Below, one piece after another: positions 1 to 64,000 of a stretch of 64,000 nucleotides of DNA. The DNA is from Vicinamibacterales bacterium (GTDB lineage Bacteria; Acidobacteriota; Vicinamibacteria; Vicinamibacterales; UBA8438): assembly GCA_965214845.1 (NCBI GenBank), contig CBDCCO010000007.1, positions 1,137,030 through 1,201,029 of the forward strand, given 5' to 3'. Made by a program: the position numbers and the translations under genes. Position 1 is the stretch's first letter. Each line of letters opens with the position of its first letter. Under the pieces are notes generated by a model. It saw only the letters and a list, made by a program, of their open reading frames with translations. It did no database searches and was not told the origin of the DNA.

Positions 1-514
1 GGTCGGCTTTCGCGGCGCACACCACGTCGAAGACATCACGCACCGGGCTTGTCAGTCCCCGTCTCAGCTTCCCGCGCAGGATCTGGCTGTTCGACAGGAC
101 CGTCTCGACCTTACCGTCAGCGATAGCCTGCTCTTCGGCGCCTCGTGCGCTCGGCCGCAGCCGCGCCAGGTGCAGCACACCGTCTCCGCAGTGGATCTTG
201 ATCTCGTCGACGTTTTCGATCTCGGCTTTGCCACTGATACGTCGCGCGAGGTTGTGTTCGTCGTCCCGCGTCAAGTCGCCGAGGCTCAGGTCTCCTGGCA
301 AGGTGACGTCGATGTCCGTGCTCGCCCGGTGTCCCCACCGCGCCGCCAGCGTCGTGCCGCCTCCGATGTGCGGCTCGATACGCTTGTCGGGCCGCCGGCT
401 GCCGAGTTCGTGCACCGTTGCACGGATTCGTTTCCACAGTCGCGTCGCCGGTTCTGGCAGCTTCAGCTGTTCGCGGTCGTGTTGATCGCGCGGATCTGCT
501 TTGGGTCCGCCCAT
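1..514 (-). CDS. AbiEii/DUF1814-like nucleotidyltransferase (putative toxin), N-terminal ~170 codons; 3' end lies beyond the window edge
   Basis: Not in the ORF track because it runs off the edge. My minus-strand translation from 514: MGGPKADPRDQHDREQLKLPEPATRLWKRIRATVHELGSRRPDKRIEPHIGGGTTLAARWGHRASTDIDVTLPGD...SNSQILRGKL. It has the GGGxxL..RW.HRxSTDID pol-beta NTase signature and is a clear paralog of 51175..52287. The start is uncertain; ATG 514 overlaps the upstream gene by 52 nt. Confidence 0.6.
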   Translation of the reverse strand, partial: MGGPKADPRDQHDREQLKLPEPATRLWKRIRATVHELGSRRPDKRIEPHIGGGTTLAARWGHRASTDIDVTLPGDLSLGDLTRDDEHNLARRISGKAEIENVDEIKIHCGDGVLHLARLRPSARGAEEQAIADGKVETVLSNSQILRGKLRRGLTSPVRDVFDVVCAAKAD

Positions 515-912
515 GTTTCTCTTTCCATCGCGCGGGCTACTTGCCGCCACGTGAATGCGCCTTCCATCCAGGCCGCGAACAGTGTCTCGAAGTCGGCTCG
601 CAGCACCATGTTGATCATCGACTGTTGCAGGTCCGTCGGACTCTCTGCCCGCATCGCTTCGTAGACTTCGTCGCTCGTCGGTCGCTTCGGCCAGCCGCAG
701 CAGTCTCCAATGATCAGTCCCCGGATGGTTCCCGAGTTCCGTCCCACCCGTTCCTGGTCGACTGTCTTGTACCTCGTCGGATCCGCGTACTCGTCGCTGA
801 AGTCCTCGAGCGGCCGCAGTCGTGCCGGTCGTTCCGGGTTCTCTTCCCGGCTGCGCCGCGCGGTTTCCTCGTGGACCCACCGGAACAGTTCGCGGTTTCT
901 TTGCGTGTTCAT
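463..912 (-). CDS. hypothetical small protein, CCGWP-motif family (candidate partner/antitoxin of the downstream NTase)
   Basis: 149-aa ORF of normal composition, with GAGGA 9 nt upstream of the ATG. The blocks GDCCGWPKRPTSDEVYEAMR and AFTWRQVARAM are shared with 52284..52748. In both copies it sits directly upstream of the NTase gene. I recognise no family. Confidence 0.6.
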   Translation of the reverse strand: MNTQRNRELFRWVHEETARRSREENPERPARLRPLEDFSDEYADPTRYKTVDQERVGRNSGTIRGLIIGDCCGWPKRPTSDEVYEAMRAESPTDLQQSMINMVLRADFETLFAAWMEGAFTWRQVARAMERETWADPKQIRAINTTANS

Positions 913-1008
913 CGCCGTGTCCTCAGCGTAAACTTCGCGCGTCTGTTTTCTGGTGTCAAGCCGGAAGTTGTTCCATGGTGGTGCCGTGGCCTTGCCGGAT
1001 GATGCCGT

Positions 1009-1662
1009 CTACCTTGCCCTCGCGGGCCTGCCGGCTTCGGCCGTGCCGGCCTTGGCGATCCGCCCGTCCGGGGTCTCGAAGCCCCAGGACCTGACGCGCG
1101 TGCCGGTCGCGAACAGGCTCATTGCCCTGACCGCCGCGCCGCCCGAGTCGCGGCCGAGCACCAGCCGGTGGCGGAACCGCGCCGGCCGCACCGAGAGCGT
1201 GCCCGGCTCGATCGGGACCACGCCCTGCGGCGAGTGCTCCACGAGCCAGCCCTCGAGCAGCAGCGAGGCGGAGGCCCACGGGTGATCGTGCGGCGCAGCC
1301 GGGTCGTCGGCCTCGAAGACGTGCAGGTACAGCCCGTTGCGGCCGTGGCCGGCCGCGTCGGCCTCGCGCGCGAGCCACCAGCGCCGCATGTAGACCTCGC
1401 TCTCCGGCCCGTCGGTGCGCAGCACCAGCTGCGGCTCGGTCTCCCTGATCACCGGGCGGGCGATCCGGAGCAGCGCCGCGAGCGTGTCGCCGCGCGCCGC
1501 CCCCGGGGCCGCCCACGCGAGCGCCGAGTGGGGCTCGGCGGGCGCCGTGATGCGGCTGGGCTCTTGCGCGATCGCCTCGATGTCGAACGCGCTGCCGAGC
1601 ACGTCGCGGATCCTGGCCGCCGCGCTGTTGCGGAGCGCCTCCTGTTCGGTCTGGCTCTTCAT
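1009..1662 (-). CDS. hypothetical protein with cupin-like HDHPW motif
   Basis: 217-aa ORF with non-artefactual composition. Its C-terminal half reads GLYLHVFEADDPAAPHDHPWASASLLLEGWLVEH, which resembles small cupin-like phage/MGE proteins. The family is not identified. Confidence 0.5.
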   Translation of the reverse strand: MKSQTEQEALRNSAAARIRDVLGSAFDIEAIAQEPSRITAPAEPHSALAWAAPGAARGDTLAALLRIARPVIRETEPQLVLRTDGPESEVYMRRWWLAREADAAGHGRNGLYLHVFEADDPAAPHDHPWASASLLLEGWLVEHSPQGVVPIEPGTLSVRPARFRHRLVLGRDSGGAAVRAMSLFATGTRVRSWGFETPDGRIAKAGTAEAGRPARAR

Positions 1663-1803
1663 GTTCGGACCTCTTCGGGAGTCGGTGGAGAAACGGGGAC
1701 GGCTCAGTTTGCCAGCGCCGCGCAGACGCCTGCCGCCACTGCACAGCCCGGGGCCGGCGGGACGCCCGGCCGACGGTTTCCCCTTGCGCGGCGCGGGCCG
1801 CGT

Positions 1804-2280
1804 TCAGTGGATCGTCGCCGGCTCGACGCCGGCAATGCGGATGCTCCGCCCGAGACGCAGGATCTCGGCCTCGTCGGCTGTGTCGAGGCCGTCCGACGGG
1901 CGGAACGGAATCTTCCCGCGCCGGACCCGGTGGCCCAGCGTCAGGAGAAACGCGATGGCCACCGCCGCGGCCAGTGTCGGCGCCTTGCCCTGGTACGGTT
2001 CGGCGTCGTACGTCAGGACGAGCTTGCCGTACCGGACGTGGAGGTCGAACGGGCGGTGTCCGTCGACGGTGATCCGCCGGACTTTCTCGAGCGTGGCCCG
2101 CTTGTCCTCAGCAGTCCTGGCCTGTGGGATGAGCTTCTCCAGCGTTTCGATCCGCTTCCTGCTGATCCCGAGTGCGTCGAGCAGGGCGACGAGGACCGTT
2201 CCCAACGCGTTGGCGTCGCTCTTGCGGAGTTCCCGGCACGGCTCGCCGCCGTTGGCCTGCGCGATCTTGCGGTTGTGCAT
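1804..2280 (-). CDS. hypothetical protein
   Basis: 158-aa ORF with balanced K/E/L/I content, unlike the surrounding Arg-rich artefact ORFs. It lies in the same-strand gene string. It contains one internal copy of the CCAACGCGTTGG palindrome (2202-2213). Confidence 0.5.
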   Translation of the reverse strand: MHNRKIAQANGGEPCRELRKSDANALGTVLVALLDALGISRKRIETLEKLIPQARTAEDKRATLEKVRRITVDGHRPFDLHVRYGKLVLTYDAEPYQGKAPTLAAAVAIAFLLTLGHRVRRGKIPFRPSDGLDTADEAEILRLGRSIRIAGVEPATIH

Positions 2281-2368
2281 GGTGCGCCCGCGCTGCTGCC
2301 GGAAGCTTGCCGGCGTGCGGTCCGTTCGCCGCTGCCTGCTACAGCGCGCCGCCGGGCTGGCTCGTGCG

Positions 2369-2689
2369 CTAGGCGCCTGCGTTGGTGGTGTCTGCGACCA
2401 CGGGCGCTTCCTCGACCTCCTTGATCGTCGTCGTCGTGTATGCGTGTGGGTTTCCCCGCACGAAGAACTCCATGTTCATGCTCCGGCCGATGAAGCCGAT
2501 CCGCAGCATGCCGCCGTGGCCGAACGTGGATCCGGTAATCGTCGCGCGCGTCGGCTTCGGGCAGATTTGCGGATGGCCGCTCAGAAGGAACGGGTGGCCG
2601 GTGCCTCCCTCGGCGACCCGCTCGACCTGGGCGTTGAGCCTGGGCGACAGGCCCGGGTGCGGGTCGGGGAGCGTGTCCTTGTTCGTCAT
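2369..2689 (-). CDS. hypothetical protein (106 aa)
   Basis: Only the C-terminal part of ORF 2369..3580 looks coding: MTNKDTLPDPHPGLSPRLNAQVERVAEGGTGHPFLLSGHPQICPKPT...FVRGNPHAYTTTTIKEVEE. The internal ATG at 2689 is in frame. The upstream part is Arg/Gly junk that overlaps the next gene. Confidence 0.45.
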   Translation of the reverse strand: MTNKDTLPDPHPGLSPRLNAQVERVAEGGTGHPFLLSGHPQICPKPTRATITGSTFGHGGMLRIGFIGRSMNMEFFVRGNPHAYTTTTIKEVEEAPVVADTTNAGA

Positions 2690-2766
2690 CGTCTTCCTCT
2701 CGTCGACCGTGTCGGCCGTGCCAGGTGATCGCTCGGCGCAGCCGCGCATCGCGCCGGCCCTTCGGC

Positions 2767-3315
2767 TCAACGGACCTGCGCCCGCTCCGCCGCCGCGACG
2801 GCGTCGAGCGCCTCGAGGGTCTCGCCGGGCGAGTGGCGCGCCAGGTTGAAGACGGGGATGCCCGCGTCCTCGGCCATGTGGATACCGGTGGCGGTACCGC
2901 CGACAGCCACCGCGTTGGGCGTCCAGCAGACGACGGCCCCCACCGGGTCGCCGAGATTCTCGCCGTGGATGATCGCCGCGTTGCGGGCGTGGAGCTTCCG
3001 CGCGGCCTGCCGGCAGCGGTGCCATGCCGGGTGGTAGCGCGAGACGAAATCGGCCGCCTCGGCCTGCTGCACGCGGTCCATCAGCACGGCCGACGGCCCC
3101 GAGATGCCGTTGTAGCCCGGCCAGGGCAGGTGGATCCGCAGGCGCCGGGCGCTGAACCCGTCGGGGACGCCTGCGGCGAACGCCGCGTCCGCGCCGTCGG
3201 CGCCGCCCGTGCGCAGCGTCCAGCCGCGTTCGGCCAGCGCGGCCGCCAGGGCGCTCATCGTCGCCTGGACGTCGTGCGGCGTCCGCCGCGACCCGATCCC
3301 GGCGTACTGCAGCAT
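2767..3315 (-). CDS. SLOG-superfamily, DprA/Smf-like nucleotide-binding protein
   Basis: MLQYAGIGSRRTP...LRTGGADGADAAFAAG...NAAIIHGENLGDPVGAVVCWTP. This GSR / GGAxGxD Rossmann pattern is typical of DprA-like and DUF2493-like SLOG domains. Confidence 0.6.
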   Translation of the reverse strand: MLQYAGIGSRRTPHDVQATMSALAAALAERGWTLRTGGADGADAAFAAGVPDGFSARRLRIHLPWPGYNGISGPSAVLMDRVQQAEAADFVSRYHPAWHRCRQAARKLHARNAAIIHGENLGDPVGAVVCWTPNAVAVGGTATGIHMAEDAGIPVFNLARHSPGETLEALDAVAAAERAQVR

Positions 3316-3480
3316 GGTGGGCTCCCTTCTCTGCGCCTTCGGCGCTGTCTCGGCGGCTGACCTGCACCTCTGGTGCCCGTGCGTGGACGGGCTGGGCCGA
3401 AGGCCCGCGTACGTCGGGCCGTTCGGGCCGTGCGGTCTCCGTGGCGTGGTATCCGTACTGTCCGATTGTCCTCCGTCCGG

Positions 3481-3533
3481 CCCTCCCCCCGTGGTCCGTT
3501 GTCCCTGCGCGCCGAGTCGGCGAGGCGCGCCAG
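3481..3533. promoter_or_regulatory. conserved intergenic element, copy 1 (C-rich box plus GC hairpin)
   Basis: CCCTCCCCCCGTGGTCCGTTGTCCCTGCGCGCCGAGTCGGCGAGGCGCGCCAGG. About 55 nt are shared with 35358-35413. It lies ~170 nt upstream of the SLOG gene start on the minus strand. Confidence 0.4.
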
Positions 3534-3647
3534 GCCCGCCGGGGCGGTCGTCGTTTCAAGGAGCGGTTCCAGAGTCCCACGCGTCCTGTCCGAGGCGGCC
3601 TCGCGGCGGCGTCCGGCCTGCCCGGGTGGTCTCCGGACCGGCTGACC

Positions 3648-4799
3648 TCACGGGTGGAACTGCTTGCCGAGCGCGAGTCCCTGGTGCTGGTAGGACGATC
3701 CGATCCCGGCGCCGTACTGCCTGTCCGGCCGCTCGGCCATCCGGCTGTACTCGAGCCGGGCGACCACCTGCCCGTGCTCGATGACGAACGGCGTCTCGTG
3801 CGCCCGCACCTCGAGCACGGCGCAGGCGCCGCGGGCCGCGGGGCCTGCGTCTCCGAACCCGGGGTCGAAGAACCCGGCGTAGTGGACGCGCAGCTCGCCC
3901 ACCGACGGGTCGAACGGCACCATCTCGGCCGCGTAGTCCGCAGGCACGCGCACCCGCTCGCGTGATGCGAGGACGTAGAAGTCGCCCGGGTTGAGGATCA
4001 GCCGGCCGTCCGGACACGCCCCGGTGGCTTCCCAGTAGCCCTGCGGGTCGTGCCGCCCGAGCATGTTGACGATCGGTGCGTTCGGCCGCCCGCGGTAGGC
4101 CGCCGGCCCGCCGGTCGTGCCGGGCCGCAGGCTCGCCGACAGACGGATGCCCCGGTCGATCGCGGCGGCCTGCGGCTGGCCGTCGACGTACGCCAGCGGC
4201 GTCCGCTGATCGATCGCGGCGAGCTCGGCGTCGCCGATCGCGGCGCCGGCCTCGTCCTTAATGAACCGCATCTGCGACAGGCAGAGTCCGGCCTGGACGA
4301 TTACCGGGAACGTGCGCGGCATGATCTCGGCGTAGAGCGGTCCCTCGTAGCCTTGGGGGACGTGCTCGAAGCTCCCGCTGCGGTCGGCGATCAGGCGCGT
4401 GAAGACGTCGAGCCGCCCGGTCGTGCTCTTCGGGTTCGCCCGGCCGCATACGCCCGCGGGGAGCGCGAGACGCTCGGCGAGCTCGACCAGGTAGACGCAC
4501 CCGGTCTCGAGCACCGTCGGCTCGTCGAGGCGCAACGTCGTCATCGACAGCGGGCCGAGGCCCTCCGCCACAGTGCGGTTAGCGCCCGGCAGGAAGCTCG
4601 CCTGCAGCCGGTGGGCCACGCGTCCGAGGCGCAGGTCGATGCTCGCGGGCTGGACCTGGCGGCCTTGGACCGGATCGGCGGCCCGGATCCGGCCGTCCGC
4701 GATCAGCCGCTCGATCTGCTGCGAGGGCAGCACGCCCGGCCCGGGGGGCCGGGCGCCGGTAGGCTTCCTGCTGCCTGATGTCTGGTGAAGTCTCGTCAC
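3648..4799 (-). CDS. dcd: 2'-deoxycytidine 5'-triphosphate deaminase (long, ~370-aa DCD family)
   Basis: 383-aa ORF: GVLPSQQIERLIADGRIRA...PASIDLRLG...CGRANPKSTTGRLDVFTRLI...LILNPGDFYVLASRERVRVP...GFFDPGFG. This is a duplicated dUTPase-fold dCTP deaminase pattern. The start may instead be the GTG at 4733, because 4799 overlaps the divergent gene. Confidence 0.7.
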   Translation of the reverse strand: MTRLHQTSGSRKPTGARPPGPGVLPSQQIERLIADGRIRAADPVQGRQVQPASIDLRLGRVAHRLQASFLPGANRTVAEGLGPLSMTTLRLDEPTVLETGCVYLVELAERLALPAGVCGRANPKSTTGRLDVFTRLIADRSGSFEHVPQGYEGPLYAEIMPRTFPVIVQAGLCLSQMRFIKDEAGAAIGDAELAAIDQRTPLAYVDGQPQAAAIDRGIRLSASLRPGTTGGPAAYRGRPNAPIVNMLGRHDPQGYWEATGACPDGRLILNPGDFYVLASRERVRVPADYAAEMVPFDPSVGELRVHYAGFFDPGFGDAGPAARGACAVLEVRAHETPFVIEHGQVVARLEYSRMAERPDRQYGAGIGSSYQHQGLALGKQFHP

Positions 4800-6178
4800 T
4801 GCGTTCTCCTTCGGCCGCCCTCTCGCCCCTGCTCCTGGCCGCGGTGCTGTTCGCCGAGGGCTACTCGTCGCTCTCGATCGAGATCCTGGCCCTGCGCCGG
4901 ATGGTCCCGTGGGTCGGCTCGGCGGTGCCGGTCACCTCGCTTCTGCTCAGCGTGTACCTGGCCGCGCTGGCCGCGGGCTACCAGACCGGCGGGCGCCTGG
5001 CCGCCGCGGGCGGCGACCTGCGCGGCGCCCTCGGCCGGCGCCTGGTTCTGGCCGCCGCGCTCGCGGCCTTCTGGCTCTCGGACCTGGGCGTCACGCTGGT
5101 CTTCTCGCTGCCGCTGCCGCCGGTCGCGGCGATAGCGCTCTACTCGGTCGCCGGGATTGCGCCGCCGGGGTACCTGCTGGCGCAGTGCATCCTGCTGGCC
5201 CACGCGTGCGCGCGGCCGGCGGATCCGTCCGTGCGCGCCGGGCGCGTCTTCGCGGTCTCGACCGCGGGCAACGTCGCCGGCTCGCTCCTGACGGCCTTCG
5301 TGGTGCTCTCGCACCTGGGCACGGCGGCCGCCGCGCTGCTCATCGTCGCGGCGCTGGTCGCCGCCGCGCTGGCCGTCAGCCCGCGCTCGTTCGGCCCGGT
5401 CGCGATCGCGCTGTGCCTGATCGGTCCGGGCTTCAGCCTCTGGTACGAGGCGACGCGGCTGGTCGCCAGCACGGCGTACGCCGACTACAGCGTGCTGCCG
5501 ATAGACGCCGAGCCGGCGGGCAGGCTGCTCTTGCTCAACCGGAGCCCGGCGTCCCGGGACGACCCGGACGGCACGGGCTGGGAGTACCTCGAGTGGATCG
5601 AGGACCAGCTGTGCGCGGAGCGGCCCGGGCGGGTGCTCGTCCTCGGCGCCGCCGGGCGCACGCTCGGCCGCGGGCGCGACTGCTTTCCGCCGCCGGTCTT
5701 CGTCGACATCGACCCGGCCGTGGGTCGTGTCGCCGGGGAGCTGCTCTTCGGTCCCGCCCCCGGCCCGCTCGTCGTGGCCGACGCGCGCGCGTTCCTGCGC
5801 CGCGGCGACCCGGCCTGGGACGTTGTCGTGGTCGATGCCTACTCGCACGAGCTCACGTTCCCGTCGCACCTGGGGACGGCGGAGTTCTTCTCGGCGGTCC
5901 GCGGCAGCCTGGCGGTAGGCGGCATCGCGTACCTCAACGTGCTGACGCCGCCGGACTCGGCCCGTTTCCTCTCGCGCCTTGACCGGACGGTCCGCAGCGT
6001 CTTCGCCGAGTGCCGCACCTGGTCGGTGCTCGCGCACGGCCGGCGCGAGCCCCTTGTCCGGGCGGTCGGCCGGCCGGACAACCTCGTCTACCGCTGCCTG
6101 CGTTCGCCGCACGACGGCGACGCGGCGGTGTACTCCGACGCGCTGCCGCGCATCGACCTCGATCGCGGCCTGCGCTGA
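4778..6178 (+). CDS. membrane-anchored spermidine synthase-like (class I SAM-fold) protein
   Basis: 466 aa. The N-terminal ~230 aa form multiple hydrophobic helices. The C-terminus reads VLVLGAAGRTLGRG...FVDIDPAV...VVVVDAYSHELTFPSHLGTAEFF...GGIAYLNV, which resembles an aminopropyltransferase fold. Confidence 0.6.
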   Translation: MSGEVSSLRSPSAALSPLLLAAVLFAEGYSSLSIEILALRRMVPWVGSAVPVTSLLLSVYLAALAAGYQTGGRLAAAGGDLRGALGRRLVLAAALAAFWLSDLGVTLVFSLPLPPVAAIALYSVAGIAPPGYLLAQCILLAHACARPADPSVRAGRVFAVSTAGNVAGSLLTAFVVLSHLGTAAAALLIVAALVAAALAVSPRSFGPVAIALCLIGPGFSLWYEATRLVASTAYADYSVLPIDAEPAGRLLLLNRSPASRDDPDGTGWEYLEWIEDQLCAERPGRVLVLGAAGRTLGRGRDCFPPPVFVDIDPAVGRVAGELLFGPAPGPLVVADARAFLRRGDPAWDVVVVDAYSHELTFPSHLGTAEFFSAVRGSLAVGGIAYLNVLTPPDSARFLSRLDRTVRSVFAECRTWSVLAHGRREPLVRAVGRPDNLVYRCLRSPHDGDAAVYSDALPRIDLDRGLR

Positions 6179-6324
6179 CGGCTTCCCTGCAGGCGGCGGA
6201 CCTCGACCTGGACATGGCACTGGTCGGGCCGGCCGCCGATGCAGCGGCCGCCCTTGCCGCACGTCTCGTGCACGGTCCGCTTCGGCCCCTGCCGCCACAG
6301 CAGATTGATCAGCCGGTCCTTCAT
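6088..6324 (-). CDS. possible small Cys-containing protein (weak call)
   Basis: MKDRLINLLWRQGPKRTVHETCGKGGRCIGGRPDQCHV.., with a GGGGG box 7 nt upstream of the ATG, 14 nt after the upstream stop. It overlaps the convergent gene by 90 nt and its tail is Arg-rich. Confidence 0.25.
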   Translation of the reverse strand: MKDRLINLLWRQGPKRTVHETCGKGGRCIGGRPDQCHVQVEVRRLQGSRQRRPRSRSMRGSASEYTAASPSCGERRQR

Positions 6325-6337
6325 GCTTCGGCCCCCG

Positions 6338-6670
6338 CTAGTGAAGTGTGCGGTGCTTCTCGTCGACGAGGATCTCGACGCGCCAGCGCCCGTTCGCGGC
6401 GTCTTCCGGCTCGTCCGGGCCGAGGCGCACGTCGACCGTGATCCGGGCGCCCGCTCCGACGCCGGTCTTCATGGCGGCCTCGTCGTCGAGGCCGCCCAGG
6501 TAGTCGTTGACGGCCGCGTGCGCGGCGGTCGTCTCGTCGGGGGCCGAGAAGGCCGCGCGCGCGGCGACGGCGCGCCGGCGGCCGTCGAAGCCGTCGATCG
6601 TGTGGATCAGCGTCTCGTAGTCCCGCGTCCCGCCGCCGGGCGGCGGCGCCCCGGTCTCTGGATCGAGCAT
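6338..6670 (-). CDS. hypothetical protein (110 aa)
   Basis: MLDPETGAPPPGGGTRDYETLIHTIDGFDGRRR...GRWRVEILVDEKHRTLH. I chose the internal ATG at 6670 because the ORF-track start at 6742 lies inside the CCAACGCGTTGG palindrome. Confidence 0.5.
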   Translation of the reverse strand: MLDPETGAPPPGGGTRDYETLIHTIDGFDGRRRAVAARAAFSAPDETTAAHAAVNDYLGGLDDEAAMKTGVGAGARITVDVRLGPDEPEDAANGRWRVEILVDEKHRTLH

Positions 6671-6738
6671 TCCGACTGTCGTCCTTTCGGTTTCCGTCTG
6701 GTTCGGTTGTGCGTGGGACGCCGCTGAGGTTGGCGCGT

Positions 6739-6750
6739 CCAACGCGTTGG
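6739..6750. promoter_or_regulatory. CCAACGCGTTGG palindrome (island-wide motif)
   Basis: Perfect 12-mer palindrome in an intergenic position. It lies 41 nt after the stop at 6791 and ~70 nt upstream of the start at 6670. Confidence 0.5.
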
Positions 6751-6790
6751 GCTCCTGGCGCGGACCGGCGCGCGGGTGCCCGCCGGGGCG

Positions 6791-7012
6791 TCAGCCCCGG
6801 GTCCGGCCGGCACGCCTGCCTGCCGGTGGGACTGTGTCGCGCCGGGGCGCGGCTGCCCGGGCACGCAGCTGCTCCTGCTCGAGCCGGCACCGGAGGCAGC
6901 GGTCGACCGCGGTCCCGTAGAAATGCCGCCCGCAGAGGCGGCAGCGCATCATCATGGGGATGGCGGCGCCGTCGTACTCGTCGTTGTCGTGGACTGATCG
7001 CCCGCGAGCCAT
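6791..7012 (-). CDS. small zinc-ribbon-like protein with basic tail
   Basis: 73 aa: RCRLCGRHFYGTAVDRCLRCRLEQEQLRAR, i.e. CxxC...CxxC followed by a basic tail. It is one of four similar small ORFs in the island. Confidence 0.45.
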   Translation of the reverse strand: MARGRSVHDNDEYDGAAIPMMMRCRLCGRHFYGTAVDRCLRCRLEQEQLRARAAAPRRDTVPPAGRRAGRTRG

Positions 7013-7033
7013 GGCGGTCCCGCTCGGTCCCTG

Positions 7034-7717
7034 TCACCGGTGGCGCCGGCCGGCGCCCTGCAGCACCTCGCGCCGGAGGCGCCGGTCCATCCGCTGGCGC
7101 GCGCGGCGTGCGCGGACGGCGGCCCACGCCGCTGCCTCGAGCTCTCCCGGCGTCAGCTCGATTCCGTCGGCGAGTGCGCCGAGCATCGTCTCGAGCCTTG
7201 CGAGGGCGATCTCGTCGGGCCGGCCCCGGCCGGCCTGCTCCGTGAGCTCCCAGAAGTCGACTGCGGGCAGCGTCCGGGCCGCCTCGATGATTGCCGCCAG
7301 CGTTTCCGGCGTCTCGACCGGCACCCAGGCGTCCTGGTTCAGCCAGCCGAACCAGCGTTCGCACGTGGCCCCGATCTCGGGGGGTCTCGCGTGCATCCAG
7401 ACCTGGTCGATCTCCTGCTCGGCCCGGCAGACGCCGGCGATGGTGGCCGGGTCGATCCCGAGCGCCGCGGCGGCGGTCTCGGCCGGCCTGTCCCCGGCGG
7501 GCAACTCGGCGATGCCGAGTCCCAGCGCCGAGGGGCAGACCAGCAGTGCTTCGCGGCACCCGGGAGTTCTCGCCGGCCGGCGGGCGACGAACTCCATCGG
7601 CTTGCTGCCGGGCCTCGCGGCCTTCTCGTGCGCGAAGGCGGCGAAGTGCTTCTCCTCGAGCGCCTTCAGGATCCGGCTCTGCCGCCGGTCCTCGTTCTGT
7701 CCGGTGGTCTTCGTCAT
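7034..7717 (-). CDS. hypothetical protein
   Basis: 227-aa ORF: MTKTTGQNEDRRQSRILKALEEKHFAAFAHEKAARPGSKPMEF...WFGWLNQDAWVPVETPETLAAIIEAARTLPAVDFWELTEQ. The composition looks coding. No family recognised. Confidence 0.55.
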   Translation of the reverse strand: MTKTTGQNEDRRQSRILKALEEKHFAAFAHEKAARPGSKPMEFVARRPARTPGCREALLVCPSALGLGIAELPAGDRPAETAAAALGIDPATIAGVCRAEQEIDQVWMHARPPEIGATCERWFGWLNQDAWVPVETPETLAAIIEAARTLPAVDFWELTEQAGRGRPDEIALARLETMLGALADGIELTPGELEAAAWAAVRARRARQRMDRRLRREVLQGAGRRHR

Positions 7718-7727
7718 CGGTAGCGCC

Positions 7728-8381
7728 TTACTTCCCGGCCGGCGTCTGCCCGCCGGCTTCGCGGTCCTGATCTCTGGACCCGACGATGCGGGGCGGCCCG
7801 GCGGGCCAGGGCGCGGCGAAGACGAGCACGCCGGCTGCGGCGATCCGCCCCGCGTCCTCGTCGTTGTCGAGGGCCGGCCGGCCGTCCGTGCGCCGGATCC
7901 AGGTCAGCAGCGTCCGCCAGGGGTCGCTGCGCCGGAACTCGATCCGCTCGGCCGTCGCCCTGATGGTTCCGGCGGGTGCAGGGTTCCATTGCGCCTGAAC
8001 CGTGAGCGCACCGTTCTCGGCGCCGGGGATGCGCCTGACCGTCCACCGCTGGTGCTGCCAGCAGCGCTCGCCCGTCAGGGTATCCGTTGCCGGTTCGGCC
8101 TGCGGCGCGTCGCCGCCGAGGCGGATCTCGACCGCGCAGGGGTTGTCGTCGAGCGCGGCGCCCGGCGGGTCCAGGCCGAAGTGCTGCCGCCCGGCAGAGA
8201 GGTCGTGGTCCTCGCGCCAGTCGACCGGACGGCGTACCCAGGGCGTCCCGAACGGCGTCAGGTGCCTGCTGCCGGCGTCGCCGTCGAGTGGCCGCCCGTC
8301 CTGCGGCATGGCGGCCGGCTCGAAGACTTCGCCGGCGTCCTCGATCGGGTCGGCGGCGTGGTGTCGGCTGCTGGCGGGCAT
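7728..8381 (-). CDS. hypothetical protein
   Basis: 217-aa ORF: ...TPFGTPWVRRPVDWREDHDLSAGRQHFGLDP...ERCWQHQRWTVRRIPGAENGALTVQAQWNP... Its start faces the left inverted repeat. Confidence 0.5.
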   Translation of the reverse strand: MPASSRHHAADPIEDAGEVFEPAAMPQDGRPLDGDAGSRHLTPFGTPWVRRPVDWREDHDLSAGRQHFGLDPPGAALDDNPCAVEIRLGGDAPQAEPATDTLTGERCWQHQRWTVRRIPGAENGALTVQAQWNPAPAGTIRATAERIEFRRSDPWRTLLTWIRRTDGRPALDNDEDAGRIAAAGVLVFAAPWPAGPPRIVGSRDQDREAGGQTPAGK

Positions 8382-8517
8382 GGCTCTTCCTTGTTCTCCT
8401 TGCCGCGGCGTGCGGCGGTCCGGGCGGAAAGTCTTGGACTGGCCGGATCGGGCCGGCGGTGTGGGGACCTCGCCCCTGGCCAGCTGGTCAGGTGGCCGGG
8501 GACGTGGCGGTCAGGCT

Positions 8518-8881
8518 GGGATCGGTTGCCGGCCGCCTGGATGGATCCGGGCCGGCAGGGGGCCTCAGAGGGGGCCCACTCTGGGGGCCCACCTCGATTG
8601 TTCAGTCGGCTTCTGAATAGAGCGGTTTTCTGCTTGCCGGGCCCGGCAAGCAGAATTGGACGGCTTTTTGGCCCTCAGGGGCGAAAGTCGTTTTTCTGTC
8701 CGCAATTTGTTGCTGAAGAACGAGTTCTGCTGATTCCCATCGGCTTGCAGGCGAAAAGGGTAACCCCAAATTTTTGGGGTAACCACTTTCATACTTATGC
8801 AGTCTGAAAATAATTATGCAGTCCGGGACCCGTCGTGTCCCGGGCGCGCGGATGGGAGCGATTTCGGGCCGGGCGCGCCCT
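8518..8881. repeat. left copy of a ~370-bp inverted repeat with an AT-rich core (core 8614-8841)
   Basis: It is the reverse complement of 48481-48856. The 228-bp core differs at 1 position by my alignment, and the flanks are ~85% identical with indels. The core contains the hairpins GCTTGCCGGGCCCGGCAAGC, CCCCAAATTTTTGGGG and CCGGGACCCGTCGTGTCCCGG, plus the direct repeat TTATGCAGTC-N10-TTATGCAGTC. Confidence 0.9.
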
Positions 8882-8939
8882 CTCGGAGGCGGTCAGCTGT
8901 GGCGGCCTGCCGCCCGTTCTGCCCGGGTGGGGCGGCGGG

Positions 8940-11900
8940 TCACAGCCGTGCGTGCGCCGCGCTCTCGTGCCCCCTTGCGGCGGCTCTCTCGGCAGTGTCC
9001 GCCGCGGCCGGGGCGTCGTGCGGCCCGTGGCGCCCGGCCGTCTCCAGGTCGCCGCCGCCGCCGATCTCGCGAATCGGGTCGTACGTCTCGAGCTGTTCGC
9101 CCCTGTCGCCCTCGACCGCGCCGCGGTCGTCCCCGGTGCGGCGGCCGATCGCCCCCAGGTCGGTCAGCTGCGCGTCGCTGGTGCGGGTGACGCCGTGCTC
9201 GTCGACCGTCTCGACGGGCACTTCCGCCTCGCCCGCGTGCATGATCAGGTGCTCGCACAGCGGCGTGTCCTCGTCGCGCGGGAACGCGACCAGGACGTGG
9301 GCGCCGGCCTCGGCGACCATGCGCTCGTTGCGCCGGTAGCCGGCGCCGCGGCCCTCCTCGTCCCAGGCCGCCTCGTACACGTCGCAGGGCACCCCGGCGT
9401 CCTCGCACCAGCGCAGCGCCTCGCGGTCGGCGCCCCGCGAGTCCCCCACGACGACCCGCATCGGCGCCCCGCCGATCCGCTGGCCGACCTCGTCGAGCTT
9501 CGCCCGCAGCAGGTTGGTCTCGGTCAGCGAGCGCGAGCCGCAGACCATCACGCGGACCTCGCGCGTGCCCTCGGCGGGCGCCGGGCGGGCCGCCGGCGGG
9601 CTCAGTGATTCGGGCGCCGGCGCGCGGGCCGGGCGGGGGCGCCGCGTCAGCCGGCCGTCGCGCTCGAGCTCGCGCTCGATCTCGCGGCCGACCTCCAGCG
9701 GGCCGCCGGGCGCGCCGAGCGCCTCGACCAGGTGCTCGAGGTCCGGCGCCGCAGGCCGCTCGCCCGCGCCGGCCAGCCGCGCCCGGACGTCCTCGTCGAT
9801 CCTGGCCTCGAGGTTCGCGGCCGCCTGGCGCATGCGCTCGAGCTGGGCCTCGCTCGCCCCGCCCTCGCGCATGCGCTCGACGTGAGCCTCGGCCGCGGCG
9901 ACGCGCGCGGCGTCGGGGTGCCCGGCGCGCAGCGCGTCGAGCCGGTCGTCGGGCGGCGCGTCGAGCAGGCGGCTCTCGAGCTCGTAGACGGCATCGTCGT
10001 AGCGCTTGAGCTGCTCGCCCGAGGCGCCGTGGCGCTCGAGCACGTCCCGCCGCCGGTTGATGGCATCGACGCTGCTCTTGCCCGGCTCGCAGGCGTGGGC
10101 GGCCACCGCGGCCTCCGGCTCGAGGTCGGCGCCGTCGTCCCAGGCCGGGATGTCGTCGACGTCGACCTCGACGGTTCCGAGCGCCTCGTCGAGCCGGCCG
10201 TCGCGTTGCGGCGCCCGCGGCTTCTGCGCGGCCTCGCGCTCCCGCTCGATCCCGGCCGCCCAGGCTGCGGCCTGGCTCAGCGGGCCGCCGTGGCAGGGCT
10301 CGGGCGCGCAGTGGCACGCCAGCGGCCGGCCGTCGAGCGCGGCGAGCTCCGCCAGGTCGACCTGGCCGCTGTCGATGCGCGCGGCGAGCACCTCGCGGTA
10401 CTGCTCGACAACCTCGCGGCGCTCGTCGGCGCCGGCTCCGCGGGCGAGCGGGAACGGGTTGCCCCACTTCGTGTTGCGGTCGATCCGCACGGCCGCGCCG
10501 GTGCGCACCTTCTCGAACGCCCCGGCCTCGCGCAGGTTGAGCAGCTCGGCGTCTCCCGCCGGCGCGCCGGGCTGCGCCCAGGGGGCGTCGGCGGCCCGCT
10601 CGCCCAGCCGGCGGGCCACACTCCGGGCGCTGCGGCCCGGGACGGGCTTGACGACGCCGTCCGCCGGGTCGGCCCGCCCGCGCGAGCGCGCCTCCTCGGT
10701 CCCGAGCTCGGCGGGCCCGGTCCCGCTGACCCGCGTCCATCCGTTCGTGGTGACCGTCTCGATCGGCACGCCGGCCCTCTCGGCCGCGTCCGCCCAGGCG
10801 CGCGGCATCGCGCGCCCCCCCAGCAGCAGGTGCGGGTCCTGCTCGTCGAGGATGCGCCGCGCCAGCCCGGCGCTCGTGTCCCCGGCCTCGGCCCGCAGGT
10901 ACATGTCGCAGCGGACGCCGCTCGTGCGGGCCCACTCGTGCGCGACGGCCGCCGCGCTGCTGGTCGCCACGGTCTCCTCGAAGGCGAGGCGCAGCGCCGC
11001 CGGGGCGCTCCGCTCCCGGACGGCGTCGAGCTTGGCCCGCAGCGCGGCCCGGTTCTCGCCGCTTGGCCCCGGGGCGACGGCGATGCGGATCTCGCCGTCG
11101 ATGGCCGGGTCGCCGTTGGCGAGCCGCGCCGCCGCCAGCTCGCCCGGGCCCTCGACGGGCGCGTGGAGCCTGGTGCGGCCCAACGCGTTGCCCATCGCCG
11201 CCAGGTCGGCCAGCTTGCCGTCCGCCGTGTGCGTCCAGGCCTCGCCGCCCTCCACCACGACCTGCTCGACCTCGAGCCGGCGCTCGCGCGCCTCGTGGAG
11301 CAGGTGCCGCGGGCGCTTGCCGTCGTAGTCGGGAAAGCCCACCACGACGTGCGGGTCGCCGCTGGCCAGCAGCGCCTCGTTGGCGCGGTAGCCGGCCGCC
11401 TTCGGGTGCGCGTCCCAGTCGGCCGGGTACGCCGCCGCCGGCGTGCCGGTCTCCCGGGCCCACGCCTCCACGGCCGCGTCGAGCTCGCCGGCGCCGCCGT
11501 GGAGCAGGCGCAGCGGGTGCGGCGAGGCCCGCTCGGCCAGCTCGTCGAGCTTGCGCCGGACCACCTCCGCGTCCCCGAAGCGGGGGCTGCCGGTCACGGC
11601 GACGCGGATCTCCGAGCGGCGGCTCTCGTCGGTCGGCCCGGCGGCGAAGCCCTGGTCCATCAGCTCGGAGAAGGCCATCGGGTCGTCGAGCCGGTCGAGC
11701 ACCCTGGCCCGGGCCATGCCCTGCAGCATCGCCATGCTGCGGGCCTGGCAGGCCAGGGCGTGGCCGCGGCGGTGGAACCTGTCGGTGAACGCGTCGTAGT
11801 CGACGGCGCCGACGCCGGCGGCCCGGGCCGAGCGGATCCAGAGCCGGTCGTAGAACTGCGTGCCGGTCTCGGCCGGCCAGAACAGGCGGCCGTCGTCGAA

Positions 11901-12206
11901 GCCGCGCAGCCGCCCGGCGCGGCAGCGGGTCCGGTCGAGCTGCTTGGCGTCGAAGCCGTTGGCGAGCACCCGCCCGGCGGGGCCGCCCTCGGGCCCGTAG
12001 CACTTGGCGGCCTGGTAGACCGCCTCGACGGGCTTGCCCGACGCCGGGTCCTCGAGGAACATCGCCGAGAGCTGGCGGCCGAGCGGCTGCGGGCTGCGGC
12101 TGCTGATCTCGAGCACCCGCAGGCTGTCGGGGGGGCCGTCCGGCCCGTGGTGCTCCCGTGCGAACGGCGGCCGGGCGAGCGGCGTGAACCAGGTCGTCGG
12201 CTTCAT
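8940..12206 (-). CDS. polyvalent protein: unknown N-terminal domain + DUF2493(SLOG) x3 (middle copy degenerate) + DUF4326
   Basis: 1088 aa. DUF2493-like units: IRVAVTGSPRF...LLHGGAGELDAAVEAWARETG...ADWDAHPKAAGYRANEALL...VVGFP and VRVMVCGSRSL...VVVGDSRGADREALRWCEDAG...AAWDEEGRGAGYRRNERMV...LVAFP. DUF4326-like unit: VRIDRNTKWGNPFPL...YREVL...LDGRPLACHCAPEPCHG. Confidence 0.8.
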   Translation of the reverse strand: MKPTTWFTPLARPPFAREHHGPDGPPDSLRVLEISSRSPQPLGRQLSAMFLEDPASGKPVEAVYQAAKCYGPEGGPAGRVLANGFDAKQLDRTRCRAGRLRGFDDGRLFWPAETGTQFYDRLWIRSARAAGVGAVDYDAFTDRFHRRGHALACQARSMAMLQGMARARVLDRLDDPMAFSELMDQGFAAGPTDESRRSEIRVAVTGSPRFGDAEVVRRKLDELAERASPHPLRLLHGGAGELDAAVEAWARETGTPAAAYPADWDAHPKAAGYRANEALLASGDPHVVVGFPDYDGKRPRHLLHEARERRLEVEQVVVEGGEAWTHTADGKLADLAAMGNALGRTRLHAPVEGPGELAAARLANGDPAIDGEIRIAVAPGPSGENRAALRAKLDAVRERSAPAALRLAFEETVATSSAAAVAHEWARTSGVRCDMYLRAEAGDTSAGLARRILDEQDPHLLLGGRAMPRAWADAAERAGVPIETVTTNGWTRVSGTGPAELGTEEARSRGRADPADGVVKPVPGRSARSVARRLGERAADAPWAQPGAPAGDAELLNLREAGAFEKVRTGAAVRIDRNTKWGNPFPLARGAGADERREVVEQYREVLAARIDSGQVDLAELAALDGRPLACHCAPEPCHGGPLSQAAAWAAGIEREREAAQKPRAPQRDGRLDEALGTVEVDVDDIPAWDDGADLEPEAAVAAHACEPGKSSVDAINRRRDVLERHGASGEQLKRYDDAVYELESRLLDAPPDDRLDALRAGHPDAARVAAAEAHVERMREGGASEAQLERMRQAAANLEARIDEDVRARLAGAGERPAAPDLEHLVEALGAPGGPLEVGREIERELERDGRLTRRPRPARAPAPESLSPPAARPAPAEGTREVRVMVCGSRSLTETNLLRAKLDEVGQRIGGAPMRVVVGDSRGADREALRWCEDAGVPCDVYEAAWDEEGRGAGYRRNERMVAEAGAHVLVAFPRDEDTPLCEHLIMHAGEAEVPVETVDEHGVTRTSDAQLTDLGAIGRRTGDDRGAVEGDRGEQLETYDPIREIGGGGDLETAGRHGPHDAPAAADTAERAAARGHESAAHARL

Positions 12207-12218
12207 CTTGCAGTCCTC

Positions 12219-12250
12219 GTTTCAATCCTCGCCACGCGAGCGTACCGCGC
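12219..12250 (-). CRISPR. solitary type I-C-like CRISPR repeat unit (partial) in the 5' UTR of the polyvalent gene
   Basis: On the minus strand: GCGCGGTACGCTCGCGTGGCGAGGATTGAAAC, then GAGGACTGCAAG, then the ATG at 12206. The last 14 nt, GCGAGGATTGAAAC, are shared with R2 at 55087-55118. It has a short CTCGC/GCGAG hairpin. The IS1634 end lies 33 nt upstream. Confidence 0.45.
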
Positions 12251-12282
12251 GCCGGGGACCGTCGTCCGGAGGCCGCGGCCCG

Positions 12283-14255
12283 CTAGCCGGAAGTTTCAGC
12301 GTTGATCGCGCGTAAGTCACTAGAATTGTGTGATTTATCGATTTCGCAGGTGTTGGCTACTGGCTACATTCGCGGGGTCACTCCCAGCAGCTCGAAGCAG
12401 CGCTGCTGTACCGGCGTGGGCTCGGTGAGCAGCGCGAAGGTGGCGTCGCTGTCGGCCACGCGCATGGTGTTGGCGGTCAGCGTGCCGAGGTCGGAGAGCA
12501 GCGTCCGGAAGCTGTGCACGGGGAGGTCCTCGGCGGTGCGCTTGCGGGCGGCCTTGGCGCGTGCCGCGGGCGAGCGCTTGGCCTTGCGGACCACGGATGA
12601 GCGCTGCCGTTCGGCGGCGGCCGGGTCGTGGTCATCGAAGAGCAGCGGGGCCAGGGCCTGGCGCATGTGCCACTCGACGTAGTAGGCGAGCATGCACAGC
12701 AGGACGTGCGCCCGCACCCGGTCGGCCCGCCGGTGGTAGATCGGCCGCACCTTCAGGTCCACCGACTTGAGGGACCGAAACGCGCGCTCGACCTTCGCCA
12801 GGTCCTTGTAGGCGCGGACGGTCTGCGCGGCATCGAACTGTTCCGGCTCGACGTTGGAACGGACGATGTAGATCCCGTCGAGTTGCTGTTCGTCTGCGAT
12901 CCCGGCCTCGTCGCGATGGAACGCGAACGACTCGTCGGTGATGGTGGTGACGAAGTGCTTGGCGACCTTGTAGCGGTTGACGACCTTGCCGACGCGCACG
13001 CCGATGTCTGCCGCGCCCCGTAGCGGGTCGTTCGGGCGCCGGGTCGCCGCCACAATCGGTTCGAGCTCCTTCTCGGTGGCGGCGAGCAGCTCGTTGCGCT
13101 TGCGGTGCCGCTCGGCGGCGAGCAGCGGATTGCGGCAGACGATGAGCCGTTCGCCGGGGAACTCGTTGCTGGTCACCTCGGCGAGGTCGCGCTCGTCGAA
13201 CAGCGACGGGGTGACGGTGCCGGCGGCCACCAGCTTGCGGATCGTCGGCGCGCGCAGCGTGGTGATCCAGCGCAGCCCGTCGACGCTGGCGAGGTCCTCG
13301 CGGATGCGCGCCGCGGTCAGCATGCCGCGGTCGCCGACGAGCACGACCCGCTGGAGGCCGAAGCGGGAGCGGAGCTTGTCGACCTGACGGGCCACGGTCA
13401 GCGGGTCGCTGGTCGAGCCTTCGAAGACCTCGACGGCGACCGGACACCCCTTGGCCGTGCACAACAAGCCGAAGACGATCTGCAGCGTGCCTTTCTTGCG
13501 GTCGCGGCTGTGTCCGCGTCGGGCGAGCTCGCAGTGCGTTCCCTCCACGTAGCTGGAGGTCAGGTCGTAGAGCACGAGGGTGTGCTCCTGCAGATGGCGC
13601 TTGGCCAGGCGCTGTTCGATGGCCGCCTGCCGCTCGACGAGCCAGTCCATGGCGGCGTACAGCTCGAGCGGGTCGACCTCGCCGAGATTCAACAGGTCCC
13701 CCAGCGTGGAGACGGCGCTCTCGGGGGTCAGGGCGCGGGCGGTGGCCAGCTTCGACTGCGCGTCGATGACGCGCGCGACGATGAGGGCGACGACGAGGTC
13801 ACGGACCCGGCTGGTGCCGCGGGCGAGGAGGGTAGGCAGTCCGAGGCGTTTGAGGGTGCCGAGCACGGCGGCAACGTGCCCGTGGGGGCGGCTGCGGACG
13901 CAGGTGAAGGCGTCGTCGGGATGGACGAGCCGCTCGCCGCGGAGGATGCGGCGCAGGGCCTCGATGGCGGTGGTGGGCAGCTTCGAGAGATTGGCGAGCG
14001 TACGCTTCTTGACACGGCCGCCGTCGCGGTAGGACTCGCGGAGGAGGACGGCGGGCGGCGAGGAGCGGTTGGGGACGCTCTCGATATACATGGTTACACA
14101 TTATAGCACAAACACCACTAATATTATGGACCAACACGCCAACATGACAACCACAATACATGGCTACATTTCGCCACATACAGCACGCCAAAACCCCCGC
14201 AACGCCTTTAGAATCTATGGGTTCCGAAAAACAGGCCTCTGAAACTTCCGGCTAG
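12283..14255 (-). mobile_element. IS1634-family insertion sequence
   Basis: 17-bp terminal inverted repeats: CTAGCCGGAAGTTTCAG at 12283-12299 and its reverse complement at 14239-14255. The non-coding ends are low in GC and there is a single DDE transposase ORF. I saw no clear target duplication. Confidence 0.8.
12364..14091 (-). CDS. IS1634-family (IS4-like DDE) transposase
   Basis: 575 aa: MYIESVPNRSSPPAVLLRESYRDGGRVKKRTLANLSKLP...VVLVGDRGM...YIVRSN...YKDLAKVERAFRSLKS. This is the typical IS1634 N-terminus and YREK-type C-terminus. Confidence 0.85.
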   Translation of the reverse strand: MYIESVPNRSSPPAVLLRESYRDGGRVKKRTLANLSKLPTTAIEALRRILRGERLVHPDDAFTCVRSRPHGHVAAVLGTLKRLGLPTLLARGTSRVRDLVVALIVARVIDAQSKLATARALTPESAVSTLGDLLNLGEVDPLELYAAMDWLVERQAAIEQRLAKRHLQEHTLVLYDLTSSYVEGTHCELARRGHSRDRKKGTLQIVFGLLCTAKGCPVAVEVFEGSTSDPLTVARQVDKLRSRFGLQRVVLVGDRGMLTAARIREDLASVDGLRWITTLRAPTIRKLVAAGTVTPSLFDERDLAEVTSNEFPGERLIVCRNPLLAAERHRKRNELLAATEKELEPIVAATRRPNDPLRGAADIGVRVGKVVNRYKVAKHFVTTITDESFAFHRDEAGIADEQQLDGIYIVRSNVEPEQFDAAQTVRAYKDLAKVERAFRSLKSVDLKVRPIYHRRADRVRAHVLLCMLAYYVEWHMRQALAPLLFDDHDPAAAERQRSSVVRKAKRSPAARAKAARKRTAEDLPVHSFRTLLSDLGTLTANTMRVADSDATFALLTEPTPVQQRCFELLGVTPRM

Positions 14256-14266
14256 GCTTCGCCTCC

Positions 14267-14725
14267 GTGCGCTTCGCTGTCGCTGCGGTTGTGCTCGTGC
14301 TCGCGGCGCCCGGCCCCGTCCGGGCCGGCGAGCTCCCGTTCGGCGGCGCCGTTGAGGCCGCGGCCGCGCGGCACGGCGTCGACCCGGCGCTGCTGCACGC
14401 CGTGATCGCCGTCGAGTCGGCGCACCGGCCGGCGGCGGTTTCCCCGGCGGGCGCCGAGGGCCTGATGCAGCTGATGCCTGCCACGCAGCGCGACCTGGGG
14501 GTCTCGGACCCGTTCGACCCGCGCGCCAACGTCGACGCGGGCGCCGCCTACCTGCGGCTGCTGGCCGACGAGTTCGGGACGGTGCTCGCGCTGGCCGCCT
14601 ACAACGCCGGCCCGGGGGCCGTCCGCCGCCACGGCGGCGTTCCGCCCTTCCCCGAGACCCGGCACTACGTGCGCCTCGTCCTCCGGGCGCTCTTCCGCCT
14701 GCGGGCGGGCCTGCCGCCCCGCTGA
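14267..14725 (+). CDS. lytic transglycosylase (SLT domain, VirB1-like), secreted
   Basis: Signal peptide MRFAVAAVVLVLAAPGPVRA. SLT motifs: AVIAVESAHRPAAVSPAGAEGLMQLMP and LAAYNAGPGAV. The GTG start lies only 12 nt from the IS1634 end. Confidence 0.85.
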   Translation: MRFAVAAVVLVLAAPGPVRAGELPFGGAVEAAAARHGVDPALLHAVIAVESAHRPAAVSPAGAEGLMQLMPATQRDLGVSDPFDPRANVDAGAAYLRLLADEFGTVLALAAYNAGPGAVRRHGGVPPFPETRHYVRLVLRALFRLRAGLPPR

Positions 14726-14741
14726 GGCCGGCTGGCGGCAG

Positions 14742-15947
14742 TTACCGGGACTGGCCCGCGTCGCGCCCGGCCGCCGCCCAGGCCGCCTCGCGCTCGGCCG
14801 CCGCGGCGGGCTCGGGCGCATCGGCGGGCGGGCGCCCGCCGGCGGCGGCCGGCGCGTCCGGCCAGGGGTCGCCGCCGCCGGGCCACTGCTCGCCGGGCCC
14901 GCGCCCGGCCAGGACCGTGTGGTCCGGGACGGTCGAGCCGGCCGGGATGTACGCCGGATGGCGGTCGCCGGGCGCGGCCGCCAGGATGCACTGGTCGCCG
15001 ACGCGGGCGCCGTCGCCCACCGTCATCTGGATGTTGCACCGCTCGCCGACCAGGGCGCCCTCGCCCACGGAGATCTCGGCGCCGACCCGCGTGCCGGCCC
15101 CGATTTGCGCCCCGGCCCCGACCCGCGCGTGATTGTCGATTACCGCGCCGGGCCCGATCGAGGCGTGCTCGCCGATCTCGACGCCGTGGCCGATCTCGGT
15201 CGACGGGTGGATGTCCGCGCTGGGCGCGATCGAGTCCCACGCCTGCCGCTCGCGCAGCCCCTCGAGGATGGCCTCGCGCTCGAGCTCGACGTCGCCGGGC
15301 TCGATGGTGAAGGCGGGCGCGCCGGTCTCCGGCTCGTAGCCGAGCAGCTCCACGTTCTGGAGCCAGTTGTCGATGCGTTCGGCCACCTCCGGCTCGAGGT
15401 ACTCGTCGGGGCGTTCGGCCGCGTGCGCGGCCGCCAGGCGCCGCCGGTCCAGGTGCGCCCAGACCTGCTCGGGCGGCTGATGCTGCGCGACGTGGCGGAC
15501 GGCCTGGGCCGCCTCGTCGGGCTGGATCCACGCCCGAGACCCCCCGGCCCAGTTGGGCCCGTCGAAGAGCACCCGGGCGGTGTCCCTGTCGAGGCAGAGG
15601 ACCTCGGTGGCGACCTCGCGCGGCGAGGGCGTGTCGCCGTAGTCGGTGCGGACCCGCTCGGTGATCTCGATGCACGTGTGCGGGAACGTCTCGAGCACCA
15701 GGCCCTCGAGTCCGCTCACGGTCTCCCGTGCGTCGCCGCCGAGGCGGCCGCGGCAGGTGTCGAGGTTGAGCGCGCTGGCCCGCTCGCGGCAGCCGCCGCG
15801 CGCGACCAGCGCGTCGACCGCGCCGGGGCCGTCCTTCGTCCACTCGACGGCCGGCTCGTTGTCCCGGTTGGTCGTCCCCGGGGCCTCGCGCGTCGCGCGG
15901 CACTCGAGCACGCGGCGTTCAAGCGTCCTCAGCGCGTCGGTGTCCAT
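14742..15947 (-). CDS. protein with C-terminal left-handed beta-helix (hexapeptide-repeat) domain
   Basis: 401 aa. The C-terminus, IGHGVEIGEHASIGPGAVIDNHARVGAGAQIGAGTRVGAEISVGEGALVGERCNIQMTVGDGARVGDQC, is a hexapeptide LbH repeat. The N-terminal 230 aa are unrecognised. Confidence 0.6.
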   Translation of the reverse strand: MDTDALRTLERRVLECRATREAPGTTNRDNEPAVEWTKDGPGAVDALVARGGCRERASALNLDTCRGRLGGDARETVSGLEGLVLETFPHTCIEITERVRTDYGDTPSPREVATEVLCLDRDTARVLFDGPNWAGGSRAWIQPDEAAQAVRHVAQHQPPEQVWAHLDRRRLAAAHAAERPDEYLEPEVAERIDNWLQNVELLGYEPETGAPAFTIEPGDVELEREAILEGLRERQAWDSIAPSADIHPSTEIGHGVEIGEHASIGPGAVIDNHARVGAGAQIGAGTRVGAEISVGEGALVGERCNIQMTVGDGARVGDQCILAAAPGDRHPAYIPAGSTVPDHTVLAGRGPGEQWPGGGDPWPDAPAAAGGRPPADAPEPAAAAEREAAWAAAGRDAGQSR

Positions 15948-16032
15948 CGGCGAGAGTGTAGCGGCCGGCCCGCGGCCGGCCCGGGCCGGGTCCCCGGCCG
16001 GTTGCGGGAGAGGCGGGCCGGCGGGTGGCGGC

Positions 16033-16044
16033 CCAACGTGTTGG
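16033..16044. promoter_or_regulatory. palindrome variant CCAACGTGTTGG
   Basis: Intergenic, 24 nt after the ERF-like gene stop and 86 nt upstream of the start at 15947. It has one central mismatch to the island motif. Confidence 0.4.
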
Positions 16045-16067
16045 ACGGCCGCCCCGGGTGCGGGGGG

Positions 16068-17222
16068 CTAGGCGCCAGCCTGCTGGCCGCGGCTGGCGTA
16101 GAGCTCCCGGACCCGTGCGAGCAGCTCGTACGGCTTGTCGCGGTACTCCTTGCGCAGCGCCGCTTCCGCGGCCGGCTCGAGCCGGAGCGCGCTGATGCCC
16201 CGGGCGGCCGCGGCGTCGGCCCGGATCCGGACCTCCACCAGCAGGTCGGCCGGGCGGCCGATGTACTCGCTCCTGAGCGCCATCTCCTCGGCCTTCGGCC
16301 TGCCCAGCACCCGGAAGCCCGCCGCGATCGCCTCCTCGGTCTCGGCCTCGCCGCCCTCGGCGGCGAGGCCGAGCGCCTCGATCGCGGCCGCGAGCAGTTT
16401 CGCCGGCTGCTCGCCGAACTTCTCGCGCAGCTCGCCGGCCTGCCCGGGCGGCAGCTTGGCCAGCGCCGCGTCGGCGCGGCTGAGCACCTGCTGCCGGGCC
16501 TGAGCGTCCTGGTCTCCGGCCGGGCGCGGGCGCTGCTGCGGGGACTCGGCCGCCGGCTGAGGCCGGGCCGCGGCCTGCTCGGGCCGGGGTGCCGCCTCGG
16601 GCTCCCCGGCCGCCGGCTGCGGCCGGGCCTCGGCGCGGCGGCCGCCGGTGCCGGCGCGCGCGGTATCGCTGATGTCGCGCTCGCCGCTCTCCTCCTCCGC
16701 CGCCAGGCCGAGCAGCTGCACCGTCAGGTAGCGGCGCAGCATCGTGATCTGCTTGGCCAGGCCCTGGATGTCGCTCGACGGCGCCAGGTCGAGCCACGAC
16801 ACCAGCATGCCGTTCCCCTCGTGCAGCAGCACGGCGACGATGGCGTACGGGCTCGTCAGCGTCGTCAGCATCAGCCCGTTGTCGGACAGCGGGCCGGTGA
16901 TCGCCTGGTGGATCGAGTCGAGGCTCGCGAAGTCGTACTCGATGAGCTCGTTCGTCCGCTGCGACTTGTACTTGACCGTCTGGTCCTTCGGGATCGGCGG
17001 GATCGCCTTGCGTGCCGCGACCAGCGCCGCCGTCAGCTTGCGGGACGCCTCGATCTCGTCGGCGGCCGGCATCGGCGGCCGGACGGTCATCAGCATGCTC
17101 GCGATCTCGCGTGGGATGTGGTCCCACCAGGTGGGCATGTCGGCCGTGGCCGGCGGCCTCGCCTGCTGTGTGTCCGGGGCGGCCTGGGCGCCGCTCCCGG
17201 TGGTCTCGTGCGCTTGCTGCAT
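16068..17222 (-). CDS. ERF-family single-strand annealing protein (tentative)
   Basis: Internal start in ORF 16068..18677, with AGGAGGAAGCG before the ATG at 17222. ...KDQTVKYKSQRTNELIEYDFASLDSIHQAITGPLSDNGLMLTTLT...LLHEGNGMLVSW... resembles the ERF core. The C-terminal half is low-complexity and acidic/Pro-rich. Confidence 0.55.
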   Translation of the reverse strand: MQQAHETTGSGAQAAPDTQQARPPATADMPTWWDHIPREIASMLMTVRPPMPAADEIEASRKLTAALVAARKAIPPIPKDQTVKYKSQRTNELIEYDFASLDSIHQAITGPLSDNGLMLTTLTSPYAIVAVLLHEGNGMLVSWLDLAPSSDIQGLAKQITMLRRYLTVQLLGLAAEEESGERDISDTARAGTGGRRAEARPQPAAGEPEAAPRPEQAAARPQPAAESPQQRPRPAGDQDAQARQQVLSRADAALAKLPPGQAGELREKFGEQPAKLLAAAIEALGLAAEGGEAETEEAIAAGFRVLGRPKAEEMALRSEYIGRPADLLVEVRIRADAAAARGISALRLEPAAEAALRKEYRDKPYELLARVRELYASRGQQAGA

Positions 17223-17362
17223 CGCTTCCTCCTTGCGCCCCCGCGGCGCCTGCCGCGCCGGGCCGGGCGGGTCCTCTCGAGCTCCCGCGCGGCTCCGTGG
17301 CCGCCCGGGCGGTGTCCGGTTCTCGTGTCGGGTCGTGGTGTCCGGGCGGCGCGGCCTGCCGT

Positions 17363-17581
17363 TCAGGCCGTCCGCCGTTCGGCCGCGGCGCGGCGGCCGA
17401 GAGTCCGCCGGCGCGTCCGCGCCGCTTCCTTGCGGTGCAGCGTGCGGCGGCGCATGCACTCCTGGCAGCGTCCCGGGTGGCCGAGGACCCGCCCGCACGT
17501 CTCGTCGTCCGGGGGCCACTCGGGCCCCGGACAGATCCACTGCCGCGCCTCGCGCCGCTCGCGCGCCCGTTCGTCGAGCAT
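17363..17581 (-). CDS. small zinc-ribbon-like protein with basic tail
   Basis: 72 aa: WICPGPEWPPDDETCGRVLGHPGRCQECMRRRTLHRKEAARTRRR. It has the same architecture as 6791..7012, 37484..37918 and 42751..43197. Confidence 0.4.
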   Translation of the reverse strand: MLDERARERREARQWICPGPEWPPDDETCGRVLGHPGRCQECMRRRTLHRKEAARTRRRTLGRRAAAERRTA

Positions 17582-17635
17582 TCGCCTCCCCCGTTCCCGG
17601 CGGCGGGCGCCGCCGGGCGTCCCGCCGGCGAGAGT

Positions 17636-18838
17636 CTACGGCGGTCCGCGGCGCCGGGGCCGGCGCCGCCCGGCCAGCAACCGCACCGCGAGCCTGAGCG
17701 CCCCTTCGGCGCCGCCGCCGCGGCCGGCGCGGTGGTCGCAGAGGTTCGCGGCCGCGGCGCCGATCCCGATCGCGAGCATCGTCGCCGCCACGGTCTCCTC
17801 GGCGCCGAGCCGGCCGTGCAGGCCGAACCCCCAGCCCTGCGCGAAGGCCGCCAGCCCCAGCGTCGCCGTCAGCGCGGCCGTCAGGCTGCGGCGTCCGCAG
17901 GCCGCCGCCCAGCCCCCCGGTCCGCGGGCCCAGAGCCGCCGGGGCGCGTGCGTCGCCGCGGCCACCGCGGCGGCGGCCAGCAGCGCGCCGCCCGCGTAGG
18001 TCGCCGCCTGCCACAGGCTCACCGCCCACGGGTCGTGCCCGCTCGCTGCGCCGGCCCAGGCCGCGCCGCCCGTCAGGACCAGGCCGGCCGCGGCCAGCAG
18101 CGGCGGCGCGGCCGGGTGGAGCCTGGCGTGGCGCCCCTCGCGCTGCCACCAGATCCCGGCCAGCATGCCGGCGCCGGCCTGCCAGATGAGCCGGAAGGGG
18201 TAGATGGTCTCGAGCTGGTCGAGCAGCTGCGAGAGGCGCACGGCCGTGGCCGCCGCCCAGGACCCGGCGTAGCCGGCCGTCTCCCACGCGTTGTAGTCGG
18301 CGCTGCCGAACGTGACCGGCTCGTGCGGCAGCCGGCTGCCGAGCAGCAGCAGGCCCTGGCCGTCGTTCCATGGCAGCCCGCCGGCGAGTCCTATCCCGGC
18401 GGCCAGCGCCGCCACGCCCCAGGGGGGGCTCTCGCGGTCCTCGGCCGCCCGCGTCAGCAGCAGCGCCACCAGCCCGAAGGGCAGCAGGATGCCGCCCGGC
18501 CAGAGGCCGACGGCGACCGCGGCGCCCAGGACGGCCAGTGCCGCGGCGCGGGCGCAGTGCGTGCGCCGCCAGCCGGGCCCCGGGTCCTGCTCGCGGCCCG
18601 CCGCCAGCGCGGCGCCCATCGCCGCCGCGAGCAGCCACACGCCGGTCTCGTCGGCCAGCGTCTCGGTCGCCAGCCACCAGGCGCGGGACGCCGGCGTGTG
18701 ACCTTCAGGGACGTCCGGGTCGAGCAGGTGCGCGCGGGGGTGCAGGAGCCAGCGGGCGGCGACCGTCAGGGCGGCCAGCGTCCCGGCCCCGCGGACGGCG
18801 TCGAGCCAGCCGATTCTGCCGGGAGCCGCCGGGATCAT
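17636..18838 (-). CDS. polytopic membrane protein (DUF418/DUF1624, YeiB-like; tentative)
   Basis: Internal ATG at 18838 in ORF 17636..19204: MIPAAPGRIGWLDAVRGAGTLAALTV.., followed by ~9 hydrophobic segments. It overlaps the upstream stop by 4 nt (ATGA). Confidence 0.5.
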   Translation of the reverse strand: MIPAAPGRIGWLDAVRGAGTLAALTVAARWLLHPRAHLLDPDVPEGHTPASRAWWLATETLADETGVWLLAAAMGAALAAGREQDPGPGWRRTHCARAAALAVLGAAVAVGLWPGGILLPFGLVALLLTRAAEDRESPPWGVAALAAGIGLAGGLPWNDGQGLLLLGSRLPHEPVTFGSADYNAWETAGYAGSWAAATAVRLSQLLDQLETIYPFRLIWQAGAGMLAGIWWQREGRHARLHPAAPPLLAAAGLVLTGGAAWAGAASGHDPWAVSLWQAATYAGGALLAAAAVAAATHAPRRLWARGPGGWAAACGRRSLTAALTATLGLAAFAQGWGFGLHGRLGAEETVAATMLAIGIGAAAANLCDHRAGRGGGAEGALRLAVRLLAGRRRPRRRGPP

Positions 18839-19398
18839 GCCGCCGGGAGCGGCCCGGAGCCGTCGGCGGAAGGCCCCTCCTCGCTGTCGTCCGCGGCGGA
18901 GCGCTCGCCCGCCCCGGCGCCGCGCAACGCGGGCGCCGGCGGCGTCTCGTCCTGGCGCGGCCCGGCCGCCGGGTCGGGGCCCACCGGCGGCGGGGGCGGC
19001 TCGCCGCCGCGCGCCGCGGCGAGCATCTCGTGGCTTTCGATCCAGTTCGCGATGTGTGCGGGGTTCGCCGGGGTCTCGCCGGTCAGTACCGCGTCGGCGG
19101 CCTGGCGCAGCAGGATGGCTGTCGCGGTCCGCTCCGGCGTGCAGCGCTCGGCTGCGCGCAGGGCGGCCCCGGCGTCGCGGAACGGGCCCTGCTGGCGTGC
19201 GCACGCCGTGCGCCAGCGGAGGCTCGCCGCCAGGTCTTCCGTGCCGGCGTTCGCCGGCACGGGCGTCCAGTACCAGCCGCTGGCCAGGCCGTCGTCCTCC
19301 GGCTCGTTCATCAGGAGCAGCGCCGTGGCGACGTGGTGCTCGCCGCCTGTCGCCTCGTGGAGGATCACGGCCTTCTCGGGCGGGCTGCCCAGTATCAT
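18835..19398 (-). CDS. hypothetical protein
   Basis: 187 aa: MILGSPPEKAVILHEATGGEHHVATALLLMNEPEDDGLASGWYWTPVPANAG... It is translationally coupled to the downstream gene. Confidence 0.5.
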   Translation of the reverse strand: MILGSPPEKAVILHEATGGEHHVATALLLMNEPEDDGLASGWYWTPVPANAGTEDLAASLRWRTACARQQGPFRDAGAALRAAERCTPERTATAILLRQAADAVLTGETPANPAHIANWIESHEMLAAARGGEPPPPPVGPDPAAGPRQDETPPAPALRGAGAGERSAADDSEEGPSADGSGPLPAA

Positions 19399-19525
19399 CC
19401 GCTGCCGCCTTCCTGCCTGTTCCCGGCCGCCGGGGGCGTGGTGAGGGCGCCCGCCGCGCGATGCGCGGCGGCAGTCGCGGCGGGCCGTGTTGGGGGCCGC
19501 GCCGGCGGCTGGCCTGCGCCCGCGG

Positions 19526-20602
19526 CTAATGTACCAGCGCCGGGTCCGGACCGTGCCGCGGCGCGTCGTCCGGGTCGTTCGGCGCGTTCCACCAGGGCAC
19601 CTCGCTCACCGAGGGCAGGACCGCCAGCTGCAGGCGCATCCGCCGCTCGATGTCCTCGTCCTCGAGGGCGCGCCGCGCCAGCGCCCAGGCCAGGTCGCGG
19701 ACGCTCCTCAGCCCCGGCTCGCCGGCCGCCGCGCGCCGGCGCGACGTGTCGTGTGCAACGAGCAGCCGGCGCGGCACGTCGGCCCCGAACCGCGGCCCGG
19801 CGACCGCGCCCGCCCAGGCGGCCAGGGTCGGCCGGCTCAGTCCGTCCGTGCTCCACATGGCCAGCAGGTGGGCGCTCGTGTCGAGCACCTCCCCCATCAG
19901 GTCGATGCACTCGCCGCCGGCCAGCGGGCCCATCCGCAGCCGGCGGCCCCGCACCCGGGCCCCCGCGGCCTGCCCGATGATCTCGGCGCCGCTCGCCAGG
20001 TCGAGCCAGCTGGCCTGAACGACCAGGTCCGGGCTGCACACGTCGTGCCGGACGGTGATGGCGCCGGCCAGCGGCCGGGCCCCGGCCCGCCCGTCGGGCG
20101 CGCCCGGCCAGAGGGCGCGCAGCAGCCACCAGTCGCCGCACTCCGTCCAGCGGCACTGCCACTCGACGGGCTCTCCCACGCTGCTCTCGACGGTCGCCGC
20201 GCGCAGCGCGTCGGCGACCGCCTCGGGCGAGACCGTCCGCCCGTTCGGGCCGGTCCCGATGGGGCGCCCGCTCCAGGCCCGCCGCCTGCCGGTGGTCAGC
20301 GCGCCCGCCGGGGGCCAGACCAGGCACACGGCGCTTGTCCGCGGGTGCGGCCGCGCGTCGCGGTCGGCGAGCAGCACGGACTCGGCCGACGGGAGCGCGG
20401 CGCGCAGCGCGTCCCACCCGAACCGGGTCAGGACCGTCTCCTGGCCCCGCCACGTCGTCCGCAGCTCGACCTCGGCCGCCGCGGCCGCGGGCGCCGGGTC
20501 CGCGGCCCCGGCCGCGGCGGCGCGGCAGGCGTCCGGATGCCCGGCTTGCACCTGCCGCTCCGCGGCTGTCCCGGCCAGCTTGGTAATCATCATCGCCGTC
20601 AC
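19526..20602 (-). CDS. hypothetical protein
   Basis: 358 aa: ...EPVEWQCRWTECGDWWLLRALWPGAPDG...ECIDLMGEVLDTSAHLLAMWSTDGLSRPTLAAWAG... It shows a 4-nt ATGA overlap with the upstream gene stop. No family recognised. Confidence 0.5.
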   Translation of the reverse strand: MTAMMITKLAGTAAERQVQAGHPDACRAAAAGAADPAPAAAAAEVELRTTWRGQETVLTRFGWDALRAALPSAESVLLADRDARPHPRTSAVCLVWPPAGALTTGRRRAWSGRPIGTGPNGRTVSPEAVADALRAATVESSVGEPVEWQCRWTECGDWWLLRALWPGAPDGRAGARPLAGAITVRHDVCSPDLVVQASWLDLASGAEIIGQAAGARVRGRRLRMGPLAGGECIDLMGEVLDTSAHLLAMWSTDGLSRPTLAAWAGAVAGPRFGADVPRRLLVAHDTSRRRAAAGEPGLRSVRDLAWALARRALEDEDIERRMRLQLAVLPSVSEVPWWNAPNDPDDAPRHGPDPALVH

Positions 20603-21204
20603 TCTCCTCTGCGCGCCGGGGCCGCGCCGCCCTGGCCCGGCTCTTCGTCGAGCGTACCGATGATTGGCGGCGGGGCGCCGCTCCCGCCCGCCGGGACCCG
20701 GAACAGGCCGGCCAGGTAGCGCGCCCCGGCGCGCCCCTCGCCGCCTTCGGCGCCGGTGCCGAAGGCGCGCCAGGCGCCGGCGGCATCGGTGAACGCCAGC
20801 CGCGCGCCGCAGAGCGCGCCGTCGATCCCCACGGCCGCCTCGACCCGCACCGCCGGGCCCGAGGCGGCGAGCAGCAGCGCCGCCGCGTCGGCCTCGACCC
20901 GGCCGTCGCTCTCGGGCACGGTCCAGCCCAGCCGCCGCACGAGCAGCGCCCGCACGAGGCGCCGGGCCGCCCGGTCGACCTCCGCCGCCGCCCCGAAGCG
21001 CCGCGTGCGGCGGACGCTCTCGCGCCAGACGACGGCGGGGGGCCCGGCCCGGCGGTCGACCTCGAGCCGGTGCCTGGCGGCAGCGGTTGGCGAGATCCGG
21101 CCTGTGGCTGCCGCCTCGGCCGCCGCGGCCAGCGCGTCGAGCGTGCGCGCCCAGCTCGCCGCGGCCAGCCGGGCCGCCTCGGTCTCCGCGTCGCCGGTCG
21201 CCAT
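20599..21204 (-). CDS. hypothetical protein
   Basis: I chose the internal ATG at 21204 (MATGDAETEAARLAAASWARTLDALAAAAEAAATGRISP...), because the upstream 23 codons are Gly/Arg junk. It is Ala-rich, so the call is weak. Confidence 0.35.
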   Translation of the reverse strand: MATGDAETEAARLAAASWARTLDALAAAAEAAATGRISPTAAARHRLEVDRRAGPPAVVWRESVRRTRRFGAAAEVDRAARRLVRALLVRRLGWTVPESDGRVEADAAALLLAASGPAVRVEAAVGIDGALCGARLAFTDAAGAWRAFGTGAEGGEGRAGARYLAGLFRVPAGGSGAPPPIIGTLDEEPGQGGAAPARRGE

Positions 21205-21369
21205 GCCCTGCTCGTTTCCTTCGCCGCCCGCGGGCCGCCCGCGGCCGACGCCCGGTCCCCGTGGCCTGTCCACGGCCGTCGGCCGCCGGGGGTCCCGGCA
21301 GCCGTCCCAGCCGGCCGTGCAGCGCGCGCCGGAGGCCGGGCGCCGGGCGCCGGCGGCCCCGCCGGGCCG

Positions 21370-21765
21370 CTAGCTCGCGTGCCAGCGCTCGAGCGTGCGG
21401 AGCGCCCGGCGCAGCCGGGCCATCGCGGTGGTTCCGTGAGGCTGCGCCGGGTCCGGCTGCTCCGCCCGCGCGGCAGCCAGCGTCTCGGCGGCCGGCGCGG
21501 CGGCCGTGGCCCGCGCCGCCTCGAGCGCCTCGCGGCCGAGCGTCTCGACGAGCTTGTCGTCGACCCGCGCGTGCCGCTCGATCTGCGCCGCGTCGAGCAC
21601 GTCCTCGTCGGTCAGCCGCCGTCCGTCGAGCTCGTAGAGGACCCGGGCCGCCTCGGCGACGGTCGCCGCGCGGGCGCTCCGCGCCTCGCCGCCCCGGGTC
21701 CAGCGGACCAGCCAGCCGCCGCCCTCGGCCTCGACCCGCGCGCCGGCGAGCCGGTCCGCTGTCAC
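21370..21765 (-). CDS. hypothetical protein (131 aa)
   Basis: The GTG at 21765 overlaps the upstream stop (GTGA). VTADRLAGARVEAEGGGWLVRWTRGGEARSARAATVAEAARVLYELDGRRLTDEDVLDAAQIERHARVDDKLVETLG... Confidence 0.4.
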   Translation of the reverse strand: MTADRLAGARVEAEGGGWLVRWTRGGEARSARAATVAEAARVLYELDGRRLTDEDVLDAAQIERHARVDDKLVETLGREALEAARATAAAPAAETLAAARAEQPDPAQPHGTTAMARLRRALRTLERWHAS

Positions 21766-22910
21766 TGGCCGGCCCCCGGCCGCGCCGCCGGGCGCAGCCC
21801 CTCGATCTGCGGCGTCGCCGCGTCGGTCCAGAACCGGTCCGCCCCGCACCGGGGGCGGAGGCGCTCGGCCGCCGCGCGGACGCCGGCGGCCTCCGCGGCG
21901 GCGAGCCGGCGCGGCCGGCCGCCCTCGAGGAGCCGCAGCCATGAGCCGTCTTCGACGACCACGGCGGGCTCGCCGCGGGCCAGCCGGACGTCGAGCTCCC
22001 ACGGGCGCCTCTCGTCGTACGGGTCGGCGCCCTGCTGGTCCCGCAGCGGCGAGGCGGCGCACAGCCGCTCGAACAGCCAGCCGGTCCCGGCCTCCACCGT
22101 CCAGTTCTCGCCGCCGGCGCGCTCGACCCACAGCGTCAGCCGCGCGCCGGGGCCGGCCGCCTGCGGCCGCCCGGCGAGCCGCCCGGCGGCGGCCAGCAGG
22201 GCCAGGCGCGGCGCGCGCGGGCGCACCCCGGCGGCGTCGCGCGCCGCCGCCAGGCAGGCCGTCTCGAGGTCGCGCAGCGGCATCTCGCAGCGACGGCCGG
22301 CGATGCGCACGGCCGGCCCGCCGGCCTCGAGCCCGCAGACCTCGACCGCGGACGAGCCGGCCTCCTCGAGCAGTACGCGCACGGGCCGCGGCCGGAGCCC
22401 CGGCTCGTGCGGCGCCGCGGCGTCAATCCGCAAACGCGCCGGCCCGCGGCCCCCGTAGCGCCCGGCGAGCGGGGGGGCCGCCTGCCGCACGCCGGTCCAG
22501 GCCTCGCCGGGCGCGGACGCCGCCGCCGAGTCCATCCATGCGGCCAGGGCGCCGGCCGCCGCGCGGCGCACGGCGGGGGGCGTGTCGGCCAGCGCGGCCT
22601 CGCGCCCGCGGGCCGCCCCGGCCGCCGCGCGGACGGCGGCGTCGCCGAAGCCGGCCGCCGCCCGGCGCGCCGTGAGCACCAGGGGCGTCCCGCACGGGTC
22701 GCACCCTCCGCCGCACAGGCGGCCCGCCTCGGCGAGCGGGTCGGCCCCCGGCGGCGCGGCGAGGAGCACCCCGGCGGGCCGCCGCCGCGGCGGGAGGCCG
22801 GGCCCGGGCGGCTCGCAGGCCGGGCCCGGCACGTCGCGCTCGGGCCCGGCGGCCCCCGGCGCCGCCGGCAGGTACCACAGCACCAGCCCGTCCAGCGTGT
22901 CGTCGTTCAT
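21762..22910 (-). CDS. hypothetical protein (382 aa), first gene of a minus-strand ORFan operon
   Basis: Internal ATG at 22910: MNDDTLDGLVLWYLPAAP...LTLWVERAGGENWTVEAGTGWLFERLCAASPLRDQQGADPYDERRPWELDVRLARGEPAVVVEDGSWLRLLE. It is divergent from topA. Confidence 0.45.
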   Translation of the reverse strand: MNDDTLDGLVLWYLPAAPGAAGPERDVPGPACEPPGPGLPPRRRPAGVLLAAPPGADPLAEAGRLCGGGCDPCGTPLVLTARRAAAGFGDAAVRAAAGAARGREAALADTPPAVRRAAAGALAAWMDSAAASAPGEAWTGVRQAAPPLAGRYGGRGPARLRIDAAAPHEPGLRPRPVRVLLEEAGSSAVEVCGLEAGGPAVRIAGRRCEMPLRDLETACLAAARDAAGVRPRAPRLALLAAAGRLAGRPQAAGPGARLTLWVERAGGENWTVEAGTGWLFERLCAASPLRDQQGADPYDERRPWELDVRLARGEPAVVVEDGSWLRLLEGGRPRRLAAAEAAGVRAAAERLRPRCGADRFWTDAATPQIEGLRPAARPGAGQ

Positions 22911-22960
22911 CGTGTTCTCCGGTCTTCCGGTCCGCCCTGCGCGCTGGTCCCGCCCGCGAG

Positions 22961-22974
22961 CCCAACGCGTTGGG
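22961..22974. promoter_or_regulatory. CCCAACGCGTTGGG palindrome in a divergent promoter region
   Basis: Perfect 14-mer, 51 nt upstream of the minus-strand start at 22910 and 43 nt upstream of the topA ATG at 23017. Confidence 0.55.
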
Positions 22975-23016
22975 TGGTCCGCAGTGCGGCGGGCGCGCCG
23001 GGCTAGTCTTGTCCTC

Positions 23017-25152
23017 ATGCCGACGCTCGTCATCGTCGAATCGCCGGGCAAGTGCCGGAAGATCAACGAGATCCTCGGGCGGGACTACCTGGTCCGGGCC
23101 TCGCTGGGGCACATCCGCGACCTGCCGCAGCCGTCCCGCAAGGCGGCGCGGCCCGCGGGGGGCGACGCCCTCGGGATCGACATCCCGGGCGGCTGGACGC
23201 CCCGCTGGGAGGTCCTCGAGGGCAAGGAGAAGGTCGCCGCCGAGCTGCGGCGGCTCGGCGGCTCGGGCCCGGTCTTCCTCGCCACCGACCTCGACCGCGA
23301 GGGCGAGGCCATCGCCTGGCACCTGCGCGACCTGCTCGGCGGCGACGAGTCGCGCTTCCGCCGGGTCACCTTCTCGGAGATCACCCCGGAAGCCGTCCGC
23401 GCCGCGTTCGCCGAGCCCCGCGGTATCGACTACGACCTGGTCCGCGCCCAGGAGGCGCGCCGGTTCATCGACCGGGTGGTCGGCTTCACGGTCTCGCCGC
23501 TGCTCTGCCGCCGGCTCGACGCGCGGCTCTCGGCCGGCCGCGTGCAGTCGGCCGCGCTGCGCATCCTCGCCGACCGCGACGAGCAGGTCCGGACGTTCTC
23601 GCCGGCCGAGTTCCACGGGGTCGACGTGGCGCTGCCGCTCTCGGGCGCCGACGACGTCACGGCCCAGGCGGTCGACGCCGAGGGCAACGTGCGGCGCTTC
23701 GACGAGCGCGGCGAGGCCGAGGCGCTCTCGGCCCGGCTCGCCGCGTCCGCGGTCCGCCTCGACCACGTCGACGAGGCGGAGACGGCGCAGCGCCCGAAGC
23801 CGCCCTTCACGACGTCGACCCTCCAGCAGGCCGCCTCGTCGATGCTCAAGCTGCCGGTCTCGCAGACGATGGCGCTGGCGCAGAAGCTCTACGAGGCGGG
23901 CCGCATCACCTACATGCGCTCGGACGCGGTCTTCGTCGCCGAGGGCGCCCAACAGGCCGCCCGCTCGTGGCTCGAGGCCGCCTTCGGCCCCGAGGCCCTG
24001 CCGGCCGAGCCGCCCGCCTACGCCTCGAAGTCCGGGGCGCAGGAGGCCCACGAGGCCATCCGGCCGACCGACCCGGCCGTCGGGCGCGAGGCCGTGGCCG
24101 ACGAGGGCGAGGCCGCGCTCTACGACCTGATCCGGCGCCGCCTGCTGGCCTCGCAGATGGCCCCGGCGCGCATCCGGCGCACCACCTGGAAGCTCACCGG
24201 ACTCACCGCCGAGGGCCCGGCGGCGCTGGCCGCGAAGGGCCGGACGGTCGTCTCGCCGGGCTTCCATCTGGTGCTGCCGCCGGCGTCAGCGGCCGACGAG
24301 CCGCCGCCGGTCCCGGCGCTCGGGCCGGGGGCCGAGTGGCCGGCCGGGTCCGTGCGCCCGGCGGTCTCCACGTCGTGGACCAAGCCGCCGCCGCGCTACA
24401 CCGAGGCGTCGCTGGTGGCCGAGCTCGAGTCGGCCGGCGTCGGCCGGCCGTCGACCTACGCGAGCATCCTCAAGGTGCTCGTCGAGCGCGCGTACGTGCT
24501 CGTCGACCGGCGCGTGTTCGTCGTCACGCCGCTCGGGCGGCTGGTCAACGACCGGCTCTCGCGGCACTTCCCGAAGGTGAACACCGTGGGGTTCACGGCC
24601 GAGCTCGAGGTGTCGCTCGACGAGGTGGCGGCCGGCAGGACGGCCCAGCGCGGCCTGCTCGACGGCTTCTACTCGGCGCTCTCGGGCGAGCTGGCCCGGG
24701 CCGGGCGCGACGCGGCGTTCGCGCCGCCGCCGCCCGGGCGGGCCGAGGGCGCCTGCCCGGGCTGCGGCCAGCCGCCCGTCCTGCGCTTCGGCGGCGGCTC
24801 GCTGCGCCTCATCTGCGGCGGCTGCCGCCTCTTCGGCGACCTCGAGTGGAGTCCGAAGCGCGCCCGGCGCGAGAAGAAGAAGGCCGAGTCGGCCGAGCGG
24901 GCCGCCGCCGAGCAGGCCGCCGCCGACCAGCGGCTGCAGCCGCGCTGCGCCCGCTGCGGCGGCGCCGAGCAGCGCTGGAAGGTCTCGACCGGCGGCGAGC
25001 TGCACCTGTGCCAGGCGTGGCCGCGCTGCGCCGGCGCCCGCTACGAGCCGGGCCGCGCCCCGGCGGCCCCGCGCCGGCCGGCTGCCGCGCGGCCGGGCGC
25101 CCGGCGGGCCCCGGCGGCCGCGGGCCGCGGCCGCGGGCGCGGTGGCCGCTGA
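23017..25152 (+). CDS. topA: type IA DNA topoisomerase with C-terminal zinc ribbons
   Basis: Internal ATG at 23017: MPTLVIVESPGKCRKINEILGRDYLVRASLGHIRDLP (Toprim), ...ATDLDREGEAIAWH..., ITYMRSD (active-site Tyr region). The C-terminus reads CPGCGQPPVLRFGGGSLRLICGGC and CARCGG...LHLCQAWPRC. Confidence 0.9.
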   Translation: MPTLVIVESPGKCRKINEILGRDYLVRASLGHIRDLPQPSRKAARPAGGDALGIDIPGGWTPRWEVLEGKEKVAAELRRLGGSGPVFLATDLDREGEAIAWHLRDLLGGDESRFRRVTFSEITPEAVRAAFAEPRGIDYDLVRAQEARRFIDRVVGFTVSPLLCRRLDARLSAGRVQSAALRILADRDEQVRTFSPAEFHGVDVALPLSGADDVTAQAVDAEGNVRRFDERGEAEALSARLAASAVRLDHVDEAETAQRPKPPFTTSTLQQAASSMLKLPVSQTMALAQKLYEAGRITYMRSDAVFVAEGAQQAARSWLEAAFGPEALPAEPPAYASKSGAQEAHEAIRPTDPAVGREAVADEGEAALYDLIRRRLLASQMAPARIRRTTWKLTGLTAEGPAALAAKGRTVVSPGFHLVLPPASAADEPPPVPALGPGAEWPAGSVRPAVSTSWTKPPPRYTEASLVAELESAGVGRPSTYASILKVLVERAYVLVDRRVFVVTPLGRLVNDRLSRHFPKVNTVGFTAELEVSLDEVAAGRTAQRGLLDGFYSALSGELARAGRDAAFAPPPPGRAEGACPGCGQPPVLRFGGGSLRLICGGCRLFGDLEWSPKRARREKKKAESAERAAAEQAAADQRLQPRCARCGGAEQRWKVSTGGELHLCQAWPRCAGARYEPGRAPAAPRRPAAARPGARRAPAAAGRGRGRGGR

Positions 25153-25536
25153 CGCCGGTGCGTTGCCCTCGGGTCGCTCGCGGCCGCACGCACCGGGAAC
25201 CGGAGCTGGCCGTGGCCTGGCGGGGCTGGAATACCCCGATCACGACGTGCGGGCGGTCCGGGAACGCCGGCGGCGGCCGCGAGCACTTCCTTCCTCTCTG
25301 CTCTCCTGCGCCGCGCCGGCTGCGGATCACGATCCTGCCCGGCGGGTTTCACGTGGAACCACGGACCGTATGCTTGCGGCCGTTCAGGAGACCTGCGAGC
25401 AACCGCCGGCTGGCAGCTCGGCCGGACGAGGCGCCGGACGGCTGGTGTCCCGGAGCAGGTCGTCGGGGTCGCAACGCCGGCGGGCCTCCCGGGCGAGGCC
25501 GTCACCGGCAAGCGTGTGGTGAAGGGGGAAGAGATC

Positions 25537-26418
25537 ATGAGGCAGGGACATCGAGGGTTGATCGCAGCGTCGTGCTGCGTCTGGCTGTTGGCTGTGGCAG
25601 GGCCCGCCGGTGGCCAGGACGCGTACGTGACCGACTTGCGCAGCCTCCTGGCGGACCGGGGCGACGCTGATGTGCAGTCCATCCTCGGCGACACGTACGC
25701 CATCGGCCGGGGCGTGCGGCAGGATTACGTGGAAGCCGTCCGCTGGTACCGTCTTTCGGCCGGCCAGGGCCACGCCCGCGGGCAGTACAACCTCGGCGTC
25801 ATGTACGACTACGGCTGGGGCGTGGAGCAGGACGACGGGGAGACCGTCCGCTGGTACCGCCTCGCCGCCGACCAGGGCCTCGCCAGCGCGCAGGTCAACC
25901 TCGGCTTCATGTACCACCTTGGCCGGGGCGTGGAGCAGGATTATGCGGAAGCCGCCCGCTGGTTCCGCCTTGCGGCGGACCAGGGCCTCGCCAGCGCGCA
26001 GTACAACCTCGGCCTGGCGTACGCCGACGGCCAGGGTGTGGAGCAGGACGACGGGGAAGCCGCCCGCTGGTACCGCCTCGCGGCCGACCAGGGCCACGCC
26101 GACGCGCAGGTCAACCTCGGCGTCATGTACTACTTCGGCCGGGGCGTGGCGCCGGACGACGCGGAATCCGCCCGCTGGTACCGTCTCGCGGCGGACCAGG
26201 GCCTCGCCAGCGCGCAGGTCAACCTCAGCCTCGCGTACGCCAACGGCGAGGGCGTGCCGCTGGATTACGTCGCTGCGCACCTGTGGGCGAGTCTCGCCGC
26301 AGTGCAGGGCCAGGAAACTGGGCGCGAGCTCCGCGACTATCTCGCCCGGAACATGAGCGCCGAACAGATCGCCGCCGCCCGGCGAGCTGCACGCGAGTGG
26401 CGTCCCGCGCACCGGTAG
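25537..26418 (+). CDS. secreted Sel1-like repeat (SLR/TPR) protein
   Basis: Signal-like MRQGHRGLIAASCCVWLLAVAGPAGG, followed by ~7 repeats of the type GVxQDxxEAxRWYRLAADQGxAxAQxNLGxMY. Confidence 0.85.
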   Translation: MRQGHRGLIAASCCVWLLAVAGPAGGQDAYVTDLRSLLADRGDADVQSILGDTYAIGRGVRQDYVEAVRWYRLSAGQGHARGQYNLGVMYDYGWGVEQDDGETVRWYRLAADQGLASAQVNLGFMYHLGRGVEQDYAEAARWFRLAADQGLASAQYNLGLAYADGQGVEQDDGEAARWYRLAADQGHADAQVNLGVMYYFGRGVAPDDAESARWYRLAADQGLASAQVNLSLAYANGEGVPLDYVAAHLWASLAAVQGQETGRELRDYLARNMSAEQIAAARRAAREWRPAHR

Positions 26419-26570
26419 AGCGATGAAGTGGAGCTCGGCTGGATCAGGTGCCGGGGAAATGTCTGGTGCAGGGCAGGGAGATAATGGTGAACTCTCCCTG
26501 GTAGTCGAGGCGGGAGCGGGAAGGCGGGCGCCGCGGCGGCCCGGGCGGGAACGCCGCGGCCCCCGCGGCC

Positions 26571-27080
26571 TCAGAACCGGAGGCCTGCCCCCATCAGCAC
26601 GTGGGTGTGGCTGTCGAAGTCGAGGCCGGCGCGCAGCCGCAGGTTGCCGGCCACCCGGTAGCTGACCCCGATCCCGCCGCGCGGCTGGAAGTCGGTCGCC
26701 GTCCTCCGGGAGCCCGGCCCCTTCGCCCAGCCGACCTCGGCGCCCAGCAGGAAGTGCCCGAAGAAGGCGCCCGACTCGCTGAAGCTGAGCCGCACGCCGG
26801 GGCCGGCCCCGAAGTAGACGCTCTGCTGTCCCCCGGCCCTGTGCTGGTTCGAGAACGTGGCGTTGGCGGCCAGGGTGACCGGCCCGAACCGGGGCGCGTC
26901 GTAGTGGAAGCCGACGCCGCCCACGCGGCCGCTGCCCTCCCCGGCGTTCGTCGTCAGCTGGTAGCTGATGCCCAGCTCGCTGCCGCCAGCCAGCGGCTGC
27001 GCCCAGGCGCCGGGCGCCGCCAGCGGCGCCATCACCAGTGCCATCGTCGCGGCCAGCGCCGCCATCAGTCGTGTCCTCAT
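26571..27080 (-). CDS. small outer-membrane beta-barrel protein (OmpW/OmpX-like class)
   Basis: Internal ATG at 27080: MRTRLMAALAATMALVMAPLAAPGAWAQ is a signal peptide. The body shows alternating beta-strand patterning and ends with the C-terminal F (...LMGAGLRF). Confidence 0.7.
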   Translation of the reverse strand: MRTRLMAALAATMALVMAPLAAPGAWAQPLAGGSELGISYQLTTNAGEGSGRVGGVGFHYDAPRFGPVTLAANATFSNQHRAGGQQSVYFGAGPGVRLSFSESGAFFGHFLLGAEVGWAKGPGSRRTATDFQPRGGIGVSYRVAGNLRLRAGLDFDSHTHVLMGAGLRF

Positions 27081-27180
27081 CGTCCGTCTCTCCTTGTGAT
27101 CGGGCTCCGGGCCGCCGCCGCCCCATGCGGCAGCGCGCCTCGCCCGCTGGTTCCGGAATCCGTGCTGTGGGGATGTCCGC

Positions 27181-27212
27181 GCCGGGCGTCCCAACGCGTT
27201 GGGACGCCCGGC
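27181..27212. terminator. 32-nt perfect palindrome built around CCCAACGCGTTGGG (hairpin and/or operator)
   Basis: GCCGGGCGTCCCAACGCGTTGGGACGCCCGGC. It lies 13 nt after the stop of the methylase-helicase gene (27225) and ~100 nt upstream of the OMP gene start. Confidence 0.5.
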
Positions 27213-27224
27213 CGCTGAGGCGAG

Positions 27225-30200
27225 CTATCCGCCGGCCGCCAGCGGGTAGCGCTCGAGCACGCGCCCCAGGACGCCGGCGTCGGGGGCGAAGATGCGGGTC
27301 CGGTGCATGACCAGCTCCGTCCGGCACCCGAGCTGCTTGAGCAGCGCGAGCGAGCTGGCGTCCGGTCCCTCGACCTCGACTCGCACGCACCCCATGTGCC
27401 GCCGCCCGCGGATGCGCCAGCCCACCGCCAGGCGGAACGCCGCGCGGCCGCGGACGGCCTCGGCGTAGACCTCGGCGCCGCGCAGCCGCGGACCCGCCGC
27501 CCTGTCGAGCCCGAGCTGCGCGCGGAAGGCGATCGCCTCGTCCGCGGCGAGCGCGCGGCCGATCAGCCGCTCGCCCTCGTCGGTCGTCAGCCGGTAGACC
27601 TTCAGGTCCGTCTCGGCCAGCCGGTGCCAGATGGGCAGCAGCAGCCCGGTCACCAGCCAGAACCGCGACTCGCGGAAGCTCTCGGCGGCGCGGGCCGCCT
27701 CGGCGTCCCACGCCCGGCGCCACGCCGCCTCGGGAGCCTCGCGCCAGCGGGTCGCCGCCAGCGCCCTCTCCGCGATCGTCGTCCGCTCGACGGGCCGCAG
27801 CAGGCGCACCCGGGCCTCGACCGCGCCGTCGGCGAGCACCCCGGCCGGGGCGCGGACGGCCAGCGCGGCCCGCCGCGACTGGCGGTTGACCAGCAGCCGC
27901 GCCGGCCGCTTGTCCCACTCCTCCTCGCGGCGCCTGATGAGCAGCGCCTCGCCGGAGGTGAGCGGCCGCACCCTGTCGCGCCGCTCGATCTCGATGAGCG
28001 ACGTGTCCGACTCGGTCTCGGGGTGCGTGCAGGCGACCTCGCGGCCGGCCACCTTGAGGCTGTCGGCCGCGATCCGCTCGACGCCCTGCGTGAACGTCCC
28101 GGCGTCGACGGCCTGCTGGATGTTCGCCTCGAGCCGCGTCTCGAGCTCGCCGAACAGCTCGTTCTGCTCGCCGATCGGCAGCGCGAGCAGCCGGTTGAGG
28201 AAGACGGGCATCGGCGGCAGCCGCTCGAGCAGGCCGCCGGTGCGGTCGAGGATCCGCAGGCCCGTCACGGCGCAGAAGCGGCGGACCGGCCAGCCGGGGA
28301 CCTTCGAGTTGGCGACGGCCAGGTAGAACTGCCTCAGCGCGGCCAGCGCATAGGGCGACTCGAAGTTGTCGGCCGCGCGGAACAGCGACTTGTCGGCTCC
28401 CATCGCCGTCTGCGCGTCGCGCTGGCCGCGCGTGATCGCGCCGAGCGCGTCGAGCCGGCGGGCGATGGTCGAGATGAACCGGCGCTCGCCCCGCACGTCG
28501 GTCGTCACCGGCCGGAACAGCGGCGCCGAGGCCTGGTGCGTGCGGTGCGTGCGCCCGAGGCCCTGGATCGCCTGGTCGGCCCGCCAGCCGGCCTCGAGCA
28601 GGTAGTGCACGCGCCGCCGCGTGTTCCCGCAGCCGAGGTCGGCGTGGTAGCTGCGCCCGGTGTTGCCGGCGCCCGAGAAGACCAGGACCCGCTTGTCCCC
28701 GTTCATGAAGGCGTGCGTCTCGCGCCGGTTCGCCGAGCCGGCGCGCGGCCGCAGGGCGTGGCGCTCGCCCCGCTCGTCGGTCAGCTTGAGGACGCGCCGC
28801 GAGCGGCCCGTGATCTCGGCCACCGCCTCGTGGCCGAAGTGGTCGAGCAGGAGGTCGAGCGCCGAGCCGACCGGCGGCAGGGCGCCGAGCCGCTCGAGGA
28901 GCTCGTCGCGCATCCGCACCGCGTCCTCGGAGACGACCGGCTGGCCGTCCTCGCCGAAGACGGGGAACGTCTCCTCGTCCCCGGCGGCGTTCGTCACCGT
29001 CCGGTGCAGGGTCGTGGGGAAGGCGTGGCGCAGGTAGTCGAGGACGTACTCGCGCGGCGTCAGGTCGATGCGCAGGTCCTCCCACTCGTCGGCCGGCACC
29101 TCGGCCAGCCGGCGCTCGGTCAGCGCCTCGCCCGTCGAGACGATCTGGACGACCGCCGCGCGGTTCGCCTCGAGGTCCCGCTCGATCGCCCGGACGAGCG
29201 TCGGCGTCTTCATCGACGTCAGCAGGTGCCCGAAGAAGCGCTGCTTGGCCGCCTCGAACGCGCTGATGGCGGCCGCCTTGCTCTGCGCGCTGTTCGTCTC
29301 GCCGGCCTCGGTCACCCCGGTCGCCTCGAGCGCCTCCTCGATGTTGTCGTGGATGATCCGGAACGCGCCCGCGTACTCGTCCCAGATGGCGCGCTGCGCC
29401 GGCGTCAGCTCGTGCGTCAGGATGTCGATCTCGACGCCCTCGTAGGAGAGCGCCCGCGTCTGGTAGAGCCCGAAGGCCTTCAGGTCCCGGGCGACGATCT
29501 CGAGCGCGGCCACGCCGCCCTTGTCCATCGCCTCGACGAACTGCTCGCGTGTGGCGAACGGCGTGCGGGCGCTGGCCCACAGGCCGAGGCGCTGCGCGTA
29601 GGCCAGCCCCTCGAGCGAGCTGGCCCCGGTGGCCGACACGTAGACGACCCGCGCGTCGGGCAGCGCGTTCTGCAGCCTGAGCCCGGCCAGCCCCTGCTGC
29701 GACGGCGCGATCTTTCCGCGCCGGCCCTGGCCTCCCGCGGCGTTCTGCATCGCGTGGGCCTCGTCGAAGACGACGACGCCGTCGAAGGCGCGGCGCGCCG
29801 CCTCGCCGCTCCCGCCGGCCAGCCACTCGACGATCTGCTGCAGGCGCGCGCGGCCGCCGTTGCGCCCGGGCGAGCGCAGCGTGGCGTAGGTGGCGAAGAG
29901 GATCCCCTGCGAGCGGGGGACGGGGTCGCGCTGGCGCACCTTCGTCAGCTGGACGACGTCCTCGTCGCGGCCCCCGACGGCGCGCCAGTCGCGCCGCGCG
30001 TCCTCGATCAGCTTGTCGGACTGGCTGAGCCAGAGCGCCCGGCGCCGGCCGCGCAGCCACTGCTCGAGGACGATCCCGGCCACCTGGCGGCCCTTGCCGC
30101 AGCCGGTGCCGTCGCCCAGCATCCAGCCCTGCCGCAGCCGGACCGGCGGGCCCAGCCGCAGTCCGGCGTCGTCCATCGGGTCCGCCTCCGGCCCGCCGCC

Positions 30201-31751
30201 GGCCTCCTCGCCGGCGCGGGCCGCGGCCTCGGCGGCCGGCTCGTCCAGCCAGCGGACGTTCTCCCAGTTCTCGCTGATTTGGTACATGCCCCGCAGGTGC
30301 TCGCCGAGCGCCTCGCTGGCCAGCACCACGCTCTCGAGCTGCGCGTCCGAGAGCCGGCCCTCGGCGGCCAGGCTCACCGGCAGGCGCGGCCTCGCCCCGG
30401 GCGTGCGGTGCGGCACGGCCGCCATGGCCGCCGCCTCGACCAGCGCGGTCGGGTGGGCCTCGGCCCCGGGGACGATGACGGCCGCCGGGCGCCACGGCTG
30501 GTACGGGCGGTCGGCGGCCGTCCGCTCGGCCGCGCTCTCCGGCCGGCGCTCGGACGTGTAGTCGAGCTCGGCCGCCGGCCCCCACTCGTGCGGCCGCGCC
30601 TTGGCCGGGCGCCTGCCGGCGCCGTTCCGGCCGGCGCGGCCGGCGTGGCCGGCCATCGTCCGCCCGCGCGGGGCCTCGGCCGGCCCCAGGGGCTGGCGCG
30701 GCGGCAGCCGCTCGAGCACGGCGTCGAGCAGCTCGGCCGGCGAGCCGGCCGGCGGCGGGCCGGAGGCGCGCAGGCGGCGGCCCGGCCCCTCGGCCGGCCG
30801 TTCGATGACCGTCAGGCGGCTCTCGGCGGTCGTTCCGCGGCTGCGGTACAGGGCGCCGTCGAGCCGCAGGCTCAGCACGACGTCCGGCGCGGCGTGCGGG
30901 CCGCGGAAGACGCGGTTCCAGTGCCGGCCGCCCGGCTCGCACGCCGCGGAGGTGATGGCCACCAGGCGGCCGCCTGGCCGCAGCGCGGCGTAGGCCGCCC
31001 GGACGTGCATCGCGTCGGTGCCGAGGCGCATCCGCTCGGTCCCGGCGCTCCGCGAGAACGGCGGGTTCATGATCACGACCGAGGGCCGCACCTCGGGCAG
31101 CCGGTCGCGGATCTGCGCGGCGTCGTGGCGCGTCACCGGCTGGTCCGCGAACGTCCGGGCGAGCAGCCCGGCGCGGTCCGCCGCCAGCTCGTTGAGGACG
31201 AGCCGGCCGCCGGCCGCCGGGTCGAGGGCCGGGAGCGCCATCGCGGCCAGCGTCCCGGTCCCCGCCGACGGCTCGAGCACGGCGTCGCCGGGGCGCAGGC
31301 CCGCCGCCACGGCCGCGACCCAGGCGACGGCGAGCGGCGTCGAGAACTGCTGCAGCCGCACCTGGTGCTCGCTGCGCCGCGTCTGTGGCGGCTCGAGCCG
31401 CGCGATGCGCTCGACGCGCCGGAGCGCTGTGCGCGGGTCGCCCGCGTGGAGCCCGATGGCGCGGCCGTACTTGAGCAGCAGGAGCACGGCGGCGGTCTCG
31501 GCCGCCTCGTAGGCGTCCTTCCAGTCCCAGGCCCCGTCGGCGTCCCCGGCGCCGAAGGCCCGCTCGAGCGCCCGGCGCAGCGCGGACCGGTCGAGCCGGA
31601 CGCCGGCCTCGAGCAGCCCGGCGAGGTCCGCGCCGGCCCGCCAGATGCCGGCCGCCTTCGGCGTCGTGGCCGGGCGCCGGTGGCGCGCCAGGGCGCCGTC
31701 GGCCGCGTCGGCCGCCGCCGCCGGCTCCCCGCTTCTCGTCTGCAGGCTCAT
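27225..31751 (-). CDS. strawberry-notch-like helicase fused to an N-terminal N6-adenine DNA methyltransferase domain
   Basis: ~1508 aa from the ATG at 31751 (alternatives at 31763 and 31775). MTase: VLEPSAGTGTLA...VIMNPPFS. Helicase: GDGTGCGKGRQVAG (motif I), VVFDEAHAMQNA (DEAH). It has the long C-terminal region typical of ICE/plasmid Sno-like proteins. Confidence 0.85.
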   Translation of the reverse strand: MSLQTRSGEPAAAADAADGALARHRRPATTPKAAGIWRAGADLAGLLEAGVRLDRSALRRALERAFGAGDADGAWDWKDAYEAAETAAVLLLLKYGRAIGLHAGDPRTALRRVERIARLEPPQTRRSEHQVRLQQFSTPLAVAWVAAVAAGLRPGDAVLEPSAGTGTLAAMALPALDPAAGGRLVLNELAADRAGLLARTFADQPVTRHDAAQIRDRLPEVRPSVVIMNPPFSRSAGTERMRLGTDAMHVRAAYAALRPGGRLVAITSAACEPGGRHWNRVFRGPHAAPDVVLSLRLDGALYRSRGTTAESRLTVIERPAEGPGRRLRASGPPPAGSPAELLDAVLERLPPRQPLGPAEAPRGRTMAGHAGRAGRNGAGRRPAKARPHEWGPAAELDYTSERRPESAAERTAADRPYQPWRPAAVIVPGAEAHPTALVEAAAMAAVPHRTPGARPRLPVSLAAEGRLSDAQLESVVLASEALGEHLRGMYQISENWENVRWLDEPAAEAAARAGEEAGGGPEADPMDDAGLRLGPPVRLRQGWMLGDGTGCGKGRQVAGIVLEQWLRGRRRALWLSQSDKLIEDARRDWRAVGGRDEDVVQLTKVRQRDPVPRSQGILFATYATLRSPGRNGGRARLQQIVEWLAGGSGEAARRAFDGVVVFDEAHAMQNAAGGQGRRGKIAPSQQGLAGLRLQNALPDARVVYVSATGASSLEGLAYAQRLGLWASARTPFATREQFVEAMDKGGVAALEIVARDLKAFGLYQTRALSYEGVEIDILTHELTPAQRAIWDEYAGAFRIIHDNIEEALEATGVTEAGETNSAQSKAAAISAFEAAKQRFFGHLLTSMKTPTLVRAIERDLEANRAAVVQIVSTGEALTERRLAEVPADEWEDLRIDLTPREYVLDYLRHAFPTTLHRTVTNAAGDEETFPVFGEDGQPVVSEDAVRMRDELLERLGALPPVGSALDLLLDHFGHEAVAEITGRSRRVLKLTDERGERHALRPRAGSANRRETHAFMNGDKRVLVFSGAGNTGRSYHADLGCGNTRRRVHYLLEAGWRADQAIQGLGRTHRTHQASAPLFRPVTTDVRGERRFISTIARRLDALGAITRGQRDAQTAMGADKSLFRAADNFESPYALAALRQFYLAVANSKVPGWPVRRFCAVTGLRILDRTGGLLERLPPMPVFLNRLLALPIGEQNELFGELETRLEANIQQAVDAGTFTQGVERIAADSLKVAGREVACTHPETESDTSLIEIERRDRVRPLTSGEALLIRRREEEWDKRPARLLVNRQSRRAALAVRAPAGVLADGAVEARVRLLRPVERTTIAERALAATRWREAPEAAWRRAWDAEAARAAESFRESRFWLVTGLLLPIWHRLAETDLKVYRLTTDEGERLIGRALAADEAIAFRAQLGLDRAAGPRLRGAEVYAEAVRGRAAFRLAVGWRIRGRRHMGCVRVEVEGPDASSLALLKQLGCRTELVMHRTRIFAPDAGVLGRVLERYPLAAGG

Positions 31752-31878
31752 GTCCAGTCCCATCTCGAGTCTCATCTCGTTACGTATCCCGGACGCCGCC
31801 GGCGCCCGCCGCTCCGGACGGCTCCGGGCGGCAGGCGCCGCGGCCGCTGTGCCCCGGCCGCGTGGCCGGGCCCGCGGA

Positions 31879-34185
31879 TCAGGAGTCCTGCAGGAAGGCC
31901 GGCGCGGTCTCGGCCGGCGCCGGGTCGAAGCCGCCGCCGGCACCGTCGGCCGCCGCCGGCTCGGGCTCGTCCCCGGCGCCGGCGGCGGGGCCCGGCCGCG
32001 GGCCGCGCGGCGCGGGCGCCGCCGGGTCGAGCCCCCGCGTGTCGAACGCCCGGAAGCCGGGCGCCGTCCACGCCAGCGCGCGCTCGCGCTGCCCGGCGTC
32101 GAGGTCCGCCGGGCCGCTGCCGGCGGCGAAGGCCGCCTCGAGCGCCGCCGCCAGCTCCGCCTTCCGGTCGCCCGCGTGGGCGTCGGCCCAGGCGTCGCCG
32201 AGGACGGCGCGCGCCGCCGCCAGCGCGTTGGCCTTGGTGACCCGGCCCCAGAACGCCCGCGCCGTCGGGCGGAAGCCCCTGGCGAACGGCACGTCGAGCC
32301 GCGCGACGGTCTCCTCGAACGCGCCCACGGCCTCGGGCTCGAAGGCCAGCTGCGGCTTGAGCGTCCAGGCCACCGCGGCGGCGAAGACCCGCTGCCTGTC
32401 GGCGGTCCCCAGCGCGCGGAACGCCCGGAAGCGCTCGGCGCCCGTGCCGGCGTCCAGCCAGTCGAGCGGGAGGCCCGCGCGCAGCGCCTCGAGCGCCGCC
32501 GTGGTCTCGCCGAAGACCGCGTCGTTCTGCTCCTCGGTGCCGTGGAACGTCTTGGCCGCCGTCGCCGACGAGGCGATCTGCAGGCTCCCGCTGCCGGTGT
32601 AGAGGCTCGTCAGCACGGACTCGGCGAGCTGGAACGCCGCCAGGTCGAAGGCGGCCTCGAAGTCGCCGGCCAGCGCCAGCTTGACGAGCGACGTCCGCAC
32701 GACCTTCATGTCCTCGCCGAGCGCGCCGCCGAACCCGGCGGCGCCGCGCGCGTCCCGGGCGCGCTCCTCGAGCGTCGGCAGGCGCGTCGGCGGCTGGTAG
32801 TTGTCCGGCTCCCTGCCGGCCCCGTCCGCCCCGTCGGCCGGGCGCGCCGTCTCGCCGTCCGTCTCGCCGTCCGGCCGGGCCCCGCCGGCCCCGGCCTCCC
32901 CGGCGGGCGCACGGTCGCTGCGGGCGGGCATGTCCGCCGCGTCGGCCTCGCGCACCAGGCCGGCGTGCTTGAGGACCGAGCCGTCGTCGGCGACGGTGAT
33001 CAGCACGCCGGCGTGCTTCATCTGCGCCGGGTCGTAGACGGCGCGCTGTTCCTTGAGCCTGTCGAGCGCCCGGTCGGCGGCGTGGAGCGTGTGCAGCTCC
33101 TGGGCCAGGGCCGCCTGGCGCTCCTCGATCTCCTCGCCGGACGCGTCGCCGCCGCTGTCGGGCGCGTCCGGCTCGCCGGCGAGCTGCTCGGCGCGCTCGT
33201 GCAGCGTGTCGAGCTCCGCCTCGATAACGGCGATCCGCTCGACGAGCCTCGCGTGCTCCTCCTGCTCGCCGGCGGTCAGCGCCCCCGGGCGGCCCTCGAT
33301 CCGGCCGAACCCCTGCAGCTCGTGGTAGGGCACGGTCAGCGCCGCCTCGGCCCAGCCCCAGTCGCCGCGCAGCTCGTCGCGCACGGCCTCGAGCCGGGCC
33401 GTCGCCAGCTCGTCCACGATCCGGACGTCGGTCAGGAACGTGTCGTCGTCGCCCTTGGCGAACAGGTCGCGCTCGATGCGGCCGCCGGCCTGCTGGTAGG
33501 CCTCGAGTCCGACGAGGCGCGCGCGCGCGTGGCTCGCCGCCAGGTGCTCGCGGAGCATCTCGCCGCGGATCCACCCGGGGTGCGGGCTGCCGTAGCCCTG
33601 ACGGCAGTGGTTCCAGACGTCGAGCTGGCGGCTCGTGTCGGCGCTGGCGGCGAACGCCATCAGCGCCTCGGTCTCCAGCTCGCCGCGCGTGGCGGCCGCG
33701 AGGATCTCCTCGTGGACGTCGGCCAGGCGCAGGTACTGCTCGACGGTGCGGGCCGTGGTCCCGAACCGCTCGGCGATGGCCGCCGGGCTCGCCCCGTCCT
33801 CGGTCAGCCGGCGGAAGGCCTCGTACCGGTCGACCGGGTGCATCGGCGCCCGCACCGTGTTCTCGGCCAGCGACACCTCGCGGTCGGCGGCCTTCGGCCC
33901 CGCCTGGATCCGGCACGGCACGGCGAAGCCGGCCGCGATCGTGCCCCTGGCGGCCAGGTCCCGGAGCGCCCGCAGGCGGCGCCCGCCGGCCACCACCGCG
34001 TAGCGCGGCTCGCTGGCCTTCGCGCGCGCGTTGCGGCGCACGACCAGGCTCGAGAGCACGCCGTGGGCGGCGATCGACGCCATCAGCTCGTCGTGCTCGC
34101 GCCCCTCGGCCGGGAGCCGGCGGGCGTTCGTCTTCGCCGGCTCCAGCTCGCTCAGCGGGATCATCTCGATCTCGTGGTTCTGCAT
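31879..34185 (-). CDS. large ParB-like nuclease/partition-family protein
   Basis: ATG at 34185 with GAGAGGAA upstream. MQNHEIEMIPLSELEPAKTNARR...VVAGGRRLRALRDL...SLAENTVRAPMHPVD...IAERFGTTARTVEQYLRLA is a ParB N-domain plus HTH. The extension is ~500 aa long. Confidence 0.8.
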   Translation of the reverse strand: MQNHEIEMIPLSELEPAKTNARRLPAEGREHDELMASIAAHGVLSSLVVRRNARAKASEPRYAVVAGGRRLRALRDLAARGTIAAGFAVPCRIQAGPKAADREVSLAENTVRAPMHPVDRYEAFRRLTEDGASPAAIAERFGTTARTVEQYLRLADVHEEILAAATRGELETEALMAFAASADTSRQLDVWNHCRQGYGSPHPGWIRGEMLREHLAASHARARLVGLEAYQQAGGRIERDLFAKGDDDTFLTDVRIVDELATARLEAVRDELRGDWGWAEAALTVPYHELQGFGRIEGRPGALTAGEQEEHARLVERIAVIEAELDTLHERAEQLAGEPDAPDSGGDASGEEIEERQAALAQELHTLHAADRALDRLKEQRAVYDPAQMKHAGVLITVADDGSVLKHAGLVREADAADMPARSDRAPAGEAGAGGARPDGETDGETARPADGADGAGREPDNYQPPTRLPTLEERARDARGAAGFGGALGEDMKVVRTSLVKLALAGDFEAAFDLAAFQLAESVLTSLYTGSGSLQIASSATAAKTFHGTEEQNDAVFGETTAALEALRAGLPLDWLDAGTGAERFRAFRALGTADRQRVFAAAVAWTLKPQLAFEPEAVGAFEETVARLDVPFARGFRPTARAFWGRVTKANALAAARAVLGDAWADAHAGDRKAELAAALEAAFAAGSGPADLDAGQRERALAWTAPGFRAFDTRGLDPAAPAPRGPRPGPAAGAGDEPEPAAADGAGGGFDPAPAETAPAFLQDS

Positions 34186-34279
34186 CTGTTGTTCCTCTCG
34201 TGTTGCGGCTGTGTCGCGCACGCCGCCCGGCGTCCGGGCGGCGCCGTCCCAACGTGGCCAATTCGCGTGCTGCGGTCCT

Positions 34280-35071
34280 CTAGGCCGTCCGCGCGGCGGA
34301 GGCTACCAGGCGGGCGGCGGTTACCAGCCGGGGGCGGATGCCCGTGGCCGGGGCCGCCGGCGCGGCGGGCCGGCCGCGGCGCCCGCGCCGCTTCGGGCGG
34401 CCGGGCGCCGCGGCGAAGCGCCACTGCTCGATGGCCAGGCGCATCTGGGCCACGTGGCCGGGCGAGGCCCCCGAGCGCTCGTAGCGCGCGAGGATCGCCG
34501 CGAAGGCGGCCGTCAGGTCCTCGTCGAGCAGCGCGGCCAGCCTGGCGAGCTGCGTCCTGTCGCCCGGGCCGCCGTCGTGGCGGTAGACCAGGACCGGCGG
34601 CCCGATGGGGGTCACGCGCCACGCGCGCCAGTGCCGCGTCCCGTCGGCCTCGCGGTCGACCGCGACCAGCACGCCGCCGACGGGCAGCTCGACGAGCCGC
34701 CCGCCGTGGCTTGCCCAGCCGTCGGGCGACTCGGCCGCGGGCAGCTCCTGCCGGAGGCGGACGCCGTGGACGGCCAGCGCGCCCGGGTCGTCGGTCACGT
34801 GCTCGAGCAGTACCAGGTACCGCGCCGGCAGCCGGTCGGCCGGGATGTAGCGCATCCTCCGCGACGTGCGCGCCGTCACGGCGCGCGCATCGGCCGGCCT
34901 CGGGGTGCACGCGGGCAGGCCTCCGGGCAGGACGCCCGGCTCGGCCCCGGGGTCGAGCTCGACCCGCAGCAGCTCGCGGCCGGACCACCGCGCCGGGTCC
35001 GGGGCATAGCCCGGCGGGTACGGTTCCGGGCGCTCGCCGAACGGTACGTAGCTGATCTCGGCGCTCTGCAT
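34280..35071 (-). CDS. hypothetical protein
   Basis: Internal ATG at 35071: MQSAEISYVPFGERPEPYPPGYAPDPARWSGRELLRVELDPG...RHWRAWRVTPIGPPVLVYRHDGGPGDRTQLARLAALLDEDLTAAFAAILARYERSG. No family recognised. Confidence 0.5.
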   Translation of the reverse strand: MQSAEISYVPFGERPEPYPPGYAPDPARWSGRELLRVELDPGAEPGVLPGGLPACTPRPADARAVTARTSRRMRYIPADRLPARYLVLLEHVTDDPGALAVHGVRLRQELPAAESPDGWASHGGRLVELPVGGVLVAVDREADGTRHWRAWRVTPIGPPVLVYRHDGGPGDRTQLARLAALLDEDLTAAFAAILARYERSGASPGHVAQMRLAIEQWRFAAAPGRPKRRGRRGRPAAPAAPATGIRPRLVTAARLVASAARTA

Positions 35072-35357
35072 CGCTGCCTCCCTGCCGGCCTTGCCGCCGG
35101 CGCTGTCGTTTCCGCCGCCTGCCGCCCCGAGGCTCCCCGGGCGCACGGCGCCCCGCGCCGCCTGTCGGTGGTCTGCGGGCGCGCCGCGCCCGGCGCCGGG
35201 GTGGTCTGGGGGTGCGGGCCTCTGCCCGCTGGGTCGTGGGTCCGTCAGCGGCTCTGCCGCGCGTCCGGGGACGTCTCAGGCGCAAGCCTGCCCGCGTTCG
35301 CCCGCGCTTGGCGGGCCGTGAGGCGTCGTTGCCGCTTCCCTATTCTCGCCTTTCAGG

Positions 35358-35413
35358 ACCTCCCCCCGTGGTCCGTGTCCCTCTGCGCGCCGCCTCCGGG
35401 CGGCGCGCCGGGG
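35358..35413. promoter_or_regulatory. conserved intergenic element, copy 2
   Basis: ACCTCCCCCCGTGGTCCGTGTCCCTCTGCGCGCCGCCTCCGGGCGGCGCGCCGGGG. It aligns with 3481-3533, sharing the same C-rich box and a GC hairpin (GCGCGCCG/CGGCGCGC). Confidence 0.4.
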
Positions 35414-35521
35414 CCGATGGCCCGTGCGCGTTTCGTGGGGGCGGCCGCCGGCCGCGTCCGTTCCGGTTCAGGTGGGGCCGGTCGCTTGGCCGATGCGCAA
35501 GGAAGGTGGTGAGCGGCGAGG

Positions 35522-35842
35522 ATGGCGTGCGGGATTCGGTTCGCGGCGGCGGCCCTGGTGGCGGTTGCCGCCAGCCTCGCGCTGAGCGGTCCCCGGCTCT
35601 CCGGCAGCGTGATGTTCGCCGGCCGGGTCCCGTGGGACGCCATGGCGGTGCTCGTCCTGGTGGGGTCCGTCTGTGCCGGCGCTGTCTACGCGGCTCCTGC
35701 GCGGCCGGGCGTGCTCGTCGTGCTGGCCGGGCTGGGTTGCCTTTCGCTCGGGTCGACGAGCCAGCTTTTCCTGTTGGCAGGAGTCGTCCTGCTGCTCGTT
35801 GCGGCGGCCGATGCCGGGTTGCAGGCTGCGGCCGGTCCGTGA
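35522..35842 (+). CDS. possible small membrane protein
   Basis: 106 aa with three hydrophobic segments and a weak RBS. It lies just left of the IS5/IS1182 element. Confidence 0.35.
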   Translation: MACGIRFAAAALVAVAASLALSGPRLSGSVMFAGRVPWDAMAVLVLVGSVCAGAVYAAPARPGVLVVLAGLGCLSLGSTSQLFLLAGVVLLLVAAADAGLQAAAGP

Positions 35843-35881
35843 ACGGGGTGGTTCCCGGGATGCGTGGCAGTGGCTGCGGCT

Positions 35882-37488
35882 AGGAGTCTGCGCCGCAGAA
35901 AATCGGTGCGACAATCATAGGCGAGCACTCGACGCTGGAAGGACTTGATGTCGACGACGTTTCGCCCCTACTCGCCGGACCAGTCGCTGCTGCTGCCACC
36001 GGACGTGCGGGAGTGGCTGCCGGAAGGCCACTTGGCGCACCACGTCAGCGATCTGGTGGACGGTTTGGATCTGACGGCATTCTACGCCCCGTATGAGGGA
36101 GACGGTCGTCGCAACGCCCCGTATGACCCGCGGATGATGGTGAAGGTGCTGCTCTACGCGTATGCGACGGGGGTGTTCTCGTCGCGTGGGATCGCCCGGG
36201 CGCTGGAAGAGGACGTGGCGTTCCGGGTGTTGGCGGCGGGCAACTTTCCGCAGCACCGGACGCTGTGCGAATTTCGGCGCCGGCACTTGGAGGACTTCCA
36301 GGCGCTGTTCGTGGAGGTGGTGCGTCTGGCGCAGGAGTTGGGTCTGGCTCGCCTCGGCAAGCTGTCGGTCGACGGGACGAAGGTGCGTGCGAACGCGAGC
36401 AAGCGCAAGGCGATGAGCTACGACCGGATGGCGGAGGCGGAACGGCGTCTGGAAGGCGAGGTCGCGGCGCTGTTGCGCCAGGCGGACGAGACCGACGAGA
36501 CCGAGGATGCGTGCTTGGGCGCCGAGGTTCGGGGCGATGAGTTGCCGGCGGAGTTGCGTCGGCGGGAGGCGCGTCTGGCAGCGATCCGGGCGGCGAAGGC
36601 GCGGTTGGAAGCGGCGGCTCGGGCGGCGGACGACGCGCGGGGTCGGCAACCTGGGCAGGACCGGAACCCGAAGGGCGGGCGGCCGTACAAGCGGGCGTAT
36701 GGCGAGCCGGACGAGAAGGCGCAGAGCAACTTCACGGACCCGGAAAGCTCGATCATGATGACGAGCAACGAGGGCTTCCAGCAGTGCTACAACGCGCAGG
36801 TGGCGGTGGACGCCGAGCACCAGTTGGTGGTGGCAACGGGTCTGACGGCGAACGCGAGCGACCAGGGTGAGTTGCCGGTGTTGCTCGACACGGTCAACGA
36901 GACGCTTGACGCGCAGCCGGCGACGGTGCTGGCCGACGCGGGGTACTGCAACGAGCGAGACTTGACGGACCTGGAACGGCGGGGCGTTGACGGGTATGTG
37001 GCGGCGGGCCGGGAGGGCAAGCAGGCGGTTACCCGCAATCTGGAGGAACATCCGGCGACGGGTCGGATGATAGACAAGCTGAAGACGAAGGCGGGCCGGG
37101 CGGTGTATGCGCAGCGCAAGTGGTTGTCGGAGGCTCCCAACGGCTGGATCAAGCACGTGCTGGGCTTCCGGCGCTTCAGCCTGCGTGGACTGGCGAAGGC
37201 GCGGTGCGAGTGGGACCTGGTGTGCCTGGCGCTCAACGTCAAGCGCCTGCACGTGCTGAAGGCGACGTAGAGGGCGGGGCATGAGGCTCGCAACGGCGAC
37301 AAATCGACGCGGATCGCGGCCTCTGGCGGGCCATGTGGCCCGTGATGACCGATTTTCGCCTTCGGTTCGTCAACGGCCGCAAAATCTACCGCGCCCTGCC
37401 GACCGACACCGTTGCCCCGGCACGTGACTCAGGTCGTGAACTCACGACCCTTTCGTGCCGCAAATCTCCTGCGGCGCAGACTCCTAGC
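35882..37488 (+). mobile_element. IS5/IS1182-family insertion sequence
   Basis: 19-bp perfect terminal inverted repeats: CTAGGAGTCTGCGCCGCAG at 35882-35900 and its reverse complement at 37470-37488. CTAG is a possible target duplication but is ambiguous because it is palindromic. Confidence 0.8.
35945..37270 (+). CDS. IS5/IS1182-family transposase
   Basis: 441 aa: ...APYDPRMMVKVLLYAYATGVFSSRGIARALEEDVAFRVLAAGNFPQHRTLCEFRRRHL...LSVDGTKVRANAS...VLADAGYCNE... This is a DUF772-type N-terminus plus a DDE domain. Confidence 0.85.
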   Translation: MMSTTFRPYSPDQSLLLPPDVREWLPEGHLAHHVSDLVDGLDLTAFYAPYEGDGRRNAPYDPRMMVKVLLYAYATGVFSSRGIARALEEDVAFRVLAAGNFPQHRTLCEFRRRHLEDFQALFVEVVRLAQELGLARLGKLSVDGTKVRANASKRKAMSYDRMAEAERRLEGEVAALLRQADETDETEDACLGAEVRGDELPAELRRREARLAAIRAAKARLEAAARAADDARGRQPGQDRNPKGGRPYKRAYGEPDEKAQSNFTDPESSIMMTSNEGFQQCYNAQVAVDAEHQLVVATGLTANASDQGELPVLLDTVNETLDAQPATVLADAGYCNERDLTDLERRGVDGYVAAGREGKQAVTRNLEEHPATGRMIDKLKTKAGRAVYAQRKWLSEAPNGWIKHVLGFRRFSLRGLAKARCEWDLVCLALNVKRLHVLKAT

Positions 37489-37918
37489 GGTCGTTGATGG
37501 CGTGGCGGAGGTCGATGCTCTCCCACGCGACGGGTGTGCCGTCGTTGGTTTCGGTCCGTACGGTCCGCCACCGCACGTGCGGGTTCCGGGCGCGTTCCTC
37601 GGCGCGGCGGCTGGCGAGCACGGCGTCGGCCTCCCTGAGCGCCTCGGTGAAGGTCGCCGGGCGGCCGTCGGCCGCCGCCGGGCGGCGCGGCGGCCTCCGG
37701 GGCCGGTCGGCCCGGCGGGGCATGTGGCGCTTGCGCCGCTCGACCACGCAGCGGGGGCAGCGGCTCGTCCTCCCCCGCTGCCCGGCCGGGATCCGGCCGT
37801 TGCCGAGGCAGGCTTCCTCGTACGGCGCCCCCGGCCCGCGGCAGAACTCGGCGTTGCGGCCTGCGCGGCGGCCCCCGGCCTCCCCTGCTTCCTGCGTCCC
37901 GGCTTCGCGGCTGTCCAT
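37484..37918 (-). CDS. small zinc-ribbon-like protein with basic tail
   Basis: 144 aa: EFCRGPGAPYEEACLGNGRIPAGQRGRTSRCPRCVVERRKRHMPRR..., with C-terminus NPHVRWRTVRTETNDGTPVAWESIDLRHAINDR. Its TAG stop lies within the CTAG at the IS junction. Confidence 0.4.
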   Translation of the reverse strand: MDSREAGTQEAGEAGGRRAGRNAEFCRGPGAPYEEACLGNGRIPAGQRGRTSRCPRCVVERRKRHMPRRADRPRRPPRRPAAADGRPATFTEALREADAVLASRRAEERARNPHVRWRTVRTETNDGTPVAWESIDLRHAINDR

Positions 37919-37967
37919 CGGGAGGATTCTATCGCGCGTGCGGGATGGCGCCCGCTAGGCTCGCCGC

Positions 37968-39281
37968 GTGAGCGCTGCTGCCGCCGGCCAGCCGCCGGAC
38001 GGGTCCGGCGAGGAGCTGGACAGCTTCCCGGACTCGGACGCGGGTGCGGGCCTGCCCGCGCCCGGTCCTCCGCTGCCCACGGACGTGGCGCGCCAGGTCC
38101 GTGAAGCGCACAACCGCGCCGGCGGTCCGGCGCCCGGGGATCCCGGCGATCCGGAACCGGTTGTTCCGGCGCCGGCGCCGGCGCGCCCCCGGCCCCGACA
38201 TGCCCCGCCCGCCGGGCCGGAGGCCGGCGCGCCCCCGCCGGGTTCGGCCGCCGAGCCGGCCGGCGCGCGGCCGAGCGCCGTGTTCGGGTCGCCCACGTCG
38301 GTCGACGCGCCGCCGGAGCTGGCCGACCTCGACCGCCCGCCGGAGCCCGCCGCCCGCGCCGCGGCCGCCGAGCCTCCGTCGGGTCGCGCTACCCTGGCGC
38401 GCCGTGCGCTCGCGTCCCTGGTGGATGGTGCGGCGGCGCTCGCCGTCGTCGCCTTCGTGGCGCTCGTCGCCGAGGTGGTCCGGATCCGTACGGCCGGCGG
38501 CGTGACGGTCCCGCCTGTGGCGCTGGCGGCCGCCTGGGTGGCCGTCGGCTGGGGGGCCGTCCTCATCGGCGACGGCCTCTTCGGCGCGACCCTGGGCCGG
38601 CGGGCCTGCGGTGTGCGCCTGGTGCGCCCGGACGGCGCGCCCGCCGGCTGGTGGCGTCCGCTCGTCCGTCGGGCCGCCGTCGACCTGCGCGCGGCGCTGG
38701 TCCTCGGGCTCGCCTTCGCCCTCACGCTGCGCAGGCAGGGCGCTTCCGCCGGCCCGCTGCTGCCGCCGTCCGCCGCCGATGCCGGCGTGTTCGCGGCGTT
38801 CGCCGCCATCCTGGCCGCGATGCTCCTGCTGCTCGGGCGCGCCGGGCCGCGCCGCGCCGCGCTGGCCGATGCCGTCAGCGGCACGGTCTCTGCCGTCGCG
38901 CCCCCGCCGGAGGCGGCGCGTCCGGCGGTTTCCGTCTCGCGGGTGATCCGCGCCGCGCCGCGGCGGCGCGTCCGGGAGCGCCGGCGCGCGCCCGTCGTCC
39001 CGGACTACCTGCGCCTGCCGGGCGACCCGGACGATGAGGCGGACGAGCGCCCGCCGCGTCCGCGCGTGCTGCGGGCCCGGACCGGCCGGGCGGAGGACCC
39101 GCGGCTGGATCACCCCGAGGGCTTCGACGCCCCGCATGGCCTGCCGGGCCGTGCCGCCGCGTACCTTGTCCGGCGTTTGGGGTCCCGGTCTCGGTGGCAG
39201 GGGGGCTTCGATGCCCCGCGTGGCCTGCCGGGCCGCGTTGCCGCGTACCTTGTCCGGTGCTTGGGGTCCCGGTCCCGGTAG
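37968..39281 (+). CDS. RDD-family membrane protein with Pro-rich N-terminus and repeat-containing C-terminus
   Basis: ATLARRALASLVDGAAALAVV...GDGLFGATLGRRACGVRLVRPDG is an RDD-domain pattern with 3-4 TM segments. The C-terminal 56 aa are encoded by the 84-bp tandem repeat. Confidence 0.6.
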   Translation: MSAAAAGQPPDGSGEELDSFPDSDAGAGLPAPGPPLPTDVARQVREAHNRAGGPAPGDPGDPEPVVPAPAPARPRPRHAPPAGPEAGAPPPGSAAEPAGARPSAVFGSPTSVDAPPELADLDRPPEPAARAAAAEPPSGRATLARRALASLVDGAAALAVVAFVALVAEVVRIRTAGGVTVPPVALAAAWVAVGWGAVLIGDGLFGATLGRRACGVRLVRPDGAPAGWWRPLVRRAAVDLRAALVLGLAFALTLRRQGASAGPLLPPSAADAGVFAAFAAILAAMLLLLGRAGPRRAALADAVSGTVSAVAPPPEAARPAVSVSRVIRAAPRRRVRERRRAPVVPDYLRLPGDPDDEADERPPRPRVLRARTGRAEDPRLDHPEGFDAPHGLPGRAAAYLVRRLGSRSRWQGGFDAPRGLPGRVAAYLVRCLGSRSR

Positions 39282-39286
39282 CAGGT
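39119..39286. repeat. 2 x 84-bp tandem direct repeat
   Basis: GGGCTTCGA[C/T]GCCCCGC[A/G]TGGCCTGCCGGGCCG..GTACCTTGTCCGG..TTGGGGTCCCGGTC, with unit starts at 39119 and 39203 and ~85% identity. It is in frame, giving GFDAPxGLPGRxAAYLVRxLGSRSR twice. Confidence 0.8.
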
Positions 39287-39340
39287 GCGAGGCCGGCGCG
39301 GCCGCAGCCGGGTGCCGCGGCTTCCGGTCTCTCGCCGGTT

Positions 39341-39352
39341 CCAACGCGTTGG
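39341..39352. promoter_or_regulatory. CCAACGCGTTGG palindrome
   Basis: Perfect 12-mer between the convergent stops at 39281 and 39398. Confidence 0.45.
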
Positions 39353-39397
39353 GTTCGAGGCGCGGGGCGCCCGGTGCGCTTTCTCCGGGAGGCGGCG

Positions 39398-39661
39398 CTA
39401 CTTGCCGGCGGGCGGCGGGGGCGCGAGGAGGATGTCTTCGAGCCGGTCGAGCCGCTGGTCGATCCGGCCGTGCTCCTCGCGGCGCTCGGCGGCGGCTTCC
39501 GCGAAGCGCGCGTTGACGTCGGCCCGGAAATTGGTGAAGCGGGCGTTCATGTCCGTCCGGAGGTCGTTGATCCGGGCGTTCGTCGAGCACGTGCCCCCGG
39601 CGACGGCGAGGATGATGCCGACGCCGAGGCTGATAACCGTCAGCCGGTCCGTGGTGCCCAT
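39398..39661 (-). CDS. small membrane-anchored coiled-coil protein (87 aa)
   Basis: Only the last 87 codons of ORF 39398..42556 look coding: MGTTDRLTVISLGVGIILAVAGGTCSTNARINDLRTDMNARFTNFRADVNARFAEAAAERREEHGRIDQRLDRLEDILL. Confidence 0.5.
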   Translation of the reverse strand: MGTTDRLTVISLGVGIILAVAGGTCSTNARINDLRTDMNARFTNFRADVNARFAEAAAERREEHGRIDQRLDRLEDILLAPPPPAGK

Positions 39662-39811
39662 TGGTGCAGGATAGTCCTTTCTCGCGGGCCGTGTCTTCAC
39701 GGGCGTCCGCGTCCTTTTGTCGTGTCTCATCCGGCCGCGGTTCCCTACGCTTGCGCCGGCCAGCGGTGGTCGCGGGCGTCGGGGTCGGCGTGAGCGGAAC
39801 GGGGTCTGGGC

Positions 39812-42800
39812 GTGGAACTTCTGCTGCAGGCGGTGCGGGGATCCTTCCTTCGAGTGCGCGTGGCGTCCGGCGCCGGCGCCCCGGTCCGGCTCCGGCTGCG
39901 CCGGCCGGTCCCGGGCGCTCTCGTCTGCGCCTGTGCGTTCGCCATCCTGCTGCCTGCGCCCGTCCGGGCGCAGGGCGAGTCGCCGTCGTTCACCTACGTC
40001 CTCGCGCCGCTGGCGGCGGCCGAGCCCGAGCACCCGGCGGACGGCAGCCGTGCCCGCCGGGACGTTCGCTTCGCGTTGACCCGGGTTCTGCAGGGCGGCG
40101 GCCGGCAGGGAGACACGGAGGGTCCCTGGGAGCCTCTGCAGGCGCAGTGGATCCACTGGTGGGTCGAGGCCGAGACCGCGGACAAGGGGCCGCCCGGCCG
40201 CGATGGCTCCGACTTCGACGGCCCGGACCGGCCGGCGGGCCGGCTGTCCGCCGCCAGCCTTGGCATGCGCGGGACGGCTTGCTTCGAGCCCCGCAACCCG
40301 ACCGTCGTCCTCGAGGGCGTCGAGGTGTTCTCCGACGATCTCGCCGAGGCGCGGGAGACCTTCGTCCTCTCGTTCTCGTACGCGACGGACCCGCTCGCCC
40401 CGACCGACCCTCCGGTGGGTTGCGTGGAGCTCCGGCGCGACGTAGCCCGGGTGCGCTCGGCCCTGGCCCAGCCGAAGAGCTTCTTCACCGTCGGCATCAC
40501 CGACCACCGGACCGAGCAGGCCCCCGAGCTGACGTCGCAGGCCGGGCCGCTCGAGCTCGAGGTGGCCGAGACCGACCGGGACTTCCGGGCCGCGCTCGTC
40601 ATCGAGACCGACCGCGTGAGTCCCGCCACCTACTGCTATCCGTTCCGGCTGGTGGTGGGCCGGGGCACCGCGTCGGACGCCGACGTGTGGACCGCGGGCG
40701 GCGGTCCGGGCGGGTACTTTGCCCTGCCCGTCGGCTCGAGTCTCGCGCGCTCGGACCACCTCGTGGTCGTCGGCGACACCGTCTCCGAGGCGGACGAGAC
40801 GTTCCATCTCGACTTTTACGACCCGGTCGTGGGCGATTCGTGCTCGCCGCCTTTCGGGGCGGGCGGCCCGCCGCGCTGGGAGGCGGTGGTCGTCATCGTC
40901 GACGACGATGAGCCGGACGGCGGCGGCCTGCCCTGGTTCGGCCTTGACCCGGCGCGCTGCCCGGACGCGCCGTCCGTCCTGGCCGTCACCGAGCCGCCGG
41001 CGGCGGACGGGCTGGTCGCCGTGAGTTTCGAGCTCGTCCACCGCGTGGTCACCCGGGGCCCGGGCCCGGGGCCGGAGAACCCGGACGGCGCCGGCGGGGC
41101 CGCGGTCTGTCAGGAGCCCGTTTCGGACGTCGTGGAGGTGACTGCGGTGCTGGCGCGCGCCGGCGGGGGCGGCGCGGAGCCGGGCGTTGATATCGTGCTG
41201 CCGCCGCACTCGCGCCTTCTGCGGTTCTACCGCGACCAGCCGGTGGCCGTCGAGCTGCTGGTCAGGGGCGATGGGCTGGCGGAGGGCGCCGAGCGGATCG
41301 ACCTCCTGCTCGGCACGGGCCGCGGCGGCAACGTGCGGCTGAGCGTGGTCATCGAGGACCACGAGCTCCGGGTGGAGGTGGCCGCGGGCCGGGCGGCGTC
41401 GCTCACGCGCAGCGGCCGGCTCCTGGGCTCGGCCGTGACCGGTGCGCTCGCTGCGCGCTTCTCGTGCGCCGGCTCGGCCGCCTGCGACCCGTTCGAGGAC
41501 GAGTCGGAGACGCTCTTCCCCGGCGGCGGCCGGGTGCCCGCCGGACGGCGCGGCGCGGCCGCCGCACGGCGCCTCGGGCAGGCGGCGCGGGTGTTGCTCC
41601 CTGCCGGCGCGCCCGCGGCGGGTCCCGCCGGCCTCGGCCGAGTCGGCCGTGGCTTCCGCCACCGGGCGGCGGCGGTGATGGGGCCGGCCGCGGCCGGCGA
41701 CCCGCTCCGGCGCGTCGGGCGGCTGGTCGAGGCGCTCTCCTCGCAGGGAGACCTGCTCGGCTGGCTCGACCCGTCCGCGCGCCGCCCGCGGTCGCCGTGG
41801 TCGGTCTGGTTCCGCGGCTCGTCGCAGATGGACCGTGACGCCGCCGGCGCCGGGCGGTCCGTGGAGACGGGGCTGGTGACCGCGGTCGCGGGCGTCGACC
41901 GCCGGGTGGGCCGGGTCCGCATCGGCGGGCTCTACGGCTGGTCGTTCGGGGCCTACAGCCGCCGGCACGGCGCCGGGTCGCACGCGACGGACGTGGCCGA
42001 CGTGCCTGTGAGCTGGCAGTTCGCGGCGCCGTACGTCGGCGTCGCGCCGCACCCGAGGGTGCGGCTGTGGACCTCGGTCGGCGCCGCCTGGGGCGGCCCG
42101 GCCAGCGGCGGGCCCGGCGCCGAGGCGTCGACCGGCGCCGCTCCCGGCGGCGCCGAGGCCCGCGTCGGCCTCTGGCTGTACTCCGGCGGCGGCTCGCTGT
42201 CGCTGGCCCGGGCCGGCGTTGTCGAGCTCGAGCTCGAGGGCGACGTCTTCCGGGTGCGCGTCGAGCACGGCGGCGGCGGCGTGATCGGCGACGCGTCGTC
42301 GGCCCTGCGCGGACGCGCGGGCGTCCGGGCCGGGATGCGGGTCGGCGGCCCCCGCGCCCCGTCGCACCTGTCGCTGGCGGTCTGGCAGCGGTGGGACGCC
42401 GGCCGCGACCTCGAATGGGTGCGCCGCCTCGGGCCGCGCGCCGTGGCGATGGCCACCGATCTGGGCGTCGACTACCGCTGGCAGCGTCCCGGCTCGCGCC
42501 TGGCGTGGACGGCCGCGGCCGAGGTCGAGGTCGTTGGTGGCGGCGGCGGCGCCCACCGCTCGAAGCGGGTGTCAGCGGGCGGCGGCCTGCGCTGGGGAGC
42601 GTCGGAGACCGGCGAGGGCTGGTCGCTGGCGGTGCGGCCGGGCTACGGCCCGGCGGCGGGGCTCGGGCCCTCGGCGTGGTGGGATGCCGCGGCGCCGGGC
42701 GCCGCGTCCCTGTTCGGGCCGGCGCGGCCGCGCGTGGACACGGACGTCGGCTACGTCTTCGCCGGCGGGGCCGCGGCCGTCGTCACGGCTTCGTCGCCCC

Positions 42801-42877
42801 TGGCGGGCGGCGGGCCGGACGGCCTCGGGCTCGAGCGCGGGGCGTCGGTGGCCCTGCGCTTCGACCGCGGGTGGTGA
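39812..42877 (+). CDS. autotransporter-like outer-membrane protein with Calx-beta-like passenger modules
   Basis: Signal-like ...ALVCACAFAILLPAPVRAQG. It has repeated modules that end in ..DDLAEARETFVLSFS and ..VSEADETFHLDF..VVVIVDDDE. The C-terminal ~300 aa show alternating beta-barrel patterning and end in ..VALRFDRGW. Confidence 0.65.
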   Translation: MELLLQAVRGSFLRVRVASGAGAPVRLRLRRPVPGALVCACAFAILLPAPVRAQGESPSFTYVLAPLAAAEPEHPADGSRARRDVRFALTRVLQGGGRQGDTEGPWEPLQAQWIHWWVEAETADKGPPGRDGSDFDGPDRPAGRLSAASLGMRGTACFEPRNPTVVLEGVEVFSDDLAEARETFVLSFSYATDPLAPTDPPVGCVELRRDVARVRSALAQPKSFFTVGITDHRTEQAPELTSQAGPLELEVAETDRDFRAALVIETDRVSPATYCYPFRLVVGRGTASDADVWTAGGGPGGYFALPVGSSLARSDHLVVVGDTVSEADETFHLDFYDPVVGDSCSPPFGAGGPPRWEAVVVIVDDDEPDGGGLPWFGLDPARCPDAPSVLAVTEPPAADGLVAVSFELVHRVVTRGPGPGPENPDGAGGAAVCQEPVSDVVEVTAVLARAGGGGAEPGVDIVLPPHSRLLRFYRDQPVAVELLVRGDGLAEGAERIDLLLGTGRGGNVRLSVVIEDHELRVEVAAGRAASLTRSGRLLGSAVTGALAARFSCAGSAACDPFEDESETLFPGGGRVPAGRRGAAAARRLGQAARVLLPAGAPAAGPAGLGRVGRGFRHRAAAVMGPAAAGDPLRRVGRLVEALSSQGDLLGWLDPSARRPRSPWSVWFRGSSQMDRDAAGAGRSVETGLVTAVAGVDRRVGRVRIGGLYGWSFGAYSRRHGAGSHATDVADVPVSWQFAAPYVGVAPHPRVRLWTSVGAAWGGPASGGPGAEASTGAAPGGAEARVGLWLYSGGGSLSLARAGVVELELEGDVFRVRVEHGGGGVIGDASSALRGRAGVRAGMRVGGPRAPSHLSLAVWQRWDAGRDLEWVRRLGPRAVAMATDLGVDYRWQRPGSRLAWTAAAEVEVVGGGGGAHRSKRVSAGGGLRWGASETGEGWSLAVRPGYGPAAGLGPSAWWDAAAPGAASLFGPARPRVDTDVGYVFAGGAAAVVTASSPLAGGGPDGLGLERGASVALRFDRGW

Positions 42878-43197
42878 GCGGCGGCGCGCCCGGCCGCCGT
42901 GTCCCACGGCGTCTCGACGTTGACGTGGCCGCCGCCGGCGGGCGTCTCGACGATCTCGCCCGCCGCCTTGCGCGTCTGGCGCCGCCGCCAGCGCTCGGCG
43001 AGCGCCGCGCGGGCGCGCCGCACGGTGGGGTGCTTCCGGTGCTCGACCGGGCCGCCGCAGTAGCGGCACGCGGTATCGGCCGGGTCTCCGCGGTGGCGCA
43101 TCCCGGCGCGCAAGCAGCGCGTGCACCACGCGATGGCCGTCGGGCGCGGCGGCCTGCGCCCTGTCCCCTCCGCCGTGCCGCTCCCCGGTGTTCGCAC
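42751..43197 (-). CDS. possible small zinc-ribbon-like protein (weak; 3' part overlaps the autotransporter gene)
   Basis: AIAWCTRCLRAGMRHRGDPADTACRYCGGPVEHRKHPTVRRARAALAERWRRRQTRK. The architecture matches the other three small CxxC proteins. The true ends are uncertain. Confidence 0.3.
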   Translation of the reverse strand: MRTPGSGTAEGTGRRPPRPTAIAWCTRCLRAGMRHRGDPADTACRYCGGPVEHRKHPTVRRARAALAERWRRRQTRKAAGEIVETPAGGGHVNVETPWDTAAGRAAAHHPRSKRRATDAPRSSPRPSGPPPARGDEAVTTAAAPPAKT

Positions 43198-43224
43198 GGG
43201 CTATCCGGCGCTGGCGGCGCGCTG

Positions 43225-44373
43225 CTAGCGGTCCTTGGAGCCGGTGCTGGGGGTCGCCTCGGCCGCGGGCGTTTCCGGCGCCGTGGCTTTGCCGGTGGCC
43301 GCGTCCTCGGCGGCCGGGCCGCCCGAGGCCGCGGTATCGCCGGCGGCGTCGCCGGCGGCCGCGTCCCATGGCTCACTGCCCGTCGGTGTTGCGGCCTCGG
43401 CCGTGGTCGGGGCCGGTGCCTCGGCGGCAGCGGCCGGGGCACCGGCGGTCTCGGCCCGGGTATCGCCGGTGGCGTCGCCGGCGGCGGCGGGCGGTGGCTC
43501 GCCGGCCGTCGGCGCAGGGGCCTCGGCCGCCGCCTCGGTTCCGGCCGGGGACGGCGCCTCGGCGGCAGCGGCCGGCTCGGTGCTGTCCTTGTTTTCGGGC
43601 TTGCCGGGCGCGGCGCCGGCGTGGGGTTCCGGTGTCCAGCCTCCGGTCTTCTGTCTGGTCTTCGGCGGCCGCGCTGCGGCCTCGGCGGCCGGGCCGCTTG
43701 CGGCCTGGGTGTCGTCGGCGGTGTTGGCCGGTGGTTCGCCGGCCGTCGGCATTGTGCCCCTGGTCTCGGCCGGGGCCGGTGCGTCGGTGGCCGCAGCCGG
43801 CGTCTCGGCGGTTGGGGCTCCCGCCTGCGGCCGCTTCTTCCCGCCTGCGGCGGTGGCGGGCTGGCGCCTGCGGCGCTTCGGCGCGGCGTCGGCGCCCTGG
43901 CGGCCCTTGGCGCGGCGCCCGGGCTTGCCGACAGCCGCCGTGACTGTCTCGATCGCCTTGAGCGTCTCGGCGTGGCGCGCCTGGTGCCTCTCGTCGACAG
44001 CGCGCATCAGCTCGACCGCGCCGTCGACCTTCTGTGCCAGGGTGGCCGTCTCGATCTGCGCGGCGTCGTTGGCGTCGAGCACGGCGCGCACGTTCCTGGC
44101 GGTCTGGTCGCTCTGCGTCTTGATGGCGGCCGAGTCGTCGGTCAGCTGGTCGATCCGGCTGTGCATCCGGGCTATCGACTCGGCCATCGCCCCGGGGGCG
44201 GCGGGCGGCGCGGCCTGGCCGTCGCCGCGCTCGTCGCGGTGCGACTCGTCGATGCGCAGCGCGCATTGCTTCGCCCGCCGCGATGCGCGCCAGGCGAGCA
44301 GCGCCGAGACGGTGGCCGCCGAGAGGATGAGGGCATCGGGCAGGGTGATCTGGATCTGGCTCATGTCGACCAT
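43225..44373 (-). CDS. membrane-anchored coiled-coil protein with long Ala/Pro/Thr-rich repetitive tail
   Basis: MVDMSQIQITLPDALILSAATVSALLAWRASRRAK is a TM anchor. It is followed by a helical region (IDQLTDDSAAIKTQSDQTARNVRAVLDANDAAQIETATLAQKVDG) and then a low-complexity tail with AAAEAPAPT-type repeats. Confidence 0.55.
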   Translation of the reverse strand: MVDMSQIQITLPDALILSAATVSALLAWRASRRAKQCALRIDESHRDERGDGQAAPPAAPGAMAESIARMHSRIDQLTDDSAAIKTQSDQTARNVRAVLDANDAAQIETATLAQKVDGAVELMRAVDERHQARHAETLKAIETVTAAVGKPGRRAKGRQGADAAPKRRRRQPATAAGGKKRPQAGAPTAETPAAATDAPAPAETRGTMPTAGEPPANTADDTQAASGPAAEAAARPPKTRQKTGGWTPEPHAGAAPGKPENKDSTEPAAAAEAPSPAGTEAAAEAPAPTAGEPPPAAAGDATGDTRAETAGAPAAAAEAPAPTTAEAATPTGSEPWDAAAGDAAGDTAASGGPAAEDAATGKATAPETPAAEATPSTGSKDR

Positions 44374-44571
44374 CGGTTCCTCCGTGCCGCCGCCGGCGGC
44401 CTCTCGTCGGGGGCGGGCGGCCGGCGGCGCCTCCGCGCTCGCGACGGACCCGCCTGCGGGCGCCGCCCCGCGTCGCTGGAGTATTGGGTACCGGGGTCCC
44501 CGCCGCGGCGGGCGCGCCTCCCTCGGGTAGTCTGCGCCGTGTTGCCGGCATCACTTCAGGGAGGGTTCATC

Positions 44572-45153
44572 ATGGGCAACCGCAACCGGCGTCTCGTCTC
44601 GTCGTCGCTGCTCTTCGTCTCGAGCCTCGTGACCGTCGCGGTACTGGTGGCAATGGGCTGCACGGGGGGCGGCATCGCGTACTACCAGGCCGTGGCCGTC
44701 GTGTCCGGCCTGGTACTGCTGTCGGCCGTCGGGGCGCCGCCGGCGCTCGCTCGCGGGCGGCGGCGGCTCCTGCGCGTGATCGTGCGCACGCGCCGGGCGG
44801 TGTACGCGGCGGCCGCGGCCGCGCCGCGCCGCGTGCTTGCCACGCGGCCGGCCCTGCTCGCCGGCTCCGCCGTCGCGGCGGCGTTCGCCGTCGTGCTCGT
44901 GGACTCGTCGGCCGTCGTGCTGGCGAGCGACGGGCCGTGGGGCACGGCGGCCCAGGCGGTCTGCAACGCGTTCACGGGCGTCATCGGCAAGGGGCTCGCG
45001 CTGACGGCCTTCGTCGTCGGGGGCCTGATGTTCGCGTTCGGCGAGGGCGGCAGCAAGTCGGCGCTCGCCGGCCTGATCTTCGGTGCGGGCATGGTGCTCT
45101 CGGCGCCGGCGTTCCTCACCTGGATCGGCATCGTCGGGTCGGTCGGCTGCTAG
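44572..45153 (+). CDS. TrbC/VirB2-family T4SS pilin-like protein
   Basis: Internal ATG at 44572 with GGGAGGG upstream. The C-terminus, GPWGTAAQAVCNAFTGVIGKGLALTAFVVGGLMFAFGEGGSKSALAGLIFGAGMVLSAPAFLTWIG, has two TM helices in the VirB2/TrbC pattern. Confidence 0.65.
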   Translation: MGNRNRRLVSSSLLFVSSLVTVAVLVAMGCTGGGIAYYQAVAVVSGLVLLSAVGAPPALARGRRRLLRVIVRTRRAVYAAAAAAPRRVLATRPALLAGSAVAAAFAVVLVDSSAVVLASDGPWGTAAQAVCNAFTGVIGKGLALTAFVVGGLMFAFGEGGSKSALAGLIFGAGMVLSAPAFLTWIGIVGSVGC

Positions 45154-45273
45154 TCCGGCCGTTGCCGCTCCCTGCCGGATCCCGCCGCGGCGAGCGCGGC
45201 GGGCGCGGCCGTCCTGGGGCCGGACCCCTCGTTCTCCCGCAGGGCGGCCGTGTGTTTCCCGGCCCGCGGCGTC

Positions 45274-45291
45274 GGCCCAACGCGTTGGGCC
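45274..45291. promoter_or_regulatory. GGCCCAACGCGTTGGGCC palindrome
   Basis: 18-nt perfect palindrome in the 3' region of macrodomain remnant A. It is duplicated at 47897-47912. Confidence 0.45.
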
Positions 45292-45337
45292 GGCCCGTGG
45301 GCCGGCGCTCTGCCGCGGCCCGCGCCCGGGCCGGCCA

Positions 45338-45547
45338 GCGGCAGAGCGTCCAGCTGATCCCAGGGCGCCGGGCGGTCGCCTCGAGGACCAGCGGCAGGAC
45401 GCGGGCGGCTTCAAGGCCGCCGAGGCCGCAACCGAGCGGGGGTACCGCCACCTCGCTGACGCCGAGGCGCAGGCACGCGGGGCCGATGGCGGCGATGGTC
45501 GCCTCGATCAGCTCGGGTGGCGAGGGATCGCGCCAGTGGCGCTTGGT
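45338..45547 (-). pseudogene. DarG/TARG1-like macrodomain gene remnant A (C-terminal ~70 codons only)
   Basis: TKRHWRDPSPPELIEATIAAIGPACLRLGVSEVAVPPLGCGLGGLEAARVLPLVLEATARRPGISWTLCR. This matches the FPTKxHWRxPS...AVPPLGxGxGGL block of DarG-type macrodomains as I recall them. The N-terminal half is missing, and homology to copy B stops at ~45549. Confidence 0.65.
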
Positions 45548-45614
45548 CGGCGGCGCTTGGTCGGCGCCTCGTGTGCGCGAGCAGGAGGGGCAGCACGGAC
45601 GAGATGTGGATCCT

Positions 45615-45653
45615 GAACGCTCTCGATCAGAGGATCGCTGATCGAGAGCGTTC
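45615..45653. terminator. perfect 16-bp-stem hairpin after the protease gene
   Basis: GAACGCTCTCGATCAG-AGGATCG-CTGATCGAGAGCGTTC, 3 nt downstream of the stop at 45657 on the minus strand. There is no U-tract. It lies at the left edge of the low-GC insert. Confidence 0.5.
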
Positions 45654-45656
45654 GGC

Positions 45657-46142
45657 CTACCGCTGATACCCGTTTGGGCCGGTATCGATCGTGAAGAAAC
45701 CTTGTCTCTGACTGAACAGCACGTCATGCCGATCGAAGAATCCGCTCTGTCCGAGCAAGCCAATACCCTGCGCGTCCAGGCCTTCCGTAAATCCGGTGAT
45801 GATGTCTAAACGGATCACGTGGAAGGGAGCCTGTTCTCCGGCTCTCGTGAAGCCGATTTCGACGTTGACCTGGGCATGGTAAACGACCGCGCTTGACCCC
45901 ACGCCCATCGTGAGGGAGCTGGGCATGTCCAGCACATTCAGGCCGAGGCGGTGAGCGAGCGACAGCGGGAACACACATGAGTCCGCACCGGTGTCCAGGC
46001 AGACGGTGCAGGGCAATCTTCTTGCCTGTCCGGGTAACGCGACGCCTGCAATCAACCAGGGGCGCAGGACGATGTGTCCGTTGGGGTGAGTAGCGGTGGG
46101 TCCGATCGGTACGCGGGTGTAGCTGCAACTGATTGAGGGCAC
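45657..46142 (-). CDS. retropepsin-like (clan AA) aspartic protease
   Basis: ...LPCTVCLDTGADSCVFPLSLAHRLGL...GVGSSAVVYHAQVNVEIGF... contains the D-T-G-A active-site motif. I chose the GTG at 46142, which overlaps the upstream TAG by 1 nt. Local GC is visibly lower than the surrounding sequence. Confidence 0.65.
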   Translation of the reverse strand: MPSISCSYTRVPIGPTATHPNGHIVLRPWLIAGVALPGQARRLPCTVCLDTGADSCVFPLSLAHRLGLNVLDMPSSLTMGVGSSAVVYHAQVNVEIGFTRAGEQAPFHVIRLDIITGFTEGLDAQGIGLLGQSGFFDRHDVLFSQRQGFFTIDTGPNGYQR

Positions 46143-46357
46143 TAGAGAAATGCCATCGCTTTCTCGGGCACCCTGATGATGAGAGGATTCAGTTCTCCCT
46201 TGGACTCGGCTTCGGCGACAACCGCAGAGATGGTGGAGCCGTGGGCGACCACGCGATCGTGAGTCGACGCAATGGCCACCCACGATCCAAGAGGGATGCC
46301 TTTGGTCAGGTTCTCGATGTCGAGTGCCGGGATCTCCGGAACTGCTGCATTGGCCAT
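46142..46357 (-). CDS. DUF5678-like small protein (antitoxin-like partner of the protease)
   Basis: 71 aa: MANAAVPEIPALDIENLTKGIPLGSWVAIASTHDRVVAHGSTISAVVAEAESKGELNPLIIRVPEKAMAFL, with a GGAGA RBS. The G.WVAI...VVA.G.T pattern is as I recall for DUF5678. Confidence 0.55.
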   Translation of the reverse strand: MANAAVPEIPALDIENLTKGIPLGSWVAIASTHDRVVAHGSTISAVVAEAESKGELNPLIIRVPEKAMAFL

Positions 46358-46396
46358 GTTGCCGATTCTCCTTTCAGGTTAACGTGAATCAGTAAA

Positions 46397-46412
46397 CTTG
46401 ACGCGTGTCAAG
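46397..46412. promoter_or_regulatory. candidate operator CTTGACGCGTGTCAAG overlapping a TTGACA -35-like box
   Basis: Inverted repeat CTTGAC-GCGT-GTCAAG, ~40-55 nt upstream of the ATG at 46357 on the minus strand. Confidence 0.35.
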
Positions 46413-46545
46413 CCCTTCCGCCAAGAAAAGCAGATCAGGAGTGGGGCTGCTTGACTTTCGCCTGATAAGGCGAGTACAGCCTGTCGATTTCCTGAACGAG
46501 AGTGGCGGTCGGATGATCAGGTTGCCGAACAGCGATTCTGGCAGC

Positions 46546-47857
46546 TAAGGATTCTCGCCAAAATAAATTAACCGTTCAGGTCGGATCTGGGTAGCAGGCT
46601 GTAGTTCCACTCACCATGAAACGCGTCGCGTTTGATGGACAGCCTGTCCATCTGGTCGTCCGTGACCTCCCGACCGGTTGGATAGTCGGCCTCGTCCAAC
46701 TCCGACCGGATGGCCAAACCGCCCTGCGTAGTCGTACCGCCGATCAGGTTCACCACCACCTCGTGACTCACCAGCGGCCGGCCCCGCCAGTTCTCCGTGA
46801 TGTGGCAGAACATCCGGTGCTCGATCTTGTTCCACTTGCTGGTCCCCGGCGGAAAGTGGCACACCGAGATCCGTAACCCCAGCGCGTCGGCCAGCTTCTG
46901 CAACTCGAACTTCCACAGCCGGCTGCGGCTGCTGTTCGAACCGCCCCCGTCGGCGGTGAGCAGCAATCGCGTGGCCGACGGATACGCCTGACGCCCCATT
47001 TGCAGCCACCAGCGCCGAACCGTCTCCACGGCGAACTCCGCCGTGTCGTGGTCAACGCCCACGCTCACCCAACCCGTGTTCGCCGTCAGGTCGTAGACCC
47101 CGTAGGGGATCGCCTTGCCGAGTTCCCGATCGATGAAGTCATGGACCTTCACTTCCTCGGGCTGGCCCTTCGGACGCCATTCCCGGCCGCCGTTGCGGTA
47201 TCGGCCGACCAACTCCTTCTTCTTCGTGTCGATCGAGGCGACCGGCTGGCCCAAGCGTTGAAACGCCCGCACGCGACGGGCGATGCGCCGGAATTGCGCA
47301 TCCCGATCCGGATGCTGGCGGCCTTCGAGCGTCTTGCGATTGGCCTGCAAGCTATAGCCCAATTCGTGCAGCAGCCGGTTCACCGTGCGCTCGCTGACCC
47401 GATGGCCTTCAGCCCCCAATTGCTCCGCCAAGCGCGCCGCGCTGCTGCATGTCCAGCGCAGAGGTCCCTGCGGGTCGCCCCGGGTGAACGGGTCGAGCAG
47501 ATGCTCCAACGCCTTGACCAGACCCGGGTCGCGTTCCGCCGCCGCCTTGCGGCCACCGCCCGGGGCACGAATCCGCGCACCGCCCGCCCGCGGCACCGGC
47601 GGCGTGGCCGAATCCAGTTCCCTCACGCCGGCCCGCACCGTGCCGCGCGACAGCCCGGTCGCCTCGGCAACCCGCGTAATTCCGCCGCGGCCAATGGCGC
47701 GGGCTTCCGCCGCGGCCCACAGGCGTCGCGTGCGTTCGTCCAACAGCGGCCCCAACACGTTGAACTTTCCTTGCACCGCTTGCGTTACGGCGTTCATGAC
47801 GCCGAGCATAGCAGAGCGGCCGGCATAACGGGCAAGTTATTCTGGCGGGAGTCCTAA
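46546..47857 (-). mobile_element. ISAzo13-family insertion sequence
   Basis: Imperfect terminal inverted repeats: TAAGGATTCTCGCCAAAATAA.. at 46546 versus the reverse complement of ..TTATTCTGGCGGGAGTCCTAA ending at 47857, about 20 of 26 positions matching. It has a single transposase ORF. Confidence 0.7.
46568..47809 (-). CDS. ISAzo13-family (Rhodopirellula-type DDE) transposase
   Basis: 413 aa: ...LRWTCSSAARLAEQLGAEGHRVSERTVNRLLHELGYSLQANRKT...SIDTKKKELVG...LLLTADGGGSNSSRSRLWKFELQKLADALGLRISVCHFPPGTSKWNKIEHRMF... Confidence 0.85.
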   Translation of the reverse strand: MLGVMNAVTQAVQGKFNVLGPLLDERTRRLWAAAEARAIGRGGITRVAEATGLSRGTVRAGVRELDSATPPVPRAGGARIRAPGGGRKAAAERDPGLVKALEHLLDPFTRGDPQGPLRWTCSSAARLAEQLGAEGHRVSERTVNRLLHELGYSLQANRKTLEGRQHPDRDAQFRRIARRVRAFQRLGQPVASIDTKKKELVGRYRNGGREWRPKGQPEEVKVHDFIDRELGKAIPYGVYDLTANTGWVSVGVDHDTAEFAVETVRRWWLQMGRQAYPSATRLLLTADGGGSNSSRSRLWKFELQKLADALGLRISVCHFPPGTSKWNKIEHRMFCHITENWRGRPLVSHEVVVNLIGGTTTQGGLAIRSELDEADYPTGREVTDDQMDRLSIKRDAFHGEWNYSLLPRSDLNG

Positions 47858-47896
47858 CGATCACGCCGACCCTGTGTTTCACGGCCCGCGGCGTCA

Positions 47897-47912
47897 GCCC
47901 AACGCGTTGGGC
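47897..47912. promoter_or_regulatory. GCCCAACGCGTTGGGC palindrome
   Basis: 16-nt perfect palindrome that overlaps the last codons (PNALG) and the stop of macrodomain copy B. Confidence 0.45.
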
Positions 47913-47967
47913 CGGCGGCAGAGCGTCCAGCTGATCCTGGGGCGCCGGGCGGCGGCCTCGAGGACCA

Positions 47968-48167
47968 GCGGCAGAACGCTGGCGGCGCCCCTGCCGCCGA
48001 GGCCGCACCCGAGCGGGGGTACCGCTACCTCGCTGATGCCGTGGCGCAGGCACGCCGGGCCGATGGCGCGGCAGGACGCTGGCGGCGCCCCTGCCGCCGA
48101 GGCCGTAGCCGAGCGGGGGCACCGCCCCCTCGCTGATGCCGCGGCGCAGGCACGCGGGGCCGATGGC
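47968..48167. repeat. 2 x 100-bp tandem duplication inside macrodomain gene B
   Basis: The units at 47968-48067 and 48068-48167 both begin GCGGCAG[A/G]ACGCTGGCGGCGCCCCTGCCGCCGAGGCCG.. 100 is not a multiple of 3, so the duplication shifts the frame. Confidence 0.85.
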
Positions 48168-48480
48168 GGCGATGGTCGCCTCGACCAGCTCGGGCGGCGA
48201 GGGATCGCGCCGGCGGCTGGTCGGCGCCAGCAGCACCCAGCCATCGGCCCGGCGCCAGAGGGCGGCCGTTCCCTCGCCGAGCTCCTCCGAGCGCAGCATC
48301 GTCCGGCGTCCGGCAGGCCGGCACGATCGCCGGCCAGCGGCGGGCGGCTTCGAGAGGGGAAGAGCCCCGGCGCGCGGGTCTCCGGGACGATGCGGCCCGA
48401 CGGCCTGCTGCCCGCCCGGATGGCTGGGCCGCAGACCCCTGCAACCTGCCGCCGGACGGATCGGCCAATCCACCTGCAAC

Positions 48481-48856
48481 AGGGCGCGCCCGGCCCGAGA
48501 TCGCTCCCATCCATGCACCTGGGACACGACGGGTCCCGGACTGCATAATTATTTTCAGACTGCATAAGCATGAAAGTGGTTACCCCAAAAATTTGGGGTT
48601 ACCCTTTTCGCCTGCAAGCCGATGGGAATCAGCAGAACTCGTTCTTCAGCAACAAATTGCGGACAGAAAAACGACTTTCGCCCCTGAGGGCCAAAAAGCC
48701 GTCCAATTCTGCTTGCCGGGCCCGGCAAGCAGAAAACCGCTCTATTCACTAACCGGCTGAACGACCGAGGCGGGCCCCCAGGGTGGGCCCCCTCCGAGGG
48801 CCCCCGGCCGGCCGGGATCCGGCCAAGACTCCGCCAGACGGCCGGCGGCCGATCCC
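48481..48856. repeat. right copy of the ~370-bp inverted repeat (AT-rich core 48521-48748)
   Basis: Reverse complement of 8518-8881. It lies between macrodomain gene B (reading leftward) and macrodomain fragment C (reading rightward). Confidence 0.9.
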
Positions 48857-48929
48857 TGCGGCTGGCCGACCGGCCATGAGGCGCCGGCACGCAGGCGGAG
48901 CACCGGCGAGAAAGGAACGGAGGAGCGCG

Positions 48930-49052
48930 ATGGAGAACGTCCGGCTGAGCGACGGTGACATTCTCGAGGCGGGGGCGCCGTGCGTCCCGGTGAACCTGGC
49001 CGGCGCCATGGGACGCGGCCTCGCGGGGGCGGCGCGCTGCGTCTCGCCGGGC
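48930..49052 (+). pseudogene. macrodomain gene fragment C (N-terminal ~40 codons only)
   Basis: GGAGGAG RBS and then the ATG at 48930. MENVRLSDGDILEAGAPCVPVNLAGAMGRGLAGAARCVSPGL matches the GDLL..ALVNxVNxxGVMGKGIA N-terminal macrodomain block. The similarity ends where the helicase gene 3' end begins. Confidence 0.5.
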
Positions 49053-51159
49053 CTAGCGCGCGGCGGCGGCGTAGCCCGGCTCGGTCCGCCCCGCGCCGTG
49101 GGGCCCCAGTGGCCGCTCCCGCGCCGTGGCCCCGGCCGGCGCCGGTGCGGCGTGCGGCTCTGGCGGCTCGGTGCGCTCGATCAGCCGGTCGGGAATGGAC
49201 TCGATGAAGGGCGAGCGCTCCACGCGCTTGAGCCTGGCGCCGTGGGCGATCCGCAAGGGCGCCGTCAGGTGCAGCTCCCTGCGCGCCCGGGTCATGCCGA
49301 CGTAGGCTAGGCGGCGCTCCTCCTCGATGGCCGCCGCCGGGGTCGCCGGCCTCCGACACCGTGCGGTGGTGCGGCAGCCGCTCGGCGTCGAAGCCGGCGA
49401 GGATCACCGTGTCGAACTCGAGCCCCTTGGCCGCGTGTAGTGTGGACAGGGTGACCGGCTCGCGGCCCGCGCCGGCCTCGCGCGCGCCGTGCGCGGCCTC
49501 GCGGAGCTGCCTGCAGCGTTCGACGAACCCGGCGCTCACCTGGCGCGGGTCCTCGCGCCCGGCGCCGGCCGCCCCGCGCCCCTCGCGCGCGAACTCGCGC
49601 GCGTCGCGCACCAGCTCGTCGATGTTCTCGATCCGCTCGATCTGGCGCTTGTCGTCGCCCTTGCGCAGCGCGTCGCGGTAGCCGGTCAGCCTCTGCGCCC
49701 GGACGATGACGTCGGCCGGACCCAGGCCCTGCCAGCCCTCCAGCGTCCGGATTTTCTCGAGCCGGCGGGCCGCCGCCGCCGCGTCCCTCGGGCTCAGCGA
49801 GCCGTCGCCGAGGGCCGCCGCGACCCGCTCGCGGCAGGGCGCCGAGGATGGACCGGCACGGTCAATGCGGTCGAGCCCGGCTGCGCTGACCCGCTCGCCG
49901 GGCGGCATCGCCAGGAAGCGCCGCGCAGCGGCGCCGGCCCCGCCGCCCCCGGCCGCGATCTCGACGCAGGCCAGCATGTCCCGGATCTCCGGCCGCTCGT
50001 AGAACGATTCGCCGCCGGCGATCCGGTACGGGACCGACGCGTTCCTGAACGCCGACTCCATCGCGCACGCCTGCGCGTTCGTCCGGTAGAGCACCGCGAC
50101 CGGCCCGCCGCCGGCCGTCTGCCGCCGGCGGGCGGCCTCGGCGGCGTAGTGGGCCTCGCCGGCCGGGTCCGCCGCCAGGTGCAGGCGCACTGGGCCGCCG
50201 GCGTCGCGGGTCGTCTCGATGGCGCGGTCGATGCGCGCCGTGTTCGGCTCGATGACCGCCCGGGCCGCCTCGAGGATGTTCCCCGTCGAGCGGTACGTCA
50301 GGTTCAGGTCGATGCGCCGCGCGCCCTCGAAGTCGTCCTCGAAGCGCATGATGTTCTCGATGCTCGCCCCGCGCCACTCGTAGATCGCCTGGTCGGGGTC
50401 GCCGACCGCGAACACGTTGCCGCGCTCGGCGGTCAGCTGCCGGATGAGCACGTACTGCGGCAGGTTCGTGTCCTGGTACTCGTCGACCAGCAGGTGCGGG
50501 TGCTCCCGCTCGCCGGCCGCGGCCACGTCCCTGTGCTCGTGCAGCAGCCGGATGGTCCAGAGCATCATGTCGTCGAAGTCGAGCGTGTTGCGCTCGGCGA
50601 GCTTGTCCTGGTACCGTCCGGCTATCGCCGCCGTCTCGGCGGCCTGCCCGCCCGCCCCCCACTGTTTCGGGTCGTCGGGGCTCTCGAGCCTGTTCTTGAT
50701 CCCGCTGATGCGGTGCAGCACGGCGTTCGCGCCGAGCGGCCCGCCGCGGCCGCGGACCTCGCGCGCGGCCTCGCGCAGCAGCGCCTGCCGCTCGCCCGCC
50801 TGCGCCACGGCGAAGTCCGGCGGGATGCCGACGCGCGCGCCGTCCCGGCGCAGGATGCGGCCGCACAGGCGGTGGAAGGTCGAGACCCAGACGCCGTTGC
50901 CGTGGAGCGGCCCGAGCATCTCGCGCACGCGCCCGGCCATCTCGCCGGCTGCCTTGCGCGTGAAGGTGATGGCCGCGATGCGGGCGGGGTCGATGCCGCG
51001 GCTGCGCACCAGGTGGGCGATCCGCGCACAGATCACCCGGGTCTTGCCCGAGCCGGGCCCGGCCAGCACCAGGGTCGGCCCGTCGGGGGCCGAGGCGGCC
51101 TCGCGCTGGCGGTCGTTGAGCCCCTCGAGAGGCGGCCTTTCCCAGGCGCAGCCGTCCAT
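49053..51159 (-). pseudogene. UvrD/Rep/PcrA-family helicase with an apparent 1-nt frameshift near 49,325-49,345
   Basis: LNDRQREAASAPDGPTLVLAGPGSGKTRV (Walker A), LLVDEYQDTN, VGDPDQAIYEWRGA, TLHAAKGLEFD. The C-terminal motif, (A)AAIEEERRLAYVGMTRARRELHLT...SPFI, is in another frame (ORF 49053..49295). The total length of 2107 nt is not a multiple of 3. This could also be a sequencing error. Confidence 0.7.
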
Positions 51160-51275
51160 TGCCTGCGGTGCGGGCTAGCGCTCGCGGCCACGGTCGCGGT
51201 TGCGCGAGTCGCGAGGCTGCTGCCTGCCGGCCGGGTCCGGCCCCGGATTCGGCTCCGGTGCGTCGGGCGGGCTGC
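51115..51275. repeat. ~160-bp direct repeat, copy 1 (helicase start plus upstream gene tail)
   Basis: GTTGAGCCCCTCGAG.GGCGGCC..TCCCAGGCG..GCCGTCCAT.GCCTGCGGTGCGGGCTAGCG... aligns with 53265-53420 at roughly 80% identity with one 12-nt indel. Confidence 0.8.
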
Positions 51276-52287
51276 CGGGCCGGAGCGAGATGGCGTCGGG
51301 CGCTCTGGCGGGCTCCTCTGCCTGGTCGCCGATCTCGACCATCTTGCCGAGCCCGGCGCTGCTGCGCGCCTCGTTCAGGCGTCGCTCCGGCGTCCCGTCG
51401 TCGCTGTCGAACGCCACGCCGGTCCACCTCTTCTTGCTGAGTGCGTCGAGGCTTGCTTCCAGTCCTCGCCGACGCAGCGTGCTGTTCGCGGCGATGTAGG
51501 CGCCGATACCGGATTGAGTCAGTGCGGCGTGTGCCTGTTCCCGCTGGTAGGTCTCGGTCCGCGTTCCGCCCGCGGGGCTCGTCGTCTCGATCGCGATGCC
51601 GATGTCGGTCGTCCGGATTCGCACGTGCCTGTAGCGGTGGTTCCACGCAGCGTCGGCTGCCGCGTCTCCCATGCCGTCCAGGTATTTCTCGTAATGTGGC
51701 GGCACCCCTCGCAGCGTTGTCTTCGCGTCCTCGACCATTTCGTCGTTCATGGTCAAGAGGTTGTGACAGATGGTTCGTCTCTTGGCCTCGTCGAGGCTGT
51801 TGACTGCGATCTCGAGCGCACGGGGGTCTTCTTCGGCGGCCACTGCCATGTCGAAGGCGTCGCGTGTCACGCCGCGGTCGGTACGGTAGAACTTTCCCCG
51901 CAGGATCTGCGCGTTGTCGAGGACCACCTCGGAACGTCCTTCGACGTCGGTTCGGCTTTCGAGCCCTGGCAGCTGTGGCGGGATTGCCGCAACGTCGAGC
52001 TTGCCGTTCTTGAGTACGACGATCAGCCGCTCGCGGGTGCTGCCCTCATGTTTTCCCCCCGTGGCTGCTGCCAGGTCCAGTGGTCCGCCCTTGCCAGCGT
52101 CGGCGACGTTGTCGCGGTCCGGCAGAAGGATGTCGATATCGGTGCTTTCGCGGTGGTGCCACCGTGAAGCGAGCACGGATCCGCCGCCCAGCATCGTGCG
52201 GCTCTCGCCGCCTGACGCCGTGGCGATTCGGTCGATGGCCTTGCGGTGCTGCTTCCACAGCGTGCGCGCTGGTTCCGGCAGGGTCAT
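51175..52287 (-). CDS. AbiEii/DUF1814-like nucleotidyltransferase (putative toxin), copy 2
   Basis: The ATG at 52287 overlaps the upstream stop (ATGA). MTLPEPARTLWKQHRKAIDRIATASGGESRTMLGGGSVLASRWHHRESTDIDILLP...NAQILRGKFYRTDRGVTRDAFDMAVAAEEDP... The C-terminal ~25 aa (PEPNPGPDPAGRQQPRDSRNRDRGRER) are homologous to the tail of 53325..53756. Confidence 0.65.
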   Translation of the reverse strand: MTLPEPARTLWKQHRKAIDRIATASGGESRTMLGGGSVLASRWHHRESTDIDILLPDRDNVADAGKGGPLDLAAATGGKHEGSTRERLIVVLKNGKLDVAAIPPQLPGLESRTDVEGRSEVVLDNAQILRGKFYRTDRGVTRDAFDMAVAAEEDPRALEIAVNSLDEAKRRTICHNLLTMNDEMVEDAKTTLRGVPPHYEKYLDGMGDAAADAAWNHRYRHVRIRTTDIGIAIETTSPAGGTRTETYQREQAHAALTQSGIGAYIAANSTLRRRGLEASLDALSKKRWTGVAFDSDDGTPERRLNEARSSAGLGKMVEIGDQAEEPARAPDAISLRPGSPPDAPEPNPGPDPAGRQQPRDSRNRDRGRER

Positions 52288-52748
52288 TGGTGTGGCTTCG
52301 CGTGCCGGTTGACGTAGTCGGCGAGCTCCGCGCTGTAGTGGTTGTTCTCGTGCATCGCCTGCGCCAGTTGCCGCCAGGTGTACGCCCCGTCGAGGTAGCC
52401 GAATGCGACCGTGTCGGTCGTCCCTTCGACGATCAGCACACGTACGATCGCCCGCTGGCGTGCGGTTCGCACCGGCGTGCGCATCGCCTCGTAGAACTCT
52501 CGTGCTGTCGGGCTCTGCGGCCACCCGCAGCACGCCCGGTTCAGCAGCCCCGCGATTGCTGCGCATTCGGGTCCGCGCCCGCTTGTCGGGAATCGCGGGT
52601 CGGGGTCGGCGTACGCGTCGCTGAACGCGTTGGGCGGCAGCACCGCCACCGGCTGCGTCAGTGCTCCCTCTTCGCGGCCCCGGCGCTTGAGCTCCGTTCG
52701 TATCCAGGCGTTTCGGTCGGTGGGCCCGGCGGCGTGACCACTTGGCAT
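52284..52748 (-). CDS. hypothetical small protein, CCGWP-motif family, copy 2
   Basis: I chose the ATG at 52748 (MPSGHAAGPTDRNAWIRTELKRRG...NRACCGWPQSPTAREFYEAMR...GAYTWRQLAQAMHEN). The ORF-track extension to 52961 is a read-through of the CRISPR-like repeats, visible as periodic RPAHA..MNP. Confidence 0.6.
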   Translation of the reverse strand: MPSGHAAGPTDRNAWIRTELKRRGREEGALTQPVAVLPPNAFSDAYADPDPRFPTSGRGPECAAIAGLLNRACCGWPQSPTAREFYEAMRTPVRTARQRAIVRVLIVEGTTDTVAFGYLDGAYTWRQLAQAMHENNHYSAELADYVNRHAKPHQ

Positions 52749-52780
52749 TTTCCGAGGATAGCAGTGTCTCACGAACGCGG

Positions 52781-52990
52781 GGTTCATCCCGGCCTGCGCG
52801 CGCCGGGCGGATCCGTACCGGTCGTGTCGCTCCGATCTGCGCTTCGTCCCCGCGTGCGCGGGGCGGATCTGTCGAGCCTGGAGCGATGACTGCGGGGCTG
52901 GGTTCATCGTCGCGTGCGCGGGGCGCACGAGTGGAACCTGACAGGTATTGACTGGGGACACGGCTCATTCCCGCCCGGGCGGGGTGGTCT
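52781..52990 (-). CRISPR. degenerate orphan type I-E-like CRISPR mini-array (4 repeats, 3 spacers)
   Basis: Plus-strand repeats: 52781 GGTTCATCCCGGCCTGCGCGCGCCGGGCGGATC (33 nt); 52841 GCTTCGTCCCCGCGTGCGCGGGGCGGATC; 52901 GGTTCATCGTCGCGTGCGCGGGGCGCACG; 52962 GGCTCATTCCCGCCCGGGCGGGGTGGTCT. The period is 60/60/61 nt and the spacers are 27/31/32 nt. The reverse complement of repeat 2, GATCCGCCCCGCGCACGCGGGGACGAAGC, resembles the I-E consensus. Confidence 0.6.
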
Positions 52991-53264
52991 CGATCCGGTG
53001 CCGTCCGTGCCGCGGGTGATGAACTTGGCGTGCACCCGGCCGCTCCTCTCCGAAGCGGAACAGTCGCGCGATTGCCCGCTCAATGGCGACTCAGTGGGCG
53101 AGACCTTGCGCTTCGGCCGTCTCGGTGTGCGTGTTCGCCTACCGCGCGATCTGGTTCAGTTTATTGCCGATGCGGGCGACCTGCCGGCTGCCGGGTGCAC
53201 TCGCGCTCGGTGCCGACCGCCTGCGCGGCACCGGCCCACTGCGTGGTTCGCTTGATGGGCGGTA

Positions 53265-53420
53265 GTTGAGCCCCTCGAGCGGCGGCCGCTCCCAGGCGTG
53301 GCCGTCCATCGCCTGCGGTGCGGGCTAGCGCCCGTGGCCGTGGTCATGGCCCCGGTCGCGGTTGCGCGGGTCGGGAGGGAGTTGCCTGCCGGCCCAATCC
53401 GGGCCGTTGTTCGGCTTTGG
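53265..53420. repeat. ~160-bp direct repeat, copy 2 (contains a 15-codon remnant of the helicase start at 53265-53309, minus strand)
   Basis: The remnant MDGHAWERPPLEGLN compares with the intact helicase N-terminus MDGCAWERPPLEGLN at 51159. The repeat also covers the 3' tail of 53325..53756. Confidence 0.8.
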
Positions 53421-53756
53421 ATCATCAGGCTGGCCGCCCTGCCGGAGGGGGACCTCGCGCGCGTTCCGCAGGGTCTCGGACGTCCCGGCCGCCGCCCGGG
53501 CCGCGCCCGAGCCGGCGGGTTCGCCGGGTCCGCCCGGCGCGTCCTGGCCGCCGCGGCCGAGTCGCCGGCCCAATGCGCCGAGGCCGGCGCCGATGGCGTC
53601 GTTGAGCGGGTTGCGGGCCTGGGCGGCGTTGCCCGTCATGATCCCGGTCGTCACCTGGGACTGCGTGTCCTCGATGGCGCTGGCCGTGCGCGACACCGCC
53701 GGGGCGGCCTTCGAGATCGCGCTGCCCGCTGCCGCGCGCAGCTCCTTGTTCGCCAT
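53325..53756 (-). CDS. hypothetical protein
   Basis: 143 aa: MANKELRAAAGSAISKAAPAVSRTASAIEDTQSQVTTGIMTGNAAQARNPLNDAIGAGLGALGRRLG.., with the tail ..PKPNNGPDWAGRQLPPDPRNRDRGHDHGHGR. Confidence 0.45.
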   Translation of the reverse strand: MANKELRAAAGSAISKAAPAVSRTASAIEDTQSQVTTGIMTGNAAQARNPLNDAIGAGLGALGRRLGRGGQDAPGGPGEPAGSGAARAAAGTSETLRNAREVPLRQGGQPDDPKPNNGPDWAGRQLPPDPRNRDRGHDHGHGR

Positions 53757-53779
53757 GGCTGATCCTCCTTGCGGTCTTC

Positions 53780-54409
53780 CTACCGTTGCGGCCCCTGGCC
53801 GCGCGAGCGCGCCGCGAGCGCCGCCAGCCCGGTTGCGGGCGGCGGCCCGGCCGGCGGGGCCAGCGCGTGGCCGGCGCCGCGGCGCAACACGGGCTGGCCC
53901 CGCGGGCGATCGACCACGTTGCTGCGGCTGAAGTCCTGCGGGCCGTAGCTGTACTTCTGCTCGACGGTGGTGATGCTCGGCCGCGACGGGGACGCCGGGC
54001 TGCGCGGGTCCCGGGCGCGCTCGTCGCGCGGCGGCGCGGCCTCGACCGCCGTCGACGCGGCGACGCGGGCGCTTTGCGGGTCGTGGCCGTCGGCCACGTT
54101 GCCCGCGAGGGCGGCGAGCTGCATCTCCCGGCGGTGCCCCTCGAGCACGGCGCGCAACGTGTCGTTCGTCGTGCCGTCGCCGTGGCCGGGGCCGGCGACG
54201 CCGTCGCGCGTGTGGTTGGCGTAGCGCCGGACCATCGAGGTCAGCCAGCCGTCGATGCCGCCGGCGCTTCGGGCCCCCCGGCCCGGCGCGCTCCGCATCT
54301 CGACGGCCGTCGTCCGGACGTGCTCGCGGATGTGCGCGTGCTTGGCCGCCACCAGCTCGTGGTCGGCCGGCTGGGCGGCGGCGCGGTCGTCGTGGCGATC
54401 GGCGGGCAT
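53780..54409 (-). CDS. hypothetical protein
   Basis: 209 aa: ...IDGWLTSMVRRYANHTRDGVAGPGHGDGTTNDTLRAVLEGHRREMQLAALAGNVADGHDP...SITTVEQKYSYGPQDFSRSNVVDRPRG... Confidence 0.45.
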   Translation of the reverse strand: MPADRHDDRAAAQPADHELVAAKHAHIREHVRTTAVEMRSAPGRGARSAGGIDGWLTSMVRRYANHTRDGVAGPGHGDGTTNDTLRAVLEGHRREMQLAALAGNVADGHDPQSARVAASTAVEAAPPRDERARDPRSPASPSRPSITTVEQKYSYGPQDFSRSNVVDRPRGQPVLRRGAGHALAPPAGPPPATGLAALAARSRGQGPQR

Positions 54410-54522
54410 TCTCGGCGGTGTCTCCGGCGCGGCCGGCGCTATCCTGGTTGTCAGCCGACAGCCTAGCGCAACGGCCCGCGGGTGCGCCGGCAGGGGCCCG
54501 GTCGGCGGGGGTGGTCTTGACG

Positions 54523-55032
54523 ATGCGACTGGTTCTCTTCGTGCTGTACTACGGGCTGGCGGTACTGCTCGGCTTCATCCTCCGCGGGCGTTTCGACCAG
54601 TGGATGTACGCGAAGCCGCACATGCAGGAATCGCTCGTGCGCTATGCGTCGGAGGTGATCCACGCGGTCGAGCACGGGGCCGACGAGGTCCCGCCGCCGC
54701 CCCTGACCGTCGACGCCGACGCCTTCTCGCCGGTGGTGCTGCAGGGGCCGCTCGGGCGCGTCGCCCGTGCCCCCGACGCCGCGGCCGGCGAGCCGGCGGG
54801 CGCGCTCGACGTTGCCCCGGAGCCCGGGTCCGCGGACGCGCGGCCGCCCGTCCCCGAGGGCGGTGTTCCCGGCGCGGCGGACGGGCGGTCCCAACATGTT
54901 GGAGCCGGTCCCCCGGCCGCGGGCGCCGGGCCCGCGCCCCGGGCCCGCGTCGCCCCGGGGGCGATTGACCCCGGGGCGGACACCGACGCGGCCGCCTCGG
55001 GCGGCGGACCCGCCCCGATCCGGCCGGAATAG
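54523..55032 (+). CDS. small membrane-anchored protein with low-complexity tail
   Basis: Internal ATG at 54523: MRLVLFVLYYGLAVLLGFILRGRFDQWMYAKPHMQESLVRYASEVIHAVEHG.. The Ala/Pro/Gly tail contains the CCAACATGTTGG palindrome variant (54891-54902), so the true 3' end is uncertain. Confidence 0.4.
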   Translation: MRLVLFVLYYGLAVLLGFILRGRFDQWMYAKPHMQESLVRYASEVIHAVEHGADEVPPPPLTVDADAFSPVVLQGPLGRVARAPDAAAGEPAGALDVAPEPGSADARPPVPEGGVPGAADGRSQHVGAGPPAAGAGPAPRARVAPGAIDPGADTDAAASGGGPAPIRPE

Positions 55033-55042
55033 CGTGCGGCGG

Positions 55043-55118
55043 ACCGCTCCCGGCACGGGAGCAGGGATTGAAACTGAAACGTAGAGGCTGCTCCCCAGGT
55101 GGGAGCGAGGATTGAAAC
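55043..55118 (+). CRISPR. tandem pair of type I-C-like CRISPR repeats with a 12-nt pseudo-spacer (solitary-repeat / mini-array-like)
   Basis: R1 55043-55074 ACCGCTCCCGGCACGGGAGCAGGGATTGAAAC; gap TGAAACGTAGAG; R2 55087-55118 GCTGCTCCCCAGGTGGGAGCGAGGATTGAAAC; the ATG follows at 55119. Against the I-C repeat as I recall it (GTCGCGCCCCGCACGGGCGCGTGGATTGAAAC), R1 matches 25/32 and R2 23/32, with a compensatory G-C to T-A change in the stem. Confidence 0.7.
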
Positions 55119-56795
55119 ATGCCAAATGATGCAACCGACGCGGCCTGGCCGGCCGGCGGCGAGCCGCCGGGGTCGGCGCCCGAGACCTACGCCTTTGGCG
55201 GGGTCGAGTACACCGCGCACAGGATCGCGCGGCTCTTTCCCCTCATCGAGGGCAAGGCCTTTGACGAGATGGTCAAGGACGTCGAGGCCAATGGGCTGCG
55301 CCACCCGGTCGTGCGCCGGGGCACCGAGATCATCGACGGTCGCAACCGGTTCCGGGCGGCCCTGGCCGCGAAGGTCCCGGTGACGTTCTGCGACCTTGAG
55401 CCCGGCCAGCATCCGGTCCACGTCATCGTGTCCGAGAACCTCCACGTGCGTTCCCTCTCGCAGAGCGAGAGGGCCATGATCGCCGCAAACATCCGGCGCC
55501 TGGCCCCGGGTGCGTTCGGGGTTCCGCCGAGGGGCGTCGGCGGCCCGGTCGGCGACGAGGCACGTGCCGCCGCCGGCGAAGAACTGGCGAAGGGCGGGGC
55601 TCCCGGCTCCGGAGCCGGTCCGGCCCCGGCTCCGTCCCCGGCGGCGCGGGCCGCCGATGCGGCGGCCGACGGCGACGGCAAGGCTGACGCCAACGGCGAG
55701 CCGGCAGGCGTCGTGCGCGAGCAGGAGCGCGTGTCGGCCGCGCTGGGCGTTTCGCCGGAGTACACCCGCCAGGCCGAGCGCCTCATGGAGCAGGCTCCCG
55801 AGCTTGCCTCCGCGGTCAGCCGCGGCGACGTAAAGGTTGGTGACGCCTACGCCGTCCGGGAGCAGCCGGAGGACGTACGCCGGCAGGCCCTTGAGGACGT
55901 GAAGGCGAAGCGTGCCCCGACGCTCGTCGGTGCGGTCGAGCAGCGCACCGGGCGGCCGTCGAAGGCCCGTGCGGCGGCGCCGCGCCGCCCGCCGGCGCCC
56001 CCCAAGGCCCCGAAGGCACCGAAGGCCGATGACGACGCCGGGCGGCCCGCGCTCCCGCCGCTGCCCACGGCCGGGAAGGCTCCGGCCGCGGCTCCGGCCG
56101 CGGCCGGCTCTCCGCCGGCCCCCGGGCCCGCTGCCGCGCCTGCGGCCGCCCCGGCGGCCAGGGCGCCGGCAGGAGGCCAGGAGGACGCGCCCGCCGCGGG
56201 CGGGCCGGACGGCGGCGGCGCGCCCGCGGATGCGCCCGCGGACGAGGCCGCCGGCTACGAGGACGTCCACCCGGACCTGATCGTCCCGCGCCTGCTGCTC
56301 GCGTGCGTGAGGAAGGCCTTCGATGGGTCGATCGACCTCGACCCGTGCTCGAACGCTGATGCGCAGGACCGCATCGCGGCCACCGAGTGGTATTCGGCCG
56401 AGCAGGACGGGCTCTCGCTCGCGTGGCGCGGCGCCGTGTGGGTGTTCCCGCCGCTGGCGCTGGCCCCGGCCTTCGCCTCGAAGCTCGAGAGCGAGCTCCG
56501 CGCCGGGAACGTCTCCCGCGCGGCGCTGCTCGCGCCGGCCGACCTGAGCCGGGACTGGGCGGGCCGGCTGCTGCGCATGCCGCAGCTGAGCGCCTTGGCG
56601 GTGCAGCACGGCCGGCAGCCGTTCGATGTCTCCGGCGACAGCCGGAAGCTGCGCGTCCCGGGGGCGATGGCGGTCTACCTGTTCGGTCTCGGCGGCGCCC
56701 CGGCCGCGGGCGGCCGCGACCCGCTGGTCCAGAATCTGGGCGTCTGGGGCCACGTGCTCCGCAACGTGGCGGGCCAGCCCGCGCAGTCCGCGTGA
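55119..56795 (+). CDS. ParB-like nuclease domain fused to a phage-Dam-type N6-adenine methyltransferase-like domain
   Basis: N-terminus: HRIARLFPLIEGKAFDEMVKDVEANGLRHPVVRRGTEIIDGRNRFRAA (ParB/Srx fold). A Pro/Ala-rich linker follows. C-terminus: SIDLDPCSNA...YSAEQDGLSLAWRGAVWVFPPLA..AALLAPADLSRDW.. (Dam_phage-like), where motif IV reads FPPL instead of (D/N)PP(Y/F). Confidence 0.7.
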   Translation: MPNDATDAAWPAGGEPPGSAPETYAFGGVEYTAHRIARLFPLIEGKAFDEMVKDVEANGLRHPVVRRGTEIIDGRNRFRAALAAKVPVTFCDLEPGQHPVHVIVSENLHVRSLSQSERAMIAANIRRLAPGAFGVPPRGVGGPVGDEARAAAGEELAKGGAPGSGAGPAPAPSPAARAADAAADGDGKADANGEPAGVVREQERVSAALGVSPEYTRQAERLMEQAPELASAVSRGDVKVGDAYAVREQPEDVRRQALEDVKAKRAPTLVGAVEQRTGRPSKARAAAPRRPPAPPKAPKAPKADDDAGRPALPPLPTAGKAPAAAPAAAGSPPAPGPAAAPAAAPAARAPAGGQEDAPAAGGPDGGGAPADAPADEAAGYEDVHPDLIVPRLLLACVRKAFDGSIDLDPCSNADAQDRIAATEWYSAEQDGLSLAWRGAVWVFPPLALAPAFASKLESELRAGNVSRAALLAPADLSRDWAGRLLRMPQLSALAVQHGRQPFDVSGDSRKLRVPGAMAVYLFGLGGAPAAGGRDPLVQNLGVWGHVLRNVAGQPAQSA

Positions 56796-57412
56796 TGTCG
56801 CTGGTCTTCCGGCCCCTGATCGCGGTGCTCTGCATGACGCTGCTCATGTGGTACTTCGGCCGGGAGGGCGGGCCCGGGTCCGGGGTGGACCCGGCGGCCC
56901 CCGCCCCGGCGGCCGGGCGGGCGGCGCCCGCCTGGGACCCGCGGGCGCACGCGCAGCTGGCGGTGCTGGCCAACTGCCTCGACAACCTCGCCTACGCCGG
57001 GCAGGCGGCCGCGGGCGAGACGGTCGCGGCGACCGGCTTGCTGCGCATCGAGGACGCCTACCGGCGGCGGTGCCGGTCGCAGGTCTACGGCGCGGGCTTC
57101 GAGACCTTCTCGCACGCCTACGGCGAGCGCGCCCGCGGGGCGGTGGTCGCCATCCTCGACCGCGAGGAGTCGTACGTCGCCGAGGCGCTGGCCGACCCGC
57201 TGGTCGGGGCCGCCGACCACGCCGCCCTCTGGCAGGTCGGCCTGCAGCGGGCCTCGGCCGACCTGCGCGAGCTCTCGCGCCGCCTCCGGGACGTCTACGC
57301 CGGGCTCGTCCCGGTCCCGGCGGTGTCCTGGCCCGTCAAGCGCTTCCTGCCCGGGGTCGCGGGGGCCGTGCGGGAGCACGGCAGTCATGTCCAGGCCTCT
57401 CGTTCGCCGTAG
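56795..57412 (+). CDS. hypothetical membrane-anchored protein
   Basis: The ATG at 56795 overlaps the upstream TGA. MSLVFRPLIAVLCMTLLMWYFGREGG...LANCLDNLAYAGQAAAGE... Confidence 0.45.
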   Translation: MSLVFRPLIAVLCMTLLMWYFGREGGPGSGVDPAAPAPAAGRAAPAWDPRAHAQLAVLANCLDNLAYAGQAAAGETVAATGLLRIEDAYRRRCRSQVYGAGFETFSHAYGERARGAVVAILDREESYVAEALADPLVGAADHAALWQVGLQRASADLRELSRRLRDVYAGLVPVPAVSWPVKRFLPGVAGAVREHGSHVQASRSP

Positions 57413-58121
57413 CCTGCTCGTGCGCTTGCCGGCGCTCGCCGCGCTGGCCGCGGCCGCCGGCGCCGGGTGCGCGCACGCCGCGGGGCCCGCCGGGCCGGGC
57501 GCCCCGCCGCCGGAAGCCGCTCCCGCGCCGGAGGCGGGCACCACGCGGCTGGCGCGGCTGGTCCATCCCGCCGCGCCGCCCGGCCGGCGCCTCGCGGGCC
57601 CGGCCGGTGGCGGCGAGCCCCTGCCGCGGACCTGGCGGGGGCTGCGGCTCGAGGCCAGGAGCCGCTGCCCGGACTACGACGCGTCGGCCTACGGGCCGCC
57701 CGGGCCACCGCCGCGGCTGCGGGCCGAGGGCGGCTGGCGCGAGCTCGCCGGCTGCGCGCTGTTTGCCGGCCCGGGCGCCGAGGCGGTCGATGCCGCCCGC
57801 CTCGTCCCGGCCGCCGCAGCCCACGATGCGGGCCTGTGCCGCGCGCCGGCCGGCGTCCGCGCGGCCTTCGCCGCTGATCCGGACAACGTGTTGCACCTGC
57901 CGCGCAGCGTCGCGGCGCTGCGCCGCTACCTCGCCGACACCGGCGCGCCCGTGTGGATGCCGGCGCGCAACCGCTGCTGGTACGTCCGCGCGCAGCTGCG
58001 GGTCCGCCGCCGCTACGACCTGTCGGTCACCCCCGCGGAGGCGGCGGCCTTCGACGCCGTGCTGGCCGGGTGCGCCGGCGCCCCGGCGGCGCCGGCCTGC
58101 GGGCCGCCGGGGGCCTTCTGA
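57387..58121 (+). CDS. lipoprotein with catalytically degenerate DUF1524/HNH-like domain
   Basis: Lipobox ..AAAGAGC. ..AVDAARLVPAAAAHDAG...RAAFAADPDNVL...VWMPARNRCWYVRAQLRVRRRYDLSVTPAEAAAFDAVLAGC aligns to the secreted DUF1524 pattern DIDHxVPL..A..SG...FANDxxN...W.P....C.Y.....VK..Y.L.vt..E..AL...L..C, but the D-H pair is replaced by A-R. Confidence 0.5.
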   Translation: MSRPLVRRSLLVRLPALAALAAAAGAGCAHAAGPAGPGAPPPEAAPAPEAGTTRLARLVHPAAPPGRRLAGPAGGGEPLPRTWRGLRLEARSRCPDYDASAYGPPGPPPRLRAEGGWRELAGCALFAGPGAEAVDAARLVPAAAAHDAGLCRAPAGVRAAFAADPDNVLHLPRSVAALRRYLADTGAPVWMPARNRCWYVRAQLRVRRRYDLSVTPAEAAAFDAVLAGCAGAPAAPACGPPGAF

Positions 58122-58196
58122 CGCGCGCCCGGGCGGCGGACTGGCGCCGCGCCGGGCGGGGCACGCGCCGGCTGCCGGCCGAAGGCGGCGCCGCGG

Positions 58197-58982
58197 TCAC
58201 GGGCGCCTCCCGCCGGTCTCGACCCGGGGCCGGGTCCCGGTGTCTGCTTCCCGGTCGTTGTCTCTCGTCAGGACGTACGGGCGGAGCGGTCCCCACTGGC
58301 CGTGGAACCAGCCGAGGCGGGAGCCGTCGAGGGCCTGGGCGAGGGTCCACCCGCGCGCCGCGAGCGCCCGGGCCGTTCTCTCGCAGGCGTCGCCGTCCCA
58401 GAGCTCGAGGTCCTGGGGCGGCGGGGTGCGGCCGCGCGGATCCCAGTCGTCGGGCATCTTGCCGAGATCCGTGAGGGGAGGCCGTGCGGGGTCGGGGTCG
58501 TCGCCGGCGGGGTCCGGCCACTCGATGTCGCCCTCGTCGATCGCGCAGGCGGGATCGGCCAGCTTGAGCCGCCAGTGCTCGGGCAGCCAGACGATGCCTT
58601 CCGTGTGGTGGAGGATGAGGTGCTCGGTGTCGCTCCCAGGTGATCTGAAGCGCCACATGCCGGCCGCCTCGTCGCCGGCGAGGACCTCGTGGTTGACGGC
58701 CTTGTAGGTCGCGATGTCGCCGAGCGTCCCCTCGTAATGGCCGAACTCGGCTTCCGTCCCGGCCACCGGGCCGAGGATTGCGTAGCCCTCGTTCTCGAGC
58801 CTGGCGGCCTCCTGGTCGGCGGCGGCGCGGTTCCACGGATCGTCGGGATCCATGTCATCGAAGACGTCGGCCACGCTGTTGGCGATGTAGCTCTGCCACG
58901 CGGCGGGCAGCTCCACGGTGATCCGGAAGGCCGGGATGCCGGGCGCCGGGGTCCGGTCCTTCCGTCGTCTCATGCTGGTCAT
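58197..58982 (-). CDS. hypothetical protein
   Basis: Internal ATG at 58982: MTSMRRRKDRTPAPGIPAFRITVELPAAWQSYIANSVADVFDDMDPDDPWNRAAADQEAARLENEGYAILGPVAGTEAEFGHYEGTLGDIATYKAVNHEVL... This acidic protein has coding-like composition. Confidence 0.55.
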   Translation of the reverse strand: MTSMRRRKDRTPAPGIPAFRITVELPAAWQSYIANSVADVFDDMDPDDPWNRAAADQEAARLENEGYAILGPVAGTEAEFGHYEGTLGDIATYKAVNHEVLAGDEAAGMWRFRSPGSDTEHLILHHTEGIVWLPEHWRLKLADPACAIDEGDIEWPDPAGDDPDPARPPLTDLGKMPDDWDPRGRTPPPQDLELWDGDACERTARALAARGWTLAQALDGSRLGWFHGQWGPLRPYVLTRDNDREADTGTRPRVETGGRRP

Positions 58983-59377
58983 GGTTTGCAAGCTCGGTCT
59001 CTGCGGTTCGTTTTCCGGTTCGGACGATGTTGCGGGTTGGCTGCTGCGCGTTGCTGGTGAGGCGCGCGGGACTTCAGGTGGGCGGATCAGTCCTGGGGGC
59101 GCTGCAGGGCTTCGTGAGGGTGGAGTCGCAGGTGTTGGAGGTGTGCTCCAGGCCGCGACTGCGGGGGTGCTGCCTGGCTCGGGGATCTGGTGCTCGACAG
59201 CCGCCACGGCCGCCAGGAGCGCATTCAGCGCCGGTTGGAACCCTGGAGCCCGGCCGGGCGGCCGAACGCCGCGGCAGCGCGCCAGCAACGCCACCACGAG
59301 GCAGAGGTTGACTGGACGTGTGGGCGAGACGGCCGGTCGTCCGTACACCGAGCGCGGGAGTATCGAAGAGGCGCGTC

Positions 59378-59389
59378 CCAACGCGTTGG
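59378..59389. promoter_or_regulatory. CCAACGCGTTGG palindrome
   Basis: Perfect 12-mer within CGTCCCAACGCGTTGGAACG, 5 nt after the stop at 59394. Confidence 0.45.
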
Positions 59390-59393
59390 AACG

Positions 59394-59726
59394 TCAGGCC
59401 GGCCGGTGGATCTCGACTTCGGCCGAGCGCTGGCCGCACGCCAGCCACGCCGCGATTATCGCGTCCTCGAGCGGCCGCGTGCTCGAGTCGGGGTCGGCGG
59501 GCCGCAGCAGGTCGTACCGCCTGCGCCGGCCGTCGACCGAGTAGGTCCGCGCCGGCATCGTAAGCCGGGGCCTGTCTCCGCCGTCGGCCGGCTCCCAGAG
59601 CGCGAAGCCCGTGATGGCGCAGCCGCCCAGCGGGCCGTCCCGCGTCTCGTCGAACTTCAGCATGGCTACGGCGACCCGGCCCAGCGGGCGCTCGGCCGGG
59701 TCCGTCTTCGTGAACTGGATGGTCAT
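59394..59726 (-). CDS. hypothetical protein (possibly SpoVG-like fold)
   Basis: Internal ATG at 59726: MTIQFTKTDPAERPLGRVAVAMLKFDETRDGPLGGCAITGFALWEPADGGDRPRLTMPARTYSVDGRRRRYDLLRPAD... It has a loose resemblance to SpoVG-type proteins. Confidence 0.4.
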   Translation of the reverse strand: MTIQFTKTDPAERPLGRVAVAMLKFDETRDGPLGGCAITGFALWEPADGGDRPRLTMPARTYSVDGRRRRYDLLRPADPDSSTRPLEDAIIAAWLACGQRSAEVEIHRPA

Positions 59727-59825
59727 CGTCTCGCTCCGTCCTGGTGCGGTCGCCGGCGCATGCCCCGGGACGCCGGTGCCGGTCCGCGCCGCGTCGAGCA
59801 TCCCGGATGGCGGCCGCCGGCCGGC

Positions 59826-60578
59826 CTACGGGTCCTCGGACGCCCTCTCGCCGGGCGCCTCGGCCTCTGGTCCGTGCGGACAGGCGTCGGCGCGCGCCGG
59901 CATCGGCACGATGTCCGCGCGGTCTGCCGCCGGCCGGCGAGTCCGCGGCGTCCGTTCCCCCATCCGTTGCGCGACTCTGGCGAGCCACCTCGCCGACCAG
60001 CCTTCGAGCTCACTGCTCTGGTAGGTGATCACTCCGTTGGTGAGCACTGCCTCGGTCTTCGCGTCCGGCACCTGCCCGCTCTCTTCCCCGGAGTTGTCCA
60101 TGATCGTCAGCTCGTCGAAGAGCTCGACCGTCTCCTCGAGGTTGCGCAGGCTCTGTCGGTACTGGTCCGCGATCTGGTGAATCTTGACCGGGTGCCCGGT
60201 CTTGTGCCGGACCCGCTGCTCGATGCGGCTCACGTTGATGTTCGGCGAGGCCGTCCCCAGGTAGAAGCCCTGGATGCGGTAGCCGAGCTGGCGTGCCGCC
60301 GCGACGCGCTCGCGGCCCCACTCGTTGCTGTAGCCGCACTCGACTCCGGCGTTGCGCCGCTCGCGCAGTGCGCGTTCGAGCTCGCCGTCGAGCAGTATCG
60401 CGCTGCGCCGGCGGGCCTCCGGGGTCTCCCAGCCCCCCATCCCGTCGGCCACGGCGTCGTAGTCGAGCAGCAGGTCCGGCATCTGGCTGGCGTTGTCGCG
60501 CCGCCAGGCCGACTTGCCGCTGCCCTCGCAGCCCATCAGTACCGTGAACGTCCCGCGGTTGTCCCAGTTGCTCCCCAT
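59826..60578 (-). CDS. zeta-toxin-like / AAA_33-type P-loop kinase
   Basis: 250 aa: FTVLMGCEGSGKSAWRR (Walker A) ..LLDYDAVADGMGG...YRIQGFYLGTASPNINVSRIEQRVRHKTGHPVKIHQIADQYRQS... No upstream epsilon-like ORF is evident. Confidence 0.55.
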   Translation of the reverse strand: MGSNWDNRGTFTVLMGCEGSGKSAWRRDNASQMPDLLLDYDAVADGMGGWETPEARRRSAILLDGELERALRERRNAGVECGYSNEWGRERVAAARQLGYRIQGFYLGTASPNINVSRIEQRVRHKTGHPVKIHQIADQYRQSLRNLEETVELFDELTIMDNSGEESGQVPDAKTEAVLTNGVITYQSSELEGWSARWLARVAQRMGERTPRTRRPAADRADIVPMPARADACPHGPEAEAPGERASEDP

Positions 60579-60840
60579 CGGGCGCCCCCCTGTCCCGGCG
60601 GGTGGCCGGTGACCAGCCGCCGCCGCGAGTCCGGTTGCCGTCGCCGCGCGCGGTCCCTGTCCCTGTTATCGGACGGAGCGGCGTGTGCCGTCCCCCGCGC
60701 CGGGTCGGGGCGGTGGTTGCGGGCGTTGGGTCGGTTCGGGGGCGGCGGTGCGCCCGGCTGTCGTTGGCGGGCGTTGGGGGCTGCCGGCGGCGGCCGGTTG
60801 CTCACGGCTGTGGTCGATTGTCGCTGGGTGGTCGGCGAGA

Positions 60841-60876
60841 GTCCAGGATCGCGTCCAGGATCGCGTCCAGGATTCC
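60841..60876. repeat. 3 x 12-bp tandem repeat near the island end
   Basis: GTCCAGGATCGC GTCCAGGATCGC GTCCAGGATTCC, ~170 bp from the pilQ junction in a ~470-bp stretch where I see no convincing ORF. Confidence 0.8.
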
Positions 60877-61044
60877 TGTTGCTGAACGTTGTCGGACGTT
60901 GCCGGGCGTCGCCGGCCGCCTTTGGCTGCTGGTCCGCCCTTGGCGGCGTAATCCCCAGTGTTTTCAGGTACTTGCCGTTTTCCCCTGTGTTTGTCGGGGT
61001 TGTCCCGTACCTGGTTTCGCCGTGTGCGTTGGTGCCGAACTCGC

Positions 61045-61359
61045 CTAGCCGAGTCGATTCGTGCGCAGGATGACGTCGAGGGCCTGGTCCCACGGTATGT
61101 CGGTCAGGAACACGTCGACGACGCCGTCCACCTGCGGATCGATCACGACATTCAGGCCGCTTATCCGGGCGAACGTGCGGAGAACCGCGCGCAGATCGGC
61201 GTTCTGGAAGTCCAGCGATACCGGCTCGCCGGTGAACGGCGGCGGCTCCTGGCCGGCCAGCGCCGCCGCGGGGTGCGCCCGAGCGCCGTGGGCGGCGGCG
61301 TGCCCGCCGAGCAGCGATACCAGTACCAGCACGGCTACCAGCAAGGCGAGACCTCGCAT
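61045..61359 (-). pseudogene. pilQ: pilQ secretin gene, 5' fragment only (104 codons)
   Basis: MRGLALLVAVLVLVSLLGG.. is a signal peptide. ..PVSLDFQNADLRAVLRTFARISGLNVVIDPQVDGVVDVFLTDIPWDQALDVILRTNRLG is the N0/STN-type domain. A TAG follows at 61045-61047 and the sequence beyond is unrelated and lower in GC. Full secretins are >600 aa. Confidence 0.7.
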
Positions 61360-61361
61360 GC

Positions 61362-62291
61362 CTACCGTTCCTCCTGCGCGCTCGCGAGCACCTTGCGCAC
61401 CTCGCGCCCCGCGCCGCCCGCTGCTGCGTCGCCCGCGGCCTCCTCGAAGACCACGGCCGCGGGCGTCACCGCCTTCACGACGCCGTCGAGCAGGCGCTCC
61501 GCGCCGCGCACGACGTACGTCCGTTCGCCGGGCGCCTCGAGCACGCCCAGGTGGCGCCCCCCGGCGCGAACCAGTCCCCGCAGCGCGAGCTCGGCGATAC
61601 GCACCCCGGCCAGCCCGCGCGGGCGGTCGACGGCGCCGCGGCCTCCGTCGGCGGCGGGCCGCGGGCCGGCGAACGGGTCGCGGCGTCCCTGCGGGTCGTA
61701 CGCCCCCTCCCGCTGCGCGGGCGCCGGGGGCGCGGCCAGCTCCGGGTGGAACGTCGTGACGATGCAGGCCGCGGCGATCGTTGCGCCGCGCCCGGGCGGC
61801 TCGATCGCACGCAGGTCGAGCCCGCCGATGCGAACCATCCGCGGCAGGCGGCCGACGTGCTCGAAAAAGCGCGCCAGCTCGTGAAATGTCCCGCTCAACT
61901 CGAGGCGGCTGGCCCGCTCCTCGTGGAACTCCCCCGCCTCGGCGGCCTGGGGCGCGAAAGCGCGAATCGCCAGATTCGACGCGTTCGCCAGGGTCTGCAG
62001 CCGCCGCAGCAGCGCGCCCGTGTCCCACGGATCCGCGGCAACGGCGGTCAACCGGCCGCTGCGTCGCTCGCGCGCCGCGAGCTGCGCCGCGAGCTGCGAC
62101 CGCCGCCGCTCGGCCTCCCGGGCGGCGGCGATCTCGCCGCGCGTCCGCGCCAGCTCCTGCTCGCGGCGCGCGATGTCGCGGCGCCCGGGCGCGATCCACG
62201 CGGCGTGGAAGACCAGCACCCCCAGGACGGCGGCCAGCAGGATGACGCCCACCTGGCCGTACCACGGCAGCCCGTGCAGTCCCAGCTTCAT
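61362..62291 (-). CDS. pilO: type IV pilus assembly protein PilO fused to PilP
   Basis: The N-terminus, MKLGLHGLPWYGQVGVILLAAVLGVLVF plus a coiled coil plus ..LELSGTFHELARFFEHVGRLPRMVRI, is PilO-like. The C-terminus, ..RRDPFAGP...LRGLVRAGGRHLGVLEAPGERTYVVRGAERLLDGVVKAVTPAAVVFEE, is PilP-like. Confidence 0.75.
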   Translation of the reverse strand: MKLGLHGLPWYGQVGVILLAAVLGVLVFHAAWIAPGRRDIARREQELARTRGEIAAAREAERRRSQLAAQLAARERRSGRLTAVAADPWDTGALLRRLQTLANASNLAIRAFAPQAAEAGEFHEERASRLELSGTFHELARFFEHVGRLPRMVRIGGLDLRAIEPPGRGATIAAACIVTTFHPELAAPPAPAQREGAYDPQGRRDPFAGPRPAADGGRGAVDRPRGLAGVRIAELALRGLVRAGGRHLGVLEAPGERTYVVRGAERLLDGVVKAVTPAAVVFEEAAGDAAAGGAGREVRKVLASAQEER

Positions 62292-62306
62292 GTTCGGCGT
62301 TCCTCC

Positions 62307-62876
62307 TCACGGCGCCGGCGCGCCGAACCGGACGCGCAGCGCAAATCGCACCGCCTCGCCGGCGGGCGTGTCCGCCGCCTGGCTGTCGATGATCTCGATG
62401 CGGGACGCCGCCTGGTGCGAGCGCTCCAGGTTGGCCACGAAGTCCGAGAGCGCGTGCAGGCTCGCGGCATGACCCTCGACGACCACGCCTGCCGGCGACT
62501 GGCTGAGGGCGGACAGCCACAACCCGTCCGGCACGCTGCGGCCGATCGCGTCGAGCAAACGGACCGGGTCCCCGCGCGTTCGGCGCAGCTCCTCGATCAC
62601 TGCCTCGCGCCGGTCCAGCGCCGCGCGACGCGCCTCGAGGGCCTCCAGATCGTCCGCGGCCGGCGCCAGCCGCCGGAGCGTCCCGTTCGCCGCAGCCAGC
62701 TCCCGGGCGAGGTGTGCCGAGCGCGCCTGCAGCGACCAGGCGCTCCAGGCGATGGCCGCGGCGGCGGCCCCCAGGATCGCACCGCAGCCGAGCGCGAGCG
62801 GCCAGCGGGCAACCCGGCCTCCGGGCTGCTGCTGCCGCGGGACGCGGTCGCCGGCCAGCAGGTTGATGCGTATCAT
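62307..62876 (-). CDS. pilN: type IV pilus assembly protein PilN
   Basis: Last 189 codons of ORF 62307..63980: MIRINLLAGDR.. then a TM segment ..LDAIGRSVPDGLWLSALSQSPAGVVVEGHAASLHALSDFVANLE. The ATGA overlaps the pilM stop. Confidence 0.8.
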   Translation of the reverse strand: MIRINLLAGDRVPRQQQPGGRVARWPLALGCGAILGAAAAAIAWSAWSLQARSAHLARELAAANGTLRRLAPAADDLEALEARRAALDRREAVIEELRRTRGDPVRLLDAIGRSVPDGLWLSALSQSPAGVVVEGHAASLHALSDFVANLERSHQAASRIEIIDSQAADTPAGEAVRFALRVRFGAPAP

Positions 62877-63991
62877 CGGTCCTCGCCGCGGCGCAAAGCG
62901 AGCCCGGCGGCCACCACGGCGAGCGGCCCGAGCTCCGCCCGCTGCTCCGCGCTGACCCGGCCTTCCGCAACGGCCATCGCCCGGAACGGATCGAGCGGCG
63001 CGACCGGCGTGCCGAGCGCGCCCTCCAGCGCCGCCGCGAGCCCCGCGACGCGCGACGTGCCGCCGCTCAGCACGAGCGTGCGGATCGCGCTGGCCGGACT
63101 GGCCGTCCGAAACAGGTCGATCGTCCGGGCGATCTCCATCACGAGGTTGTCCGTGACGGCCCGCAGGACGGGCTCCGCATCGTGGTACGTGGCCCCGGCC
63201 ACCGGCGTGCCGGCCTTGAGCAGCTCCGCGTCGTCGAAGCCGAGGCCGAGCGCCTGCTGCAGGGCCTCCGTATAGGCGTTGCCGCCGATGGCCAGGTCGC
63301 GCGTGTATAGCGGCCGGCCATCCTGCACCACGCTCAGGCCGGTCGCGGCGGCGCCGGCGTGGAGCAGCGCGACGGCGCTGCCGGGCTCGCTGCCGTGGCT
63401 CCGTTCGTACGCGTTCTGGACCGCGAAGGCGTCGACGTCGACCAGCACGGGCAGGCGGCCGGCCCGCGTGACGACGTCGGCGTATTCGGCGATGCGGTCC
63501 TTCTTCGCCGCCACGAGCAGTACGTCGAGCGCCCGCTCGCCCGCCGCCTCCGCGGACGGCGTGAGCACCTGGTAGTCCAGGTTGACCTCCTCGACGTCGA
63601 ACGGCAGACAGCGCTTCGCCTCCCAGTAGATCGACGTCCGCAGCTCGCCGGGGCTCATCGCGGGCAGGGTGACCCGCTTGACGATGACGGCGTTGCCCGC
63701 GAGTGAGACAGCCACGCGCGGATTGCGGATCGCATGGTCCGCGAAGACCTTGCGGATGGCGCCCGTGACAACGTCGCGGTCCACGATGGCGCCGTCGACG
63801 ATCGCGCCCCGCGGCAACGGCTCGGCGCCGAGCGCCACGATGAGATGCGACCGGCCGTGCCGGCGGAGGCGGACCGCCTTCACGGCGGTCGAGCCGATGT
63901 CGAGACCGACCAGCGACGTGCCGCGCCGCCGGCGCCGCCGGCGGCTGCCGGGACTCGCGTCCGGCCGTGCGGGAGTGCAATGATTGCTCAC
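62873..63991 (-). CDS. pilM: type IV pilus assembly ATPase-like protein PilM
   Basis: 372 aa: LVGLDIGSTAVKAVRL...AVSLAGNAVIVKRVTLPAMSPGELRTSIYWEAKRCLPFDVEEVNLDYQVL...VDVDAFAVQNAY...IGGNAYTEAL...LVLSGGTSRVAGL. This is the actin-like PilM pattern. Confidence 0.9.
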   Translation of the reverse strand: MSNHCTPARPDASPGSRRRRRRRGTSLVGLDIGSTAVKAVRLRRHGRSHLIVALGAEPLPRGAIVDGAIVDRDVVTGAIRKVFADHAIRNPRVAVSLAGNAVIVKRVTLPAMSPGELRTSIYWEAKRCLPFDVEEVNLDYQVLTPSAEAAGERALDVLLVAAKKDRIAEYADVVTRAGRLPVLVDVDAFAVQNAYERSHGSEPGSAVALLHAGAAATGLSVVQDGRPLYTRDLAIGGNAYTEALQQALGLGFDDAELLKAGTPVAGATYHDAEPVLRAVTDNLVMEIARTIDLFRTASPASAIRTLVLSGGTSRVAGLAAALEGALGTPVAPLDPFRAMAVAEGRVSAEQRAELGPLAVVAAGLALRRGEDR

Positions 63992-64000
63992 CGTGCCATG

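Follow-up and report, generated by a model that had tools for sequence, protein, structure and literature searches.

The locus

At positions 55043-55118 of the plus strand of the window, the 64-kb stretch of DNA analysed here, a 76-nt element composed of two hairpin-forming units lies immediately ahead of a gene for a ParB-like protein. The first unit, R1 (ACCGCTCCCGGCACGGGAGCAGGGATTGAAAC, 55043-55074), is separated from the second, R2 (GCTGCTCCCCAGGTGGGAGCGAGGATTGAAAC, 55087-55118), by the 12-nt pseudo-spacer TGAAACGTAGAG (55075-55086), whose first 6 nt repeat the end of the handle, and the start-to-start distance between both units is 44 nt. In R1, the arms of the stem (55046-55051 and 55057-55062) enclose the loop GGCAC, and the junction A21 G22 leads to the handle GGATTGAAAC at 55065-55074; in R2, the arms are found at 55090-55095 and 55101-55106, enclosing the loop CAGGT, and are followed by the junction G21 A22 and the handle at 55109-55118. 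The final base of R2 is position -1 of the ATG at 55119, and the GAGGA at 55107-55111, contained in this second unit, has that ATG 7 nt downstream and is, judging by its sequence, likely to be the Shine-Dalgarno of the ParB-like gene. A previous sequence-only reading of this DNA had described the two units, the gap of 12 nt, their abutment to the start codon and the Shine-Dalgarno spacing of GAGGA, and all these details agree with the sequence.

The ORF preceding the element (54418..55032, plus strand, GC3 0.88) is translated into a protein with a transmembrane helix and a P/A/G-rich tail. Its stop codon, whose context is kept in the closest homologous locus, lies 10 nt ahead of R1, and no sigma-70-like promoter was found between this stop and R1. 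Thus, the two units are most likely transcribed within an operon, as part of the 86-nt intergenic region that separates this ORF from the ParB-like gene.

The downstream gene (55119..56795, plus strand) encodes a protein of 558 aa, with a ParB/Spo0J-like N-domain plus HTH, a low-complexity linker and a weakly Dam-like C-domain. A profile of eight ParB-like homologues matched Spo0J (1vz0) with an E of 3.4e-6 and Noc with an E of 0.01, and Pfam ParB_N was detected in 3/8 of these homologues. The matches of the C-domain to Dam/TIGR01712 are weak (E ~3e-4 to 1e-3). The catalytic motif of N6-adenine methyltransferases is (D/N)PP(Y/F/W); where it would be expected, this C-domain carries FPP(L), F443 and P444 being invariant in the homologues. 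Of the label ParB-methyltransferase that had been given to this gene, the first half is therefore well founded, while the second finds a weak Dam-like domain with a departing motif. Protein-based scans of metagenome and viral collections returned no ParB-methyltransferase relatives.

The GC content of the window is ~75%, and its appearance is that of an integrated conjugative element, with genes for a Strawberry-notch-type helicase, two ParB-like proteins, a type IA topoisomerase, an SLT transglycosylase, UvrD and AbiEii, together with three IS transposases, one of them of Rhodopirellula type. Loci homologous to the window carry genes for TrbC and Macro-domain proteins, and flanks with planctomycete-specific domains; the genome that holds the window is planctomycete-like. 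The genes near the two units appear to be anti-defence-like. As had been noted before, cas genes are absent from the window, none being detected by Pfam scans of ~45 ORFs or by tblastn with full I-C protein sets, and the 64 kb contain no further CRISPR arrays.

Degenerate derivatives of type I-C repeats

To address the relationship of both units to type I-C repeats, a covariance model was made from a varied set of 17 genuine I-C repeats, in which eight different stems are represented, and was run on both strands of the window with filters off. R2 (26.9 bits, E 3.7e-5) and R1 (25.0 bits, E 1.3e-4) are the only significant matches in the 64 kb; beyond a marginal site at 12219-12240, which is discussed below, all the rest have an E of at least 0.86. 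Each unit forms a stem of 6-7 bp with a 5-nt loop, the same fold as the genuine repeat consensus, with a free energy of -15.0 kcal/mol in R1 (z -3.2) and -11.5 kcal/mol in R2. In folding of a longer transcript, the stems of R1 and R2, being identical, are also able to pair between units. The stem-plus-handle pattern occurs twice in the window (0.00 copies expected from shuffles), and ATTGAAAC occurs three times (0.09 expected). Rfam has no family covering R1 or R2 and gave nothing at gathering thresholds, the sub-threshold matches being to the 3' end of CRISPR-DR9 only.

A scan of one genome per species with the pattern GCTCCC-N4-6-GGGAGC-NN-GGATTGAAAC, several positions of which were left free, gave more than 118 stretches among the matches listed. 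Most of these are arrays that repeat regularly every ~66 nt, with copy numbers reaching 118, and arrays from Planctomycetota MAGs are, likewise among the matches listed, included. In one of these MAGs (L107), the array adjoins genes for Cas5c, Cas8c/Csd1, Cas7/Csd2, Cas4 and Cas1c, which assigns this repeat family to type I-C and, together with the covariance-model matches, bears out the earlier description of the units as type I-C-like. Both R1 and R2 agree with the family consensus at 26/32 positions, and with individual array repeats at 24-28/32. The type I-C stem (12/12) and handle (10/10, GGAUUGAAAC being part of the 11-nt 5' handle) are kept in both units. It had also been suggested that a stem position changed from G-C to T-A in a compensatory way; this proposal has to be withdrawn, as the GCTCCC/GGGAGC stem is a family-level variant of many genuine arrays and did not arise here.

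Outside the stem and the handle the situation is different. In 1,235 genuine units from 48 arrays, among the matches listed, four positions are invariant or nearly so: T2 (100%), C3 (100%), G21 (99.9%) and Y22 (100%). R1 departs from them with C2, A21 and G22, and R2 with C2, T3 and A22. Solitary or mini-array viral units keep them to a large extent, with Y22 in 22/22 and the canonical GTC start in 19/22. Since positions that are invariant in 1,235 genuine units are broken in them, R1 and R2 should be regarded as pseudo-repeats. These four positions correspond to the stem base and the flanks of the Cas5c cut, which leaves the 11-nt handle. According to reports, what Cas5d recognises is the base of the stem together with the 3' overhang; the broken positions being the stem base and the site that Cas5d reads, binding or cleavage of R1 and R2 by Cas5c is uncertain.

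The distribution of the differences between the two units is not that of random decay. Of the 9 positions at which R1 and R2 differ, none falls within the 12 of the stem or the 10 of the handle (P ~4e-7 for random placement), so that 9 of the 10 positions available outside stem and handle are different. It is thus the parts which a Cas protein would hold that have stayed intact.

As an array, the pair could hardly be functional. Its 12-nt spacer, previously judged too short for a real one, compares with ~33-36 nt in genuine arrays, and it is accompanied by neither cas genes nor further units in 64 kb. The length of this spacer, below that of any described mini-array, Cracr or crlRNA, also counts against the interpretation of the pair as a mini-array, which is proposed below.

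A reduced Cascade as probable partner

A locus carrying units with the same peculiarities has been found in contig CAYGCV010000064.1 (L323, also L031), of 15.7 kb and 74% GC. Its gene order is ParB-HTH, a 278-aa ORF, Cas5c, Cas8c, Cas7c and an irregular pseudo-array, the latter consisting of ~11 degenerate units with irregular spacers of 25-50 nt directly 3' of cas5c-cas8c-cas7c; cas3, cas4, cas1 and cas2 are absent within 13.8 kb. The Cas5c is closely related to Cas5d nucleases that have been characterised. Beyond two proteins that will be described below (P0133 and P0254), the nearest relatives of its Cas8c, at ~60% identity, sit in complete canonical I-C loci with large regular arrays, and the L323 type is therefore a reduced derivative of such systems. 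In a literature search, no description of a Cas3-less I-C system linked to ParB was found, and this ParB-linked Cas3-less I-C Cascade with its irregular pseudo-array is a notable by-product of the analysis.

The L323 units carry both R1- and R2-type junctions (GGGAGCAGGGATTGAAAC and GGGAGCGAGGATTGAAAC, with the variants GCGAGG and GCAGGG), and a purine at position 22 is present in 10/15 units of L323 and L094, the second contig of the same MAG, versus 0/1,235 canonical units. Duplicated handle fragments follow two of the L323 units, as in the window, and something similar is seen in a viral locus (L202). The 3' 18 nt of R1 are identical to those of L323 unit 7, and the 3' 18 nt of R2 to those of unit 5. 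The 5' ends of R1 and R2 (ACC and GCT, respectively) are unlike those of most L323 units. As a whole, R1-R2 can be aligned, with its order preserved, to two consecutive L323 units (7-8), between which the spacer is 38 nt long, versus 12 nt in the window.

Further links between this locus and the window's element are their GC contents (74% and ~75%) and their shared ParB-like and UvrD homologues. The large ParB-like protein of the window (31882..34302, minus strand, 807 aa, with Pfam ParB_N and HTH_ParB) is 41-43% identical to its L323 homologue over ~600-650 aa (tblastn, E 6e-88 to 8e-116), and the two UvrD proteins are 40% identical. L094 has no genes in common with L323 or the window.

The earlier reading hinged on the existence of a type I-C system in the host. 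Two Cas8c proteins bear on this point: P0133, obtained by protein search and 90% identical to the L323 Cas8c, and P0254, obtained from a cluster look-up. Both are on a contig of 7,280,722 bp, a length also recorded for the contig of the window's own protein and for that of its 81% paralogue P0002, and their assignment to the window's genome is based on this agreement in length. The window's genome very probably encodes an L323-type reduced I-C Cascade twice, which is a strong inference and not a demonstration, so that the earlier reading does not appear to fail on this point. The likely partner of R1-R2 is a reduced, apparently Cas3-less and adaptation-less Cascade, and not a canonical host immune system.

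Taking into account all these features, it is proposed that R1-12 nt-R2 is a degenerate two-unit I-C mini-array, with the organisation PsiR-PsiS-PsiR, acting as a decoy or processing site cognate to the reduced L323-type Cascade, an interpretation to which we give about even chances. A second interpretation, possible although distinctly less probable, is that the element is a relic, that is, a fragment of an L323-type array comprising two adjacent units whose spacer was internally deleted, which either arrived in this intergenic region or stayed there as a remnant. It would no longer interact with Cas proteins, only the 3' end GAGGATTGAAAC having been kept, as Shine-Dalgarno and spacer, and its hairpins might survive because they are neutral or stabilise the mRNA. 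The alignment with the adjacent L323 units 7-8 would be expected from such an origin, the breakage of otherwise invariant repeat positions is consistent with it, and a spacer of 12 nt is non-functional by any known standard. On the other hand, each unit preserves 22/22 stem and handle positions, whereas the two differ from each other at 9/10 of the rest, and for a Shine-Dalgarno ~5 nt are enough, with no need for a pair of perfect 6-bp hairpins and their 10-nt handles; moreover, the genome apparently has a cognate Cascade.

The L323 pseudo-array also bears on whether the 12-nt sequence could work as a guide. Several L323 spacers have a common TACCGCGC seed, suggesting that this pseudo-array holds a regulatory rather than an immune repertoire. 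By analogy, R1-R2 might give rise to a regulatory crRNA-like RNA of the Cracr/CreR/crlRNA kind, whose 12-nt Psi-spacer would guide the nuclease-free Cascade to a partially complementary, TTC-flanked promoter and repress it; this promoter might be that of the cas operon, or belong to some gene carried by a competing element. The PsiR-PsiS-PsiR layout is that of Cracr and crlRNA genes, I-C cases and shortened Psi-spacers on mobile elements are documented, and short duplexes can repress, as exemplified by the 11 bp of tracr-L. However, 12 nt amount to only two Cas7 steps, versus the 16-27 nt of the characterised cases, and half of them duplicate the handle. No TTC-flanked target of TGAAACGTAGAG is present in the window, in L323 or in the seven homologous loci recovered (L001-L007), and searches with the 12-nt pseudo-spacer, with the first 12 nt of the ORF (taken from an 18-nt ORF-start query) and with the L323 spacers returned chance-level 2-mismatch matches only. 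A guiding role is therefore regarded as improbable. In the opposite direction, 4,458 I-C spacers were compared with the element family, and no full-length protospacer was found.

A possible third unit

On the minus strand, at 12219..12240, the covariance model gives a marginal match (15.7 bits, E 0.054), which could represent a third degenerate unit. It consists of a hairpin of 7 bp with a 5-nt loop, followed by GCGA and then by GGATTGAAAC, the gap between hairpin and handle being 4 nt versus 1 nt in the repeats. With a second GAGGA beside it, this third copy (GCGAGGATTGAAAC) precedes the ATG at 12206 by 12 nt. The similarity of its stem to those of the repeats is not significant (p 0.16-0.9). 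Taking into account this result and the marginal match, it was rejected as a true repeat and kept as a possible degenerate unit.

The gene that it precedes (8940..12206, minus strand) encodes a polyvalent protein of 1088 aa with a NADAR domain of the DarT1-antitoxin type, two SLOG/YAcAr domains and DUF4326. Thus, the GGATTGAAAC motif is found upstream of 2 of the ~50 genes in the window, both of them anti-defence-type genes of the element. The location of the third copy in a leader, as in the case of R2 and again beside a GAGGA, fits the relic interpretation.

The possibility that the hairpin and its motif are a generic leader or translation element, occurring ahead of many unrelated genes, had been raised as a way in which the CRISPR reading could fail. 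This was discarded: GGATTGAAAC appears only three times in 64 kb, with a single and marginal copy besides R1 and R2, and the other TGAAAC sites are unrelated. An ECF-type promoter with TGAAAC as its -35 was dropped as well, because the motif is 0-12 nt from start codons. Two of the unrelated TGAAAC sites are the terminal inverted repeats of the IS at 12283-14255.

Conservation in homologous loci

Among the seven homologous loci, only one contains a close orthologue of the ParB-like gene (L004, 80% protein identity). Hairpin 1 is still present in this locus, and so is AGGATTGAAAC ahead of the ATG, but hairpin 2 lacks its 5' half and handle 1 is missing, and its score with the covariance model falls to 12 bits (E ~1). 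The intergenic region of L004 is 53% identical to that of the window, with 30 gap columns, versus 85-94% and no gaps in the flanking coding sequences. In homologues with 36-51% identity there is no repeat-like unit; these have short leaders with GGAG 9-11 nt ahead of the start, and their leader hairpins score nothing with the covariance model. Taking into account the decay in L004 and the absence of the element from the distant homologues, the two-unit form is lineage-specific and weakly constrained.

Since all the homologue leaders carry GGAG 9-11 nt before the start, a Shine-Dalgarno role for the 3' end of R2 is plausible. The same leaders, as well as the concentration of indels in the intergenic region of L004 and the retention in it of AGGATTGAAAC before the ATG despite the loss of handle 1 and half of hairpin 2, are what the relic interpretation would predict.

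The presence of a GC hairpin just ahead of the Shine-Dalgarno in distant homologues could also point to another explanation, according to which the two GCTCCC-N5-GGGAGC palindromes, at a distance of 44 bp from each other, serve as DNA operators bound by some regulator, for example one of the ParB/HTH proteins, or else are generic GC hairpins of a leader rich in GC, and their likeness to repeats is incidental. The palindromes are spaced by about four helical turns and stand directly 5' of a gene for a ParB-like protein. Nevertheless, this explanation would leave without a reason the likeness of 26/32, which in both units and with the correct geometry includes a perfect 10-nt handle outside the palindrome; in addition, no other GC hairpin in the window is significant with the covariance model, and those of the distant homologues score nothing. 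For these reasons we consider it very improbable.

A model for the two-unit element

If R1-R2 is a decoy or processing site for the reduced Cascade, as proposed above, the following steps may be envisaged. The operon transcript would read through the 86-nt intergenic region, and each unit would fold into a repeat hairpin. Cas5c would then bind these hairpins, recognising the stem base and the 3' overhang, and would probably cut 3' of the stem. The cuts would release a 44-nt RNA made up of an 11-nt handle, the 12 nt of the pseudo-spacer and a 21-nt hairpin. An RNA of this length could not direct Cascade to DNA and, in a Racr- or Cracr-like manner, would be a sink for its subunits. What remained ahead of the ParB/Dam-like ORF would be the 11-nt leader AGGAUUGAAAC, with the Shine-Dalgarno in it. 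While the identity of the repeats, their hairpins, their position, their operon and mobile-element context and the existence of a cognate Cas8c on a contig of equal length are directly observed, the transcription of the units, their binding or cleavage by Cas5c and any anti-CRISPR or regulatory effect are inferred.

A bolder variant of this model, which seems unlikely to us, is that the CRISPR repeat has been exapted as a cis-acting 5'-UTR module for processing and ribosome binding. In such a case, the Cas5c of a mobile-element Cas3-less Cascade would cut the operon transcript at R1 and R2, switching on or off the translation of the ParB/Dam-like protein, and perhaps that of the NADAR protein, depending on the presence of that Cascade in the cell. 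The coupling between expression of the ParB-like gene and Cas5c cleavage is at this point purely conjectural; were it true, it would constitute a Cas-dependent post-transcriptional circuit between co-resident mobile elements.

Both main interpretations have consequences beyond this locus. Should the units be active, mRNAs could be among the substrates of Cas5c, and dispersed RNA partners could exist for those I-C Cascades that lack a nuclease and reside on mobile elements. If the units are relics, the locus documents the decay of array fragments and their reuse as expression signals.

Comparison with known systems

Only recently have the repeat mimics carried by phages and plasmids come to be seen as part of the CRISPR arms race, of which they form a layer. 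Solitary repeat units (SRUs) are known to act as RNA anti-CRISPRs, small RNAs whose binding to Cas proteins blocks interference, including a type I-C example, and RacrIC1 is found 11 nt after acrIC5, with which it is bicistronic (Camara-Wilpert et al. 2023, PMC10651486). R1-R2 resembles RacrIC1 and the SRUs in that it mimics an I-C repeat, is carried by a mobile element away from any cas genes, lies ~10 nt after a gene with which it is presumably co-transcribed, and has anti-defence neighbours; the host, in addition, apparently has the matching subtype. In SRUFinder, an SRU is an intergenic unit with at least 90% identity and at least 90% coverage to a known repeat and with no other repeat, be it full or partial, within 100 bp (PMC10651486). 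The best identity of R1-R2 is 28/32 (87.5%, among the repeats collected here and not in the SRUFinder database), below the 90% limit, and its two units, 44 nt apart start to start, are not solitary. It also differs from RacrIC1 and the SRUs in that invariant positions are broken, in its fusion to a start codon and in its location on what appears to be an ICE of a planctomycete-like genome. The kinship to RNA anti-CRISPRs that the sequence-only reading had envisaged survives, thus, as far as the presence of I-C derivatives on a mobile element among anti-defence-type genes is concerned; the broken invariant positions, the departure from SRUs and Racrs and the loss of the two-unit form in L004 weaken it.

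A second group of mimics comprises the viral and plasmid Cracr RNAs, in which shortened Psi-spacers reprogram Cascade, including I-C arrays, and the host I-C crlRNAs, processed by Cas5c to the 11-nt handle (CreA/CreR; I-C SRUs regulating Nezha/Gabija) (bioRxiv 10.1101/2024.10.29.618823, 10.1101/2024.12.27.630466). R1-R2 agrees with them in its PsiR-PsiS-PsiR layout, a spacer-like sequence with a repeat-like one on each side and not belonging to a normal array, as well as in its degenerate repeats, a spacer shorter than those of immune crRNAs, mobile carriage and an expected processing by Cas5c to the 11-nt handle. The target of these RNAs is defined by at least 9 PAM-proximal bp to a cas, toxin or defence promoter by a 5'-TTC PAM. 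Unlike them, R1-R2 has a Psi-spacer of 12 nt versus 16-27 nt, half of which duplicates the handle, no TTC-PAM target was found for it in the loci searched, and its second repeat doubles as a ribosome binding site.

The concept of mini-arrays in phages and mobile elements is reportedly due to Faure et al. in 2019. Isolated I-C pairs with spacers of 15-17 nt are present in viral and metagenomic contigs, and four mini-arrays (L130, L179, L256 and L278) share with R1-R2 the occurrence of two I-C units away from cas genes on mobile DNA. These mini-arrays, in contrast, keep the canonical GT junctions and are not fused to the start of an ORF. Shmakov et al. defined a mini-array as repeats 15-60 bp apart, a range outside which the 12 bp of R1-R2 fall.

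The L323 locus is similar to the window's element in its junction variants, its handle duplications, its ParB-like and UvrD homologues and its GC content, and its Cas8c is ~90% identical to P0133/P0254. It differs in being cas-adjacent and in having ~11 units with spacers of 25-50 nt, whereas R1-R2 is a two-unit element ahead of a gene.

Falling outside the functional repeats, the SRUs and Racrs and the described mini-arrays, R1-R2 is best filed among the CRISPR-repeat mimics of mobile elements. Those described until now come mostly from Proteobacteria, Firmicutes and Actinobacteria, and are either solitary repeats that copy the original faithfully (Racr) or mini-arrays whose guides can be used (Cracr/crlRNA). 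R1-R2 would extend them to a conjugative element, with a short and non-guiding pseudo-spacer, a fusion to the ribosome binding site and a probable partner in the form of a reduced, ParB-linked Cascade.

Reduced type I-C locus and related elements

L323 (= L031; contig CAYGCV010000064.1, 5867-13671) is a reduced type I-C locus, in which genes for a ParB-HTH protein (682 aa) and a 278-aa unknown protein are followed by those for Cas5c, Cas8c and Cas7c and by a cluster of degenerate repeat units. This cluster comprises about 11 units with irregular spacers of 25-50 nt, several of which have the seed TACCGCGC in common. Across the 13.8 kb of L323, the genes cas3, cas4, cas1 and cas2 were not found; L324 and L325, showing 60% Cas8c identity to it, are complete canonical I-C loci. 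A search of the published literature found no description of a reduced locus of the L323 type.

The window's genome appears to encode two Cas8c proteins of the L323 type (P0133 and P0254), together with two ParB-MT paralogues, 81% identical to each other, one of which is the protein encoded downstream of the R1-R2 repeat pair. P0133, P0254 and the paralogue P0002 are encoded on a 7,280,722-bp contig. This double set of Cas8c and ParB-MT proteins suggests the presence of two related elements in this genome, with which Cascade possibly travels.

Repeat units and mini-arrays

Repeat units directly followed by a partial copy of their own handle were observed in the window (55075-55080), twice in L323 (13460-13470 and 13672-13680) and in the viral locus L202 (~8525-8545). 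This partial duplication recurs at four unrelated places, with the unit end and its duplicate reading ATTGAAAC and TGAAAC, GGGTTGAAAC and TGGGTTGAAAC, or GGATTGAAAC and GATTGAAAC.

Isolated two-unit I-C-like mini-arrays are found on viral and metagenomic contigs (L179, 1937-2013; L256, 2632-2705; L278, 1155-1237). Their pseudo-spacers measure 15-17 nt and their units differ by compensatory stem changes and by loop changes; they are candidate I-C Cracr/Racr-type RNAs.

NADAR polyvalent gene and other window features

The third GGATTGAAAC of the window sits in the leader of a gene (8940-12206, minus strand) encoding a 1088-aa polyvalent protein, whose architecture, with a NADAR domain of DarT1-antitoxin type, two SLOG/YAcAr domains and DUF4326, is counter-defence-like. 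An IS element (12283-14255), whose 16-bp terminal inverted repeats (CTAGCCGGAAGTTTCA ... TGAAACTTCCGGCTAG) match perfectly and which carries a DDE_Tnp_1 transposase (12364-14100, minus strand), is inserted ~77 nt upstream of the NADAR gene ATG, separating this gene from a divergent SLT transglycosylase gene.

The 11-mer GAGGACTGCAA lies within 3 nt after the repeat handle both next to this third copy of GGATTGAAAC, at 12207-12218 (minus strand), and in a one-spacer array at L011 (~5440-5475, minus strand) in a Chthoniobacteraceae MAG. The rough expectation is ~0.01; since the likeness stops at the 11-mer, the match is probably due to chance.

A Rhodopirellula-type DDE transposase (46568-47809, minus strand; PF07592, E 9e-145), adjoined by a retropepsin-like aspartyl protease ORF (45657-46283), lies in a stretch of lower GC (64%) at 46-48 kb. 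A 100-nt tandem duplication occupies 47968-48202, and a tandem repeat of 5-6 copies of a ~108-nt unit (25683-26311; 79-84% matches) is apparently coding. The 91-nt tRNA-Arg(ACG) called by ARAGORN at 40645-40735 (plus strand), within a 1027-aa ORF (39794-42877), is probably a false positive.

C-domain of the ParB/Dam-like protein

N6-adenine methyltransferases carry the motif (D/N)PP(Y/F/W), whereas the Dam-like C-domain of the 558-aa ParB-MT protein has VWVFPPL at that place (56440-56460, residues ~441-447); residues F443 and P444 do not vary among 8 homologues. The C-domain may lack catalytic activity or have been repurposed.
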